A DNA stretch of 63,647 nt, counting the filler, from Folioceros fuciformis (Eukaryota): the NCBI GenBank assembly GCA_049999805.1. It is 4 parts of 4 records of this genome, joined end to end, with 100 filler letters (N's around TTAATTAATTAA, not from the genome) between each part and the next. Parts side by side here need not be neighbours in the genome. Positions count along the whole stretch, not along the records: positions 38,386 to 63,647 come from JBNGIO010005452.1; 3 more parts are not named here. One strand, given 5' to 3'. The notes beneath the pieces are model-generated. The model saw nothing but the letters and a program-made list of their open reading frames with translations. It ran no database searches and was not told where the DNA came from. The position numbers and the translations under genes were made by a program. Positions 1 to 63,647 of this stretch are shown here, piece by piece. How positions within the stretch are numbered: the first letter of the stretch is position 1; the number at the start of each line of letters is the position of its first letter.

Positions 1-91
1 TTTGTAGTCTAACTCCCTCTTCACTTGTATTGTGTTGTTTTTGTAATCCTCCTTTTATTTGAGTTTAAGAGCCTTGTTATAGTGCTCTTAT

Positions 92-709
92 TTTTGGGAT
101 TCTGCATCTTGCTTCAACTAACTTGTTTTAACCTCTTTTGAGCATGGCGGGGTGACATCTCAACAAGTTGTCCCAAGGTCCTCATTTTGTGATCCTCGCT
201 CTTTATGTTGATGACTTTATCCTCGCAGCAAACAATCTTGCCATGTTAGCGGAGGTTAAGCAACTCTTGAGCACCTTGCCATGTTAGCGGAGGTTAAGCA
301 ATTCTTGAGCACCCGCTTCGAAATGAAGGACATAGGTGAGCTCCAGTTCTGCCTTGGTATACAAATTCTCAGGAATAGTACAAATTCTCAGGAATAGAGC
401 AAAAGGGAGATTGAATATCCATCAGCTCAAGTATATCAATGAGATACTACGCAAGTTTAAGCCAGATCAAGCCACGTCAGTATCCACACCCTATGCTGTG
501 GGCACCAAACTTACATATGACCAGTGTTCACAGACNNNNNNNNNNNNNNNNNNNNNNNNNNNNNNNNNNNNNNNNNNNNNNNNNNNNNNNNNNNNNNNNN
601 NNNNNNNNNNNNNNNNNNNNNNNNNNNNNNNNNNNTTTTGGGATTCTGCATCTTGCTTCAACTAACTTGTTTTAACCTCTTTGAGCATGGCGGGGGTGAC
701 ATCTCAACA
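92..709. repeat. ~74-bp direct repeat (92-165 and 636-709) ending in ...TCAACA, probably an LTR terminus present twice
   Basis: TTTTGGGATTCTGCATCTTGCTTCAACTAACTTG...GACATCTCAACA occurs twice. The second copy abuts an N gap. Confidence 0.6.
170..534 (+). mobile_element. Ty1/copia reverse transcriptase fragment (degenerate)
   Basis: Manual translation gives LYVDDFILAANNL...RFEMKDIGELQFCLGI. It is disrupted by short tandem duplications (about 239-302 and 362-397). Confidence 0.85.
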
Positions 710-2620
710 CCAAGTAGCCTGTGTCCCAACCTGACCCCTGGTGTAGTTATTGGTTTACCTCGAAACTTCAAGACCCAAGTAGGTCTTGTGTATATTTATC
801 CCTGCTTATTCTCAACTTAAGCCGCTTTTGCCCTTATCTCACAAAAAAAAATGAAAAACCACAAAGTCTGGCACTTGTGAGGGGATTCCCAAACAATTTT
901 TCTTCTACATGCACACAAGGACAACTTTGCATTTTTTATGAGTGATCTCGGCTATTGTACCAAGTCAAAGTTCTCTATTAAATTGCAGGTTATCATTGTG
1001 AGTCACAACTTGGCTGAGCTTGCAACGTATGAACCAAAGGAGATACAAGTTGATGGGTGATTGATGTTGTGTTCAAGACTTATATGTATCTTTAAATTCT
1101 TCGTATGTTGTAGTAGCGCTGCAGCTTATATGTGCTAGCAGAGTACTAACCAGCAACGGGGGATAGAGCTGCAGCACCATTATGCAGTGTTTAATGTGTG
1201 TATAATGTGGTGTGGTGTGAGTATTGTTAACTAATGAACCATGAGTGCGATGATTAGCGGCACAGCACAACGGTAGCATGAGATGACTCCCCCGAAACAT
1301 GATGCTTGCAACACCTCTCGAATCATGCTCATGTCGTCCATTGAATGGAAGACAACAATTTAAAACACATCACAAGCTGTCACAACTTGAAATTGCATCA
1401 TCAAATTTTCAAACTCCACTCAAGACAAACGAGTGTCAAACTTCCTTGAGTGGAGACCCAAATCCAAGCCCCTCAGGAGATCCACTACCACTAGTGCAAA
1501 TGGTTGGGCTCCACCTACTTTGCAATATGTAATACACTTCAACATATTATCCCTACCTTGGCTATTTTCTCAAGATGGCTAGAATGTTAATATGTCCTTA
1601 GCTTTCCAGGACTGGATGCTAAAAGCTTTGGCCTTAAATATGTGTTCCACAAAGCTTGGTGTGAGCTGCTTCCAGTCAAGACAATTGCTTGCTCTTTGCA
1701 AGACATTGAGCTAGAATAGCGAGTGTTTAGGGTTTACACAATGATTGTAACAGACAGAGGAAAACTATGACTTACTCACCATCACACAAGATTTCAATTG
1801 CTCAACCATTGCCTTGTGCACATGTGACACCAAACTTACCACATGTGGGTATGTAGGTTGGGAGCTGTTGACTTGCTTTGTTGTTGTAAAGTCTTGGTAG
1901 GGATGCTGCATCTTCCTCATATGTTTTGCAATTTAGATAACAAGCAAAGGTTTTGCTGAAAATATTTAACATAAGTTTGTTCTACAAGACAACATGAAAT
2001 ATGTATACTTGGCTGTTTGTTAAGGCAGCTCTAGATTGTTTTTTTCCACTATTTTAACTTCATCTAATTTTATTTATTTTATCTATATATTTTATTTTAT
2101 TTATTTTATTTCAACTAAACCCTTATAAGGATGAGGAGACCTTGATTAAAACAAAAAAGAAAAAGAGATAGTAGACCCATCTGCATACTCTTAAAGCAAG
2201 CGAAATGACAGGCTGGGGGCTATCCCCAACAACCATGACCTTTTACACTATGGAATACCATATTCTCGATTAGATGCCTCTTGGAAAGGTAAAGTCAGTA
2301 GCGGGAACAACAACTGGTCTTTTATCCCACCTGTTCTCGACGACGCTGTTGGTGCGAGCTCCACACTGACGAGTGAAGCACGTTGGTTTCGGCAGCACCC
2401 ACTGATCGAAAGGCCTAGCGCCGGTCCGAAGTAAAGGTGACGCGAACTGGAGACAAAGCTGTGCTATCTGGGTGTCGGAGCTCAGTCATATGAGCTAGAC
2501 CGGGGAGGGGCAGGATCTGGCGGAAGAGGGTTCCTGTCACTTCGGAATCTCCCCTGGCCGACCAACCAAATTCCTGATCAGAGCTCTCGCGAGTCACAGA
2601 GAGTGGACGATGGACTGGAC

Positions 2621-4205
2621 ATGCTGTCTGGCATGAGCACGTTGTTAGGTGCCAGCGTGTACTCTGCCTATGCAAGGGAGAAGGAAAAGGCTGCAATGAA
2701 AGCTCAGAGGGATAGATCGCTGTTGTTGCGGTGGCGTGTGGCTTACTTTTTGGGTCTGACATCAGGGGCTCACTGTAGGATCAAATTATTGGTTGCGCTC
2801 TTTTTATTCGTCTCAATCGTTGCTCTCACCGGGAACGCTGCGAATTTGATGGGATGGCAGCACGGCGGCACTCCGCTCAAGTCTTTGGTTTCCAGGTGAG
2901 CTTTTACCCAAAATGCTTGAGTTTCTACTTCATCGGACAGCTCAGGTGGGTTCCTACATATCATGCCAGCTAACATACGAATCTTCCAACTCACATTAAT
3001 GAGAGCTCTGCCTTCCTCTTGCAGGCAGAGTTACACAGTTCTCATCAACACCTTCAAGCGGAATGACCTTCTCAAGCAGACGGTGGCTCATTACGCATCC
3101 TGTCGCAGTGTAGATTCTATCCACGTTGTGTGGAGTGAGAAGGAGCCCCCTTCAGATTCTCTCCGAGCAACCTTGAGGCATTCTGTCACAACCAGTTCGA
3201 GCCAATATGCCCACACGCCGGAGCTTAAGTTTGATATTAATGAGGATGATGACTTGAACAACAGGTTTAAACCGATCAAGGATCTGCAAACCGAGGCAGT
3301 CTTCTCGATTGACGATGATGTTATCATATCGTGCGACACCATGGACTATGCCTTCAGCGCATGGCTGAGTTCTTCCGACAGTATGGTTGGATTTGTTCCA
3401 CGGATGCACTGGATCCAAGCAAAGGTAGCGTACCTGCCTCCCCATTTTTTGGTCCACCAGTCTCTTTGCGTGCCCAGTTTCGTCTTGTGCTCATTTTTGT
3501 GGTTTACACGGAGTAAGATATGTAGTGGTTGGTTGTACTTGAGACCTGAAGTTGCCCTGGAGCTAGTTTGACATGCTCTCCTCTTTTCACAGAAGCACGG
3601 GGCATCTGAATATACATATGGTGGATGGTGGTCCGTTTGGTGGACGGGTACTTACAGCATGGTTCTCACAAAAGCTGCTTTCATGCACAAGAAATACCTT
3701 GATATGTACACCAATAGGATGCCCGCATCGATTAGAGCTTTCACAAAAACAGAGAGGTAACTAGTTTGCAGTGTGCCGTGGCTGCAGCCGCATCATTTTT
3801 CCCCCGTGTGTATCCACCTGCTGAAGTTGACCGTGATTTCTGTGGCCTGTCTTCGTGCAGAAACTGTGAGGACATTGCCATGTCATTTCTGGTTGCAAAT
3901 GCAACTAGTGCTCCTCCTATCTGGGTCAAGGGTATGTTCCTTCCTCTACACCACATGGTTCCTATCATGATATGCTCAGAGTCTTCCGTATCACCGTTGC
4001 TTTACAAATGGTAACAATGTCTCTGGTTCTCATGCGGCCTCCAGGTAAGGTTGTAGAGATCGGCTCCACGGGTATTAGTAGTTTATCAGGTCACAGTCAA
4101 CATCGAACCAACTGTGTGAACAGATTCGTCTCAGAATTTGGGTATATGCCTCTTGTGGAGACCCGTGTGAAAGCGGTCGACGCAGGTCGTGAATGGTTCT
4201 GGTGA
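2621..4205 (+). CDS. Glycosyltransferase family 64 protein (EPC1/EXTL2-like). Exons approx 2621-2895, 3025-3424, 3593-3756, 3861-3931, 4045-4205
   Basis: N-terminal TM segment, then YTVLINTFKRNDLL, LNNRFKP, FSIDDD, VGFVPRMHW, YGGWWSVWWTGTYSMVLTKAAF and RNCEDIAMSFLVAN. GT-AG introns join in frame. Confidence 0.93.
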
Positions 4206-4678
4206 AGTTTCGGATAATCTGCAGGGATTCTTGGTTGACGGGCCCTGTGTACTGGTTTCGTTCCACCAAACCCCACTGGTTGACGCAACCGCACTGGCTA
4301 CGTAGAATTGTTGCTGCGTGTGCAAACATGGCCCACAGGAACGCTAGCCGCAATTGCTACGTAGAATTGTTGTTGTCAATGTACCACATAACCTGCAGCA
4401 CCGCCAGTGCCCGCCACATCGTTGCACACGCAGTCCATATCAGTGCCAGATATACTTACTACAGTGTATTGTTGCTGCCTTGTGCACATGTAACCTACAA
4501 AGCATTGCTGCAAAATTGATACTAAAAATTATAATGTTTAATAATATTATCTTGAAATTGATGCACACATAACATTATGTTTTGTAGGATATTAAGTATT
4601 TTCATATTCTAAGATTGGCTTCTTTATGGAACACTGATTCCAAGTCTTGATGGATTCCATTTATGGATGTGTTTTACT

Positions 4679-4756
4679 GGGTCGTGAATGGAAGATCTAG
4701 GTTAGGGGTCGTGAATGGAAGATCTAGGATATGGGTCATGAATGGAAGGTCTAGGT
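4679..4756. repeat. Tandem repeat, ~27-bp unit x3 (GGGTCGTGAATGGAAGATCTAGG core)
   Basis: Read directly from the sequence. Confidence 0.85.
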
Positions 4757-4905
4757 TATTAACTATCGTCGAGTTTAGGGGTTTACGGTTACGGACTTAC
4801 GAAGCGGTGAGTGGTGTGGGCATATAGACTGGTGTGGAGCAAGGGAGAGGTGTTGTGGGTGTACAGTGGTGTGGGTTTAGGGTTTACGGTTAGGGTTTAG
4901 GAACC

Positions 4906-5200
4906 TTTATCAGCATCCTTGAACAAAATAGGTTTAGAGTTTTATCAACATTGTGGAGTAAAATAGGTTTATGGTTTTATCAATATCGTGGAGCAAAATA
5001 GGTTTAGGGTTTTATCAACGTCGTGGAGCAAAATAGGTTTAGGGTTTTATCAACATATCGTGGAGCAAAATAGGTTTAGGGTTTTATCAACATATCGTGG
5101 AGCAAAATAGGTTTAGGATTTAGCAACATGGTGGAGAAAAATGGATTTAGGGTTTTAGTAGTGTCATGGAGCAAAATGGGTTCTGGTTTGAGCAACATAG
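4906..5200. repeat. Minisatellite, 35-37-bp unit x~8, containing telomere-like GGTTTAGGGTTT
   Basis: Consensus is approximately TTTATCAACATCGTGGAGCAAAATAGGTTTAGGGT, and the copies decay toward the right. Confidence 0.85.
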
Positions 5201-6197
5201 CGGAGCATATGGCATAGAGTGGAGCATATGGAGGGCATCATAGGGTTACGGTTTACAATGAGGAGGACACTTGTTTGGTTTTGATCTTTATACAGGACTT
5301 TCTACATGCCTTTATCATATGGCACATGACACTAGCCTTTACATGTCAAGGACAACCCTTCGTAGTGTGTTCTCGAGCTGAAGGGGGGGTGAAATGCTAG
5401 ATTGGTCATAATCGTAAGGACTTCGACGAGACCACTTGGGTGGCACAAGTGCAACTTGCTTCTTTTTTCAAACCAATTGCTAATTCTCTTCCAATAAATA
5501 CCCTAGAGCCGCCCTTAGAGGCTTGGTTGTGGTTGCGAGGGCAATTTGATCACTTGTTGGCTCTTTTCCATGCTTGTGTTCCATACCTCGCCTCTTTCGA
5601 CGTCTCCCTAAGCACCTACATGATGATATTCGCCTTGCTCATCGTCTTCCCTTAGATCACCTTGCTTGGGACCCAAGGTATGAGGATGCTTTGATTTTGT
5701 TCCTTTTCCTCCTCAGATGGTACCTTTGGCGCTCTAGGGGTGGTCCTTCAGGTCATAGGGAGGTGGCCTCTCGACTTTGCCATTTTCGGTATAGAGATTA
5801 GCAAGCTCTGTAGGAAGAGGACCTAGTAGAAACAAAATCTTGTTTGGAGTTAGCTAAGGCTAACAAGGTTTGCTATAACCCATTTAAAGCTTGTCTCAAG
5901 TGGTGTCTCATGTTGGGCATGGATGGATGGTGAACATGCTCGAGCTGCTAGAGCGTTACGCCTAGAACCTTCAGGTGTAAATGTAATTACTGTGGCATAC
6001 TTGGTAGTGGTACGTGACTGTCGAAAAAAGCAAGCCAATGAATCTCACAAGGAGACTTCATCCAGTGCAGCCAGTAACATAGTGGTGAAGAAGCAATCGA
6101 CTCCCTCTATTCTCACAATTTTGACAAGGGATGTTGCTAACCCATTTGTTCAGCCCCTTCACTTGTCTACAAATGCTTTCACCAAACCTTTAGGTGA

Positions 6198-6690
6198 ATG
6201 ATATTTAGATACAGGCACAACTACACATATATGTTTCGACATAGATGCATTCGATACATACCAGTCAATGAAAGATGAGTACGTTTACTTGGGAGATGAT
6301 AGATCTCTTATTTCACTTGGCAAAGGCATAGTTAGAATATCGGTACCTTATGGGGTAACACTGCTTCTTTATGAAGTTTACTATGTGCTAGATCTGACAA
6401 GGAATTTGATATATATTACGTGACTAAATGCAAATAACAATTGCCATGTCTTATTTCTACAAGCAGAATGACAATTAATTGATAGCATGATGCATTTGAT
6501 CATAGGAAAATACTTGCCTTTGAATCATTTGCAAATGGTTTGTTCTTCCTTCACACAAAGTAGGAACCTGTAGAGTCTAACCTAACACAAGATGTGTTCT
6601 TAGCTTCATATCAACATATAGAGAAGTCTAAGAGGTGGCATGCTAGATTAGGACATCCACATAATTCTAAGTTGCACAAATTAGCAACTA
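6198..6690 (+). mobile_element. Ty1/copia protease and GAG-pre-integrase remnant
   Basis: *YLDTGTTTHIC (protease-like motif) and WHARLGHP, with stops and frameshifts. Confidence 0.75.
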
Positions 6691-8199
6691 GTGAAATTGC
6701 ATCTCTATCAAGATGGGAAGAGGAGAAAACGGCCCAGCACTAGGTCCAAGCCCTGAAGGTAGAACTTGCGCGCATGCACGAAGATGCGAAGACACAAACA
6801 AGCGTGGGAGGAAGAGTGCAAAGTACCGGTGGGATGCGCCAACAGTTTGCGGGCCAAGACAGAAGAACTGCTGGCGCAATTGGCGGACTACGAAACGTGG
6901 GAAGACCACACAGAGGTAGCTCTCCTCATGGCATAGGCCTCCGACCGTCTCCAACCTCCGGCTGCGAGAATCGACTACAGTCTACTCAATGGCTGTAGAG
7001 GAATTTCGGAGGTATGTCGCGTTGGCAGCAGCACAACACACCGACTTACCTAAAGCCAAGTGGCGACTGGATGACCAGACACTCCGTCAGATGGTGGTGG
7101 ATGACATCCGGCAACTCAATGACAGCCACGCCTTCTTCCGCAGTGAGGTCCTTTAGTATCTGAGACCGCACAGGCCGTGGCAGGCACAGCTACTTTGGCA
7201 CCTCCCTCGGATGTGCGTACTATACATAGAAGTTCACATGCTCTGACTTGCGAACCTTCCTCCCCAAAAGTTGATACTCAACTCCTCGTTCGCTTGCCAT
7301 AGGTCGGTTCCATCACTTTGCCTATTCCAATCGACAGAGCAGAATCTACCCCTAGTCCCACCTCACTCGTAGAACCCGCTCCAACAGTGGACTCCGCCGA
7401 TCCCACCTCTCCTACCCGCCACCTTCCCAGTAAGGCAAGGTGTCAGTTGACAGCTAGCTCCTTGTAGAATCAAACTATCAGGACCTTAGAGTAGGTCATA
7501 TGATCTTTTCCATTTATGTTGGCTATTTTAAACATGAAGGTCGTTTTTTTGTATGAAACCCCTTCTGTGATAGACGAAAGGGGGCTCATTCCCTGCTTCC
7601 TGCCCATAGTACGCTTTTTCATTCTGTCGCCCCCGCCTCGCATTTGATCTCTCGTCTTCCTTTCCGCCTGATACCTCATCTCCCACCCCGTCAGCCCCCG
7701 TCGGACAATCCCTATCTCNNNNNNNNNNNNNNNNNNNNNNNNNNNNNNNNNNNNNNNNNNNNNNNNNNNNNNNNNNNNNNNNNNNNNNNNNNNNNNNNNN
7801 NNNNNNNNNNNNNNNNNNCCATCTCCAAGAGCGACGAAGATACACGACGCTTGGGGAGTGCACCTGGCCAACCTCTTAACCATCGACTACAACGAACGCC
7901 TCCCTCAATGGATTGCAAGCGGTAAGGATCAAGTTAAGTTGCCAACACTCACTCTTCGCAACGCACCTCTTCCTCCTCTCCTCCACATGTCATTGACTCC
8001 ACCCCTCCCTTTCGGACCCCGTGGAGCATCACCAAGGTGTCTGGTTCCCCGTCTTCCTTCTTAACGCCCTCTCCCACTTTGACTCCACTCCTTCTTTCCT
8101 TCGGCATCCCATCGAACCCACGCAAGACTTCTCGACATTATTGACTGCCTCCCCTACTTCATCTCCTCCTCTCTCCTTCGTCCTACGATGGGTCCGCCA

Positions 8200-8770
8200 A
8201 TTTTGTGCTTACACAATGACAAAGTACTTCAACATTAGGCATCGCAAGACCACCCCCTACAACCCCAAGGCAAATGGTCTCACAAAGAACTCCAACAGAT
8301 TGTTGTGCAATATCTTGGCCAAAGTTACTATCGCGCATGTGTACGATTGGGACACAAAGCTACACTTAGCCTTGTGGGCATACAGGATAGTAAAGAAGGT
8401 GACCACAAAGAAGATTCCATATTTCTTGATGTATGGCATGTCACCAATCATGCCAATTGAATTTGAGGTGCCTACCTACATAATTGTGGAGAACGAACGT
8501 TTGTTTACGAAGGAGAGTCAAGATGAGAGGCTGACGTTGTTAGTTGCTCATAAAGAAGGAAGGGAAGACACGCTAGAGGAGACGTACCATATATAAGAGC
8601 AAAGGAAGCGAAGGCATGATGCTAAAATGAAGCACCAAGAGACTTAGCTTTGCCCTATGACACCCGTTACATCAATTTTCCTGGCAAGTTGCGATTGCAT
8701 TGGTTAGGCCCTTATGAAATCGTGGACGTATTTTCCAATGGTTTGGTTCAACTCAAAATCCTAAATGGAA
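8200..8770 (+). mobile_element. Ty3/gypsy integrase C-terminal remnant
   Basis: TTPYNPKANGL, WDTKLHLALWAYR and FPGKLRLHWLGPY (GPY/F motif). Confidence 0.85.
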
Positions 8771-10193
8771 CGGGTGGAAAGTCAAGAAATATCATCAGCA
8801 TGAAGGATCGACTGTTTGTGGGGTCACAAATAGTTGAGAAGGGGAAAATATGTGGAAAGTGAAATTTTGGGATACAGGATAGGCTCCTATCCTATCCTAT
8901 CCTATCCTTTTGAGTGTTTTGCCCAACAAGCGGTTAAGTGTGTTTCTTCTTTCTCTTTTGTGTTTGTTGAAGCCTTGTTTTGTTTTTTTTTTAATCTTTG
9001 GTGGTCAAGTTACGAGTCAATCATACCTATGCGTGTTGTAGGTGTGAAATGTCAATGTCCAACCAGACTTCGCTTGATTATTCTATTATTTGTGTCAAAA
9101 GGAGTGAACCCATTCAGATAGGTAGTTTGATTTTTGTAGGTGACATCCGGCCATCAAGAGTGTGAGTGTTTTGAAGTGTTGTTTTGTCAGTCCTACAAGT
9201 TAGTAGGAGAATAAAATCCTAGGTTTAATAGGATAATAAGTGTCAAGTGTTAGTTAATGTTAGTTAACTGTCCATGGATGATAAATCTTCGTGGTAGGTA
9301 GGTAAGGCAACGAAGGGTTGTCAAGAACTTAAGGAAATCAAAGGAGATTTTGGGACACGTATTAGCATGCATAGTGGAAGTAAACAACCAGGTGTAAACA
9401 TGTGTGGACTACTTACCCTTCACAGCGAGTGGAATCACCAAGTAGACTCTCACCTTATGCTTGCTCTTCAACACTGGAAGGTTGTTTGCCTACCTCAATT
9501 CATGTGGAGACAAATTTCAAATTGGCTAGAGCACGAAGTGCGTTGTGCTCAAGGGGCGAGCTCCTGATATACACAGTGGAGGTTTCAAAGGCCAGGGAGC
9601 GTAAGAGGTTTGATTTTTCGATGTGTGCAGAACAGGTGGATTCTCTGGCCCTTGGTGTTTTCAAAAATTGGCAACTGCCTATAAAAGATGGCCAAGGCTA
9701 TCAAAACGAACCAAGCAAGGCAAAATGACAAGACTCACATGAGAAGTGGGAAAAGTCACTCTTAAGAGGGATGCGTACCCATAGCATATATAAGGGGATC
9801 CGTTGGATTTGGAGGAGTTGGAGCTGACCGTGGAGGAAGAGAGGATTCACCTACACAAAAAAATCTTAATGATCAATCGAGGATTGCCAAGAGGAAGGCC
9901 ATTGAGCCCCATGATGATGATCAAGCGAAGGTGAAGAAAGCCATCTCTCCCATGTAAAAAATGGAAGGAAGACTATGATATGGATGGTGAAGACTTTGAA
10001 TGGGAAGAGGTACCCTAGCAAGAGGAAGAAGAGTGGGCGCGAGTGTTAAGCATGATTAATATTGATATTAATTAGTGCTAATCCAGCTTATTNNNNNNNN
10101 NNNNNNNNNNNNNNNNNNNNNNNNNNNNNNNNNNNNTTAATTAATTAANNNNNNNNNNNNNNNNNNNNNNNNNNNNNNNNNNNNNNNNNNNNG

Positions 10194-10330
10194 AGCTCTT
10201 CTAGAGGGTATAAATACCCCCTTGAGCTCCCTTGTCAACCACACTCTCAATATGACCTCTTTTTCTCCTCTCCTCTCTACCTCCTCTTCTCCTCTCCTCC
10301 ACCATGCTCCTCTAGTAATCCTACATGAGG
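10194..10330 (+). mobile_element. LTR fragment with TATA box, same family as the 52670-52800 segment (opposite orientation)
   Basis: GAGCTCTTCTAGAGGGTATAAATACCCCCTTGAGCTCCCTTG matches the reverse complement of about 52755-52800. Confidence 0.6.
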
Positions 10331-10392
10331 CGTCTTGCCAACTCTGCTCCTCTTTGGTCGGATTCGCAGCAAAATTCGGCTATGATAGCAAG

Positions 10393-11245
10393 TGTCACGC
10401 TCTCGATTCCTAGACCCAGCTAGATTTCTAGGGTCGGATCCAGAATTCGTGAAGGAGCCGTCTTAGATAGGCTGTCTTTAGGTTCAATGTCCAGGGCCTA
10501 AGAAGGCTGGTCTTGNNNNNNNNNNNNNNNNNNNNNNNNNNNNNNNNNNNNNNNNNNNNNNNNNNNNNNNNNNNNNNNNNNNNNNNNNNNNNNNNNNNNN
10601 NNNNNNNNNNNNNNNAGGCTGTCTTTAGGTTCAATGTCCAGGGCCTAAGAAGGCTGGTCTTGGTTCAGGCCAAGAAGGCCCAAACAACAGACTCTAACTA
10701 CTTCCTAAGGTAAATCGGCAAATATCCTAATTATTCTAATTACCCTAGCTTAAGTAACGCTTTTAAATAGCTCATCTAAGTATACTTTATCTAACATGCC
10801 TTTTCTCATACCCGTTCAAGTTCACACCGTCATAATTGGGAATTGGGATTTTTGTGGGTACCCTATCTGGTGCCTTAGACCTAGCAGGGTTNNNNNNNNN
10901 NNNNNNNNNNNNNNNNNNNNNNNNNNNNNNNNNNNNNNNNNNNNNNNNNNNNNNNNNNNNNNNNNNNNNNNNNNNNNNNNNNNNNNNNNNNGTAAATTGG
11001 TAATTATCCTAATTATTCTAATTACCCTAGCTTAAGTGACGCCTACAAATAGCTCATTTAAGTATACTTTATCTAGCATGCCTTTTCTCATACCCGTTCG
11101 CGTTCGCACCGTTATAATCGAGAATCGGGATTTTTGTGGGTACCCTATCTGGTGCCTTAGACCTAGTAGGTTCCAGCCGTCTCTGCAGCGTCGTTCTCCT
11201 TGCTGGTGATCGTCACGGGCGTTCCTGCTCCTGGCGATCGTAACA
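10393..11245 (-). repeat. 3' LTR of the chromovirus (gapped, partly duplicated across N runs), preceded on the minus strand by the polypurine tract GGGGGAGAA
   Basis: The minus strand reads GGGGGAGAA-TGTTACG...GTGACA, and the sequence matches 16522-16830. Confidence 0.85.
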
Positions 11246-14200
11246 TTCTCCCCCACTGCAAGAGGCCTGGTCCTCCAGGCCCTCCAGCTGCTGGCTGAGG
11301 TGGGGAAATCGTCTGCAGACATCTTCTAGCTCCCAACTGGCAGAAGAGTCTGGTTCCTGGCTCCATCCAACCAAGTAATCACGGATAGATCGGTTTATGA
11401 GGTGATGGGTGCGTACCTCCAGGATTCTGTCGGGCTGGACAAGGTTGGTGAGCTGGGGATGGCGGGGTGATCTGTTCCGCTTCTGTGTCCTACTTTCTGG
11501 TTGAGGGGGTGTAACTGATACTGGGGGTTTGGTGGTCGGGTTGGTTGTTGTGGGAGAGCTTGGAGAGTCGTCCTGCGCTGGTGGAGTAGCAAGACTGTTT
11601 GTGGCGGTTAGGGCTTCCAGACTGTCTCGAGTGGCGGGGTCTGCAGGTGGCGGCGGGTCGAGTTGGGCCGGTCTCTGGATCACTAGCTTAAGCATACTCA
11701 CATGGAAGGTGTGACACATGCGCCACCCGGTAGGCAGCTCCAGTATGTAGGCAACTTCGTTGACCTTGCGTAAGATCCTGAAGGGTCCTGCAAATCGATA
11801 CACCAACTTGTGTTTTTGCTGGAGAAGTGACGGATACCTGTGAGGGCGGATTCGCAACCACACCAGTTGTCCGATGCTGTAGGAGATTTCCTGCTTGTGC
11901 TTGTTGCTTGATTTCTTGGCCTGGTCTTGAGCTGACAGGAGATTTTGCTTAGCCTTGTAGACCTCATGCCAGATGTCCTCTACAACCTCGACGACACTTC
12001 TCCACTTGGCGTCGCTAGCTGGCCAGAGTCCGGGTGGTGGTGGATTCTCGCCATACAGCAATTTGAAGGGGGATACTCTTGTGGCGGCGTGCTTGGAGCT
12101 ATTGTAGGCAAACTCGAGGAGGGGTAAGAGTTCCTCTCACTTGCCTTGCTTGTCTTGTGTGTAATGCCGCAGCATGTCTTCAAGCACTTGAATTTGACGC
12201 TCTATCTGACCATCTGACTTGGGGTGGCATGTGGAGGACAAGCTCTGTCGGATGCCTAGGGTTTCAGTGAAGGATCGCCAGAACCCTGCTGTAAACTTGG
12301 GGTCCCGGTCTGAGACAATATTCTGGGGGCACCCGTGAAGCCTGAAGATCTCTTTTGTGAATATGTTGGCCAGTCGTGGAGCTGTAACGTTGGAATTGAC
12401 TGGAATGAAATGGCAGCACTTGGACATTCTGTCCATAACCACCCATATGCTGTCCTTTCCTATACGAGTGCGGGGAAGGGCAGTCACAAAGTCCATGGAG
12501 ATGGACTGGAATCTTCCCTCAGGTATTTGTAAAGGTAACAACAACCCTGGTGTTTTCTGATGCTCTGGTTTTGTCTGTTGACAGGAGGTGCAGCTTCTAA
12601 CCCATTGTATGCAATCATTTCGCAGGCCCTCCCAGTGGAAATGGGTTTTCACCCGCTCATAAATTTTGTCAATACCTAGGTGTCCAGAGATGGGAGAGTC
12701 GTGCAGGATCCCTCTTTGGGTCTCCTTCAGCTGTTTAGGAATTCACCAGTTGACCCTTCTTGTACACACAAGCGTCTTTGAGTTGGTAATTCTGCATCAA
12801 AGCTGTGGGAATGCCTTCTGCTGTGTCTTGTACTAACTGCTGGTAGATCTGTTGCAGGTGTGGATCTCCTGGGATGGCTGCTCGGACGAGCCTGATGGTA
12901 TCTAGTTGAGAGGTCATCAGAGTGAGAGCTTGCCTGCTGAGGGCATCTGCTACCGAGTTAGAGGTTCCAGTGATGTACTTAATCTCAAAGTTAAAATCAG
13001 CTAAGTATTCTAACCACCTCCGCTGTCGTGCATTCAAGTTGGGTTGGGTGAAGAAGTGCTGGAGGGAATGGTGATCCGTGTGCACTGTGAACCTCTGTCC
13101 CAATAGGTAATGTCTCTAGACCTTGAGTGCATGGATGATGACAAGCATTTCTTTGTCATGAACTGGGTAATTAACTTGTGCTCCCTGGAGTTTGTGGGAC
13201 TCGTAGGCAATCGCCCGTCCCTCCTGGGACAGAACAGCCCCAAGGGCAAGATCTGATGCATCTGTGTGCACATGATAGATCCCCTTGGGATCTGCCACCG
13301 CCAAAACCGGCCCTGAGCTCAGAGCCTGTTTCAGTTGGGTGAAGGCTAGCTGTGTTGCTGCATCCAGATTGAAAGATTTGCTGGGGGACTGTTGGTTGCT
13401 GGTGCGTTGGTGAGCCCCATGGGCATAACCACCCACTCATAGTGGCCATGGCGGGTTCTGAATGCTGTCTTGTGCTCATCCCCTTCCTTAACCCGTATCT
13501 GGTAGAAGCCAGAACGTAGGTCAATCTTGGTAAACCATGTAGAACCATGTAGCTGGTCTAGAATCTCATCGATTCTACGCATTTAGTACATGTTCTTCAC
13601 TATGGCCCTATTTAGGCCTCTGTAATCTATACAGAGCCTCCAGCCACCATCTGGCTTGGCCACTAGCAGCACCGGGGCTCCATAAGGTGAGATAGATGGA
13701 CGCACAAAGCCTTGAGCCAAGAAGGCGTCAACTTGTTTTTTTATCTTTGCATTCTCCATGACTGACGTTCGGTATGGTGGAATGCTTACAAGTTTTGAGC
13801 CTGCTACAAGGTCAATGCTATGGTCCACTGGTCGCCTAGGAGGAAGCTCTGCGGGGTCAGCAAACAACTCGTTGAATTCCGTCAACAGTGACTTCATTTC
13901 CTCAGGAAGGGCTTCTTCCTCTTGAACCTTCTTCTCTGCTCGAGTTTTTGCTGTGCCTTCCAATGGGGAGACCTTTTTCAGCTTGGCTATATACAAGAAG
14001 CTGCCATGGGCAGTTGCTTTACGTAAGGTTGAGACAACGAACAAGTGTTTGTCGGGGATGTAGGTTTCTCCTACTAACTTGTATTGCTGGTGGCCCACTT
14101 GCAGACTTACTACATTGTTCAGCTAGTCGATCCTAAGGTGCTGAGAATCGGCAGCTAACCAAGGCTTTCCTACGATCACATCGTGGACTAGGCTAGGCAT

Positions 14201-16507
14201 CACAATGAGCTTTAGCTCCTCAATGTACCCCCCCCGGGAAAGTAAGGTGAGCTTCTACCCACTTCTCTGAGCTAGTATCCTTCTTCCCTAAGGCTGTCAC
14301 CACTGTGGATAGCTGACTGGAGTCCTGGATGTGTAGATTTGCTCTATGAGCCGCAGCTTTAGAGATATAGTGGTGGCTAGCCCCACCGTCCAGTAGGGCT
14401 GTGACCGTGACGCCCTCCAACTGCATCCTGAACTTGAGGAGGACATGGTGCAGGGTACAAGCATTTAACAAACAGCAACCATTGCAAGCTTTCGGGGCAC
14501 CTGATGAGGGCTCTTCTACAACTTCCTTGAGGGTGACCAAATGGCTGCTGCGGGGGTAGGGGTTGCTGCAAACGGGGCCGTTCCTGGTGGTGTTGCCTGT
14601 CTCCTTCAACCAAGCAATGAACTCCTTACGGTGTAGGCAATTTTGAGAACCATGGTCAGTACCTGCACAAGTAAAACACATTTTTTTGTCGTTGTATTCC
14701 TTCTTCTCCTCTTCTGCCAGGATCTTGAACATAGGTTTTTTGTTCACCACATTGGCTGTCCTCCCAAACTTCGGTCTCTGACCCGTGGGTGTGCCCAAGT
14801 GCTTGTACTTGTTCAGGCCATAGTTCATGGCAGCTCGGATCGCCTCTACCAGAGTTCCAAGATTTGTCTGGTTGACGTCTGTGCGTAGTTCAAACCGGAG
14901 TCCGTCAATGAACTTTTCCACCTTCTGCTCTTCGTCCAGCCACGGCATATCCAGGGTGAGTTGGAGGAACTTGTCGCAATACTCCTGCACACTGCCTTGT
15001 TGATAAATTTTCCTAAACTGATGATACAGCTCCTTCCTATGGTTGACGGGAAGGAACTGTTCCAGGAAAATTTGGCGGAATAGGGGCCATGAGTACACCG
15101 GGGACTCCACTCCAAGGTCCACCTGTTTCTCCCGCTGTCGCCACCAGCGATATGCATATCCATCCAAGGACATCACACTGAACTGAATCTTCTGGAGGCC
15201 ATCCTTCTAACTGGCTCCGAGGTACTTGTCCATCTTATCCAGCCAGTCGTACACGCTTTGGGCTTCCTTGGCTTGGCCGTCAAAAGTGGTGGTCCTGATT
15301 TTCAGTTGGAGCTCTCGATCTAGTTGTGGTTTGGGCTTGAACAAGTACTCCTGTTCTTCAGGTGCTCCTCCTCCTGCTTTACCTCGTTGTCGCTCCTAGT
15401 GTTCATACCGCATCAGCTGTAACCTCTTGACCATCGCCTTGATGTCCTTGTCCTCCTTCTCTGCAGGTGTGAGTTCGATTTCGAGCCTCCTCTTCTCTTC
15501 CTGCTTGACACTCAACTCCCTATCTTGGGAAAGCCCCGAGGAAACTCCCTTCATTTCTCCAATCTCCCTTTTGCTTGCAGTGCCTTCAACAGGCGTCTTC
15601 AACCGACGAGTGGAGCCGAGTGGAGGCGTTGGGGGACTGGACGTGGGAGGCGGGGACTATTCCAACGACTGGAGCACCCCATCGAGTTGTCTTTCCAGAC
15701 GGGCTTGTCCCTCCCCCACTTGCGACTCAACCCGAGTCAGCGAGGTTTCTACCTTCTCCAGTTTCGAGTTTTGCCGAGACAGGGCATTGTACAGTTCAGC
15801 ACAAGTGCGTTCTACGCTCTCCGTTTTGTCTTCCAACCTTTGTAGAAGGTCGCCCGGTGTCGGTTCTCCCTGTTCGAGGGCTGACCTACCTGGATTGTGG
15901 ATGGGTGCAGGTTGGGATTCCGTGTGGGCGCTCCGCTTCCTCAGGTGGCCTAGCCTCCTGGCCACAGGTTCACTGGCGTATTCAACGGCACTCGCATCCA
16001 CTCCCACCTCCCCCTTCTCGTCTTCCATCGCCGGGAGGGTGTCCGCCATCCCGCGGCGTCGCCTTCCAAGTTCTTCCTCCCGCAATGGAGCATGCAGGGT
16101 GAATTCTTCTTCTTGCCGGGTTCTCGATCGCAGGCGTCCTGCGATCCCTCTGGGTGAGTCTTCTCCCTCACTCCCGCTGGACGTCGCCCGCAGGACAATC
16201 TGCAACCTCCTGGGTACGAAATCGCTCATGGTTTTCTTTGTCCTGCAGGAACAAGGTGGTGCTGTCTCTTCTATTCAGGATCTTTCCAAGGAAATTTCGA
16301 ACTCCTCTCTCTGGTCCGCTAGAGCACTAATGTTGGGCGACCCAACAGGTAGGCTCCCTGGTTGGGCGCTGCTGTTTCTCTTCAGTATCTTGCGCCTGAC
16401 TCTGTGAATTCTTGATGTTGGTCAGGTCGCCACAAATCGCCGCTGGTTCTGGTGTGAGGCGCCCTGCCAACTCTACTCCTCTTCGATTGGATTTGCAGTA
16501 GAATTCG

Positions 16508-16519
16508 GCTCCGATACCA
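16508..16519 (-). promoter_or_regulatory. Primer-binding site, tRNA-iMet type (TGGTATCGGAGC)
   Basis: Lies 2 nt from the 5' LTR end (...GTGACA-CT-TGGTATCGGAGC). Confidence 0.85.
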
Positions 16520-16521
16520 AG

Positions 16522-16830
16522 TGTCACGCTCTCGATTCCTAGACCCAGCTAGATTTCCAGGGTCGGATCCAAAATTCATGAAGGAGCTGTCTTAGATAGG
16601 CTATCTTTAGGTTCCGGGTCCAGGGCCTAAGAAGGTTGGTCTTGGTTCAGGCCAAGAAGGCCCAAACAACGGACTCTAACTACTTCCTAAAGTAAATTGG
16701 TAATTATCCTAATTATTCTAATTACCCTAGCTTAAGTGACGCTTACAAATAGCTCATCTAAGTATACTTTATCTAGCATGCCTTTTCTCATACCCGTTCG
16801 AGTTCACACCGTCATAATCGGGAATCGGGA
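16522..16830 (-). repeat. 5' LTR of the chromovirus (truncated). Unrelated sequence starting TGTAAC at 16836 may be a nested LTR
   Basis: Near-identical to parts of 10393-11130. Similarity stops at about 16830. Confidence 0.8.
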
Positions 16831-17239
16831 GTTCATGTAACCCAGGCCTGAACGTCTCTCCCTTCCCACGACAATCAGTTCCATTTTTGTTTCTCTTGGC
16901 CATCCATTCTAACCAAAAGGCGGCACTGCTTTAAGGATACAAGATTTGATTGGGTACGTAGCGTAGTCACCAAGAGAAGCAGTTGGACTCATTCTCAAAA
17001 AAGTTGTGAATCACCCTAGACCCTGAACAGGTCGCAGCTACATCACTCACGAGTGTGGAAAGAGAACAGTAACCGAACCAACTCAGTTTATGTACGAGCT
17101 GCGCATCATCGGCCTTGCTGAGACGTCGGCGGGAGAGGNNNNNNNNNNNNNNNNNNNNNNNNNNNNNNNNNNNNNNNNNNNNTTAATTAATTAANNNNNN
17201 NNNNNNNNNNNNNNNNNNNNNNNNNNNNNNNNNNNNNNA

Positions 17240-17790
17240 ACAGGATTGACCCCTACTATGTCTACACAAGAATTTGTTGATTATGAGGTGACAAATGCAT
17301 GTGCCATCTTTTCTACTCCGGATGCAGATGATATATGGGCTTCTATTCAACCTCCACCCGAAAACGAAGTTGTCGATGTTGAAAATTCTTTTGAAGAATA
17401 TTATGACGAAAGGCCTATTTTATGTTGTGCTCAAGTAGAAGATGCACTTGGGGTGATACACATGTTTTTGGAGCAACAACCAAACGATATGATGTCTACA
17501 ATTAGGAATTTGCAACAAATCGAGAAAGAAGTTTTAAAGCAAGTTAGGTCCTCTNNNNNNNNNNNNNNNNNNNNNNNNNNNNNNNNNNNNNNNNNNNNNN
17601 NNNNNNNNNNNNNNNNNNNNNNNNNNNNNNNNNNNNNNNNNNNNNNNNNNNNNNATATATTTAAAATATTTTCAATAAATTTAATAATTTTATTTTTGAT
17701 AAATACTTAAATTCTCTATATGTTAGACCTCCTTAAATGTTACCCAATGCCCTACTCCCAACAGGTAACATTTAGGGAGGGTGGACTGTA
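17240..17790 (+). mobile_element. Probable pogo/Tigger-like DNA transposon 3' remnant
   Basis: Acidic transposase-tail-like ORF (EFVDYE...DDIWASIQPPPENE...VEDAL) and a terminus GGAGGGTGGACTG-TA (reverse complement TA-CAGTCC...). Confidence 0.5.
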
Positions 17791-18109
17791 TCCCGCGACG
17801 GCTTGGGAGATTTTAATATGTAAGGGGCACACGCAAAGGAAGAAAGCGGACAGGCGATTTAAAGAGCGTGCCTGTTTTCCCAGACCGACGGACGACTGTT
17901 AAACAGATGGGCTGATACATTTGACGCCAGCTCAGATCTCCACGACTAGAGCCTTAATGCCCGGAGCGAGCGCAGCCTTTCATGATCAGTTCGTCCCTTT
18001 CCGCAAAAAGTCCTCTGCATCCTGGTCCATGGTATGTAGGATGAGGCCCAGGGATTTCGAGCTTCCACCCGGCTGCTCCTGGTTCTGGTCGCCCTGCTGC
18101 TGCTGTCAC

Positions 18110-19210
18110 AGTGCTGTGCGCTTGCTGCTTGCTGGTGCGGCCAGCAAGAGCCAGGTAGCCGGGGCAGTCAAAGCAGCCAAGCCACGTCGGGCTGATCTCG
18201 ATTTTGAGGATGACGACTACGACACAACGTGCCCCGGGGCGTAGATCACCTTCGCACGGGCTGTTGCAGCCGGCACAGCCTAGGATCCTGGGGCTGCGCC
18301 ATGGCTTATCCGAACTCAGTTCCACGCTGATTCGGCAACCTTGTAAGCGATGTAGACGGCGGATACAGTGTTTCTGTCAATGAACACCGTCTCCGTACGC
18401 TTCCGAATGCTCAGCTTCAAGGGCTTCGATTGTAAATCACTGTGGTCGGTGAAAGGGGAAGAAATGCAAATGATGCCTCCGTGCTCCTGGTCCCTTCGTC
18501 CGACAACTCGGATCTCGGGAAGAAATCCATATCCAACTTATCCTTCCGAGTAGGTGACGTGATCGACAACGCCAAGGCCGCTGTGGAAGCGGAGTGCAAG
18601 GGAGTTGTGTCGTGTGCCGGAATGCCGTTGCTCTGGATGGCCCTTTCAGTCCTCCGAGCCCTGCTACGTATTTCGCTCTTCTTCTACTGGTGCCATGGCT
18701 TGTGCGACAGAGCTAGGGACAGCGCTCTGACATTTGCTGCCCTGGACGATCGCGGAATTAGAGGAATGCACACCCGGGGATGTTGGTACCCGGTGTCCGA
18801 CGGCCGGAAGGACGGCAGAGTTTCGCAGAAGCTGGACGCGGACGCCAACTTGCCAGCCCCATTCTCCGACGTCGATACTCATCCTGAAGTTCCAAAAGGG
18901 CGGCATCGGCGTGGCTGACATTGTCACGCTCTCTGCTGAGCAATTGTGTTAACCGTGTTCAGTCTCTGGCACTTGACCACCCGCGTCTGTAGGGCTGGAT
19001 ATTGACCTGCTGGGCGTGGCAGGCATCCTGATCTGAGGATCCGATACGGTGGGATCTGGACATTGCTTTCAGGAGCTCCTCTTCAGCACCACCATGGACA
19101 TCGTCCACCTGGACCCGACGATGCCCCCAAATTGCCCCCTTCTCCAACGGCAACATCTTCACGAATAAGGAGCTGGTCACTTCCAACAGGTTCGATACGG
19201 TTCACCTGGG
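18110..19210 (+). pseudogene. Class III peroxidase pseudogene
   Basis: YDTTCPGA*, LIRTQFH (eroded RLHFHD), DASVLL, VIDNAKAAVEAECKGVVSCA, GRKDGRVS...NLPAP, DIVTLS and NRFD. In-frame TAG at 18242-18244 plus frameshifts. Confidence 0.85.
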
Positions 19211-19926
19211 ATTAACAGCTGCTCCAGGATTCCAGAACCCGAAACCAGGTTCTGCGCTACGCCTCCGACAGAGCAGCGGTTGTCCGTGATTATTCGGGGG
19301 CTGTCATCCGCAGGGGTGTGATCGGCGTCTCCACTACCTCGAGGTCTGCCTCAACTGCGGCAGCATCAACTGAAAGGAAAGGGAAGGAGTGGTTGGCGGC
19401 CATGCTTACAAAGTTTTCCCGCCGGCAACAGCCTTCGTCAATGCCCGCCTTGGTACACTATCCGATCCATAGCTCCAACTTCCCCAAATCGCTCCCAGTA
19501 CTGCCATCACCAGTAGGCTAGAGGATCGAACAGCTGTCAGTGCAATTGTCTCAGCTGTAAGCAACGGTTGGAATCAGCATTTCATGTATGGAGGATTGAA
19601 GATCACGGTAGTGAAACTTTGAAATCGGAATGGGCATGACCAAATGTCGTAGCCTTGCTACACTGTTGTCACTAAAGCCCTAAACCCAACAAACAAGTAG
19701 CAATTCTGTTCAAACCCATAGGCTCCGGTGCAGAATCTCGCATCGTTTTCTCACGGGCTTTGACTCAGAGCTGCGAGGTGCATTCGCATTCTCTGTCTCT
19801 GGTTGCTCAGCAGATTAGGAAATGATGCACTTGCCAATGCTTCATCTTCACTGAGGGGGCCTCGTTGAATTCTGACTCCAATGCTGCTGGCTCCAGGTCC
19901 CGGTAGTGGTGATAGGTGTTGGCACC

Positions 19927-22900
19927 ATGTCGGGTGGATTCAAGGTGGATGAGACGATTAAGCAGGTTGCTGTTGCGGTCGGGGTGGTGGCTGCAACTGG
20001 CTATGGGAAGTTGGTGGCCGTCGTGAGTCGGAAATACAAGCGGAACCGCATCCGCCAATCCGCGAGGAGAGGCTTGTCTTTGTTGTTGCCACCCCCCTGG
20101 CATCCTTCAACGCTGTACGTAGTCGATCGCTGCTTCGGAAGTATGTGGATGCAGGATCTGTGAGTGGCAGTAAGCTTGGAGCCTGAGACTCGTGATCTCT
20201 GTGTATTTGTTTGCAAACTGAAGGACGCCGCTCCTTGCAAACAAGCGGGAATGTGCAGAGAGGGAATGGAAGTGCTGGATGCTGTTTTGAGGGAGTTGGC
20301 GGACATGTCTTCGGAGTNNNNNNNNNNNNNNNNNNNNNNNNNNNNNNNNNNNNNNNNNNNNNNNNNNNNNNNNNNNNNNNNNNNNNNNNNNNNNNNNNNN
20401 NNNNNNNNNNNNNNNNNTGTGTGTCCACCTCGTCACCAAGCATCTGAAATTTTGGAAGGCCCGTGCTCAGGTACTGCTGTGCCGCTGCGCTACCTTATTA
20501 GCTTGCTGGAGATTGCTAAGGTTGCCTTCTTACGCATTGTCGTCTGTTGACAAAATCATGTCCCTTGGCATTTCGTGCAGGGTAATCGAAGTGCTAAGCT
20601 GAGATTCATGGTGCTGGAGCGAGGTCCCTGGGCTCTTGCTCAGGCCATCATTCACTTTCTGCTTGCTCTCACTCGGAAAAAGTCGGCAACTGATGAATTA
20701 GTCACTGCAGCGTCAACTCGGATAACTGAACGAATTACTATGCTTTCTCTACTGCAGTCTCGGATTGCAGCTATTCTAGCCGAGGTATTTTGTCACAGGA
20801 TTTCAATGTGCAAAACACATGAACCTGTGTGCTTACTCAACAGTGTTTCTGTTGTAGATTCATGTAGAAGTGGACAAATTAGGAGATGAAGTTCAAAAAG
20901 GCCAGGGTCGACAAGCTGTGGCTGCAAGCTTGCTGGCCATACATGAGGCCATGCATACTCTGAAAGGCGCCTATCAACTCCCACAGGCACGTGACATTCA
21001 TGAGTCCCCGGCAGCGGGTACACAATGTTTCATCTCTGTTTAGCCAGTGATGTGTTGTCGTTCCCATTGCTGGCAGGACGACTACCATGTAACCAGTGAC
21101 AACAGTTCAGCCGCAACAATCAAGATAGAAGTGGAAAAAATGCCTGAACATTTGTTGACAAAAGCTGAGTGGGCCGATGCTGAAATAGCAGATATTTTGA
21201 AGTTACTGCGGTGGAACCTGGAACAGGTTGAGGAGGGGCTGACAATCCTTGTAAGTTACTACTTACAACCTCTGGAGCTGGATCCTTTCCTCTTTGTCAT
21301 TAGGTTTTTTGAGAGCTATCTCGCTGGCGACCTTGTTGTAGATGATGGGATATCGAAGGCCACGAAAAGTTATCCGAAACTGGGTCCACTTCACTGGAGG
21401 GTTGTTGATCGTCGGTGCCTTTGCGGGATGGCTTATGCAGCACAGTCGCTGGGGAGACAGTGATGACCTTGATAGATGGATGCAGGAAGGTACGGAGGCA
21501 ATCCGGTTTTTTCTAAAAGAGCATGTTGAACAACCGGTAACTCACTCACTCCAATTGAAACTACAAAAGTCCTGTGTGCTGATTGCTTTTGCTATTCGAC
21601 ATTCTGTCTCCGTGTAGGTCTCTTATGGCATTTTTTGTTTCTAGGCCCTGGCTATTAGAGATGAACTGTTCGACACCTTCCGAAAGCGCCATCCAGGTGC
21701 AGTAGAACTGGATGATGTACAGATCACTGCAGAATCTCTGCGAAGGTATACTTGATGCTCTAAATGTTTTGAGTCTCCATTGCTTCATCCAACCTTCAGA
21801 TTTCTTCATTGTGGTTGATGTTGAGGGGGACCATGTCCCCTACGTCGGTTCCCACAGGATGCTAAGAGACTTCGCTGAGCACGTTCTGGGTGAAATGATA
21901 GATGAGAAGCTTTCCGAACAGCAGCTTATGGAACTAATGATTGTCAGGTTCATTCTGCACTTGCCACACACTTTTTACTCTGTCGTTGGGCAACAACTGA
22001 CCCAAATAGTAACCAGAAGACCAGTGCTCCCCAGCAAGGGCCACATAACAGTGTTAGCCAAGGGCGCATTGGGATGAAGCTGCTGGTTTGAGACTACTAT
22101 GTAGATGTTTACCAATGAGCTTTGATTAGCAGTAGTTTTGCCTTCTTGCTTTCTTTTCTTTTGCTGGCAGATATGAGAAGGAGCTCCCACATCCTCTGCG
22201 CAACTTCTTCACTGGTGACCTTGTTCGATCCTTGCTCATCCAGGTACGTAGGAAATAGTTCCGCCTTTGCAAAGAATGCAGTCTTGCTTTGAGTGGTTAC
22301 TCTAGTGGCTTTGCATTTTGCAGGTGCAAAAGCTGAAGCTGGATATAGAAACGTACGCTCTCTGCTTTTTGTGTGCCACCCTGCGAGCACACAGTGATTG
22401 GTGGACTTAGCTCAGGGCTCAAGTCTGTCCACGATCCTGCACCCATAGCACTGACTGTGATTTTGCAGGGCCATGCTAGAGCTCAACCAGATCCTCCGTG
22501 CAAATGAGATCAACTTTGCTATTCTTGCTGGATTGCCGGCTCTGCTGTCTGTATTCCTCGTGGTGTATACAATAAGGTGGTCATTAAGCCAGGTGTGTAT
22601 CTCATATATACCAGGCTTTCTAGTGATTTAAATACTTCCTTTTCTGTCAGGTGAGTGTTTTCCATCTTGCAATGTACTGGAATAGACCTTGTGTTGCCCA
22701 TGCACATTTTGAATATGCTCGGGGTTGTTATGTAAGCTAACGGCAACTTCTTTCACAGAGGAGGAGTGCTGAAGGTCGTGGGAGAGCGGCGCAGTTGTAT
22801 AGACGTATGCTGGCAGCAGATGCGGAGAAGAGGATAATTATGATCCAGGTGTTGATTGACAAGGGGGAGGTATTTACTTCAACTCACGAGACTTACCGTT

Positions 22901-23255
22901 TCTTTTAAACTAGTGCAGTTGCTTATGCATCCGTTCTACACATTCTGGCAGATCGAAGAAAGTCAGTGGCAATTTGGGATGTTGATTTACGTGCTGGACA
23001 GGCTGAGCCGAGTGGTTCGCAAATCGGCACTCTCGATTGGAGAGTGGAGAAGGTAAGCAGACATGGATTACTGTATTACTTTGACTGCAAGTCATGTTAT
23101 GATCAATTTCGCCTGTAACAACGAAGTGTCTTGGCAGCATCCGCGACGACATACTTTTGCTTGCTAACCCCAGACTTGCTACTCAGTACAAGCTTGTTCT
23201 CACTGCCCGGATGGGACGCATATATGAGTGCCTTATCCCAGTCCCGAAAATTTGA
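19927..23255 (+). CDS. DGS1: DGS1-like mitochondrial outer-membrane protein (NCA2 domain), multi-exon; start and some exon borders approximate
   Basis: Exons translate to HVEQP, AIRDELFDTFRKRH, AMLELNQILRANEINFAILAGLP, FGMLIYVLDRL and end with GRIYECLIPVPKI*. Confidence 0.85.
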
Positions 23256-23450
23256 CCATGATGGAGTTGGTTGAGTTAGATTGAATGTGGGCGAATACTT
23301 CCAACAAATTATGATACAATCCTTAAGCTACTTTTGATAAAAACTCGCGCCGCAGTTCAATCGCTAAGTGCTCCATCTTTGTGGGTTGACAAGGGGCTAC
23401 ATGCCGTTCAGAGACGGTAATGTGATAATTTCCTGCCCAATAGTGCAATA

Positions 23451-26400
23451 TCATAAGTCCGCTGGGGGCGGAGGAGGCGGGTCAGGTGGTGGCTCAGAAG
23501 GTAGCGGAGGGTACCCACGGGGAGAAACTGGTCCCTCTCCTTCCGTGTCCGAAGGATGAAGGTTACCTGACGAAGACAACGAGGCACCACAGCCAGCATT
23601 ATGAGCATGCGCCCCCGACAGGCGCGGTTCCTCCACGGGTGAAGTCCTTGAACTGCCAGATGGCAGGGACTTTTTAGCCCGAAACACTCCCCACAAAAAA
23701 GGATGGTCAAAACCTGTGGCCGCCAGCGATGTTGTATTAAAAACGTTTACGTCATACATGAAGGGGGAAAGGAGGACGGGAAAAACGAGTGCGGCCTTAC
23801 TTTGTTGTTGTTGAACTGGAAGCAGACGGGAGGGCAAGACAAAAAGGTCCGCGCCCTCTACCACAGCTCCCCTGAGCACTAGATCCCTTGCGTCCATGTG
23901 TTGAACGAGTTGGTTGTATCTACTTGCAGAGCTGCAATAACCAGAATTTTCCATACACTCTTGAGCAACAATTCAAAAGCATTGGACAAAAAAGGTCAAG
24001 AGGGTGACAAACAATACCTGGGCACTTTTGGGAAGAAATAGAAGGCGATCGAGTCATCCGATGGTTGCTGTTTCTGAAACTGTCTGGGCCAAGAATCTTT
24101 GTCGACAGCCCGTCGCACTTCTTCCAATTGAAGAACGTTCGGTAACCACGTGGCAACCTCACGAACTCGAGGAACAGCTTTGCTTGAAATATAAGCATCT
24201 ATGATTCCATATGACCGATCAGCTGCCCCCTTAACCAAAACTGCGAATCTGCCACTGAGAGAAAAAGCACAAACACATCTGTAAAGTGAGACATACCGGT
24301 ACTTGCCCATCAACTTGTTAAACGGAAGAGGCACATGATATTTACCTCCAAACAATATCACTTGGGCTAGCAGTTGTCTGACGCCCTTGAGCTCCAGCAT
24401 CCAATGGAGGTTGTGGAGGCTGTCGTCCAGGCCTTCGCAAATTCAACCTTCCACTCGAACAGTCTTCGGCTCCAGCATCCAATCGCTCGGCTTGCTGCCC
24501 AGGAATTTGCGTATTCAACCTTCCACTAGAGCTGTCTTCGGCTCCAGAATCCAATTGCTGTGGGTGCTGTCCAGGCCTTTGCAAACTCACTGCCCCACCA
24601 GAACTGTCTTCAGCCCCAACTTCCAATTGCTGACTGTGCTGCCGTAACCGTTGAAAGCCTAACCTCTGGAACCTCAAATGTTCGTCGTTGGCACCCTCCG
24701 TAGGCGATGGCAAAGCACTTACATTTGATGTAACCACTTTGGCCAAACTTGTTTCCCCCACGGAACTCAGTTTTGGCAAGGCATGCTGCGGGCTGGCTTT
24801 CTCAGACTCCATCACCATCGTCTGCCGAGGTTCTCGTAACCATGGACTTCTAGTCAGCTCCCCGGGACTGCTTCTTTGAGCTTCTTTTGCAGCGGAACTA
24901 AAAGCTTTCCATCGACTTAAGAGCTGATCAGGAGGTGCCTCATCCAAAGAAGCCTTTTTCTCCTCGGCAGTATCCTGCCCTACAGGCAAGCTTGATGATG
25001 TCGTAGATGGTAACTCTTTGGCTATTCCACCCACATTAGTCACTTCCAAGTGTTTTAGCAGATTCTCTGTCATACCACCCTTCGAGCTAGTAAGAGGTGC
25101 TGTAACTTGAATTGATCCGAACTGTACATTGGCACCTGCAACGTCCTCATAATCAAAGTCTGTGCTCTCTGCCTTCACATTTAAGTCAAGCCAATCTCGC
25201 TTTCTCCCTCCTTGGGCTCCTGTCACATTGCCTGAGTTTGTTACAGGTGTGCTGTCGGCTTGCAATTTCTTCCCTTTATCTTCTTCCAGCTTGACTATAC
25301 TATTGTCTGTTGGACTTGGCTTGGCTTGGCTAGGCAGGTCCAGTGGTTTGGCTTGGCTTCCATAATTTGCTACTCCTTTAACAAGAGAGCAACTGGATGC
25401 CAACCCACCATTTGTGGATTCCGACTGCGGTTTCACTTGCGCACCCCGCCCCTTGCAATCCTGATCATCAGCCGGAAGGGCAAGTTCTGCTTCAGCCTGT
25501 TCAGGGATGCTGGCAACGCTCTCCTCAGGGAAGTTCAAATCAATTGAACCAGTCAAATTCATCGTATTTTTGCAAAGTGGAACAGTCCCTACAGAATATC
25601 AAAACTTAAAAGATGAGCGCTCTTGAGAACAGAGATTCAAGCATGGTAAACCACATGCTACAGTACACAACATATCATTCCCAACAGTCGCAGAAAAGAA
25701 TCCGTTCTGCTAACAACAACTCTCATGAAAACTTCTTCTAACATTACAGCTGCACGTCAACAACGTATGATTGAAGGATGTCCCAAGCAAACGGATACGA
25801 GATGGCATCTACATAACCAGACCATACAAGATACGACCGCTCACACATATCTCAGGCTGCCCATCGCCCAGCAAAATAAACCACCAAGTTGTGAGGGCCT
25901 ACCTGGAGGCTGAAGAGCGTGAGGGTGAGAACTGGTTGATGCATCCATGTCTTGCCTTGGTCTGTGGTTGTCAGGAGCACAGCTCTGTGGAGCAACTGCT
26001 GATATGTGTCCACTGGCCGCATTTCTGGCTTCACCGTTGGGAATCCTGTCCTGATGCTTCCTCACGAAAGTAACAGCTCCTTGTTCATGCTTCTCCATGG
26101 TTGAGGTGGTGGAAGGGTTAGAGCTGTATCCAAGCTTTTGGTCAGCGATCTCCTTCCGAGTAGAGAGTTCAGACACCGACCTTAACATCTTCTTGGCCAC
26201 CTTTTCAGCAGGCTGGTTGGCTCCATTCAACGGGACCAGCAGCTGAGAATTGTCTGCCCTTGCTTTCTGCTCTACAGTAGACTGGGTGAGAGACCTACTC
26301 GAGACTCCCTTCACAAGTTTAGCAGACGCGATGGCAGAAGACACATCAGTTGCTGCCCGTACATGCCCTCCAGGTGCAAGGCGAGATGATGGTTGAGAAT

Positions 26401-28106
26401 GTCCAACTCCCCTGCTCCCTTCCTTACTTCTGCTTACGCTTTTATCGCCCTTCCACTGCATATCAACTTTGGTAGGCAAGAGAAACGACGGCATACCTTC
26501 ACCTGCTGACTTCATGCTTCCGACAGCCTTGATTCCAGAGGAAGCTTGTTGACTAGGAGAGGATAGGTTCGAAGTGGAGCGGATGACTCCGGCCATGCCA
26601 TCTGGTTTGGCAGATCTACTGCTTTCACCGTCATTTGAAGCACTAGGCCCAGATAAATCTCCCACTCTATGAGAGGACTGTCTTAGAGTCGATCTGGGAG
26701 ATGGTACCACAGGAGCATCGTGTCCACCGGACTTCACACCACTTCGAGCCCCAGAAGTGATTCCACCAGCCATCCCAACAGAAACAAGAGGGGTAATAAA
26801 CTTAACCTTCGACTCTATAGACTTCGAAGAGGTTTCCCGTTGCAAGGTTCGAACATGAAAACCGCCAGGGACCGGAGAAGAACTACTCCCTACAGCAGCT
26901 CTTTTGGTGGCAGGGCCTGCTGGTATTTCATCCATTGGTCTTTTCAACTGGCCATCCAGACTTGGAACATGTGGACTAACAGGAGAGCGAAAGTCATCCA
27001 CCGACCTCTTGGTAGACCCTGGAGTGCTCTCACCCCCGAGTTTCTTAGCTGACCCCTGCCATTCATCAACACCTTTCAAATTGGTGCTAGCGGAGGTTCC
27101 TTCAACAGCAGATCGCTTGTAAGGAGGGCCACTGCTTGCTTCTTCTATTGGCCGCTTTGTAGGTAACGCTTGAGTTCCTGGAACTCCTTTCACTGCTCTT
27201 CTTCCAAATGTTTTCTTTTCCAGCCTTGCTCCGATGCGTGAGCGCACATTTCCAATGCCACTAACTTTCTTGCCAGTGACCGTTGATGGGGGTCGCATGC
27301 CAATGTTCACAGCAGACAGTGCAGCTGGCTGTTCAGTCTGCTGCAGAGGGTTCTCCCTTTGACCTGTCTTGCAAGCTTCACAAATCCAGGCTTCAGGAAC
27401 TTCATCCAGGCGTTTTTGCATGCAATACCTGTTAGAAAGAGGACATAAATGATGTTAGCCACTCTGCTGAATCCACCAGAATACACCTTGTTGCAGTTGG
27501 AAATAAGAGTAGATTTAAGCCCGGGCTGCACATTTTCCACCAAAATCGGAACTACTGGAGCACGCAGCCAGTATCCCATATGCTGTGACTTCTGGGACAG
27601 TTATCAAATTCAATCTGAAGAGGAGAACTGATGTAGAATACAGTCAGACATGCCTAGCACTTGAAAAGATCTGGAAAAAACTTATGTGAATAAGGACAAA
27701 CAGGTCACTTGTAATCGATCCCAGAACATCTACACAAACGTGACAATCAGCACTGAGCAATAGGGCAACTCGTAACAAAGTCACGGACGACCTCTTTTCA
27801 AAGGAGGAACAAGAGGTATGAGATACTCACACATGCTCAGCACCCTCTCCACATATCGTGCAAACTGCCATGAGCTTCTCATAGCCAGCATCACCACAGA
27901 TGTCACAGACTTGTCCCTGCACCAGGATTTGCGAGAGTTAAGCAGGGCAGGGCTAATTGTTCTTAAAAAAGAATCGCATGCCCACAGAAAATGGACAGGC
28001 CACGAAAGGGCAAACGTGTACTGGAGATGAACATCATAACAACAGATGAAGTCCTACAGAAAGCAACACTAACGTCAAAGACTTCTGGTTCATTGGCCGC
28101 ATCCAT
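23451..28106 (-). CDS. PHD-finger protein with C-terminal SPOC-like domain (AIPP2/PAIPP2-like), multi-exon
   Basis: Spliced PHD VCDICGDAG...CTIC...AEHVYCM...WICEAC, long low-complexity exons, then the SPOC-like motifs AYISSKAVPRV, WPRQF...PSDDSIAFYFFP and FLWGVF. Confidence 0.87.
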
Positions 28107-30083
28107 TTTGGTGGCGTCCTCTGCCCGTGAGCCCTGATTGTGTCAATCGATGTAGCTGGGATTCGACTCCTTCAGGGTGAAGGATGATAGGGAGTTCAGG
28201 AGCAACACCAAAGCTGCTCCACCTGTCATTTACTTGCGCCGGACGTTACATGCCCGCCCAAGGAAAAGTAGCGAAAATGGAGCCAAGGTAGGGTGGAAGA
28301 ATGGGCGCTCCGCACCAGGACCACCTTGTCACATGCACCTGCTACCTCAGTAGCCACCACCTCAGCAGCAGGCAGCATCCTCAATCGGGTGTCTAGTGTT
28401 TGGTGAAACCCCGAGTGTGACCCAGTTGTTGGTGCGCCAGCAGGGCAGGGCAGGGCAGAGCAGGGCACTGCAGACGCTGTCGAAATACTCTGTCCTTGTA
28501 GCCTAGCCTGAGTTAAGCCAGAGACGGGCTCATAAGCACACCATCGATCGATCACAAAAGCATATCCCGTACGTTAATTACGCATTTCTTGGTCCAGCCA
28601 TCTCAAATACCATGTACCGGCACCTCGCGCTTCATGAAAGCTTCCAATTAACAATAACCTGGCATCCCCCGAGCAACGCAACGCAACGCACCCGCGGGAC
28701 CTGGTGACGCTGCGTGCATTTCCTCGCTCACAGCGTGTAGGCCAGGCGGGTTGAGCCTGCCGTGCCCTGCACTCCAAATTCCTCTTGGCAGTTCCGTGTC
28801 ACACCACGAACCTGTACGGGAGAAACGTCAAATGCCTCTGCAGAGCAAAGGCAGCTCAATTTCCGTCGTCCCGGCCGCACATTGCAAGCGCAAGAGCGAG
28901 CAGCCGGGCCCGTAACATCGTGAAACAAATTTGCCAGTTGCGGACTCCGGCAAGCTGTGCAACTCTCGTCACGCACTCCGCTTCACGAGGTCAGTCGCCT
29001 TCCAGAAAGGGCCGGTGGCCATTTTCCGACACCCAGCCGCCGTGATAGAAGTGGACGCCAGTTCCGATGGCAGCACGGCGCGTGCAGCCTGATGTCATGG
29101 CGCAGCATCAAGCAGCCGCACGGGGTGATCGGCAACGCTCTTCGGCAAGACGCGGTCTCCGGGACAAGTGCGTTCCCGGTTCCCGCAACATATGTATGGG
29201 TTCTAAGTCTACCCCAATGGACACCATATAAATAGTGCACTGAATCTTCCCTTGCCTTCCCTGCCCTGCCCTGCCCTGCCCTTCCCGTCAGTGCAAAGTT
29301 GGGCTCGGCCGTGGCAGCCACATTCACCAATTTTTTTACCCCTTTGGGATCTATTTAACTATGTATTGCCGCAGGGCCCACGCCTCGCCTCGTCTCCACA
29401 CAATCACATGCTCATGCGTCAGTCTCCATACAGCACTGCCTCATTATTTTGTCTCTCCTCTTCTTAAAATTTTCAAATTTAATAATAATATAATAGTCCT
29501 TAACAAACCACCACCTTTTCTTTCCAGTTGGAAATGGAATGGAAATTTGAACGCCTTCACTCTTTTCACTCTGCCTTTCAAAACTACACTAAACTAAACT
29601 AAACCTCGGTAATCATTTGTTATATTATTTTCTCTCTCTTGTGTGCCATCTACAGGCTGGTATTCTCTCCCTACTCTGCTTTGCGGGTTCCTTGGACGTG
29701 CCGTGGCGATGTGAGTTCCAAGTGTGTGACAACCCGCTAAACATCTGTTAAACCACATTCCAACTTCCCTAACGCGTTTCATGCTAATCTGGTCGAAAGT
29801 CAGTTGTGGACAGTCAACAAACTTTGTCCCAAAAGCAATGGATGCAGACACCTGCGGGACAAAAAAGCAAATGGAAGCCACAACAACCCCACCCCTTGCT
29901 TTCCTTGCCCGAGCATCATGGACCTCGGCTACAACCCCGATCCTCCGATCACAGCTTCTTCCTCTTCCTCTTCGTCTCCCTACTTTAGAGCGTGCAATGT
30001 GGATCTGATGGCTTGCTCCCTCCTGCTAGCCAAGGTTTGTAGGAAGAAGAATGCTCCTATCTACGTCGTTTGATGAGGTATGT

Positions 30084-30143
30084 GAGGAGAGGAGAGGAGA
30101 GGAGGGGAGAGGAGAGGAGAGGAGGGGAGAGGAGAGGAGAGGG
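30084..30143. repeat. (GAGAG)n microsatellite
   Basis: Read directly from the sequence. Confidence 0.9.
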
Positions 30144-30572
30144 GCACCGTGTTGTGTGGTTTCTGGATGAATGAACGCCCTCTCCCTAATCCAAAAGCCA
30201 AGGCTTTCCAACAGCGGGGAACACGAATGTCATGTACCGCATGTACCATGACAAAGGGTGGTCCACCAATGGCGTGAGGCGGCTCTGCCTGCCTCCCTCA
30301 TCACTCTAGTAGATAATGCATTTCTGAATCATCGTTGTCTAATTCGCCCATGGACCTGTCGTTTCCACCAAAGCGTGGAGAGCACCTGGTTGCCTCCCAT
30401 AGGTTAGCGTGTTCCATGGTTCTCACGCAAAAGTGGAGCCATTCAGTGGATCGAAGCTCGGCGGTTGTGGGGAGGTTTGGCTGGTCCTCCAAAGGTGCTG
30501 CAGCTCGCGGCCACGGCTTGGTTCGATCCTCGGAGTAACGTCGTGGGGTGATCGGATCCGGTGCTCACTCTG

Positions 30573-32348
30573 ATGCCCGTTGGGCTTCAGCCCAGCCCTC
30601 AATCGGCGGGGGTGGGAGGTGGGTGCCTCCGCGCAGCCGACTCCCTGGGATGGCCGCTCCACGTGCTGCGCAACTCTCGTGCGTACGCCTGCTCCAGGTC
30701 GAAAAGGCAAGAGACGGTTGCCTACGGTGTGGCCAACAGGGAGGCTCTCGAGATTGGTGGTTTGAAGGCTGCTGCAGGTGGGTGTGTCGTGCTGAGTGTG
30801 CTCCCTTGGTTCGTGCTCTTTAGCTGCTTGCCTATGGGCGGTCGCTGTGGCTATGTGACAAGAAGGAGCCCTTCAGCCTGTTCTTGCAGTTGGTGGGCGG
30901 ACATTGGGGGAGCTCTTGTTGGAAGGAAGCCAGTTTGCTTGGGAACGGGAGAAGTCTAAGGGGATGGTGATTCAGTTTCTGAAAGATAGAGGAGTCAGTA
31001 CCGTGACAGCTAGACAGACGGTGAACAGGTCTCCTGTGTTCCTGGGACACCTTCTCAGTCTGCTGTTCTGCAATTTCCAAAGCCAAATTCGAGCTGGTAA
31101 TGCCTGCTACCTTAAGCCATTGCCAGTGCCCGTGCCAGTGCAGTGGAACCTCCTGCTGCTGATAATGTGCACTCCAGTGCTTGTGGTGCTCAACTATGCC
31201 CGGTGGTTGTTGCAGGAAGAGAGTTGACAGCACACGAAATCACCAGCACCCTGCACCCTTATCTGGAAAGTCTGGCCTTGAAGTACAGAGAGGGCTTGGT
31301 GGATGTGTTTCTGAGCTTCCCAGACCCGCCCAGATCAAGGAAGGCATCGAATGGGACCCCTGTCTCCGGAAAAGATGCAAGCGACTTACGACATGAGTAC
31401 ATGAACTATCCTCACCTGCTGAGCAATATAGTGGATGGCGAGCTTCGGCCACCCCTCCTGTACCTGCTCAGTCTGGGCCTGACTGAAAGCCAGATGGAAA
31501 ATATTGTGAGAAGATTCCCTGCAATCGTAAGCTACAGTGTGAAGGGGAAGCTCAAGCCCATGGTTGACCTCATTCTGGCTATGGGAGTCCCTCCCTCAGA
31601 CATTCCCAAGGTGGTCGTCAAGAGGCCACAACTTCTAGGGTGCAGTGTGGCGGACAACATGAAACCGACCATGGCGTACCTGGAAAGCCTTGGGGTGGAG
31701 GCGGAACAGTGGCCCAAGATGCTGGTGAAGTTCCCCCACGTCGTCACCTTCAGCCAGAGTAAGCTGCAAGGTTTGGTAACCTTTCTGTCAGAGCTGGGTA
31801 TTGCGCCACCGTTGCTTGGTAGGCTGTTGAGCAGATTTCCATCTCTGACGGGGTACAGTGTGGAGGCGAAGCTGAGACCCATCACAGCCTACTTCCGTGA
31901 GCTGGGGATCACGGATGTAGGTGGCCTCGTTCTTCGTTCTCCACAAGTTTTGGGCCTAAGTCTGCAGGAGAACATCAAACCTACGGTAGACTTCCTCCTG
32001 AGTTTAGGTCTCACGGAACAGGACGTTGCAACAGTCCTTCCCAGGTTCCCGCAGCTGCTAGGTCTGAATGTTTCCAACAACTTGCGGCTCAAAGCAGAGT
32101 TCTTGGCCGAGGTTGGTAGGGACTCGTCGGAGGTGGTCGATTTCCCACAGTACTTCGGGTACAGCTTGACCAAAAGAATCAAACCTCGATTGGAAGCCGT
32201 CGCAGCAAGCGGGATACCGTGGACGTTGAACCGGACACTGACCACGGCGGACGGTGTCTTCAAGGCCACCATTGAGAAGGAAAAAAGGACTCTCTCCGCC
32301 AGGACTTGGTCTGTGCATCTGTTGCGAAATGGGCGTAGACCAGATTGA
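30573..32348 (+). CDS. mTERF family protein (organellar); 5' exons approximate, main exon about 31216-32348
   Basis: Repeated mTERF units (RFPAIVSYSVKGKLKPMV, RPQLLGCSVADNMKPTMAYL, FPQYFGYSLTKRIKPR). Confidence 0.9.
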
Positions 32349-32589
32349 GTATCATCCTCTTCTCTCCCGCATTGCGGTCGAACATCATTCCACATGACGC
32401 GACACAGTTGAGGGCCTTGTCCCATCCGTTTCAGAGCCATTTTCCCATCGGTCTCCCGTGAAACACGTACCCTGTTCTGTTCCTCGGTTGTGCATTGATA
32501 AACTCTCTTTCGACCCATTCACTTCCTTTTGGTGCCCGCCATAGCTGACGACGTCGGCTTCTCCGTCGCCGCGGACGCCATTCTGCACC

Positions 32590-34155
32590 ATGGCAGCGTT
32601 GGGAGTGGCTCGATGTGTACAGATCTTTGTCCTGTCCGGATTGTTTTCCTTGGTCCTGTCAGATTCATCGGTACGTGTGAAGCATGGAGCTCGCTCCCCG
32701 CCCATTTTTGTGTTCGGTGCGTCCCTGGTGGACATGGGGCAGAATGCGGCAGCATTACCCTTTCATTCGTACTCCGAGTTCCCGCCGTACGGAATGGACT
32801 TTTTCGGCAAACCAGCCAAGCGCTTCAGCAACGGCAGACTTTTCGTGGATTTCATCTGTGAGTCCTCTAACCCTGTGTTGGTCATGGCAAGGTTACAGCC
32901 AAGATAGGACGCATCCACTTGCTAAGAGTAGCGATGGCATACAGCTGAGGCTCTGGGTCAGGAGTATCTGCATCCATATCTGTCCCTCCAAACAGGGGTA
33001 TATGAGCAAGGAGTAAATTTTGCTTCCTCTGGATCAACTGCCACTAACAGTACCCTATCGGGCGCAAGGATCTTCAATGGCTTGTTCGAGTACACAAGCA
33101 ACGGCATATTCTCCTTGCTTGTTCAAGTGGATCAGTTCCGGATCTTCAAAAGCGCAGTGGAGGAAGCCAATGCAGAAGGTTGGCCGGCCCGGGTCGTAAG
33201 ATGTGCGTCACAGTTATGATTCTTCCTTGGTGTGACCCAGTGTTTGAAGGCAACACACACTTCGTCTTGTAGGACGCAAAACTCCCCTATCGAACGATGA
33301 CTTCTCCAAAGCTGTTTACATCTTGGAGACAGCAAACAACGACTATCTAGCCTACGGTTACCAGTCACAAGACTTATATGCTAACGACCTAGTTACTTCA
33401 GTTCTGCAGAGTATGGAGCAGTCTCTCAAGGTACTCCTTTTTCCTCGGACTTTGCACCAAGTTCTTATTCTCTGACCTCAACCTACTTCTCTCACATTAT
33501 GTGAGTCATCAGCCTTGCAAATGTTGTCACAGGTGTTGTACGAGGAAGGAGCTCGGAAAGTCATAGTTCTCAATCTTCTCCCGCTTGGTTGCATGCCAAT
33601 AGTCTTGGGAAAGAATCTAGGCACGGGGGATGCCCTGGATCATGATGGTTGTGTAAGCAAGTTTAATGAGCTTTCTGCTCTACACAACAAGAACTTGGAG
33701 CCACTGATAGCTAGGCTGAACAGCGAGCTTGCAGAGCCAGGTTTCTTCGTCTTCGACATCTACCGGATCTTCATGGATGCCATCACAAATCCTTCTGCAC
33801 ACGGTACAGTCACGTGTGTCCAGACTCTAACCTCAGATGCTGGTGCTCGGTTTGCTAGCTCATGGCTGTTTCGCTGTTATCAGGTTTGCAACATGTGCTC
33901 ATCAGTTGCTGCGGTTATGGAGGGGAACCGTACAATTACAGTGATGAGGTGCATTGTGGTGGCTTCGGCTACGTCGACGGTGTGCTGAGAAGCGCTTCCA
34001 CTTGTGAGGATCCTTCAACCTACTTGTTCTGGGATTCCTTCCATCCGACAGAAACCTTCAACAGGCGAATTGCTGATGCTTTTTTGAGCGGAGATTATAT
34101 GCAGCCCAGACTTGTCATTAGAGGAAATACGTGTGAAGGGGATCGCATTCAGTAG
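32590..34155 (+). CDS. GDSL (SGNH) esterase/lipase, 5 exons
   Basis: Signal peptide, FVFGASLVDMG, PPYG...RFSNGRL, GVNFASSG, GARKVIVLNLLPLGC, CCGYGG and LFWDSFHPTE. Confidence 0.92.
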
Positions 34156-34724
34156 TTGAAATGGTTTCAATTGAGACAAGTCGTGTGCCAGCACCACGAA
34201 ACAATCCTTACGATTTGTGAGGCGATTCCCTCTGTTAAAAAAGTTCTGCAGACTAGTTTTCCTCATGAAGAGTAATGGAGACCTTGACGTGGTATCTAGA
34301 AGGCTATATTTGTACAGGAGACTCTGATGAAGAAAATGACAGAACACTCTCTCTAATCAGTTGACACGGCTATCTGAAAATCAAATCACGAGCACTCCAG
34401 GACCACCAGATGGAAGTGCACCATCAGGTAACTAGTCTACAAAACTGCTACCAGAGTCTAGCTTGCCCTCTTTAGAATGGAGGGGGGTACAGAATTCGGA
34501 AATAGAAGTTGCTACAAAGATGGAGTGGTCCGTGATGAAGGACCCTGCTGATGCATCCGCTATGGCCAGATATCAAACCTTCATCCTCGTTCGAATCTAA
34601 TACCGCCAGGTCCGAATCCTCCTGCTGCGAATCTGATATGGCCACGTCCTAATCCTTCACTCCTGCTTCAGCTTCAGTACCGGAAGTAGACCCAGAGCAT
34701 GCAATTCCCATTGCAACCTGGACC

Positions 34725-35525
34725 CTAATTATTGGCGAGGACAAGGAAACCTATAGAGATATATAAGAGAAGAACAGGAAAGACTGCCAGGGCTCTCCTG
34801 GCAGGAGGCACAGCTCCACTCACAAAGGGATAAGCTGCCCAAGAGCTCCACATCAGAGTGACCAGAACCGCGATGCCACGAAACAGCTTGGGCCAGTTGA
34901 ACATGCAGAACACAGCTCCAACGTCCAAGGGGAAAAGACAGTACCCCAGCACGCTGAGGCTCTGGAAAAATATGATGGTGCCCCCGAGCAGCTGGACATT
35001 CAATGTGAGTAAAATGGCGCCAGCAGAGAGCGTCGCAAACACCACGGCGAAAGTCTCGGACCTATTCTGGCTGGCGGAGGTGGACAAGACAAGAGCCAGG
35101 AGGATGATGAAGAAGAAAGGCCCCCACAGATCCCAGTCCCTCAAAGCCTTCCCCGGATCCTCGCGATACGGGTTGGGAAACACGACATTCAGCAAATTAT
35201 TCCACACCCGGAACAGATCTCTCTTGATGGTCTCCCACACGGGCTCCGTGAGCGTGTCGTAATCGTGGCCGCCACCAAACCCCTGTGCTGCGATCCCGGT
35301 CTCGGAGCTGGAGCTCCGAGATCCCGGAATCTGGGACGACAGCGAGGAGTAGAGCAGCGGAGCCGTGGACACCGGTACCGTGACCCGCGGCGGGCTGGAC
35401 GGCCTCGCGGGCTGCTCTGCCGGCGCCGGTGCGTCGCTCCTGGGAGGCGGCACCGTCAGGCTGAAGAGGCTCTCGATCTCGTCTATGTCCGACTGCGAGG
35501 TAGGCACCTTGGCGTAGGGATCCAT
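34725..35525 (-). CDS. Yip1-domain protein (YIP4/YIPF6-like), intronless, 266 aa
   Basis: [47 protein letters not shown] and [15 protein letters not shown]. Confidence 0.93.
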
Positions 35526-36303
35526 CTCCGCTGGACTGCACACTGCGCGAGAAAAAACGCACACTCCCACGCCACCCGCTAAACCCTGCCTGCTCTGTTC
35601 CCGCAACAGCTGCAGCAGACCAGAGCAAGGGCAAGGGCAAGGGCAAGGGCAAGGGCAGGGCAAGGCAAGGCAATGCACGGCAAGCAGATCTCAACACTCC
35701 TCCCTTCCCCGCCTGTTCAGCAGCAGCCGCAGCCCGCACTGCAACATCTCGGGTGCAACAAACGCCCGGTCGTGACGAAGCTACGGAGCCCTATCCCAGA
35801 GCTCCATCACTCCCCGCTCAGCATGTTTCACGCCTCGCTCTCTCGCATGCCCGGGGTTTGCCAAGAGGCGACACGGCATTCCTAGGTGGGCATTCTCCAC
35901 TCAGTGTAACGCGCAAGCCTAGCCTTGAGGGTCTTACCTCTTACACATTTTACCCTTTACCTTTCCACCGTATTTTATTACATAATTACTACTCCGAATG
36001 GGTAACAGGTCCGTACGGGCCCTTTTTTTCTTTACAAATTTATAAATATTTTGCCTAATATATATCAGCACCATAATACATGTACATAAAATAAACTTGT
36101 ATGTAAACTTACTGAGATTCTTTCCGATTTTCCAAAATTCTCCGGTGAGTATGTTGTTTCCGTGGAATTCGAGACCAGCATATATACTCACATAAATTAT
36201 TGGAGACATTGAGCATGAAAATAAATTAGTAGGTATATGGAAATTAGGGTATGCCTTCCCGGAACGGGCTGAAAGCAAAGAGGTATGTTATAGCTAGCTA
36301 GCT

Positions 36304-37047
36304 CTACATTCCGCCCGTACCTGGAGGAGATTTGGGCTTCCCGTCATCAGGCGATGTGTCGGGGGTTGAATTTGAGCCTACCGACTCCTCGGGCTCCGTG
36401 TCTGACAGCGGATCAAGGGGCTCCTCCCAGCTCGAATCATCGTCGTCCCTGATGGCGGCCAACGGTACGCCAACAATCTCTGGATCCCGGGCGATGGCTG
36501 CCCTGACGACCCTAGCCTTGTGCCTCGGCGGGCTGTGCTCCTCCGATTCGATGCTCCTCTCCAGGTCCGGATCATGATCTCTCGGCGTCCAATCCGTGGA
36601 ATTCACATGCTCCAAGATCATCCTCTTGAGCCTGAGCCGCTTCCCGTGCTGCACATCCTTGAGAGCCTCCATCATCCTCTTTCCCACCTCCGTATGGAAG
36701 CTTTGCGATCGGGAAGACCTGCCTCCGTGAAGATGCTTGGCCACCTCCTTCCCGCTGAAACTCACCTTCCCAAACCAGAATTCCACTACCTCCTTCTCTA
36801 CGTCTACATGCACGATGTCCTCTGGCTGGATGTCAGCCGTGGGAGGCACCGTGCGATCGGGCAACTGTGGCACGCCGCCCTTCCGCTCCAGCCTTTCAAG
36901 TTCATGCTTCGCTACAGCCAGGAGAGCCTCCATGCGGTAGTTCCCCCGGCCCTTAGGGTACATGGCTATCGTGGCTGGCACAAACACCAAGAGCATCCGC
37001 GGATGGATCCGAGCCAACCCCTGGTCCTGCGGCTTCACTGCTCGCAA
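36304..37047 (-). other. Unassigned 247-codon GC-rich ORF inside an AT-flanked, transposon-like segment
   Basis: Open frame with an acidic/Pro-rich tail; I recognise no family motif. Confidence 0.3.
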
Positions 37048-37226
37048 TTATCGCACCACTGTTGCCAACCCCTCCTTCAACCTACAAACCTCCTAACGGC
37101 ATTTCTCCCAGCTCGCTCCTCAGACTCGTCACTTCAAGGACGGCGAAAATAAGAAGGCTCTCGGTGCGCACTGCAAGCGGCATGCATGCAAACCTCCGTA
37201 TTAATTCAAGTCGCGGCGCCGTCCTG

Positions 37227-37463
37227 TTTGTTTGCCGAGCTCAGAAATCATGTCCCGACTGCAGACCTTGTTTGCCGAGCTCAGGAGTCATGTCCCGACT
37301 GCAGAGCTTGTTTGCCAAGCTCAGAAATCATGTCCCGACTGCAGAGCTTGTTTGCCGAGCTCAGAAATCATGCCCCGACTGCTGAGCTTGTTTACCAAGC
37401 TCAGAAAGCATGTCCCGACTGCAGACCTTGTTTGCCAAGCTCAGGAATCATGTCCCGACGGCA
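37227..37463. repeat. Tandem repeat, 40-bp unit x~6
   Basis: TTTGCCGAGCTCAGAAATCATGTCCCGACTGCAGACCTTG starts at 37231, 37271, 37311, 37351, 37391 and 37431. Confidence 0.95.
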
Positions 37464-38385
37464 GAGGTACATTCTTGTGTAGGTCTGCATGTAGACCGGG
37501 TCCACGCTCTTGGATCGTGTAACAAGTCCTAGGTGCAGGTACCATCGTCAGCGACGTCCTTCACAATAGGATGGCACGGGAGCCTTTTTGAAATCCCGAC
37601 AAGCCGATGGTCCACTTCACAAATCGATTCGTGGTGCCCATCCGCTAGCCCGAAGCTGGAAGCTGGAAGCTGGAAGCTGGAGGGAGCGACGCCTGAACTG
37701 TCTCCTGTCCCTGGAGGAGACGATACCTCAAAGCCAACCACGGTGACGTAGAACATGCATATTCCATGTAACAATATAATACTATGAATTTAATAATTCT
37801 CTATAATTTATTTACTTTTACTACAAAAATATTATAAACAAACTCCACCTCTAAACTAGAGGGTTACCCATTACGGACGAACTGAGTTAAATAATCTTAA
37901 TTATAACATAGATTTTTGAAGCTGGAATGAGAATACTACATTGCTTACGAATGTAAATATATAAGGCAGTAAAATTAACATGAAAGTTGGGTGGTTGCCA
38001 TTTTATGGAACTAAAATAGCTTAGATATTGATATGCATTTAGGATTAAGGAATCAATTTTGGATATTCATGTGTCATGCATTAATTTCAAATTTTTTAGT
38101 TTCAAAGTACTACACAAATTATGTCTAGGATTAAGATGTGAAGGTATGCAAATTTTATCTAAGATTAGAATATAAAAGATAAAATTTATTTCAATTGCAC
38201 TATTCTTTGTTGTATTATTCTTAATACTTTCTTGCTATCACAAAGCACAAAGATGGTGTTGTGATGGTGTTGTCACAACATAGGGNNNNNNNNNNNNNNN
38301 NNNNNNNNNNNNNNNNNNNNNNNNNNNNNTTAATTAATTAANNNNNNNNNNNNNNNNNNNNNNNNNNNNNNNNNNNNNNNNNNNN

Positions 38386-41300
38386 ATGTCGTTTCTGGAA
38401 TGCAAATCATTACGCATCCTGATTTTGCATGGGATAAAGGACCCCTCTTTCATGAAAGCGTTGGTGCAGTCTTTGGAGAAAAATGCATCTTTGAATGAGC
38501 TCAGGTTTTTGTTTTGCTGGGAACTCGACGATGAGCTGTTCAGAGAGTTGATGCAGTCCCTCCAAAACAACACCACTTTACGGAAGATCTTGGTAGCGGG
38601 TACAAACTGGGCTAATGAGGGAAAGCAGGCCATCATCAACGCGACGTTGGCACGCAATGTTAGTCACAGGGCCTACTGGCCTTCGCTTTTGGAGGGGCAC
38701 GAGGCTGTGAAGCCCAGGGACGGGCGTCTTTTCCTGTGCGGTGCACCGTACGCAGGGAAAACCACTCTCCGAAACACCATGACCACCGCATGGCGCGCAT
38801 CGCAACCACACACATCACATTCTACAGGAGGCGCATCAGCTAACCAAGTCCAATTGCGGGAACAACTGTCTCTCGCTTGGAGACAGTTGTTCGGTAATGT
38901 TCCACGCACAGGAGCGGCATCACCCAGCCAGGTGGGTACTGTCCCCAGAACGGAAGGTATAGAAATCGAAGTGCTGCGCAACGACGACGAGATGGAAGTT
39001 ACCATTTGGGATTTGGCTGGACAAGCTCACTACCGAGTTCTGGAAGACTACTTGTTCCCCATCTTCAACCAGACATGTGTCTTCTTGTTCACATTCAACC
39101 CGTTTGATGCCGGCAAGCTTAGTGGACCCCTCCTGTCTACTGAAATGCTGGTGGACAAGTTCAGAAACAGCTTCAAGTTCTGGCTTAGGTTCATCCACTC
39201 TAATTCTCGCAACGTGGGTTCCTGTTTGCCTCGGGTATTTGTGGTTGTCACTCATAAGGATCAGATGCAGGCTCTGGAGGCTGAAACACTAGTCGAACTG
39301 CTGCAACCAGTCGTGGACGAGTTGGCCCAGGATTTTGAGGAGGTACTGCATGTTACGACAACCCATCTATTCTTCATGGATGCTCGATCTACGCACACCG
39401 TGCACCCCGTGCTGGAGGAACTATTCCAATCATTTCGACAGCTATTTGCACTTCCTCTGTTTTGGGTTCCGGAGCCATGCAACCGACTCAGTACTGTTTT
39501 GACACAGTGGGTATCTCGAAATCCAGCTGAGCCTATTGTCACCAAGGAGCGATGCAAAGAGTTGTTTCAACAAGATGATGAGCAACGCCTTCAAGCAATT
39601 CTTGCCTATCTCCACGATGCAGGCAGAGTCATCTGGTTCCAAGATGTAGATGCTGTGGTGGTGAATCCACAATGGATGAGTCATTCGTTTCTGGGCCGCC
39701 TCATCCAGCGCCTAGCCGGACAGCCTTGCTTGGGAAGATTCAATGATGGATTTGTTTCTGAACGTTTCCTGAATGGAACCTTGAAGGACATCCTCGACCA
39801 TATGCAAGTGCAGGGGATTCGTGTTGAATATCTGGTATTATTGATGAAGAGACTAAACTTGTGCTACGAACATCATGCCAATCGAAGGGCAGGATTCTTG
39901 GTTCCCTTGACCTTGGATGACGCTGAAGGTAAAGCTCTTCAAGGGAAACGACAGTTGGATTGGAATGGTGGGGCGGCGTCCAAGTACAGTTACGTAGGGA
40001 GGCGGCTACAATGCCGAGATGGAAGAAAAACGTTTCTCGGTCCAGGCTGCTTTCTAAGATTCCAGGTACGTTGCCTTCTGAGCTGTCTCTTTTGTTAGTC
40101 ATTTAACCTCTCTTGTGTTTCATGACATGGCCAATGCTTGTGCGTTGCAGGTCAAGTTACGACAGATCTTGTTGGATGGGCTGTGCGGTATGCAGTCTCA
40201 TCAGTATAGCATTGCGCGTAACTTGATCAGATTTAACTACAATGGTATGGACGTGTTTTTGGAGAGCAGTGGGGATATTTGGGACGAGACCGGGGACATT
40301 GGGGATCGTGTTGACATTTTGATGAGGTCACTCAAGAGCAAAGACGAAACGATCCAGTTTCTCCAGCAGAGCATTGTTTCGGAACTGAGAGCATTTTGTG
40401 CCTCTCCTGAAGGTAGTCCTGGAGTTGAACTAGTAGAAGGGATCATCAGGACTAAGTGCGTGGAGAAGCTCACACTGTGTATTCACCGGCACAGTCAATC
40501 CGTTCTCAACCAGCATTTGATGAAGTTCCTTCTAGTTCATCACAAAAGTCATCCAGTGCAGACTTCCTCCGGCTCGGATTGCTCCGATTATCAATGGTGC
40601 TGGCCAGAAATGCCTGAAGCTGGTCTATCCCTTGTATACGAGAAAGCCAGGGATCTGTTAAGTAGCGAAGAGGTGCAGTCTGCTTTGCAGCAGTGTGGGC
40701 CCCGTCCATCCCTCGACTCAACGAGTGGCCCTTCAGCCGGAACAAGTCAGCCACAGGCACCGTCTATACTGAAGTTAGGGAAGGAACCTTCATATCCAAA
40801 CGAAAGGGCGAAAGCAGGTCTCCGGAGAGGGCTTGCAATGATAGTCAGCATGGAAGACCACAGACATGGGGGACAGGTAGACAGAGGGCGACTTGAAGCA
40901 CTCTTCGAGATGTTGAATTTTGATACAGATATCGTGGTGAACGGTCCTAAGGAAGGGAAATCAAGGTTGAAAGCCCTTCTCAGGGTCCCTCGCCTAGCAG
41001 AAGACGAGTGCTTTCTGTTTTGCGTGAACGCCCATGGTGGGACTGATGAAGACGGAAGACAGTATGTTTGTTCAGGTGAAGCAGACAAGGCGGAGAAGCT
41101 TTATGTTGAAGAAGATATTTTGAAGCCCATTGCTGAATGCCAATATTTGGCACACAAGCCTAAGGTGGTTGTCATAAATGATAGTCGAGGCACTGGCAGT
41201 CTGGTGAGAAGCATGAAGGTACAAGGGTCGGGCCCCGCCGACCTTACCACTACCAGCAAAGCCCAGGGGTCAGGCGATGAGGGAAGCCAGGGTCTGAGCA

Positions 41301-41554
41301 AGAGAATTCGACCCTTGTACCAGGCGAAAGATTTTCTCATCGTCTTCTCTACCAGTCCTGAAGATTTATCCTTCAGAAATGTTAAGGAAGGCACAAACTT
41401 CATCATAGCTTTCATGGGAGCCATCTGTGAGCACTCTCGTACCGAAGATGTGGTGAGCATTCTAACAAGGGTGACTCGCGACGTCACCGAAATGCAGAAC
41501 GTGCAATGTCCCCAGGTCCTCACCACACTTACTGGAAAGCTATACTGGTCTTAA
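38386..41554 (+). CDS. TORNADO1-like LRR-Roc-COR protein with C-terminal caspase-like (peptidase C14) domain, copy A; 5'-truncated by a gap. Exons <38386-40065 and 40151-41554, at least 1027 aa
   Basis: Last LRRs, then Roc motifs GAPYAGKTT, RTEGIEI, WDLAGQ, VTHKD and MDAR. COR/TRN1-like motifs YVGRRLQC, FLRFQ|V, FCASPEGSPGV and ARDLLS. An 85-bp phase-0 GT-AG intron. Caspase motifs NAHGG and KPKVVVINDSRG. Confidence 0.9.
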
Positions 41555-43489
41555 TCACTCCATTCTCTGCAAATGCCTGGTTGGCTAGCGTGAGGAGCGT
41601 GTGGTCAGGGCCTGTAGTGCCCTCCATCAAGTGTCAGGTATCAATTCTCTCTAGCCACATACTCTACTGCCTGTTTATTGGTGTGTCGAACTGCCTCTGG
41701 TCCGACCTTCTCACGTCTCCTCCCGTTCTCTGCCTGATTTGGCAAGAACGTCCTCTCACAGGGTCCTGTCTTGATGTCGAACTGAAGATGGGTCGCGGAG
41801 GCCATGTGTAGGGAGGGAAGATGGTTCTGTGTTTCAAGAAGCAAGTCCAAGTTTGGGGTCTGCACTTCTGGTGTATACATTGTTCAGTACACCAGCGTGA
41901 GGATGTATGCTCCATCTTCCCTTCCCGACCAGGAAAAAGCTAAGCTGGGACACCATGTCTCATGACCTGGCGCCGGGAGCTTGTGCCTTCGTGTCACAGT
42001 GATACCAGGCAGCACGCAGCGGTAGGTCACGGCTTGTCATAACTGAATTAGGGTTGGTAGGATGTTTTAGGGTCGGTGCTGTGGCCATAGTTTATTCTGG
42101 TCTGGACACCTTTCTCTCTCTTCCTCTATCAATAAAGCCTGGGTTCTCTCCACTAAGCATTGACCGACATACATGGACACGTACTGTTTGTAGTATTCGT
42201 GTCCCGATTAGCAGCAGCCAAGAACTCTCTCGATCGCGAAGGAAACGTGTGGGACGGGTAAGCTTCAGAGCGACCGACCACCAGTGGAATACAGTACGGT
42301 GTTGCGTCGTACTGGGAGCTGCTGGTAGTGACTTACCTGACATCTCTCTGTCGGTGCAGATTCAAGAAATAGTAGACAGACCTGGTTTGCGGCGTGTTGA
42401 GCTATGTTTCCGATTGTGCAGTTACCGTCGGAACTGGCAGGAACTCCAAAAGCAGACTTCAAGTAAATTCTGGTTGATGAATCTCCAGTTGCCTAATGCA
42501 CAGGTTGATTTCAAGTAAGTTGTTCTTCCCGGGATCCTTCAGGATGTCAAGGGGAATTGTGAACGGGGCGTATCTCGGTGTTGATAGGCAGAGGCTTTAT
42601 TGGCCATGCTGTGCCACTCGTTTCGGCTTGCTGAATAGTAATGTGTATGTCGTTGCCCCAGAGACGCAGATTCTCAGCCCTGATGGCTGGCTGCAGAAAT
42701 GAGTCAACTTGGCCAGCCAGCAAGCCAACTTGCCTTTCCTTCTGACTGATGTACCGGGCCAAAGGCACAGTGCTGTGTTGTGTTGTGACTCGAGCTCTTG
42801 TAGGGCAGAGATGTGGAACATGGATGCCAGCCATCCAACAGAACGGCTCATTCGTGGCCTGTCTTGCACTGCCCCCGCTCCAATGGCATACCTGACCCCT
42901 CCACTGACGCCTGACCCCTCCACTGACGGCTAACGTGAGTCATGATCGGGGCAATGCCAATGGCATCATATCATGCTCAAATGAGGAGGTGCAGGAGGAA
43001 TTTCTTCTACGCCCTACCATGTGCAGCAGACAATCTCTGGACGAAAGGTTCCAAACCGGCTGAAAGTGGAGAGGACGAAAGGTCCCAAACAGGCTGAAAG
43101 TGGCGAGAGAGGATGAGACTCTGTTTTCTCTCCTTGTTTGGCACACACTGAATAGGATAATTGCATAGTTTGTGTGAATGGAAGAGTTGCATAGTTTGTA
43201 TGGGTAGTGGACGTGAGTTTGTGTACTCCTTCCGCGCGGTCTGCCGAAGAATCGCCCTCTACATCCTTCGGCGTGCTTGCCTTTATGTTTACGATAGCTG
43301 AGCTAACCTGAGTCCAAGGGGAGGCAGACCTTTTGATGCACACACAATTCAGAACGATATACAGACTGTTTCTCATTCGAATACGCAGAACGATATACAG
43401 ACTGTTTCTCATTCAAGGTACAAATAATGTGGGATTGGAAGCAACCCAGACGGGCAGTGTCATTCAGAGGAAAAAGGTCCAAAGGAAGG

Positions 43490-43905
43490 GATGACGATAG
43501 CTTTCTGCTTTGCATTAATGGCATGGTGAGACTGAAGAAGATGGTTGAGTGTATGTTTGCTTAGGTGAAGCAGACAAGGCGGAGAAGCTTCGTGTTGAAG
43601 AAGTTATTTCGAAGCCTATCGCTGAATTTTGAAGGCGGGAATTTGACAAACAAGCCTAAGGTGGTTGTCATAAATGTTTGTCGATGCACTGGCAGTCTTG
43701 CCAAAAGCGTGAAAGCGCAGGGTTCAGGCACCGCCAACCTTGCCACTAGCAGCAAAGCCATGGGCTCAGACGTGGAGGAAAGCCAGGGTCCCAGCAAGAG
43801 AATTCGACCCCTGTATTATGCGAGCGCCTTTCTCACCGTTTACTCCACCAGTCCTAGAGACGAATCTTTGAGAGATGTCCAGAAAGGCCCAAACTTCATC
43901 ATAGG
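43490..43905 (+). pseudogene. Isolated caspase-domain relic paralogous to copies A and B
   Basis: Aligns by eye to about 41000-41410 (FLLCIN..HG, GEADKAEKL, KPKVVVINVCRCTG, SKRIRPLY, YSTSP, GPNFII), with stops and frameshifts. Confidence 0.88.
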
Positions 43906-45121
43906 TTTTGTTTTTGTATGTTTGCTTAGGTGAAGCAGACAACGCCGAGAAGCTGCGACGGCGTGCGGGAAGCCGCTGCGGGTGGGATCCTTCTGTACCT
44001 CGTTGCCCGTGGCTTAGGCCACCACGTGATCTCGTCGTCACTTGCTTAACAGAGAGAGATATGAGTGATGGTCATGGAGATCACCCCTCATGAAGTTAGG
44101 ATGAGGTCTTCAAGAGTTCAGACCGTTAGGAACCTTTTTGTTTTTATCGAATTTGGCCCGCTGCTGGAAGAGTGTCGGATCGGTGCATGCTAGTCTTCGG
44201 GACTGGAAATTCAATGCCAGAACTACAGCAGAAGGGAATAGTAGGATGAGGTTGATTGTGCGAAGCCGTGATGCAGACCTGATTTTGTCCCCGCGGCCCG
44301 GTGACGGAAATGCGTCAGGTGCATTTCAAGCCTGGCGAGCTTGCCAGTGCCACACAAGTAAGGCAGTGGAAAGCGTGCGCATCTGCCTGGTTTGAAGAAC
44401 TGCCTGGTGTCGCAGCCCTTGTGTTGCTTGTTCATGGTTTGACCTTTCGGCTTGCTTTCAGGTGGACCAAGGGCATGTCAGGCAGTGTGGAACAATTTCA
44501 TTGCGGACCGCACTACTGGCAAGGTATGATGCTCTGGTGGCTGAGGATTAGCTGTTGAATTCGAGAGCACCCAGGCACGGACTGACTCGCACTTAGTGCA
44601 ATGCAAAACGAGGAGACCTGGTTGTTTTGAATCCTGGTCGAATCAGGTGCAGTGCAGATAAGCTGCCCTCAACCGGTCATTCAGCCAGGGACTCTACCCT
44701 CAATCGGAGGAAAGAGTCCAGGGACGGCGGAAAGCTGAAGGAACGCGAGCGAGCGTTGTACATGTAACGATGTCCATGGATGCAGTGACCTTTCCAATGA
44801 TGGACTGGCTGGTGACAGGGAAATTTGTGGCATGGAATGCACTGGTTCCTGGGAATGCAACGAAGGGGCTCGGCTGTTCTGTATGGACGTTTGTTCTGTC
44901 TGGACAGAATGCATCAAGAGGGCCTGATTTTGGCGGAGTATGGCACTTCTGCGTGCATTCTCAATGGCTTTGCAAGCTCTGGTGCCTTGACGAAGATCAG
45001 GGAGCCGCACGGAATGTGCCTGAGGAGTGTTGTTTGAGGATCCGTGGTGGAAGAAGAGCCTGCAAGTGCCACATGCGCAGCAGCTGAAGATGCGGCGTCT
45101 TTCTAGGATGGCAGGGACTGG

Positions 45122-48100
45122 TTGTCCCCCGCGTCCCTGTGCTGGTACGGAAGGGGAGGAGTTTCGGGGAGGGGCGTGCGGCGATACCTGGCGCATCCCT
45201 CTGTTGCTCGTTCCTGCTCCCTGTATCGCGGCGTGGCAGGCGAGCTTGGCCCTGTCGGGCCTGGAGGATACCAAGTGGGTGTGATGCCTGAAACAGTGAG
45301 CAAGCTGTGTGAGGAGGGTCGGCTCAAGGAGGCTGTTGAGGCTTTGGGAATTCTGGTGCAAGTAGGCTGGCACGTTTCCAAGTCCCTCGTGTATACGGTG
45401 CTCAGGGGGTGTGTTGAACAGAAGGATCTTCTTCTAGGGCGCCGTGTGCACGCTTTCACGGTTCAGAAGGGGTACCAGTCGGACACTTTCCTGGGCAACC
45501 ACGTTCTGCGATTGTACGATTTTCATGGCAGATTGCAGGACGCGATGGATGTGTTCACCGTTGTTGCCAGTCCAGATGCCTTCATGTGGTCTTCCATAAT
45601 TTCGGCGCATGTGTAACGGGGACTGCACAGGGAGGCTATAGAGCTTTATCGTAGGATGCGCAGGTCGGGTGTGGAGCCCGATAGCCATGTTTTCGTGGCT
45701 GCCCTCCAGGCATGTGGAAAGGGGGAAGATTTGATGGCTGTCCAGGAGCTGCATGCCGAAGTATTGGCCAGTGGGTTTGGGCGGGATTTGTTTGTTTGTA
45801 ATTGCCTGGTGGATGTGTATGGGAAGTGTGGCAGGCTGCGAGAGGCTAGAAGGGTGTTTGACGGACTCGTTGAGAAGGACGTTGTGACGTGGACTACCAT
45901 GATATCCGGGTACTCCCAGCAGGGCATGGGCAGGAAGCATTTCTTGTCTACAGTGCTATGCTGGAAGGACGGGTGGCTGTACCCAGCTCTGTGACTTATG
46001 TCTGCCTCCTGCAGGCATGTGCAAGTGTGGACCCCCCTGCTCTGGTGACGGGGAAGCAGCTCCATGAGCTAATCAGAGCACAAGGACATCTGGCTAATGT
46101 GTCTGTAGCCAATAGCTTGGTGAACATGTATGCGAAGTGTGGCAGCCTAGAGGATGCCCACAGATTGTTTTGTGATATGGGTCAGAAAGACGTGGTGACG
46201 TGGACTGCTCTAGTTGCAGGGTATTCCTTACAGGGCAAGGGCAAGGGCCAGGAGGCCCTTCAGCTCTACAGTGCCATGCAGGCAGAAGGCATCTCTGTAC
46301 CAAATTCAGTGACATTCGCATGTCTCCTGCAGGTATGTGCAAGTGTGGGCACACTGGCCTTAGATAAGGGGAGAGATCTTCATGCTCAAATCCGAGAAGA
46401 AGGACATTTGGCTGATGTGTCAGTAGCCAATACTTTGATAAGCATGTACGCAAGGTGTGGCAACCTAGAAGATGCTCGGCATGTATTTGATGGACTCGTG
46501 GAGACGAACGTTGTGACGGGGAGCGCCATGATAGCTGCGTATTCACAGGGGTGTATGGGACAGGAAGCTCTTGATCTTTACAGGGTGATGAAGGAAGAAG
46601 GTACTGTCACAGCCAATTGTGTGACGTTTGTGTCCCTGCTGCAGGCATGTGCAAGTTTGGGCATACCAGTAAAGGTCACTGGAGAGTAGCTTCATGCGGA
46701 GATAAGGGAAAGAGGGTTTGACGGGGATCTATTCTTGGCCAATAGTTTAGTCAACATGTATGCAAAGAGTGGCAGCTTGAAAGACGCGAAGAGAGTGTTT
46801 GACGCATCCGAAAGGAAAGATGTGATGATTTGGACCACTCTACTCGCAGAATATTCCCAGCCGGGCATGGGCCAGGAAGCCCTTGCTCTTTACGGAGCAA
46901 TGCAAGAGGAAGGCATTGTTGCACCTGATGCTGTGACATTTGTGTGCCTCCTGCACGCATGTGCAAGTGTGGGATCCCCAGCTTTGGAGATGGGGAAGCA
47001 GCTTCATGTGCAAATTACAGAACAAGGGTACCAAGCTGATGTATCTGTAGCCAACAGTTTGGTGAACATGTATGCAAAGTGCGGCAGTCTGGAGGATGCC
47101 CAGGAAGTGTTTGATGGACTTGGTGACAAAGATGTGGTGACATGGACTGCTCTGGTTTCAGGATACGCACAGCAGGGCATGGGCAAGGAAGCCCTTCAAG
47201 TGTACGGTGCCATGGAAGAAGAGGGCATAGCTGTGCCAATTTCTGTGACACTGACGTGCCTCCTGCAGGCCTGTGCGTGTGTGGAGGCCTTGGCTTTGGA
47301 GATGGGGAAGCAGCTGCACACCCAAACTCAAGAACAAGGGCTTGAAGCTGATGTGAACGTAGCCAACAGTTTGGTGAACATGTACTCAAAGTGTGGTAGC
47401 CTAGATGATGCGTAGAGGGTGTTTGGCAGATTAGATCGGAAACATGTAGTGACGTGGACAGTTCTCATTGCAGGATATTCACGGCAAGGAATGGGCGTCA
47501 AGGCCTTTAGCGTTTACCGTGCTATGCAAGAGGATGGGGTAGCTGTGCCTGATTGTGTCACATTAGTGTGCTTCCTGCAGGCGTGTGCAAATGTGGCAGC
47601 TTTGCAGTTGAGAAGGCAGCTACCTGTGCGGATCAAACAGCAAGGATTTGAAGCTGATGTAATTGTCGCTGGCAGTTTGATTAACATGTATGCAAAGTGG
47701 GGAAGCATGCTTGAAGCACGGCAGGTGTTCGATTCATTGTCTGACAAAAACACCGTTGCCTGGAACGGACTGATTGCAGGATACAGCCACCAAGGAGATA
47801 GTGAAGAGGTTTTGGACTTGCTTCGCAGAATGAGAGTGGACGGTATACTGCCAGACATCATAACGTTCCTTGGTGTGCTGACAGTCTGTGGTCATACAGG
47901 TCAAGTGAGCAAGGGGTGGGAGTACTTCGAAAGCATGAGCAGCCACAGTGGCATCACCCCAACGGTGGAGCACTACGCATGTATGGTAGGTCTCCTGGGC
48001 CGTGCAGGCCGACTGGACGAGGCACAAGGCCTGGTCAGGAACATGCATGTACCACCTGATGCCACAGTTTGGCACACTCTGTTGGGGGCCGCTCAAAAGT

Positions 48101-48330
48101 GGAGGAACGTGGAGGTTGGACGCCATGCTTTCAAGCAAGCAGTGAAGCTAGACAAGAAAGATGCAGCAGCCTACGTGTTGATGTCCAACATATACACCAG
48201 AGCCGAAATGTGGGAGCAAGCACAGGCCTTGCAGAGGAAGAGGGTGAGAATTAAGTAAGGCATGAAGCAGACGGGACAAAGGTGGTGGACAAACATGGAC
48301 GGCCCTGTGCACAGTTTTTGTTGTTGGGGA
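45122..48330 (+). pseudogene. PLS-class pentatricopeptide repeat gene with E/E+ domain, disrupted
   Basis: Many NSLVNMYAKCGSLEDA / DVVTWT repeats; E domain HYACMVGLLGRAG...AAYVLMSNIY. Stops at 45614, 46687, 47413 and 48256, and a frameshift near 45930. Confidence 0.92.
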
Positions 48331-49542
48331 TATTGTGAAAAAAAGTGTGAAGTGGGAACCTTGTGATGAAATGAAGGACGTGGTGGTTACTTCAAATCCT
48401 CCAAGATGGAAATGGGGGTTGCATGAGATTTGAGGGTTGAATGTGAAGTACCATTAATGTACGGATTGTGGTCTTGTACTTTGTGAACTAGTAACTATCG
48501 AACCCGGAGAAGAGCGGAGTCACGTCTCTTCGAACTACGGAGGCCGAATGACTTGGAGGACTAGACCAGACCACATGGACATAATTGTCAGAGATGCTCG
48601 CCGGGTCCATCTCTTCAAGGCTGGGTTTCCTGCTGAGGATTGTCCTCAACAGTCCTACCGATGTCGGTCTTCTCCACATTGTCTGAAGGATTTCAGCACA
48701 ACTGTGCAGCTGGAGGCTGGAGCGCTCGCACAAGATGCCAAGTAGGTGCGAATTTTTTGTTGTACCTTTGTATTATCCCAGTGCCCTTAGCAACTTGGTT
48801 GCCGTTTCTTGTTTCCGAAACTAAGTCAGACGGACAGGTGCAGTTGGAATTCGGTGAATTGTACAGATTTTGATGTAGCCCCGTGTGGTGTGATTGGAAA
48901 TGCAGATAAACAATCTTGGGTGCCTTGAAGTGATCCGTAGGCTCCTTCTTTTGTCGCCCCCGGCACGCTGTGTCTGAGGTGGTTTAAGGCGGCTGTGGTG
49001 GCATCAGGTGGTGCTGCACTGGATAACGACCACAGTGTCTTTGTTGGAGGGGACGTGTGGGGTTTGTGCAGCTTGAGGAGAGAAGATATCGATAGGTCGA
49101 TGTTCCATCAACTAAATTTCACGTTAGATGCTCAGATTGTGGGAGCTGACGTATGACCAACTCTTATGATGGCCTTGACTGCGTTTGCTTTCGTCGCGTG
49201 CAGCAGCGCAATGTTCGAAAGAGCCTGATTATATCTGAACATGAAGAATCTGGTGGGTTTTGCGTTTGGCGAAGATTAAGGAGTTTGTTTATGGACGGAG
49301 CGCAAAGTCTTGAGGAGATTCGGGAGACTGGAATTTTGAGAAAACAGTCAGATTTTAATTGGGAACAATTGGGAATAGCAAAAATGACGCCATTCAGAGG
49401 GTTCCCATTTAGGCATTTTTATTTTTGTGAAAAATAAAAAATAAAAAACAAATAAATTAAAATTTTGAAAGACTTTAAAAGCTTCCAAAAAAATCCAAAA
49501 TGCTCCCTCGTACTACATAGCTGCCAACCTAACTACCAACCT

Positions 49543-49643
49543 AATTCTAGTTTGTTGGGTTAAAATAAATTCTAGTTTACTGGGTTAAAATAAATTCTAG
49601 TTTGCCGGGTTAAAATAAATTCTAGTTTGCCGAGTTAAAATAA
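49543..49643. repeat. Tandem repeat, 25-bp unit x4 (AATTCTAGTTTGYYGGGTTAAAATA)
   Basis: Read directly from the sequence. Confidence 0.9.
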
Positions 49644-49699
49644 TTATTAATCCTTGGTTGATGTTGAGTTGCTTTCATTCAATAACTAGCAATATGTTT

Positions 49700-51157
49700 T
49701 TCTAATTGAGAATACAACTTCAAAGCATCAAGAGTGTTATGTGGCATCTCTTCCAAAAACATCTTCGCTATCCTCATAGCATTATCTACAACATCCTTTG
49801 TCGTAAGCGATCTCTCCTCATAGCATTATCTACAGCATCCTTTGTCGTAAGCGGTCTTAGCGCTATGGTCTCCATTGATGCTGTATCATTCTCCTCACCC
49901 TCCTCATTGACAGGCGGAGGGATTAATGCTTGCCATATTTTGTCCTCTGTAGGAACATACATAGTCTCCAATCCTTATCCCCCTCAAACTTCAGATACTC
50001 TTCAGCTATCATCGTTGTATATCCAACATCAGCAATTCTTGTCATATCCTCACATGTTAATAATGCTAAGCTTTGCATGGACTGTTGTAGCTCTTCTACC
50101 TGCGTTTCCAACGAATTAGAGTGATTTTGAGGATCCGACAATGGATCCTCTAAATCATATGGATCATATGGTTTAGATCCAAAGACTCACGGAACCGAGC
50201 ATCTTATGCACACAATTCCACATCCAAAGTGCTATGCCTCCAACAATTACATATGGTATGAGGACTCACAAATGAAGTCCAAGCTTTTACCAATATAATC
50301 ACTGCTTGATAGTCACGATACAACTTGATGCACTCACGAAGCAAGTCATTTGAAATTGTGGCACCTTGAGCTTGGATTGCAAGCTCAAGGATTGAAGTAC
50401 ATGGTCAACCTGTGGGCATATGATTGGTCTATCCCTCATTCCTGTCATATTAGTTGTTGGACCAATGGAGGGTCCAATCATTTGTCTTTGTCATTCACAA
50501 TCCTAGACAATGCACTTTTAGAAACTACTATTGAAAACTTCTATGTTGTCCATCTAGTCAACTCCTTAAGTGTGCAAGGGTGTTGGATATAATATTCGCA
50601 AACCTTTCTTTTGTTGCTTTGTTAGGGTAGCATGCTTGTGCAGCAGCTTGGGCGGCATTGTTCCCACACGTCAAAGAACATTCAATAGGTAAGGAACACA
50701 TATAAAATATCTCACAACAAGACAACAACTTACAAGACCATAATACAACTTACAACACCATAACACAACTTGTACAATGAAACAACTTATGTACTAGGAA
50801 CAATGCTTCTAATCACAAAGCATAGTGTATAAAACTACTATATATGTAGGCCCAATCTCGATGACTGTCTATGTTTTATGATATAATTTCGATAGCCTTT
50901 AACTTAACATAATCTTAATAACTCATGATTTAATCTTGATAAGACAATTTCCTCAATTTTTTTAATTGTTTGTTTTCATATGTATTTTCCCTTTTATAGA
51001 GGTGTACTTGCATTGAATGTTTGGGAGACATGTTCTCATTTACAAATTAGAGGGGTTTCCCATTTAGCATGTAGCACATTCGAGGGAGTAAGCCCGGGCG
51101 TCCCATTTAAAGAGGGTTCCCATTTATAGGGGTCCCAATTAGAGGGATTTGAATGTA
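49700..51157 (-). mobile_element. Probable pogo/Tigger-like (DDE_1) transposon remnant
   Basis: Minus strand gives VKAW...VSPHTICNCWRHS and a tail (EDKIWQALIPPPVNEE) resembling the 17246 ORF. Subterminal CCCATTTA repeats and a ...TTGAATG-TA end lie near 51050-51157. Confidence 0.5.
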
Positions 51158-52599
51158 TTTGGAATGTCGTCCGAATATGTAGTCTTAACCTCTTCCGAAA
51201 TGCCGTACATATGTCTCAAATTCGAATGTGATGCTTAGTAGATCTAGTTAGTGGCCGCGCTGGTCTCCCAGGCATCTTGGCCACGTCGTGGTGTGAGACT
51301 TTGAAACCTGCTCATTTGGTCGTCTATAGCCCTAAATCTGGACGGCCTCCCCCCATAGTAGCTGCAGCTGCTCGTGGTAGCTGAAATGAGTCCTTCCAGT
51401 TGAGTACCCGCCGATCGTCTCCATGGAATCCGGAATGCGTGTCTGGCCGATTATGAACTCTTCGGCCTGTCTTCAGCTCTTGTTCCTCCCGCCTCTCTTC
51501 TCCTGGCCTGGGAGGTGCAGGAGGAGAGAGGCGTGGAACTAGGCATTGCAGTAAGATTTTGGAAGTGCTGGTGGAAGTGAACACCGTGGAAGTGCGCACC
51601 GTGGAAGGCATCACGGGATGCTTTAAATGTGTCGTAGCATCGCAACTTCCAATCCCCGTGAAAAACTGTCGTACATCCATACATACATACAGAAGTCTGA
51701 AACATCTCGCTCCAGTAACATTAAATCAAGTTCTATGGCAGTCCAATAAACAAGCAACACAACACTTGCTGCTTGCAGAATCGCAAGGAAGTGATTTAAA
51801 CTGATACTTGGTGGAATTGGATTCCAACACACAAGCAAGCCAACCAAGGCTTCTTCCAAATCATGGCAAACTGCTGTCTTGTAGTGTCAGATTCCAACAA
51901 CAGAAGCATGGCTACTACGTCTTCAAAGGGCACAAGGAAGAAACTGCGTCCCGGATTGAAATTCACCACACAAGTAGCCACCGACGATTCCAAAGCACAA
52001 GGAAGAAACTCATGGTGTTCTCCGGATCCGGGACATGGATAGGGTGAGCAATGACACCATGGAGACGGGTCATTGAGTTTTGCGAGTACCACGTTACGGC
52101 AAAGCTTCGTCGGAAGGACGAACACAGACAGTGGTTTCATATGGAAGCACCAGGGCTTTTGGGCCATTGTTTGTGAAATTGACTTTGGCATAAATGAACA
52201 TGCAGTCGACATGCCTACTCCTTGCCTCCTCCATCACCTGCATAGTCTAGTGCCCTTCACAACCTTCTACAGTGCGGGGCTTTTTAATCTTCTTCGCCTT
52301 ATACACCTAACTAAGCATGCGCAGCATCACCTATGGATATTTGGCCTAGATCATATGGTTGGAGGCAATGGAATCCCATCACTTAGAATTTCTAAGGGGA
52401 GAAACCAATCTATCTTCCCGTCTGCTTGTCAGCCATGATTTGCGCATCTGCATAATTGCCCGGAAGAAGAGGTCATTTGGAGGATCGCAGCTCGTCGTGG
52501 CAGCCACCTCTAGCATATACTGTCTGAGTTGTGAGTCCATCCATTCTTCTTGCACTGAGTTCTCTATTTCCTAGTATTCTTGAACAGTTGCTTGCTCGA

Positions 52600-52952
52600 G
52601 GGCTGCAATAGCCTGGTGTACATCTTCTATCTCGGTGTCCAGAATACAGTTGAAGGATCGCTCCAGGAGTTACATGGTGAAGGAGGAGAGGAGGAGACAA
52701 GGAGACAAGGAGGAGAGGAGAAAGAGAGGTCACACTCTCACAATGAGTCTCAATAGCAAGGGAGCTCAAGGGGGTATTTATACTCTCTAGAAGAGCTCCC
52801 TAGGAAGCTTCACAAGAAGCGCACAGGAAGCTGCACGAGAAGCTTCCTATAGATTAGCTTATGCTAATCTAAACTAATGGTACTTAACTAGACACTAATA
52901 TTAGACTAAACACATTAGTCTAAGCACATTGGGCTTTATTAACCCTACAACA
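52600..52952 (-). mobile_element. LTR fragment starting TGTTGTAGGG at 52952; left boundary uncertain
   Basis: TG start, TATAAATA box and similarity to 10194-10330. Confidence 0.6.
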
Positions 52953-53924
52953 GTAAGCTTGATTCTTGATGTAGAGATCTCCACACCCTCGTTATCGTTG
53001 AACAATTCAACTTTGCTTGCCACCAATGGGTATCAACAGGTCAAGGCAATGTTCAGGTAATATCATCCGCAAGGCACTAAGTATGTCTTGATGCTCAACA
53101 GTAGAGCCACAAATGTGATTATTCCCAACCCAAACTCAGAACTTTCACATCCTACATAGTAGAACAAACTCTACCATAGAGAGGGAGGACCATGAAGATT
53201 ATTACTTTCACCACCAAAAAAGTATAAGTTTAAGTAATCTCAAGTTATATGCATATAACTTGAGATTGGCATAATCTGAGGTTGTTGGTAAGCCAACATT
53301 TATGTCTTGATTCATTATTAGCTTTATGAAATGGATGTGTTACTACATATATATTGTTAAATTTAAATATCAAGACTTACTATCTTTTAGAAAGCTATAA
53401 ATGTATGCTTATACTACTAGTTTTAATGTATGGAGTGCAAGACTTCTTCATTCTTTTAAACGTACATTGAGACTACATACGTTGTCCATAGATCATAGTT
53501 AGTGTGATTTTTTGTGCCTTAAGCTTGCCAGCCCCATTGAGGCCAGATATGACATCATTCCTCTCTTCTGGTCCCCACAGTTTTGCGTACATGCCCACCA
53601 GGCAGGTGACAGCCATATATGTGTACCATAGCTGAGCTATCTGAATACAAACTGAAGGCCAACCTTTCTATGAACCCACACCTTAGAACTATAAACCCAT
53701 AGTTTAGAACTATGAACCCATAGTCATAACTATGAAACCACATTTTAGAACGGCATATAGCCTGTCTCATTCCAATACGCAGTCTGACTATTCTCCCTTT
53801 GGCAGGCATCATATATATTTTCGAGTTACGTGGATACTGGGATTTGAAGCAATCCAGAAGGACAGTCCGATTCAGAGGAAAAAAGACCAAAGGACGGGAT
53901 GACAATGAATGGGTTAGGAGCCTA

Positions 53925-54455
53925 GCTGAGCTGAGCTGAGGTGGTGGGATTCGACGCTCCACAAATCTACCTTCCATGTGAAGGAAGGCATCTCTCCTGC
54001 ACGGAGCAGTGGAGCAACAGTCATGTTCTGTCCTGTTGTGACAAGTGGGGGGAGAGAAGGAAGGCTTGGTGTCTTGTCTAGCCTTGTCTGGTCTCCCAAT
54101 CCATTCTGTTGTGTGTGAGCTTTTGCCCTTGCTACAAAGCAGGTCAGGTCAGGTTATGCAGACAAGCATTCTTCATGTTTGCTCGTATTGGGAAGCCCAG
54201 CCCAGCTCTGCATAGCACATCACGGCATGGAGGGACTGAAGAAGCCTGTACCTGCTGGATAGCCCGGATCCCTAAAATCATCCCAAGGCACCCAATGCAC
54301 ATGACCGCAGGAGCGATTGATGCAATCCCTGACCCTATCCCCATCCGCCAACCTTCTGCTCAAACCACCCGCCGGAAAAGCTGCAACAGCTGCTGGAAGA
54401 TCTGGCAGGGCACCGCCTTGACCCACCTCCCCGCCTTGCAAGCAAAGGAGTACGG
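53925..54455 (+). pseudogene. Relic promoter/5' end of another TRN1-like/caspase paralog
   Basis: Matches 58766-58980 and 59617-59825, including CCGGAAAAGCTGCAACAGCTGCTGG (PEKLQQLL) and ALTHLPALQAKEYG versus ALTKLPDLDGEEYG. Confidence 0.8.
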
Positions 54456-55020
54456 GAGAAGTAACTTGTTCTTCCCGGGATCCTTCAGGATGTCAAGGGG
54501 AATTGTGAACGGGGTGTATCTCGGTGTTGGTAGGCAGGGGTTTCATCAGCCGGGCTGTGCAACTCGTTTCGGCTTGTTGAATAGTAATGTGCAAGGCGCC
54601 GCTCTGACCAGTTCTCCCAGCTTCATGGCCATTCCCACCTGCCAGAGCGCGCGTCGACACCAGCAAGGCGCACCAGGAGCATTGAACAACTGGACGCCAC
54701 GGGAAGCCGGGCGACCATACGGTGACCGGAGGCGCCGGGGGGAGTGGGACCCCTTGGTAACCGGATGCACCGATCATCTCAAGCCCTATTCTCGTCATCG
54801 TCGGGGAGAGTGATCGCCATGCAGCTGCGGGATAGGGTAGGAGGGGAATGACTTGCATCGTATGAGTTGCAGAAGAAGAAACAACGAGGACAAGGATGGA
54901 ATCCATTTATGGAGATCCTTGCCCTACATGTTGTCCGTCAACCGTACATCTAAGCTGATTTTTTTGACTCAGATCACTTGATCCGATTTGGTGGTCTCCC
55001 CTTTGTTTGGACGCGCAGTG

Positions 55021-56402
55021 ATGCCGTGTCTGCAAGATTTCATCGCAAGTATGTGATATTCTTACTGAAAGATGTTTTCCTCCGATTTCAGCCGTTGCTG
55101 TATTGCAAGCCTTACGTTTCTGATGTCTCCCAAAACCCTAAGACTTGAGCCATGTCTATATTACGTGTTGTCCTCGAGCCGTTTCTGTTGTAAGCTTGAA
55201 CGTCAATCCCTCGCGGTTCTGATGAAACTATTTCGGCAGGTTTGGGAGGGCTGCCTGCACATCTTCAGAAGCAGTATGGTCTCCTCGGACAATTGGACCT
55301 GCAGTTCCAAGGTGATGGACCAGTTTTTTAGCCACTTGGATTCTGGTGCCAATTCGCATCAACCAGTTAGTTGTTTGGCATCATAATTCATCAACCATTT
55401 TGTAACATGCTTTTCGCGGCATTTTTTTCAGAGGATGAGAAGGCAATGCTGGAAAAGTGTGTTCAGGGGGACAAGGAAGTCACAGAAACAGCACGGAAGT
55501 CTGGTGGTTCCGGACTGGAAGTTCTTGTTCGAAGGCACACTGCAGGCATTGTAGAAGTCCACAGGGGACCTCTCGAGGTTGCTGATTACAAAGCGACCTT
55601 GGCACAGCAGACTTATGATGTGTTCTGTGTTCCATGTATGTTTCTGTGATTCACTGGGTGCAAGGCTTACAGTTTTTCGGACCGTCTTATGGTTTATCTG
55701 TACTGCAAGACTGATGACATATGGTCCCTTGTGCAGGTTGACTGCCTCATTCAGCGGCTTGATAAGGACCTGAAGAAGTTTGAGGAGGAGCTGAGGAGAG
55801 GTTTGACATCGAAGCCAGCATTCTGAGTTCCTCTTTTTCTTACTCAGTTTCGGTTATAACCTGTCCATCTTCTTGCGCAGAGCAAGTTCAGATTGGGGGC
55901 CAAGGAATTGCAGCAGGGTCAGAGATTCTCATTCAAGAGGAATCAGGGAGGAAAAAGTACGCACTCAAGACCACCACTTTGTTTCAAAGCGTCCATTCCC
56001 TCCTGCAGTTCTCTTTCAGCATGTCGCATCCTGCTTAATTTGCTGTCTGCAGCAGAGGGCAGTACACTGTTCCTGCTGCCCCACGAGTGGAGACGGATCT
56101 ACCAGTGCATCCAAACGAGCCAACGTACTGCTACTGCAACCAGGTCTCGTTTGGTGAAATGATAGCTTTGCGACAATTCAGAGGTGCACATTCTTCCCTC
56201 CCTAGCTAAGTTGCTGACACCACTCCAGTTCTTCCCTGCCACTTCTTTCTCAATGCCTTTTACTCATCACACTGTTGCACTTGGACATCAGTGCCCGATA
56301 GAGTGGTTCCACTTCGACTGTGTCGGCATCACTGCCCGGCCAAGAGGCAAATGGTACTGCACCGACTGCTCTACAGTGATGAAGAAACGACGAGTGAAGT
56401 AA
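55021..56402 (+). CDS. ING1: PHD finger protein ING1-like (multi-exon; apparent 1-bp frameshift inside the PHD)
   Basis: [62 protein letters not shown] and [12 protein letters not shown]...GKWYCTDC. Confidence 0.87.
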
Positions 56403-56789
56403 CGGACAAAAAGAAGGGAGGCATTCCTGCAGGAGGCACAGCACTTTCGCAACAGAATATGAACCACTTCCTCGCTTCATCGGTTTGTTCCGTTGTGTAC
56501 ATATTTCCCGAGTTTCCGAGCTGCTCTGTGCTACGCTCCGGATTTGGACTCTGGGTATGGGTCCCTTGCCTGGGCCCTACGGCACCGAGGATATCAAACG
56601 CAAGTAAAAGTAAAATGCCAGGGCAACTGGGCGCAAGAATACGCTAGCAACCACTCTTTGTACGTATTTGTTTGATGTTCCATTAGCAGATGGATTAGTC
56701 AGTTAACCACTTATTCCAGCAACGGTTAGCTGGTGAGTTTGAAGCCATTCTGTTCATGCCTCGTCCTGGCACGGGCCAGCCCCCGCGCT

Positions 56790-57140
56790 TCTGCAACTGA
56801 TAAGCCTTGCAGCCACAACCAAAAGCTTCCTGGACAGGTCAGTATGTCCCTCAGCAAGTGCAGATTTTGCAGTGTGTAGAACAGAAGGAGACAGGCGGTC
56901 AAGAAGCTGTTCTTGGCGCCAACCTGTAACCAAGCTTGACCCGTTTACACACCTGCCCCTGTTTCCCCTTGCTTCCAACCATCGCCTGTACCTCGCTGAT
57001 CCATGGAACTTGCTGTAGTAAAAGTGCAGAACATCCTGCATGCATGGCCTTCTGCCCAACAAATATCTTCACCATATGGAAGTCCTTGCCAAAGAGATAC
57101 AGGCCCACTGTAAAAGCCTTGATGGGAACATTCCTATCAC
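56790..57140 (-). pseudogene. Fragment of a plant SANT-domain protein gene (resembles the Arabidopsis At2g47820/At1g09040 group as I recall it)
   Basis: GLYLFGKDFHMVKIFVG | MQDVLHFYYSKFHGSARYRRW...TGWRQEQLLDRL, with a frameshift at a TGCA duplication near 57040. Confidence 0.75.
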
Positions 57141-57145
57141 GCTAC

Positions 57146-57764
57146 TTAGGCTTGTGGTTTTACATTTTACCTATTTTACGTTTTATATTACCAGTCTAAA
57201 GTACGATGTAAAGTACTGGATCTGCTGAGTCGAGAACGTGTTTTTTTATTACACTTAAATTACAACAAAATACAAGGTTACACCTGTAAAGTTGGTAAAA
57301 TTACATGGCATGTATAAATTTATACACCATTCGTAATTTACAGTGTATATGTAATATAACTATAAAATATATAAATATACATAAAAAAGTAAATATATAT
57401 AATATATTTGTAACATGTATCTTCGGGGCACTGTAAAGTGCACAAGAACTAACGGTTCTCATCAAAATAGATGCGGAACACGCCACCGAGATTGGAAAAG
57501 TGCACCAGGAAAAACTGAGTGTGTTTGCAGTAACGCTTATTGGATTGTATTTTATAGTAATTACAAAGTTAAAATTTATTGTAAATTGTATTTTTATTCT
57601 ACATACATATATAATTTTATAATATATGATGTAATTATATGATATATAATTATATTTGTTTACTGTAAAATGTAAGTGTAAAATAAGATTTTACCTTATA
57701 ATAGTAATTACACTAGTAATTACCACCCAAAAATGGGTCTTACCCGTAATACCCACAAGCCTAA
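57146..57764. mobile_element. MITE / non-autonomous TIR element (hAT-like)
   Basis: Perfect 12-bp TIR TTAGGCTTGTGG...CCACAAGCCTAA, GCTAC duplicated on both flanks, AT-rich interior. Confidence 0.85.
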
Positions 57765-59264
57765 GCTACTGCGCAAGGAAGATGACGATGACGAGGTCGG
57801 TTGTGGAATTTTCCTTTGAACAACAATCTATTCATTTATGCGCGACAGCGGCCATGAGTGGTGTCTTAAAAAAGAACTCTGACACCTTCCCGCTGTGCTC
57901 TGTGGTATGCCATACCGGTGACTGAAATGCGTCAGGTGCATTTCGAGCCTGAAGAGCTTGCCAGTGCCAGTGCCACACAAGTAATGCAGGGGAAAGCGTG
58001 CGCGCATCTGCCTAGTTTGAACAACGGTCGCCTCGCAGCCCTTGTGTTGCTTGTTCATGGTTTGATCTTTCGGCTTGCTTTGAGGGTGACCAAGGGCACG
58101 TCAGGCAGTGTGGGACAAATTCATTGCGGAAAGCACTCACTACTTGCAAGGAATGGTGCTCTGGTGGTGGCTGAGGATTAGCTGTTGAATTCGAGAGCAC
58201 CCAGGCACGGACTGCCACACAGCCAAACGCGAGACATGGTGACAACCCTATCTCACCACTCAGGTGCAATCCGAGTGACTCGCTGATCGGACTTGGCACG
58301 AGAACAAGACTTGGGCAACACTGCCGGCAGGGCACCAAGCAGGCGGGGCAAGACTTTGCGTCCAGCGCCAACAAAAGCAGGCAAGACGCGAGCTCTCAGA
58401 GGAAGGGTTTCCCAGCGCGCGGTCACACTAGCCCACTTTGCTTAGCTCACCTTTTCTTCTACCCTTCTCGGCTTTTTAGTCAAACCAGCCAACAACCGCA
58501 AGATCGTGACGCATTTACTGCATTTTGAACTTAGAAAAATATTTTAAGGCTACGAACTTTAAATACATATTTATTTTCTGTCATTCCTAATTTCAAATAC
58601 CTACATTATATATATATATATATATATCATACACAATTATTCATTCAAAATAAATTCACGAAATTTGGCCCTTGCGCGCTTGGACCGGACAAACCGCGTT
58701 CCCCCTGATAAGTCCAAAGGAAGGGTCATGACCATGACTGGGCTAGGAACCTTGCTGACCAGTGAGAGCTGAGCTGAGCTGACCTGAGCTGAGGTGGGTC
58801 CTAGCGCCCACAAAGCTGCTGTGCTGTACCTGCCTTCCATGTAAAGGAAGGCATCTTTGGTGCATGTGGTGTTGTAACAAGTAGGGGGTAGGGGCGACAG
58901 AATTGGAAGGAGGGTTGGAAGCAGCAGCTGAGAAAAGTTCAGCCTTGGGTGTCCTGTCGTGTGGTGTCGTGTCTTGTCCACGATGCTGGGCGGCCCAGTG
59001 AGTCCACAACACCTAGGTAGGTGTGCTTTGATAAACGACTGAGCCCGCACAAGTACAGTATGTATGGAGGAGGAATATCCACCGGTCACAGACAAAGCCA
59101 CAGACACAGAGAGAGAGAAAGCGTGGGAAAGGGGAAAAGCCAAGCACAAGCACAAGCACGCTCACACGTTGATGAGTGGAGGGAGAGCGAGTGAGACCTG
59201 GCAGCTCTTTTGCCGGCTACCACACAACCCTCTCATCTCGGACATTCAAGAGACCTTGTATGGT

Positions 59265-59640
59265 GTCCCTATCCTTATCCAGTGTGTGTGCTGTGAGGTT
59301 GTTGTCCCCTAGCCTATCCGTGTCTGGTGTTCCAATCGGGATCTTCCTCAAGTGTGTATGATGTGAGGTTGTGGTCCCCTAGCCCATCCGTGTCTGGTGT
59401 TCCAATCGGGATCTTCCTCGAGTGTGCGTGTCCTGTGAGATTGATGTCACCGTCCCCTAGCCTATCCTTGTGTGGCCTGCCAATCCTCCTCGAGTGTGTT
59501 TTGGTAGGTTGCTGGCTGCTGGCCTATCCTCGTCTGGTGTCCCAACACTCCGCGCGTGTGTGCTTGTGAGTTGGCTGTCCCGTAGCCTGTCCTTGTCTGG
59601 TGTCGCAATCCTCGAGTGTGTGCTTTGAGGTTGCTGCCCC
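59265..59640. repeat. Degenerate tandem repeat, ~70-bp unit x5-6
   Basis: GTGTG...GTGAGGTTG...TCCCCTAGCCTATCCGTGTCTGGTGTTCCAATCGGGATCTTCCTC recurs. Confidence 0.8.
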
Positions 59641-59713
59641 TGCTACAAAACGGATGATACATACAATCCGTTCATCATATTTGCTTGCATTGGGAAGCGC
59701 AGCTTAGCACAGC

Positions 59714-62700
59714 ATGGCGGAGCAGGAGGACTATGACTGCCGGAAAAGCTGCAACAGCTGCTGGCAGATCTGGAAGGGCACGCCTTGACCAAACTCCCCG
59801 ACTTGGACGGAGAGGAGTACGGCGATTTCTTCAGAGAGGGAGCTTCAACGAGCACGGATGGCAGGCACTGGCTGGTGCGCAAGCGGGTATTGACAGCTAT
59901 TGGCCAGTGCCGCAGTCTCCGCGGCGGCCTGAAGATATCTGAACGGTGGGGGGTCGGCATCGGTCGGGAGGATGAATGCGCGATTCTGTTGGAGGGCCTG
60001 GCATCCAACCCTTCCCTGGAAGCTCTCCATCTGTTTGGGTGCTCAGGTTTTGGAAGGCTGGCGGGTTGCAAGACCCTGGGCCAGCTTATTGCTTCCAGTG
60101 GCAGCTTGCGACGGCTGAAGGCACGCGCGATCATGCTTGATGCCGCTGGACTTGGTGCCCTGGTCGATGGCTTCAACCAGGATTCTGCCCTGGAGTATTT
60201 GAACCTAGGCTATAACAAAGTGGGAGATGGTGAAGGGGCACAGCACCTGGCTCGCATGCTGGCCACCGCTCCCGGTCTCAATGTCCTGAATCTGCGCCAT
60301 ACCGAAATGGATGAGGCGGGAGCCCAGTGTATTGCAAACGCTCTTCCGCTCTGTGCCTCGCTGCGGGAGCTTTCCTTGGATGATAACTATCGGGATGAGC
60401 GTAATGCAGTTAGGGGTTCTGCACAGGGCAACCCGGGGCCCCTGAGCACTGTGTTGAAACTGGCTTTCACCCGTGCTGATACTAAGGCTGATGCTCCCAT
60501 ATCTGGGGTCACCAAGCTGACGTTGGATATCGGGAACAGAGAGGAGGCAGGCCTGGCCGACGCGCTGGCCGGAATGTTGCGCACCAACGATTGTATCACG
60601 GACCTTTCGATCAGCGGTTTTGTTGTCAATTTCGGCCTGGACGTCTGGCACCACAACTCCACCTTCTCCATACTTAAGTTCTCCGACTATGAGGGTGACG
60701 AGTCGTTAAGTGAATTTTCGATGTCGTTTCTGGAATGCAAATCATTAGGCAACCTGTTTTTGGAAGAGATTAGGTGGCCGTCTTTCATGAAAGCGTTGGT
60801 GCAGCCTTTGGCGAAAAATACATCTTTGAATGAGTTGTATATTCGGTATTGCTGGAGACTTGACGATGAGCTGTTCAAAGAATTGATGCAGTCCCTCCAA
60901 GTCAACACCACTTTACAGAAGATCCAGATAACGGACACAAACTGGGGGAGAGAGGGAAAGCAGGCCATCATCAACGCGACGTTGGCAAGCAATGTTATTC
61001 ACAGGGCCTACTGGCCTTTGCTTTTGGAGGGGCAAGAGGCTGTGAAGACCAGGGTCGGCCGCCTTTTCCTGTGCGGTGCACCTTACGCAGGGAAGACCAC
61101 TCCCCTAAACACCATGATCACCGCATGGCGCGCATCACTCAACCTGTCGCTTCTTGTCACCCTCCGGGAACAACTATCTTCAGCTTGGGGATGGATATGT
61201 TCCTGCAGCCGTTTCGGAACTGTGCCGAGAACGGAAGGCATAGAAATCGAGGTGCTGCGCAACGACGACGAGATGGAAGTTACTATTTGGGATCTGGCTG
61301 GACAAGCTCACCACCGAGCTCCGCAAGACTACTTGTTCCCAAGCTTTAACCAGACACGTGTCTTCCTGTTCACATTCAACCCACTTGGTGCCCACAAGCC
61401 TGGCGAACCCCTTCCGTCCGATGAAATGCTGCTGGACACGTTCAGAAACGGCTTCGAGTTTTGGCTTAGATTCAACCACTCCAATTCTCGCAACGTGGGT
61501 TCCTGTTTGCCTCGGGTATTTGTGGTTGTCACTCATATGCATCGGATGGAGGATCTGCACGCGAAATTACTGGTTGGTCTGCTGCAACCAATTGTGGAAG
61601 ACTTGGCCAAGATTTTCGAGGAGGTACTTCTTATCAGGACAACGCCTTTCTTCATGGATGCTCGATCTAAACAAACTGTGCAGCCTTTTCTGGAGCAGCT
61701 ATTCCAATCATTGCAAGAGCTATTTGCGCTTCCTCTGTTTTGGGTTCCGCAGGCGTGCAATCGATTGAGTGCTGCTTTGACTCACTGGGTATCTCAAAAT
61801 CCAGGTCAGCCTCTGGTGACGAAGGAGAGATGCGAAAAGCTGTATAACGCACATGATGAGCAACGCTTTCAAGCAATTCTTGCCTATCTGCACAATGCAG
61901 GCCGGGTCATCTGGTTCCAAGATGCAGATGTAGATGCTGTGGTGGTAAATCCACACTGGATCAGTCATTCATTCCTGGGCCGCCTCATTCAGCGCCTAGC
62001 AGGACAGCCTTCCTTGGGGAGGTCGCGAGACCGTGGATTTGTTGCTGAAGACCTCATCAAAGACACCTTGGCCCGGATCCTCAAGGACACGCACGTGGCC
62101 GACAGGATTCGTGTTGAAGATTTGGTGTCATTGATGATGAGACAGACTGAACTTGTGCTATCGGGATGATGCGAATCCAAGACCTGGATTCTTCGTTCCC
62201 TTCACCTTGGATGACGCCGAAGGTAAAGCTCTTCGTGGGGAACGACAGCTACACTGGGACTGGGAAATGGCGGGCCAGTACAATCACGTGGGCAGGCGGC
62301 TACAATGCCGAGATGAAACCAAGACGTTTCTCGGTCCAGGCTTCTTTCCAAGATTCCAAGTATGTTACCTTGTGAACTGTCTCTGTGATCTGTCTCTGTG
62401 ATTTATCCTCTCTTGGGTTTCCTGACAATATCGATAACGGTTGTGCATTGCAGGTCAAGTTACGACAGATCTTGATCGATGGGCTCTCCGGTATGGAGTC
62501 TCATCAATATCGCATTGCCCGTAACTTGATAGAATTTAAGTATGATGGTATGGATATATTCTAGGAGAGTAGCGGGGATATTGGGGAGGAGACCGGGGAC
62601 ATTGGCGATCGTGTGGACATTTTGATGAGGTCCCTCAGGAGCAAGGACGATACGATTCACTTTCTCCAGAAGCAGATTGTTGCGGAGTTGAGAACATTTT

Positions 62701-63647
62701 GTGCTTCTCCTGAAGGTAGTCCTGGAGTTCAGCTTGTAGAAGGGATCATCAGGACCGAGTGTGTAGAGAAGCTCACACCTTGTATTTACCGACACAATCA
62801 GTCAGTTCTCACACACAGGTTGATGGAGTCCTTTTTCAAAAGCCCGCAGACCTCGCAGATTTCCCCCGGTTCGGATCTGCCACCTCACTTCCACGTCTGG
62901 CCAGCTGCAGAAAGGCCTGAAGCCAGTCTACGCTGTGCACAAGAGGATGCCAGAAACTTCTTAAGTAGCGGTGAGGTTGAAAATGTTTTGAAGACGTGGC
63001 GGACAGGACTGGCGCTCAATGCAACAAGTGGACTTTCAGCTGGGTCAAGTCACTCACAGGGATCGCCTCACATGGAGTCAGTGCAGGAACTATCATATCC
63101 AAACCGAAGGGTGAAAGTAGGTGAGCGGAGAGGTCTGGCAATAGTTGTAAGTATGGAAGCAAACAGACCTGGTGGAGCGGCAGACAGGGGGCGACTTCAC
63201 GCTCTGCTCGAGAACTTGAAGTTTGATACAGACATCGTCGTGAACCGTCCACCTGAGGAAGTGAAATCAATGTTGGGAAAACTTCTCAGGGTCCGTCACC
63301 TAGCACAAGACGACTGCTTTCTGTTTTGCTTGAACGCCCATGGTGGGACTGATGAAGAAGGAAGGCAGTATGTTTGCTCAGGTGAAGCAGACAAGGCGGA
63401 GAAGCTTTATGTTTTTTTTTTTTTTTTGAAGCCCATCGCTGAATGCCAGTATTTGGCACACAAGCCTAAGGTGGTTGTCATAAATGCTTGTCGAGGAACT
63501 GGCCGTCTTGTCAAAGGCATGAAAGCACAGGGGTCGGGCCCCGCCGACCTTGTCACTACCAGCAAAGTCGAGGAGTCAGAGGTTGAGGGAAGCCAGGGTC
63601 TCAACAAGAGAACTCGACCCTTGTATCAGGCGAAAGATATTCTCACC
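59714..63647 (+). pseudogene. TORNADO1-like LRR-Roc-COR-caspase gene, copy B (disrupted; runs off the window end). Exons approx 59714-62359 and 62454->63647
   Basis: RI-like LRRs, GAPYAGKTT, WDLAGQ and the same intron position (FPRFQ|VKL). Caspase NAHGG (His 63339) and KPKVVVINACRG (Cys 63489). Lesions: frameshift near 59735, 4-bp CAGA insertion near 62143, TAG at 62562. Confidence 0.9.

Follow-up and report, generated by a model that had tools for sequence, protein, structure and literature searches.

The locus described here raises the question of whether a land plant genome encodes, in a single protein, an LRR sensor, a Roc-COR GTPase switch and a caspase. In the available portions of three papers, caspases are described as confined to animals and plants as having only metacaspases (PMC5756287, PMC10896300, PMC12521494), and we found no description of an LRR-Roc-COR-caspase protein from plants in the literature; the word 'caspase' is also absent from the main texts, in the form available, of the Marchantia pangenome and bryophyte super-pangenome papers. 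Outside plants the architecture has a precedent, however, since the accessible part of Kaur et al (2021; PMC8195603) reports at least 24 C-terminal effector domains on bacterial LRR-Roc-COR proteins, caspase included. The initial annotation likewise knew of no description in plants. Here, we examine two paralogous copies (A and B) and one fragment within a window of 63,647 nucleotides from Folioceros fuciformis, by which we mean the whole stretch of DNA analysed, joined from four parts with filler between them.

Copy A lies on the plus strand. As first proposed, removal of an 85-nt, phase 0 GT..AG intron (40066-40150; GT at 40066-40067, AG at 40149-40150) brings two exons, 38386-40065 and 40151-41554, into one frame of 560 and 467 codons. 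Exon 1 encodes an RI-type LRR tail, the Roc GTPase (G1 at ~38740, G3 at ~39010, THKD at ~39250) and COR-A (~39529-39909). The coding part of exon 2 (40151-41551, with the stop codon at 41552-41554) opens with a conserved region in the position of COR-B (40151-40690), which has homologues in bryophyte Roco proteins, and continues through a Ser/Gly/Pro-rich linker free of stop codons (40691-40825) into a caspase (Peptidase_C14) domain (40826-41554, stop included) detected by Pfam, by PDB sequence matches and by AF2/Foldseek. In run X3, which we guess to be RNA, two contigs, whose shorter sides measure 23 and 30 nt, skip exactly this intron, and a near-identical piece differs at 1 position in 155 nt (40583-40737); no contigs skipping the copy A intron were found in the DNA runs X1 and X2, and run X8 gave no matching contigs. 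Immediately upstream, an artificial join (38286-38385; 44 N, TTAATTAATTAA, 44 N) cuts off the 5' part of the gene. Because the copy A ATG (38386) directly follows the 44N-TTAATTAATTAA-44N linker, and the equivalent Met is internal in copy B, we regard copy A as 5'-truncated, with only its last few LRRs left; an RI-type LRR is evident from copy B and from the family profile.

The scaffold is that of a Roco protein. Directly after Roc, Pfam recognised COR-A (PF16095) at exon 1 residues 382-508, with 41.9 bits (cut-off 35.3; E 1.2e-10). The Roc domain, to which a full set of motifs had been ascribed, scored below the Pfam threshold (E 7.9e-5; 23.3 bits, cut-off 27), although G1 to G4 are present: GAPYAGKT (G1) at residue 119, the switch-I Thr within RTEG at 188, DLAGQ (G3) at 209 and THKD near 290. 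These motif residues are invariant or nearly so across 21 bryophyte relatives, and the family profile matched Roco chains of C. tepidum (3dpu, 8e-9; 6hlu, 1e-6) as well as 4wnr (3e-10). The LRR profile matched the LRRs of ribonuclease inhibitor and of NLRP/NOD proteins. Neither copy A nor copy B gave a Pfam match to an NB-ARC or NACHT ATPase; the switch is a Roc GTPase. The region directly in the place of COR-B is a conserved stretch of 180 residues whose AF2 model (pLDDT 87.8) returned no PDB matches at E≤0.001. Pfam COR-B matched 2 of 33 family members, both below the cut-off (best E 1e-4), and left copy A unmatched in exon-wise queries that may cut the domain. We regard the COR-B assignment as weak.

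The identity of the C-terminal domain is much clearer. Peptidase_C14 was matched at residues 226-465 of exon 2 with 79.6 bits (cut-off 21.4; E 3.8e-22) and the profile covered in full (positions 1-233 of 233), in agreement with the caspase domain of some 240 residues noted at the outset. The best 60 of 163 PDB sequence matches (E≤1) were all caspases or CED-3, with Dronc at 3.7e-9 and caspase-8 at 4.1e-8. The AF2 model of the domain (pLDDT 85.7, pTM 0.83) confirmed a caspase/hemoglobinase fold with p20-like and p10-like parts, since the Foldseek PDB matches listed through rank 49 were all animal caspases (TM ~0.65-0.77; caspase-8, 9.5e-16). The nearest ESM Atlas clusters were mollusc, chordate and arthropod caspases (scores 0.93-0.95), and the named sequence matches ranking under the bryophyte ones were insect and mollusc caspases. 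No metacaspase occurred in either set, be it the best 60 by sequence or the Foldseek list through rank 49. By sequence, fold and language-model searches, then, the domain is of the animal caspase type, unlike metacaspases.

Metacaspase pockets are acidic, and two pocket arginines make a basic S1 pocket for Asp at P1. In the Roco-caspase, two arginines, one in R-x-G and one in S-x-R, line up with their counterparts in Dronc, caspase-1 and the ancestral caspase-3/6/7, and both are kept in relatives; we take them to be R179 and R341 in the numbering of the S1 arginines. The plant metacaspases (C14B) share the Pfam family (Peptidase_C14) and the clan of this domain, whereas its pocket has the caspase-type Arg. 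Judged from these aligned residues, the caspase domain would be specific for Asp.

The catalytic dyad has fared differently in the two copies. The His is present in 10 of 10 aligned relatives and the Cys, in an N-A-C-R-G context, in 7 of the 10. Copy B retains both, its Cys being encoded by TGT at 63489-63491. In copy A the His codon is kept (41033-41035) and AGT (Ser) occupies the expected site of the catalytic Cys (41183-41185), such that the motif reads N-D-S-R-G instead of N-A-C-R-G: a Cys-to-Ser change together with a neighbouring Ala-to-Asp. With Ser for Cys, copy A is presumably not an intact active protease; it is a gene in decay, or else a partner or regulator without catalytic activity. 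The Cys is missing from one relative as well, P0005. For comparison, c-FLIP is a catalytically dead caspase homologue. Pseudo-orthocaspases are another such case, according to the part of PMC6426788 available. Like these proteins, copy A and P0005 keep the fold without the nucleophile, but copy A may simply be decaying.

Animal initiator caspases (caspase-8, caspase-9 and Dronc) share with this domain the fold, the x-A-C-R-G context, both S1 Arg and a predicted strand-mediated homodimer; they differ from it in having Gln (QACRG) where it has Asn, and from copy A in their Cys. The homodimer, formed via the last beta-strand, was predicted with a score of 0.71, compared with 0.00 for the best of 3 controls; across the dimer runs at least 54% of contacts agreed and partner pLDDT was at least 74. 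The interface comprises residues 249-259 and the helix 228-242. In calibration, the mark for a dimer was reached by 21 of 30 solved homodimers and 0 of 23 solved single chains from microbes, and by 17 of 29 homodimers and 0 of 30 single chains from eukaryotes. The pass may, however, reflect a memory of solved caspases on the part of the model.

The joining of Roco scaffold and caspase is not peculiar to this window. The COR-B-like region and the caspase occur in one stretch in the contig ORFs P0005 and P0006 and in the Nothoceros transcripts P0012 and P0155, all of them running right across the COR-caspase junction. Each run yielded 321-450 short contigs matching a 3.5-kb query with 90-99% identity, a sign of many paralogues. 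A multi-copy bryophyte family with the COR-caspase junction is therefore real. The scaffold itself is found more widely: it occurs in Marchantia, Riccia, Sphagnum and Ceratodon, liverwort Roco proteins align over the whole of copy A exon 1, and relatives are colinear with copy A over the position of its intron (P0016, residues 638-1150 and 1148-1313). The long Roc-COR relatives align to 80-99% of exon 1 with 26-35% identity, and all 24 listed are bryophyte proteins. The search for the full architecture in plants had a divided outcome, with COR-caspase joined in hornwort transcripts and contig ORFs, but no annotated Roco-caspase protein of full length found and PF00656 present in 0 of these 24 long relatives. 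Similarly, C14 was found in none of the 7 COR-region matches scanned, 5 of which are long Roco proteins. Most members of the scaffold family have no recognised effector domain, and Riccia relatives carry hydrolase-like tails (below Pfam cut-offs) where copies A and B have the caspase.

The closest named relatives of the caspase domain itself are hydrolase-caspase fusions of Marchantia (the P0018 cluster, e.g. Mp6g00900 and Mp6g00860) and M. paleacea (P0064), which match at 31-37% identity with a full-length C14 domain. Their N-terminal partner is an alpha/beta-hydrolase, not LRR-Roc-COR. These fusions show that this caspase type is present in another bryophyte lineage. In the prokaryote genome collection, 121 pattern matches yielded 0 confirmed close relatives of the caspase domain, by a method that finds close relatives only. 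Separately, a metagenome scan with P0014 returned one 2.1-kb contig (L001) with an apparent animal-type caspase exon, uninformative on origin.

The results presented above suggest a model in which the two paralogues and the fragment at this locus belong to a multi-copy bryophyte family, with an N-terminal LRR, Roc, a COR dimerisation region, a flexible linker and a C-terminal caspase in its full-length product, that serves as a dimer-activated sensor-switch-protease in defence or cell death; we give this reading as a whole a probability of about 50%. In such a model, the LRR would sense a ligand or perturbation, and the Roc-COR module would then alter its nucleotide state and dimer geometry. 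Two caspase domains would thereby be brought together via their last beta-strands, as in initiator caspases, and the protease, with its Asp-type S1 pocket, would be turned on to cleave its substrates during defence or cell death. The domains, the gene structure, the caspase-type fold and pocket residues and the existence of a family in many copies are observed; activation by dimerisation, specificity for Asp and an immune role are what we infer here. The logic would resemble that of the apoptosome and inflammasome, in which oligomerisation driven by a sensor turns on a caspase through proximity. Unlike those animal platforms, the Roco-caspase has no CARD, DED or PYD, and its protease is fused to a GTPase switch and not recruited to a STAND ATPase. 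Of the one-protein sensor-switch-effector envisaged in the initial annotation, the domain order, the single ORF and the animal-type caspase stand, but both local copies fall short of an intact, active protease.

The accompanying suggestion of a role in immunity or cell death is drawn from the architecture, and by analogy the setting may be immune-like in the NLRP/NOD type of the LRR, the hydrolase tails and fusions, and the bacterial parallel. Chia et al (2024; PMC11218826) describe hydrolase as one of the executioner domains found in bryophyte NLRs. For the bacterial LRR-Roc-COR-caspase proteins, a counter-invader role is predicted in PMC8195603. As reported there, the prokaryotic AP-GTPase (Roc)-COR systems have the same order of LRR, Roc, COR and effector, with caspase among the effectors, and several paralogues per genome with differing effectors, much as the bryophyte family ends in caspase or hydrolase-like tails. 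In contrast to them, the bryophyte family is eukaryotic, with a spliceosomal intron, plant neighbours and a caspase nearest the animal type.

A bolder proposal is that bryophytes own Asp-directed, animal-type caspases as built-in executioners of both Roco receptors and hydrolase proteins, which would amount to a single-chain, NLR-independent, inflammasome-like receptor for immunity or cell death in land plants, with Cys-less copies such as copy A as c-FLIP-like regulators. We put this forward tentatively and regard it as possible but doubtful. If bryophyte caspases are indeed Asp-directed, the rule that caspases belong to animals only would be wrong, and since the Marchantia hydrolase-caspase genes sit in a tractable model, the caspase domain is testable there. 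The family already places a caspase-type domain with a caspase-type pocket in land plants, wired straight to a sensor and a GTPase switch. Should active members exist, they would make it possible to test how plant cell death connects with caspase chemistry, would add to NLRs a second intracellular receptor class, and would provide a parallel to bacterial Roco conflict systems that bears on how immune modules were moved or re-assembled across kingdoms.

The best-surviving alternative, which we nonetheless think unlikely, is that the local Roco-caspase genes, and perhaps those of the species as a whole, are non-functional pseudogene relics of a birth-and-death family, with no product or activity today. 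Copy B, on the plus strand, has the layout of copy A, as was originally noted: a long RI-type LRR, Roc and COR-A (59737-62359), a GT..AG intron at the homologous position (94 nt; 62360-62453), and the COR-B-like region, linker and caspase (62454-63647, running past the window end). Its reading frame, however, is shifted by a 4-nt insertion near 62138 and broken by an in-frame stop (62562-62564) within the COR-B-like region; its Roc G4 is degenerate (THMH), a T16 run replaces conserved codons at ~63411, and its first ~180 codons contain no in-frame ATG. On the favoured reading too, copy B counts as a pseudogene unless assembly errors account for its frameshift and stop. A third copy of the caspase domain (43490-43954, plus strand; 79% identity to 41000-41412) is a fragment with many stops, and part of the copy B 5' end is duplicated at 54082-54455. 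Thus, with Ser in copy A, we found no intact, full-length, Cys-bearing copy in the window. The altered active site of copy A would fit decay as well, as would the ratios of dN/dS between A and B in the LRR tail (about 1.1) and the linker (about 1.05 over 45 codons). Against this, the 1027 codons of copy A are still open over two exons, near-identical pieces and intron-skipping joints occur in the presumed RNA run, and the dyad is kept by 7 of 10 relatives in other bryophytes. Additionally, dN/dS is 0.38-0.49 in Roc and COR and 0.64 in the caspase domain, but values near 0.5 also fit relaxed constraint.

Angiosperm TRN1 (TORNADO1) is reported to have a developmental Roco signalling role. One might accordingly read the protein as a developmental or housekeeping Roco signalling component whose caspase is a regulated processing protease acting outside defence and cell death. 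The breadth of the bryophyte Roco family and the many members without a recognised effector are consistent with this, but the divergent copies, pseudogenes, variable C-termini and fast LRR tail look more like receptor families in conflict than like one conserved developmental gene, and no TRN1-named protein appeared among the 24 long relatives listed or in the other relative searches. We consider such a role improbable, and favour the dimer-activated sensor-switch-protease.

Finally, although the window is stitched (12 N runs and 3 artificial linkers, the others at 10093-10192 and 17139-17238) and copy A begins at a linker, we reject contamination, chimeric assembly and two genes read as one as very remote prospects, since the COR-B-like region, linker and caspase form a single uninterrupted ORF, with no stops at the junction, in copies A and B and in relatives, the junction recurs in independent Nothoceros transcripts and contig ORFs, 38386-63647 contains no N and has PPR-E genes between the two copies, the locus sequence was found in runs from two different studies, a spliceosomal intron is present, and the caspase domain has no close relative in the prokaryote genome collection. 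Elsewhere in the window, an unexplained ORF (25841-27454) drew only low-recognition matches in the Atlas search. The host is a land plant of bryophyte grade. An mTERF gene accompanies the PPR-E genes on the same gap-free contig as copies A and B, and its ORF shares 53% identity with Sphagnum, compared with 51% for Physcomitrium, 47% for Marchantia and 39% for Ceratopteris.

Copy A of the Roco-caspase gene begins at the first base after a 44N-TTAATTAATTAA-44N linker and is open from 38386 to 40098 and then from 40082 to 41554 (+). Removal of an 85-nt, phase 0 intron (GT 40066-40067, AG 40149-40150) fuses 560 and 467 codons in frame up to the stop at 41552-41554, so the single spliced frame proposed in the initial annotation stands. 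Two contigs of run X3 connect 40062/40064 to 40148/40151, skipping the same 85 nt with GT..AG ends, and no intron-skipping contig was seen among those from the DNA runs X1 and X2 aligned to the stretch. Given that X3 is guessed to be an RNA run and that the joint sides are short (23 and 30 nt), these joints provide modest support for splicing. One X3 contig also skips 165 nt within exon 1 (39343-39507; GT..AG ends, in frame, 55 codons), a change that would delete the last part of Roc together with the first part of COR-A. The depth is low and the side short (28 nt), and the skip may represent an alternative intron of a paralogue.

In both copy A and its paralogue, copy B, the COR-B-like region, linker and caspase lie in a single stop-free ORF. 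Among 1.84 billion representative proteins searched, 378 matched at E<=1e-3. The top matches were two ORFs from unnamed contigs, P0005 (query residues 47-447 in one stretch) and P0006 (two stretches), and a transcript from the hornwort Nothoceros aenigmaticus (P0012, with its cluster-mate P0155; residues 54-334). All three span the COR-B-like/caspase junction and, with the shared ORF, bear out the fusion. Liverwort Roco proteins are colinear over the intron site, as in P0016 (residues 638-1150, then 1148-1313). When contigs of four runs were aligned to the stretch, three of the runs each contributed 321-450 short contigs at 90-99% identity, indicating that the family has many paralogues.

The two exons of copy A were searched separately, not as a joined protein. 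Against Pfam, COR-A in exon 1 lay above its cut-off (41.9 bits, cut-off 35.3) and Roc below (23.3 bits, cut-off 27). The Roc motifs GAPYAGKT, RTEG, DLAGQ and THKD are present, and when copy A is aligned with 20 bryophyte relatives they vary hardly or not at all. The Roc part of the family profile matches Roco chains of Chlorobium tepidum (3dpu, 8e-9; 6hlu, 1e-6; 4wnr, 3e-10), and its N-terminal 400 positions match ribonuclease inhibitor (1.6e-18) and the LRRs of NLRP5, NLRP7, NLRP1 and NOD2-like chains. The first 180 residues of exon 2 occupy the COR-B position and are conserved in the family. Pfam COR-B matches 2 of 33 family members, copy A not among them, and a confident model of the region (pLDDT 87.8) had no PDB fold match at E<=0.001; these residues can be called COR-B only tentatively.

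At the C-terminus, exon 2 matches Peptidase_C14 over its full profile (1-233 of 233; residues 226-465) at 79.6 bits against a Pfam cut-off of 21.4, as the claim of a caspase domain required. Every one of the best 60 of 163 PDB sequence matches at E<=1 is a caspase or CED-3 (Dronc, 3.7e-9; caspase-8, 4.1e-8). In the ESM Atlas, the domain lies closest to caspase-7-like (Mollusca), DED/caspase (Chordata) and Dronc (Arthropoda) clusters. An AlphaFold2 model built from 31 sequences (pLDDT 85.7, pTM 0.83) has a six-strand core and, at the position of the caspase inter-subunit linker, a disordered loop (residues 146-171). Foldseek against the PDB returned only animal caspases among the matches listed through rank 49, in line with the expected C14 fold. 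Alignments give a family consensus of K-P-K-V-F-x-V-N-A-C-R-G around the nucleophile and N-A-H-G-G around the histidine; animal caspases have the Gln of QACRG, whereas the Roco-caspase family has Asn at that position. Dronc, caspase-1 and a reconstructed caspase-3/6/7 have arginines at the aligned positions of the R-x-G and S-x-R arginines, the two that bind the P1 aspartate in caspases. By sequence and model, the protease domain is of the caspase and not the metacaspase type. A homodimer of the domain was also predicted (score 0.71; best of three controls, 0.00), with contact agreement between runs of at least 54%, partner pLDDT of at least 74 and an interface formed by the last strand (residues 249-259) and helix 228-242. 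The mark used was reached by 21 of 30 solved homodimers and none of 23 solved single chains in a microbial calibration, and by 17 of 29 and none of 30 in a eukaryote one. Since structures of caspase dimers exist, the score may owe to resemblance alone.

The local copies are damaged. The assembly gap removes the 5' part of copy A, whose "start" Met corresponds to an internal residue of copy B. The active-site codons of copy A read AAT GAT AGT CGA GGC (N-D-S-R-G) against AAT GCT TGT CGA GGA (N-A-C-R-G) in copy B, so that its catalytic Cys has become Ser by a single base change. Copy B, running from 59737 (+) to the end of the window, is 79-87% identical to copy A and shares its layout and intron, as had been noticed initially: it carries a long LRR, Roc, COR and a caspase domain, and its intron, 94 nt long, interrupts the gene at the same site. 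Its frame is damaged by a 4-nt insertion near 62138, causing a frameshift, and by an in-frame stop at 62562-62564; its G4 is degenerate (THMH), a T16 run takes the place of conserved codons, and the first ~180 codons lack an in-frame ATG. A third piece (43490-43954) is a caspase fragment full of stops. On this evidence the local copies appear to be a truncated, Cys-less gene, a pseudogene and a fragment. Nei-Gojobori dN/dS between copies A and B was 0.49 for Roc, 0.46 for COR-A, 0.38 for the COR-B-like region, 0.64 for the caspase, 1.12 for the LRR tail and 1.05 for the linker. These ratios indicate that the core domains were under constraint in the past and are no proof of function today.

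Among relatives, the 24 long ones of exon 1 are all bryophyte proteins (Marchantia, Riccia, Sphagnum and Ceratodon), and none carries PF00656. C14 was likewise found in none of seven COR-region matches scanned, five of them long Roco proteins. All four Riccia sorocarpa matches to exon 2 (P0001-P0004) cover the COR-B-like part only, and in three the C-terminal region is hydrolase-like, though in each case it scores below the Pfam cut-off. Hydrolase-caspase proteins with a caspase-type N-S-C-R-E site occur in Marchantia polymorpha (the P0018 cluster: Mp6g00860, Mp6g00900 and MARPO_0052s0114) and M. paleacea (P0064), the Pfam hydrolase lying just below cut-off in P0018 and above it in P0064; a literature search with these gene ids found no mention. 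P0242, a 1916-aa gene model from Riccia fluitans, combines a Roco match, NB-ARC and hydrolase; the model may have merged adjacent receptor genes, or the fusion may be genuine. Across these bryophyte proteins, then, LRR-Roc-COR, hydrolase, caspase and NB-ARC co-occur in various pairs. Hydrolase N-terminal domains of non-flowering-plant NLRs are described, in passages of Chia et al. 2024 (PMC11218826), as cell-death-inducing executioner domains. Separately, an ORF resembling an exon, with the caspase motifs S-H-G and N-A-C-Q-G, lies at 959-1609 of a 2.1-kb metagenome contig (L001); the contig has the look of animal DNA and was set aside as off the question.

Bacterial AP-GTPase (Roc)-COR systems include LRR-Roc-COR proteins with a caspase tail, like copies A and B. 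Passages of Kaur et al. 2021 (PMC8195603) describe fast-evolving N-terminal LRRs and a C-terminus that carries one of at least 24 alternative domains, TIR, caspase and trypsin among them, and predict a role as counter-invader systems; Roc-COR is also noted in cyanobacterial and verrucomicrobial systems (passages of Kaur et al. 2020, PMC7159879). The layout is therefore not new to biology, being known in bacteria. For plants, literature searches on plant and bryophyte Roco proteins, TORNADO1, caspases of Marchantia, hornworts and non-metazoans, and Peptidase_C14 (C14A and C14B) yielded no description of a Roco-caspase. Abstracts of other papers state caspases to be animal-restricted (PMC5756287, PMC10896300, PMC12521494) and propose brown-algal LRR-ROCO genes as immune receptors (PMC3341825, PMC11378527). 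We infer that the family could act in immunity or cell death. The initial observation is confirmed and its interpretation partly supported: the layout of sensor, switch and caspase-type protease is real.

The window contains 12 N runs. An artificial join (44 N, TTAATTAATTAA, 44 N) occurs three times in identical form, at 10093-10192, 17139-17238 and 38286-38385, and there are six further gaps of 100 N. As this draft scaffold has been stitched together, adjacency across joins and gaps is not established; 38386-63647 is N-free, placing copy A through copy B on one uninterrupted stretch. The stretch was found in sequencing runs of two studies of the same organism. Two repeats around the Roco-caspase copies hint at local duplication: 54082-54455 duplicates part of the copy B 5' end (69-88% identity to 59591-59822), and 57915-58214 repeats 44298-44584 at 86%. 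PPR genes with an E motif lie between the copies. Three abutting PPR ORFs in one frame (45874-48258, +), the last with an E motif, have nothing but in-frame stops (46687-46689 and 47413-47415) between them. They form a PLS-type PPR gene interrupted by two premature stops, which reflect either a pseudogene or an error.

Genes for mTERF and Yip1 lie upstream, as does a Ty3 element. The mTERF ORF shares 53% identity with Sphagnum, 51% with Physcomitrium, 47% with Marchantia and 39% with Ceratopteris, which makes the host a land plant of bryophyte grade. Directly before the gap, 36957-37522 (+) holds tandem coding-like units with a peptide repeat resembling AELRNHVPTAELVCRAQKSCPDCR, which tblastn found unrelated to the Roco gene. 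The long ORFs 24342-25598 and 25841-27454 (-; 418 and 537 aa) matched no Pfam family; the latter had low-recognition Atlas matches, the best (0.88) to a plant chromatin-remodelling-like cluster. Stop-interrupted remnants of a Ty3/gypsy-type retroelement, with gag, aspartic protease and integrase SH3, occupy 11213-15206 (-).

Follow-up and report, generated by a model that had tools for sequence, protein, structure and literature searches.

A copy of a caspase-type gene in the land plant Folioceros fuciformis, here termed copy A, is by sequence a pseudo-caspase, a homologue of caspases that lacks the nucleophile: serine stands where the family has its catalytic cysteine, at the C-terminal end of an LRR-Roc-COR protein. 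Judged from its active-site substitutions and by analogy with a trypanosome metacaspase, copy A most likely cannot cut. Sequence and structure models suggest that it may have been retained to partner Cys-bearing paralogues without catalysis of its own, whether as regulator, sensor or scaffold, a reading that we adopt tentatively, stop short of calling probable, and only slightly favour over that of a freshly disabled copy.

Results

Gene architecture and copies in the window

The window, meaning the whole stretch of DNA analysed (63,647 nucleotides of assembly GCA_049999805.1), holds copy A, a second copy B and the relic of a third. The coding sequence of copy A comprises 38386-40065 and 40151-41554, divided by a single GT..AG intron. 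The earlier note had described it as open over its visible 1027 codons, and the same count is obtained once the intron (40066-40150) is spliced out, the frame then ending in TAA at 41552-41554; the active-site Ser lies in the frame of a 490-codon open stretch at 40082-41554. The features are as follows.

38286-38385, no strand: artificial contig join (N44 + TTAATTAATTAA + N44; linker sequence), truncating the 5' part of copy A
38386-40065, plus strand: copy A exon 1, visible portion, 560 codons, with the end of RNI-type LRRs, Roc GTPase and COR-A (Pfam, motifs)
38740-38763, 39010-39024 and 39250-39261, plus strand: Roc motifs of copy A, namely P-loop, DLAGQ and THKD, respectively
40066-40150, plus strand: copy A intron, GT..AG, 85 nt, at the same place as the intron of copy B
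40151-41554, plus strand: copy A exon 2, 467 codons and TAA, with COR-B-like region, linker and caspase domain
40826-41551, plus strand: copy A caspase (Peptidase_C14) domain, with p20, linker and p10 (Pfam E 4.3e-22, AlphaFold2, Foldseek)
41033-41035, plus strand: catalytic His codon CAT, kept in copy A
41180-41185, plus strand: GAT AGT of copy A, Asp904-Ser905, where the family has Ala/Ser-Cys
about 41198-41296, plus strand: inter-subunit linker of copy A between p20 and p10, disordered, about 33 residues, with candidate Asp sites for self-cleavage at 41234-41245 and 41270-41281
43522-43912, plus strand: relic (third copy), spanning 125 caspase-domain codons (Peptidase_C14 E 1.1e-4), with NVCRC at 43673-43687
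59737-63647, plus strand: copy B, of the same LRR-Roc-COR-caspase plan, with NACRG at 63483-63497, running off the window

The visible part of copy A starts at a contig join, so marked by the N44-TTAATTAATTAA-N44 linker that is present at three N runs of the window, and the opening ~330 codons, for which copy B has the counterpart, lie outside the view. The N-terminal 328 residues of copy B had no match upstream of the gap in copy A, a result which, the join being artificial, is uninformative on the true 5' end. Pfam recognizes COR-A in copy A directly after Roc (41.7 bits; cut-off 35.3); Roc itself scores 23.1 bits, below the cut-off of 27, with its motifs GAPYAGKT, DLAGQ and THKD present in order. 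The region after COR-A has its matches in plant proteins bearing Roc/COR-A, or a COR-B that scores below cut-off, and the Roc-COR part had no sequence match in the PDB. The gene is laid out as an LRR-Roc-COR-caspase fusion, its Roc domain putative, with a spliceosomal intron, on a land-plant contig and adjoining a PPR gene.

The active-site motifs that had been read as NACRG in copy B (AATGCTTGTCGAGGA, 63483-63497) and NVCRC in the relic (AATGTTTGTCGATGC, 43673-43687) were each located once in the window and were expected 0 times from 100 shuffles. Both Cys-bearing copies are broken, as had been claimed. Copy B carries a net insertion of +4 nt after 62137, which shifts the frame, and an in-frame TAG at 62562-62564; in addition, a T16 run at 63412-63427 stands where four codons should be, and the Roc G4 motif, kept as THKD in copy A, is degraded to THMH. 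The p10 part of copy B is outside the window. The relic shows a frame change and stops. The description of copy A as the only open copy is accurate within this window and does not extend to a wider statement.

The caspase domain and its active site

Peptidase C14 (PF00656) is matched in copy A over profile positions 1-233 of 233, at 79.4 bits against a cut-off of 21.4 (E 4.3e-22). The AlphaFold2 model of the domain (pLDDT 83.4, pTM 0.81; residues 134-166 disordered) gave Foldseek matches in the PDB which, among those listed, were all caspases, with caspase-8 (4ps1_A, E 2.4e-16) at the top and TM scores of 0.65-0.80 to caspases-8, -3, -7, -9, -6 and CED-3. The best 60 sequence matches in the PDB were likewise all caspases. 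By sequence and model the domain is a caspase proper (C14A) rather than a metacaspase (C14B). A homodimer model scored 0.65, the best of 3 controls 0.02, with a contact agreement between runs of 62% or more and a partner pLDDT of at least 74; caspase dimers having already been solved, this pass may reflect known structures and indicates likeness only. The mark applied to the dimer score was reached by 21 of 30 microbial proteins solved as one-chain pairs and by none of 23 single chains; for eukaryotes it was reached by 17 of 29 pairs, just 1 of 7 without an older solved relative, and by none of 30 single chains. The modelled interface is formed by the last strand (model residues 238-248) together with the helix before it, and both the caspase fold and the canonical dimer interface of copy A are predicted with confidence.

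Positions 41177-41191 of copy A read AAT GAT AGT CGA GGC (N-D-S-R-G), and the Ser codon AGT that the earlier note had reported was seen at 41183-41185 in the open frame. In phmmer alignment against the PDB, the segment 'kpkvvvindsrg' falls on 'kpkvlmfpfcrg' of Dronc and 'kpkvffiqacqg' of caspase-8, and the Ser of copy A thus occupies the column of the catalytic Cys. The segment 'nahgg' falls on the catalytic His of the same two proteins, in agreement with the claim that His (CAT, 41033-41035) is retained, and both S1 pocket residues of caspase-8, Arg260 and Arg413, are aligned to Arg in copy A. Across homologous domains, Cys is found in the Cys column in 87 of 89 and His in the His column in 76 of 79. 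Cys is therefore ancestral and the Ser of copy A derived, as had been proposed from the three copies. No second sequence with Ser in the Cys column was found among the homologous domains and protein matches searched. The residue preceding it is likewise altered: Asp occurs there in 0 of the 89 homologous domains, so that the Ala-to-Asp change (A904D) is unique to copy A. Relative to GCT TGT of copy B, the two codons differ by two base changes, at 41181 and 41183, placed two bases apart. Editing of the message back to Cys was dismissed: for AGT to become TGT, a nuclear transcript would have to undergo A-to-U conversion, and to our knowledge no plant RNA editing performs it.

Constraint on copy A and its transcription

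Signals of selection on copy A point both ways. The earlier note had looked to dN/dS against the paralogues as a gauge. Along copy A's own branch the value was low: when divergence among A, B and relic was apportioned to three branches, using 98 codons surrounding the active site, copy A had dS 0.161, dN 0.032 and dN/dS 0.20 (bootstrap interval 0.03-0.65; 99.5% of replicates below 1), compared to 0.83 for the relic. The low value averages in the time preceding loss of the Cys. Within residues 561-956, private departures from family residues number 3 in copy A vs 11 in copy B (one-sided binomial p 0.029), the end branches of the tree measure 0.097 for A vs 0.17 for B, and the frame of copy A is open. 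Against these stands the pairwise A-B dN/dS, 0.52 over the whole and 0.60 for the caspase domain, values that indicate looser constraint than a conserved enzyme would have. Recent differences, those to the nearest relatives of copy A, are also near neutral: when contigs (not raw reads) were compared with copy A, the best 40 of 115 differing places included 26 in the coding sequence, of which 19 were non-synonymous and 7 synonymous, statistically indistinguishable from the neutral site ratio of 3.4:1 (p 0.37). The caspase domain, with 24% of the codons, holds just 1 of these 26 (p 0.008), weak evidence since it rests on the same best 40 of 115. Constraint on the branch of copy A is, overall, moderate.

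Of the columns at which 80% or more of 12 outgroup sequences agree, thirty-eight can be seen in both copies, and each copy keeps 30 of them. Seven of the 8 misses of copy A are common to copy B, the sole private one being C905S; under a looser rule copy A has just two private changes within the caspase domain, A904D and C905S.

Three sets of assembled contigs cover the gene, from runs X1, X2 and X3. The search for runs listed none of RNA, and X3 is only guessed to be one. Contigs from X3 join 40065 to 40151 without the intron, one at a depth of 145.7 and a variant at 212.2; the joint was found in neither of the two DNA runs. Most contigs over the gene are 95-99% alike to it (X1, 195 of 316; X2, 221 of 347; X3, 143 of 217), and near copies or other alleles thus exist. 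The bin at 41102-41295, which includes the active site, is covered in X1, X2 and X3, and among the best 40 of 115 differing places none falls between 41009 and 42022. Bins 42072-42459 are left uncovered by run X3, and a further run, X4, has almost no cover anywhere.

Relatives of the plant caspase domain

Caspase-type domains of land plants form one clade of 23 rows (SH-aLRT 98). A dyad residue is missing from 5 of these rows, and the other 18 keep the dyad and an open frame. The changed members include a His-to-Tyr subclade of three (SH-aLRT 94) and a COR-B-caspase fragment (P0005) with Gly in place of Cys. In the same clade as copy A are Ceratodon purpureus KC19_5G008800, a moss protein fused as caspase-NB-ARC-LRR-Arm, and the Marchantia polymorpha Mp_6g00900 group of liverworts, with an alpha/beta-hydrolase-caspase fusion. 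Like copy A, these bryophyte proteins join a caspase-type domain to immune-receptor-like modules; unlike it, they combine the domain with different partners and have both residues of the dyad intact, at 29-36% identity to copy A. A word-index protein search with the caspase region of copy A gave no match, and a search with the family profile returned 1 longer protein among 7947 candidates and 15 of near length among 8000. The taxonomic spread of the profile matches is thin. The plant caspase profile, run over 185,579 prokaryote genomes, gave 26 pattern matches and 0 confirmed ones, by which a close bacterial source of the domain is weakly disfavoured.

In the literature found, most subscription journals being outside its scope, caspase-type domains on land-plant ROCO or NB-ARC proteins were not described. 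Two articles, in the portions available, mention caspases for bacteria and animals only (PMC10952240, PMC11218826), and a third states in its accessible text that plants have only metacaspases and no caspases (PMC12521494).

Discussion

The gene family is understood here as receptor-like, with an LRR sensor, a Roc-COR GTPase switch and a C-terminal caspase-type protease that, going by ROCO and caspase biology, would be switched on by induced proximity upon Roc-COR dimerisation; a role in immunity or cell death appears plausible. In copy A the nucleophile is gone, yet His, S1 arginines, fold and dimer strand are kept. The protein would be transcribed, folded and paired through its caspase and COR domains, and so might act as non-catalytic partner of Cys-bearing paralogues. 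The recurrence of dead-dyad members in the plant clade (5/23) is counted in favour of such a retained pseudo-protease. From the combined Cys-to-Ser and Ala-to-Asp changes, proteolysis by copy A itself is most likely lost, as the precedent of T. brucei MCA4 suggests. In the available part of PMC3220528, MCA4 is described as keeping His, with Ser for Cys, as inactive yet functional, as regaining weak activity upon S219C exchange, and as processed by an active paralogue. It is like copy A in belonging to family C14, keeping His, exchanging Cys for Ser and retaining the fold; it is unlike copy A in being a calcium-dependent, stand-alone metacaspase (C14B) with basic P1, whose function was established by knock-down, whereas copy A is of caspase type, fused to LRR-Roc-COR, and known here from sequence and modelling.

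Copy A may instead be a recently disabled member, or a null allele, of a birth-and-death cluster, with the Cys-to-Ser exchange as a near-neutral first hit, the frame open by chance and the Ser form functionless, an account that we treat as a serious contender though not as the probable one. Both neighbours, copy B and the relic, are already dead, and the 5' third of copy A lies outside the view. The 19:7 ratio (best 40 of 115) and the pairwise dN/dS of 0.5-0.6 speak for fresh disablement and against a retained partner, as does the active-site substitution itself: the lone T-to-A change has the look of a first neutral hit, and the base changes, two bases apart, may have arisen in a single mutational step. 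Neither an orthologue nor another copy with Ser is known by which persistence of this residue might be recognized. That the best-conserved columns are equally kept in A and B implies that the breakage of B was recent, and copy A may simply be unhit as yet. What weighs against fresh disablement is the branch dN/dS of 0.20, even with its upper bootstrap bound of 0.65, along with the fewer private departures in A than in B, the intact frame, intron and Roc motifs, the caspase domain nearly free of recent differences (a weak point, from the best 40 of 115), and the existence of long-lived dead-dyad lineages in the family. Given these mixed signals of constraint, early decay is almost as likely as a regulator role.

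Loss of the nucleophile might also have been selected for itself, if the active allele was auto-active and harmful; the dead protease would then be a suppressor lesion, whether or not the remainder of the protein stays in use. Death-effector domains on switch proteins are costly if mis-activated, as plant NLR auto-immunity illustrates, and the two copies that keep Cys are those that are broken. The pattern of misses in copy A, privately only the nucleophile and under the looser rule the residue before it, would be expected. However, an association between Cys and breakage over three copies is anecdotal, and 18 of 23 rows of the plant clade keep both the dyad and an open frame; we consider selected loss improbable. 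Less credible still is an artefact, be it an error of sequencing or assembly or a chimera made from collapsed paralogues: a draft assembly with artificial contig joins and the existence of near copies or other alleles might allow for it, but an error would have to produce two specific changes in neighbouring codons, and contigs of X1, X2 and X3 (contigs, not raw reads) cover the site with no differing letter nearby among the best 40 of 115.

Exchange of Ser and Cys is tolerated in some other protease clans, and copy A still has the His, the two S1 arginines and the fold. That it might be an active caspase of serine type, in which Ser905 serves as nucleophile alongside His855, is nonetheless the least believable account, since MCA4, with the same His/Ser pair in C14, was inactive on every substrate tested according to the text at hand (PMC3220528), the Tyr/Ser orthocaspase variants of cyanobacteria are regarded as inactive in the excerpt available (PMC6426788), and the adjacent Asp, unique among 89 domains, would place a negative charge beside a pocket for acidic P1.

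Returning to copy A as retained partner, its broadest implication would be a receptor system of non-seed land plants that is switched by a GTPase and executed by a caspase (along with caspase-NB-ARC-LRR in mosses), of which copy A would be the built-in pseudo-enzyme regulator. By heterodimerising with Cys-bearing copies via COR and the caspase beta-strand interface, it would tune or redirect proteolysis, as an independent plant counterpart of the cFLIP-caspase-8 pair; we offer this as speculation and consider it rather doubtful. A caspase-type domain nearest to animal caspases in sequence and fold, carried on a land-plant LRR-Roc-COR switch, contrasts with the view that plants lack caspases. 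If the proteins are death or immune effectors, the receptor-protease designs of plants, animals and bacteria would be linked. The natural dead-site copy beside Cys-bearing ones would provide an experimental entry point (Ser vs Cys versions, pairing), and if copy A is merely decaying, rapid birth-and-death turnover of the family is still documented.

The likeness to cFLIP drawn in the earlier note requires qualification. Copy A is, by sequence, a homologue without nucleophile as was said; the closer resemblance to cFLIP was not upheld. As described in the accessible sections of PMC7586951, cFLIP(L) carries Arg315 in place of the dyad His and Tyr360 in place of the dyad Cys, is conserved in this across vertebrates, is recruited via tandem DEDs, and pairs with caspase-8 by the canonical dimer interface. 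Both proteins have a caspase-type domain without nucleophile, derived by duplication beside active paralogues, and the domain of copy A is predicted to dimerise through the same strand. However, copy A keeps His, has Ser in place of Cys, carries an LRR-Roc-COR module, and has no known conservation of its Ser; Pfam found no DED in copies A or B, the first ~330 codons of A lying outside the view. By analogy, Trypanosoma metacaspase 4 is the closer precedent, and the cFLIP analogy is functional only.

Architectural analogies exist with bacterial LRR-AP-GTPase(Roc)-COR proteins, predicted conflict systems whose C-terminal effector varies and may be a caspase, as the part of PMC8195603 available has it. 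Rapidly evolving N-terminal LRRs, a Roc-type GTPase, COR and a C-terminal effector come in the same order in both; the bacterial systems are prokaryotic and predicted only, whereas the gene of copy A has a spliceosomal intron and a PPR neighbour. Pseudo-orthocaspases of cyanobacteria and alphaproteobacteria combine His-to-Tyr and Cys-to-Ser changes in a C14 p20 of predicted unchanged structure (PMC6426788, from the same excerpt). Unlike copy A, they are prokaryotic, of basic specificity, and have both residues changed together and conserved across whole phyla; the plant clade resembles them in showing dyad changes at both residues, though in different members.

Results

Active site and domain plan of copy A

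Copy A is an LRR-Roc-COR-caspase gene carrying serine in the position of the catalytic cysteine. Its bases 41177–41191 are AAT GAT AGT CGA GGC (N-D-S-R-G), as the earlier note had read them, and are in frame with an open stretch of 490 codons. A phmmer comparison with PDB sequences aligned 'kpkvvvindsrg' of copy A to 'kpkvlmfpfcrg' of Dronc and 'kpkvffiqacqg' of caspase-8, and 'nahgg' to the catalytic His motif, thus placing Ser905 (AGT, 41183–41185; numbering along the visible protein) in the nucleophile position with His855 (CAT, 41033–41035) kept. Arg is present at both positions matching the S1-pocket arginines of caspase-8. The Cys-bearing motifs proposed for the paralogue copy B (63483–63497) and for the relic, a third caspase-domain copy (43673–43687), were each found once, with 0 expected in 100 shuffles. 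Among 89 homologous domain pieces having a residue in this column, 87 show Cys, one Gly (protein P0005) and one Ser, the last in a domain with Cys one position earlier; the residue preceding Cys is Asp in none of them. Cysteine is therefore ancestral, as had been supposed, and the Asp-Ser of copy A is derived and unique. The change from GCT TGT to GAT AGT comprises two base substitutions, two bases apart. With Asp904 and Ser905 in place, copy A should not cleave.

Removal of a GT..AG intron gives the 1027 open codons counted previously, closing with TAA. The Pfam domains, the Roc motifs GAPYAGKT, DLAGQ and THKD (all present, in that order) and the RNI-type LRRs in about 330 further upstream residues of copy B together indicate the plan LRR, Roc, COR, caspase. 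At the sequence level, copy A combines this domain order and an intact Roc motif set with a dead nucleophile. At 38800–38920, its Roc domain is 54 bases longer than that of copy B, in frame, and the extra stretch repeats VPRT.

Features of the three caspase-domain copies
38386–41554 (+): copy A, visible part
38386–40065 (+): copy A exon 1; COR-A (Pfam, 41.7 bits, cut-off 35.3) and sub-threshold Roc (Pfam, 23.1 bits, cut-off 27)
40066–40150 (+): copy A intron
40151–41554 (+): copy A exon 2; full-length Peptidase_C14 caspase domain (Pfam, E 4.3e-22)
43522–43912 (+): relic, 125 codons, with frame change and stops
59737 to window end (+): copy B
after 62137 (+): copy B lesion, net +4 nt insertion
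62562–62564 (+): copy B lesion, in-frame TAG
63412–63427 (+): copy B lesion, T16 run in place of four codons

Identity between copies A and B is 81.6% at the DNA level and about 67% at the protein level. The three lesions of copy B, together with the frame change and stops of the relic, bear out the claim that both Cys-bearing copies are broken. The T16 run stands exactly opposite TTGAAGAAGATATTTT of copy A, turning EEDI into FFFF with the frame unshifted; it could reflect a genuine replacement or an error of sequencing.

Predicted structure

The caspase domain of copy A was modelled by AlphaFold2 at pLDDT 83.4 and pTM 0.81 (41-row alignment). Directly after the NDSRG strand follow 33 disordered residues, as expected of a p20-p10 linker; they include two Asp sites that are matched fully or almost fully in copy B. 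In the homodimer model, the interface is formed by the last strand and the helix before it, contact agreement between runs is at least 62% and partner pLDDT at least 74. Caspase dimers have already been solved, so that the homodimer score of 0.65 (best control 0.02) shows likeness to them, not binding by copy A. The mark for this score was passed by 21 of 30 microbial proteins solved as one-chain pairs and 0 of 23 with single-chain structures; among eukaryotic proteins it was passed by 17 of 29 pairs (just 1 of 7 without an older solved relative) and 0 of 30 single chains. Copy A thus keeps the His and the S1 arginines in its sequence and, as modelled, the fold and the dimer strand.

Relatives in bryophytes

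Scanned in full with HMMER, 1.84 billion representatives yielded 372 matches with E no higher than 0.001; even the best were just 34–36% identical. Named relatives are bryophytes, Marchantia polymorpha and M. paleacea for the caspase domain, and Riccia, Marchantia and the hornwort Nothoceros for the COR-B region. The profile search added P0163 of the moss Ceratodon purpureus (1147 residues), in which Pfam identifies caspase, NB-ARC, LRR and Arm; P0019 and P0066 of Marchantia join an alpha/beta-hydrolase to a caspase. The His/Cys dyad is intact in all three. Judged from these domain assignments, bryophyte caspase-type domains are carried on several immune-receptor-like scaffolds.

In both sequence and fold, the solved relatives nearest to copy A are animal caspases rather than metacaspases. 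For the tree (quick IQ-TREE run, SH-aLRT the sole support measure), 78 caspase-domain pieces were used, being 82 of at least 150 residues less four near-identical members of a Marchantia cluster. A 23-row clade (support 98) unites copies A and B with the named plant proteins, apart from 55 other rows, among them the only animal protein with a name. Five of the 23 rows have a dead dyad. P0022, P0171 and P0053 form a lineage in which Tyr replaces the catalytic His and, in two of the three, Ile also replaces the Arg following Cys, and P0005 is a COR-B-caspase fragment with Gly for Cys; the His-to-Tyr lineage and P0005 are independent dead-dyad forms. Such recurrence shows that these forms can persist in the plant caspase clade.

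Constraint and transcription

Several signals point to constraint on copy A. Its end branch is shorter than that of copy B (0.097 against 0.17), and private departures from family residues at 561–956 number 3 against 11 (p 0.029). A three-taxon split (copy A, copy B, relic; 98 codons) gave dS 0.161, dN 0.032 and dN/dS 0.20 (bootstrap 0.03–0.65) for the copy A branch, and dN/dS 0.83 for the relic. Of 38 columns seen in both copies and conserved across 80% or more of the 12 outgroup sequences, copy A keeps 30, and 7 of its 8 misses are common to copy B, leaving the catalytic Cys as the only loss private to copy A. Against constraint, copy B keeps as many of these columns, and pairwise dN/dS between the copies is 0.52 overall (Roc 0.49, COR 0.40, caspase 0.60). 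The 26 listed coding differences from overlying contigs (19 non-synonymous, 7 synonymous) are indistinguishable from neutral; that the caspase domain contains only one of them (p 0.008) carries little weight, since 40 of 115 differing places are listed. The signals are mixed, none being specific to the period after Cys loss.

The gene is present in three sequencing runs (X1, X2, X3), all in the form of short Logan contigs, most at 95–99% identity to copy A, so that close alleles or paralogues exist elsewhere. Contigs of all three cover the active-site bin, with no differing letter between 41009 and 42022 among the 40 listed of 115, which is consistent with the Ser codon, short of proof. Only X3, merely guessed to be RNA, has contigs joining 40065 to 40151 across the intron, just as a spliced transcript of copy A, or of some copy sharing at least 95% identity with it, would produce. 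X3 alone also shows a second GT..AG joint at 42514–42662, skipping 147 bases downstream of copy A, and a 439-base contig over the relic (43469–43904) that differs at 16 letters. Some sequence from downstream of copy A, or a near copy of it, turns up in this run.

Discussion

By analogy with ROCO and caspase biology, Roc-COR would be a dimerisation switch governed by nucleotide, and proximity would turn on the caspase domain. The same is predicted for bacterial LRR-AP-GTPase-COR proteins, and their C-terminal effector can be a caspase (PMC8195603). Known C14 pseudo-enzymes include cFLIP(L) (PMC7586951), MCA4 (PMC3220528) and the Tyr/Ser pseudo-orthocaspases (PMC6426788). The likeness to cFLIP suggested in the earlier note is not supported as it stands: copy A shows no death-effector domain in its visible part, keeps its His, and has a Ser with no known cross-species conservation. 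A functional cFLIP-like decoy role is unproven. At the active site, copy A is instead like MCA4 of T. brucei, which has the same His/Ser pair and is inactive, S219C bringing back weak activity (PMC3220528). Given Ser905, Asp904 and the MCA4 precedent, we narrowly and tentatively favour the view that copy A has been retained as a non-catalytic partner for paralogues bearing Cys; that it is a freshly disabled copy ranks just below, as a possibility somewhat less probable.

The novelty lies in the setting, with a caspase-type domain carried by a land-plant LRR-Roc-COR protein. A literature search of partial coverage found no paper on caspase-type domains of plant LRR-Roc-COR proteins, or on bryophyte caspase domains joined to NB-ARC-LRR or alpha/beta-hydrolase. 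Caspase-type effectors on plant switch proteins are a more interesting lead than the decoy claim.

Genomic setting

The N runs at 10093–10192, 17139–17238 and 38286–38385 each consist of N44, TTAATTAATTAA and N44, where TTAATTAATTAA is a six-frame stop linker. The 'scaffold' is therefore an artificial chain of contigs, whose members on either side of a join need not be genome neighbours. Copy A begins at a contig end, so its 5' third is simply unassembled here; from 38386 to the window end, the contig contains no N run. The window is land-plant nuclear DNA, with a PPR gene with E motif on the contig of copy A, and mTERF, class III peroxidase, GDSL lipase and a Ty3 element on the others. The PPR gene (45874–48255, +) is open in one frame for 271 + 241 + 280 codons, interrupted solely by in-frame TAG at 46687 and 47413; either it is a young pseudogene or there is something odd about TAG here. 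The Ty3-type retrotransposon (11216–15206, −) encodes gag, aspartyl protease, RNase H and integrase, each in its own broken frame.
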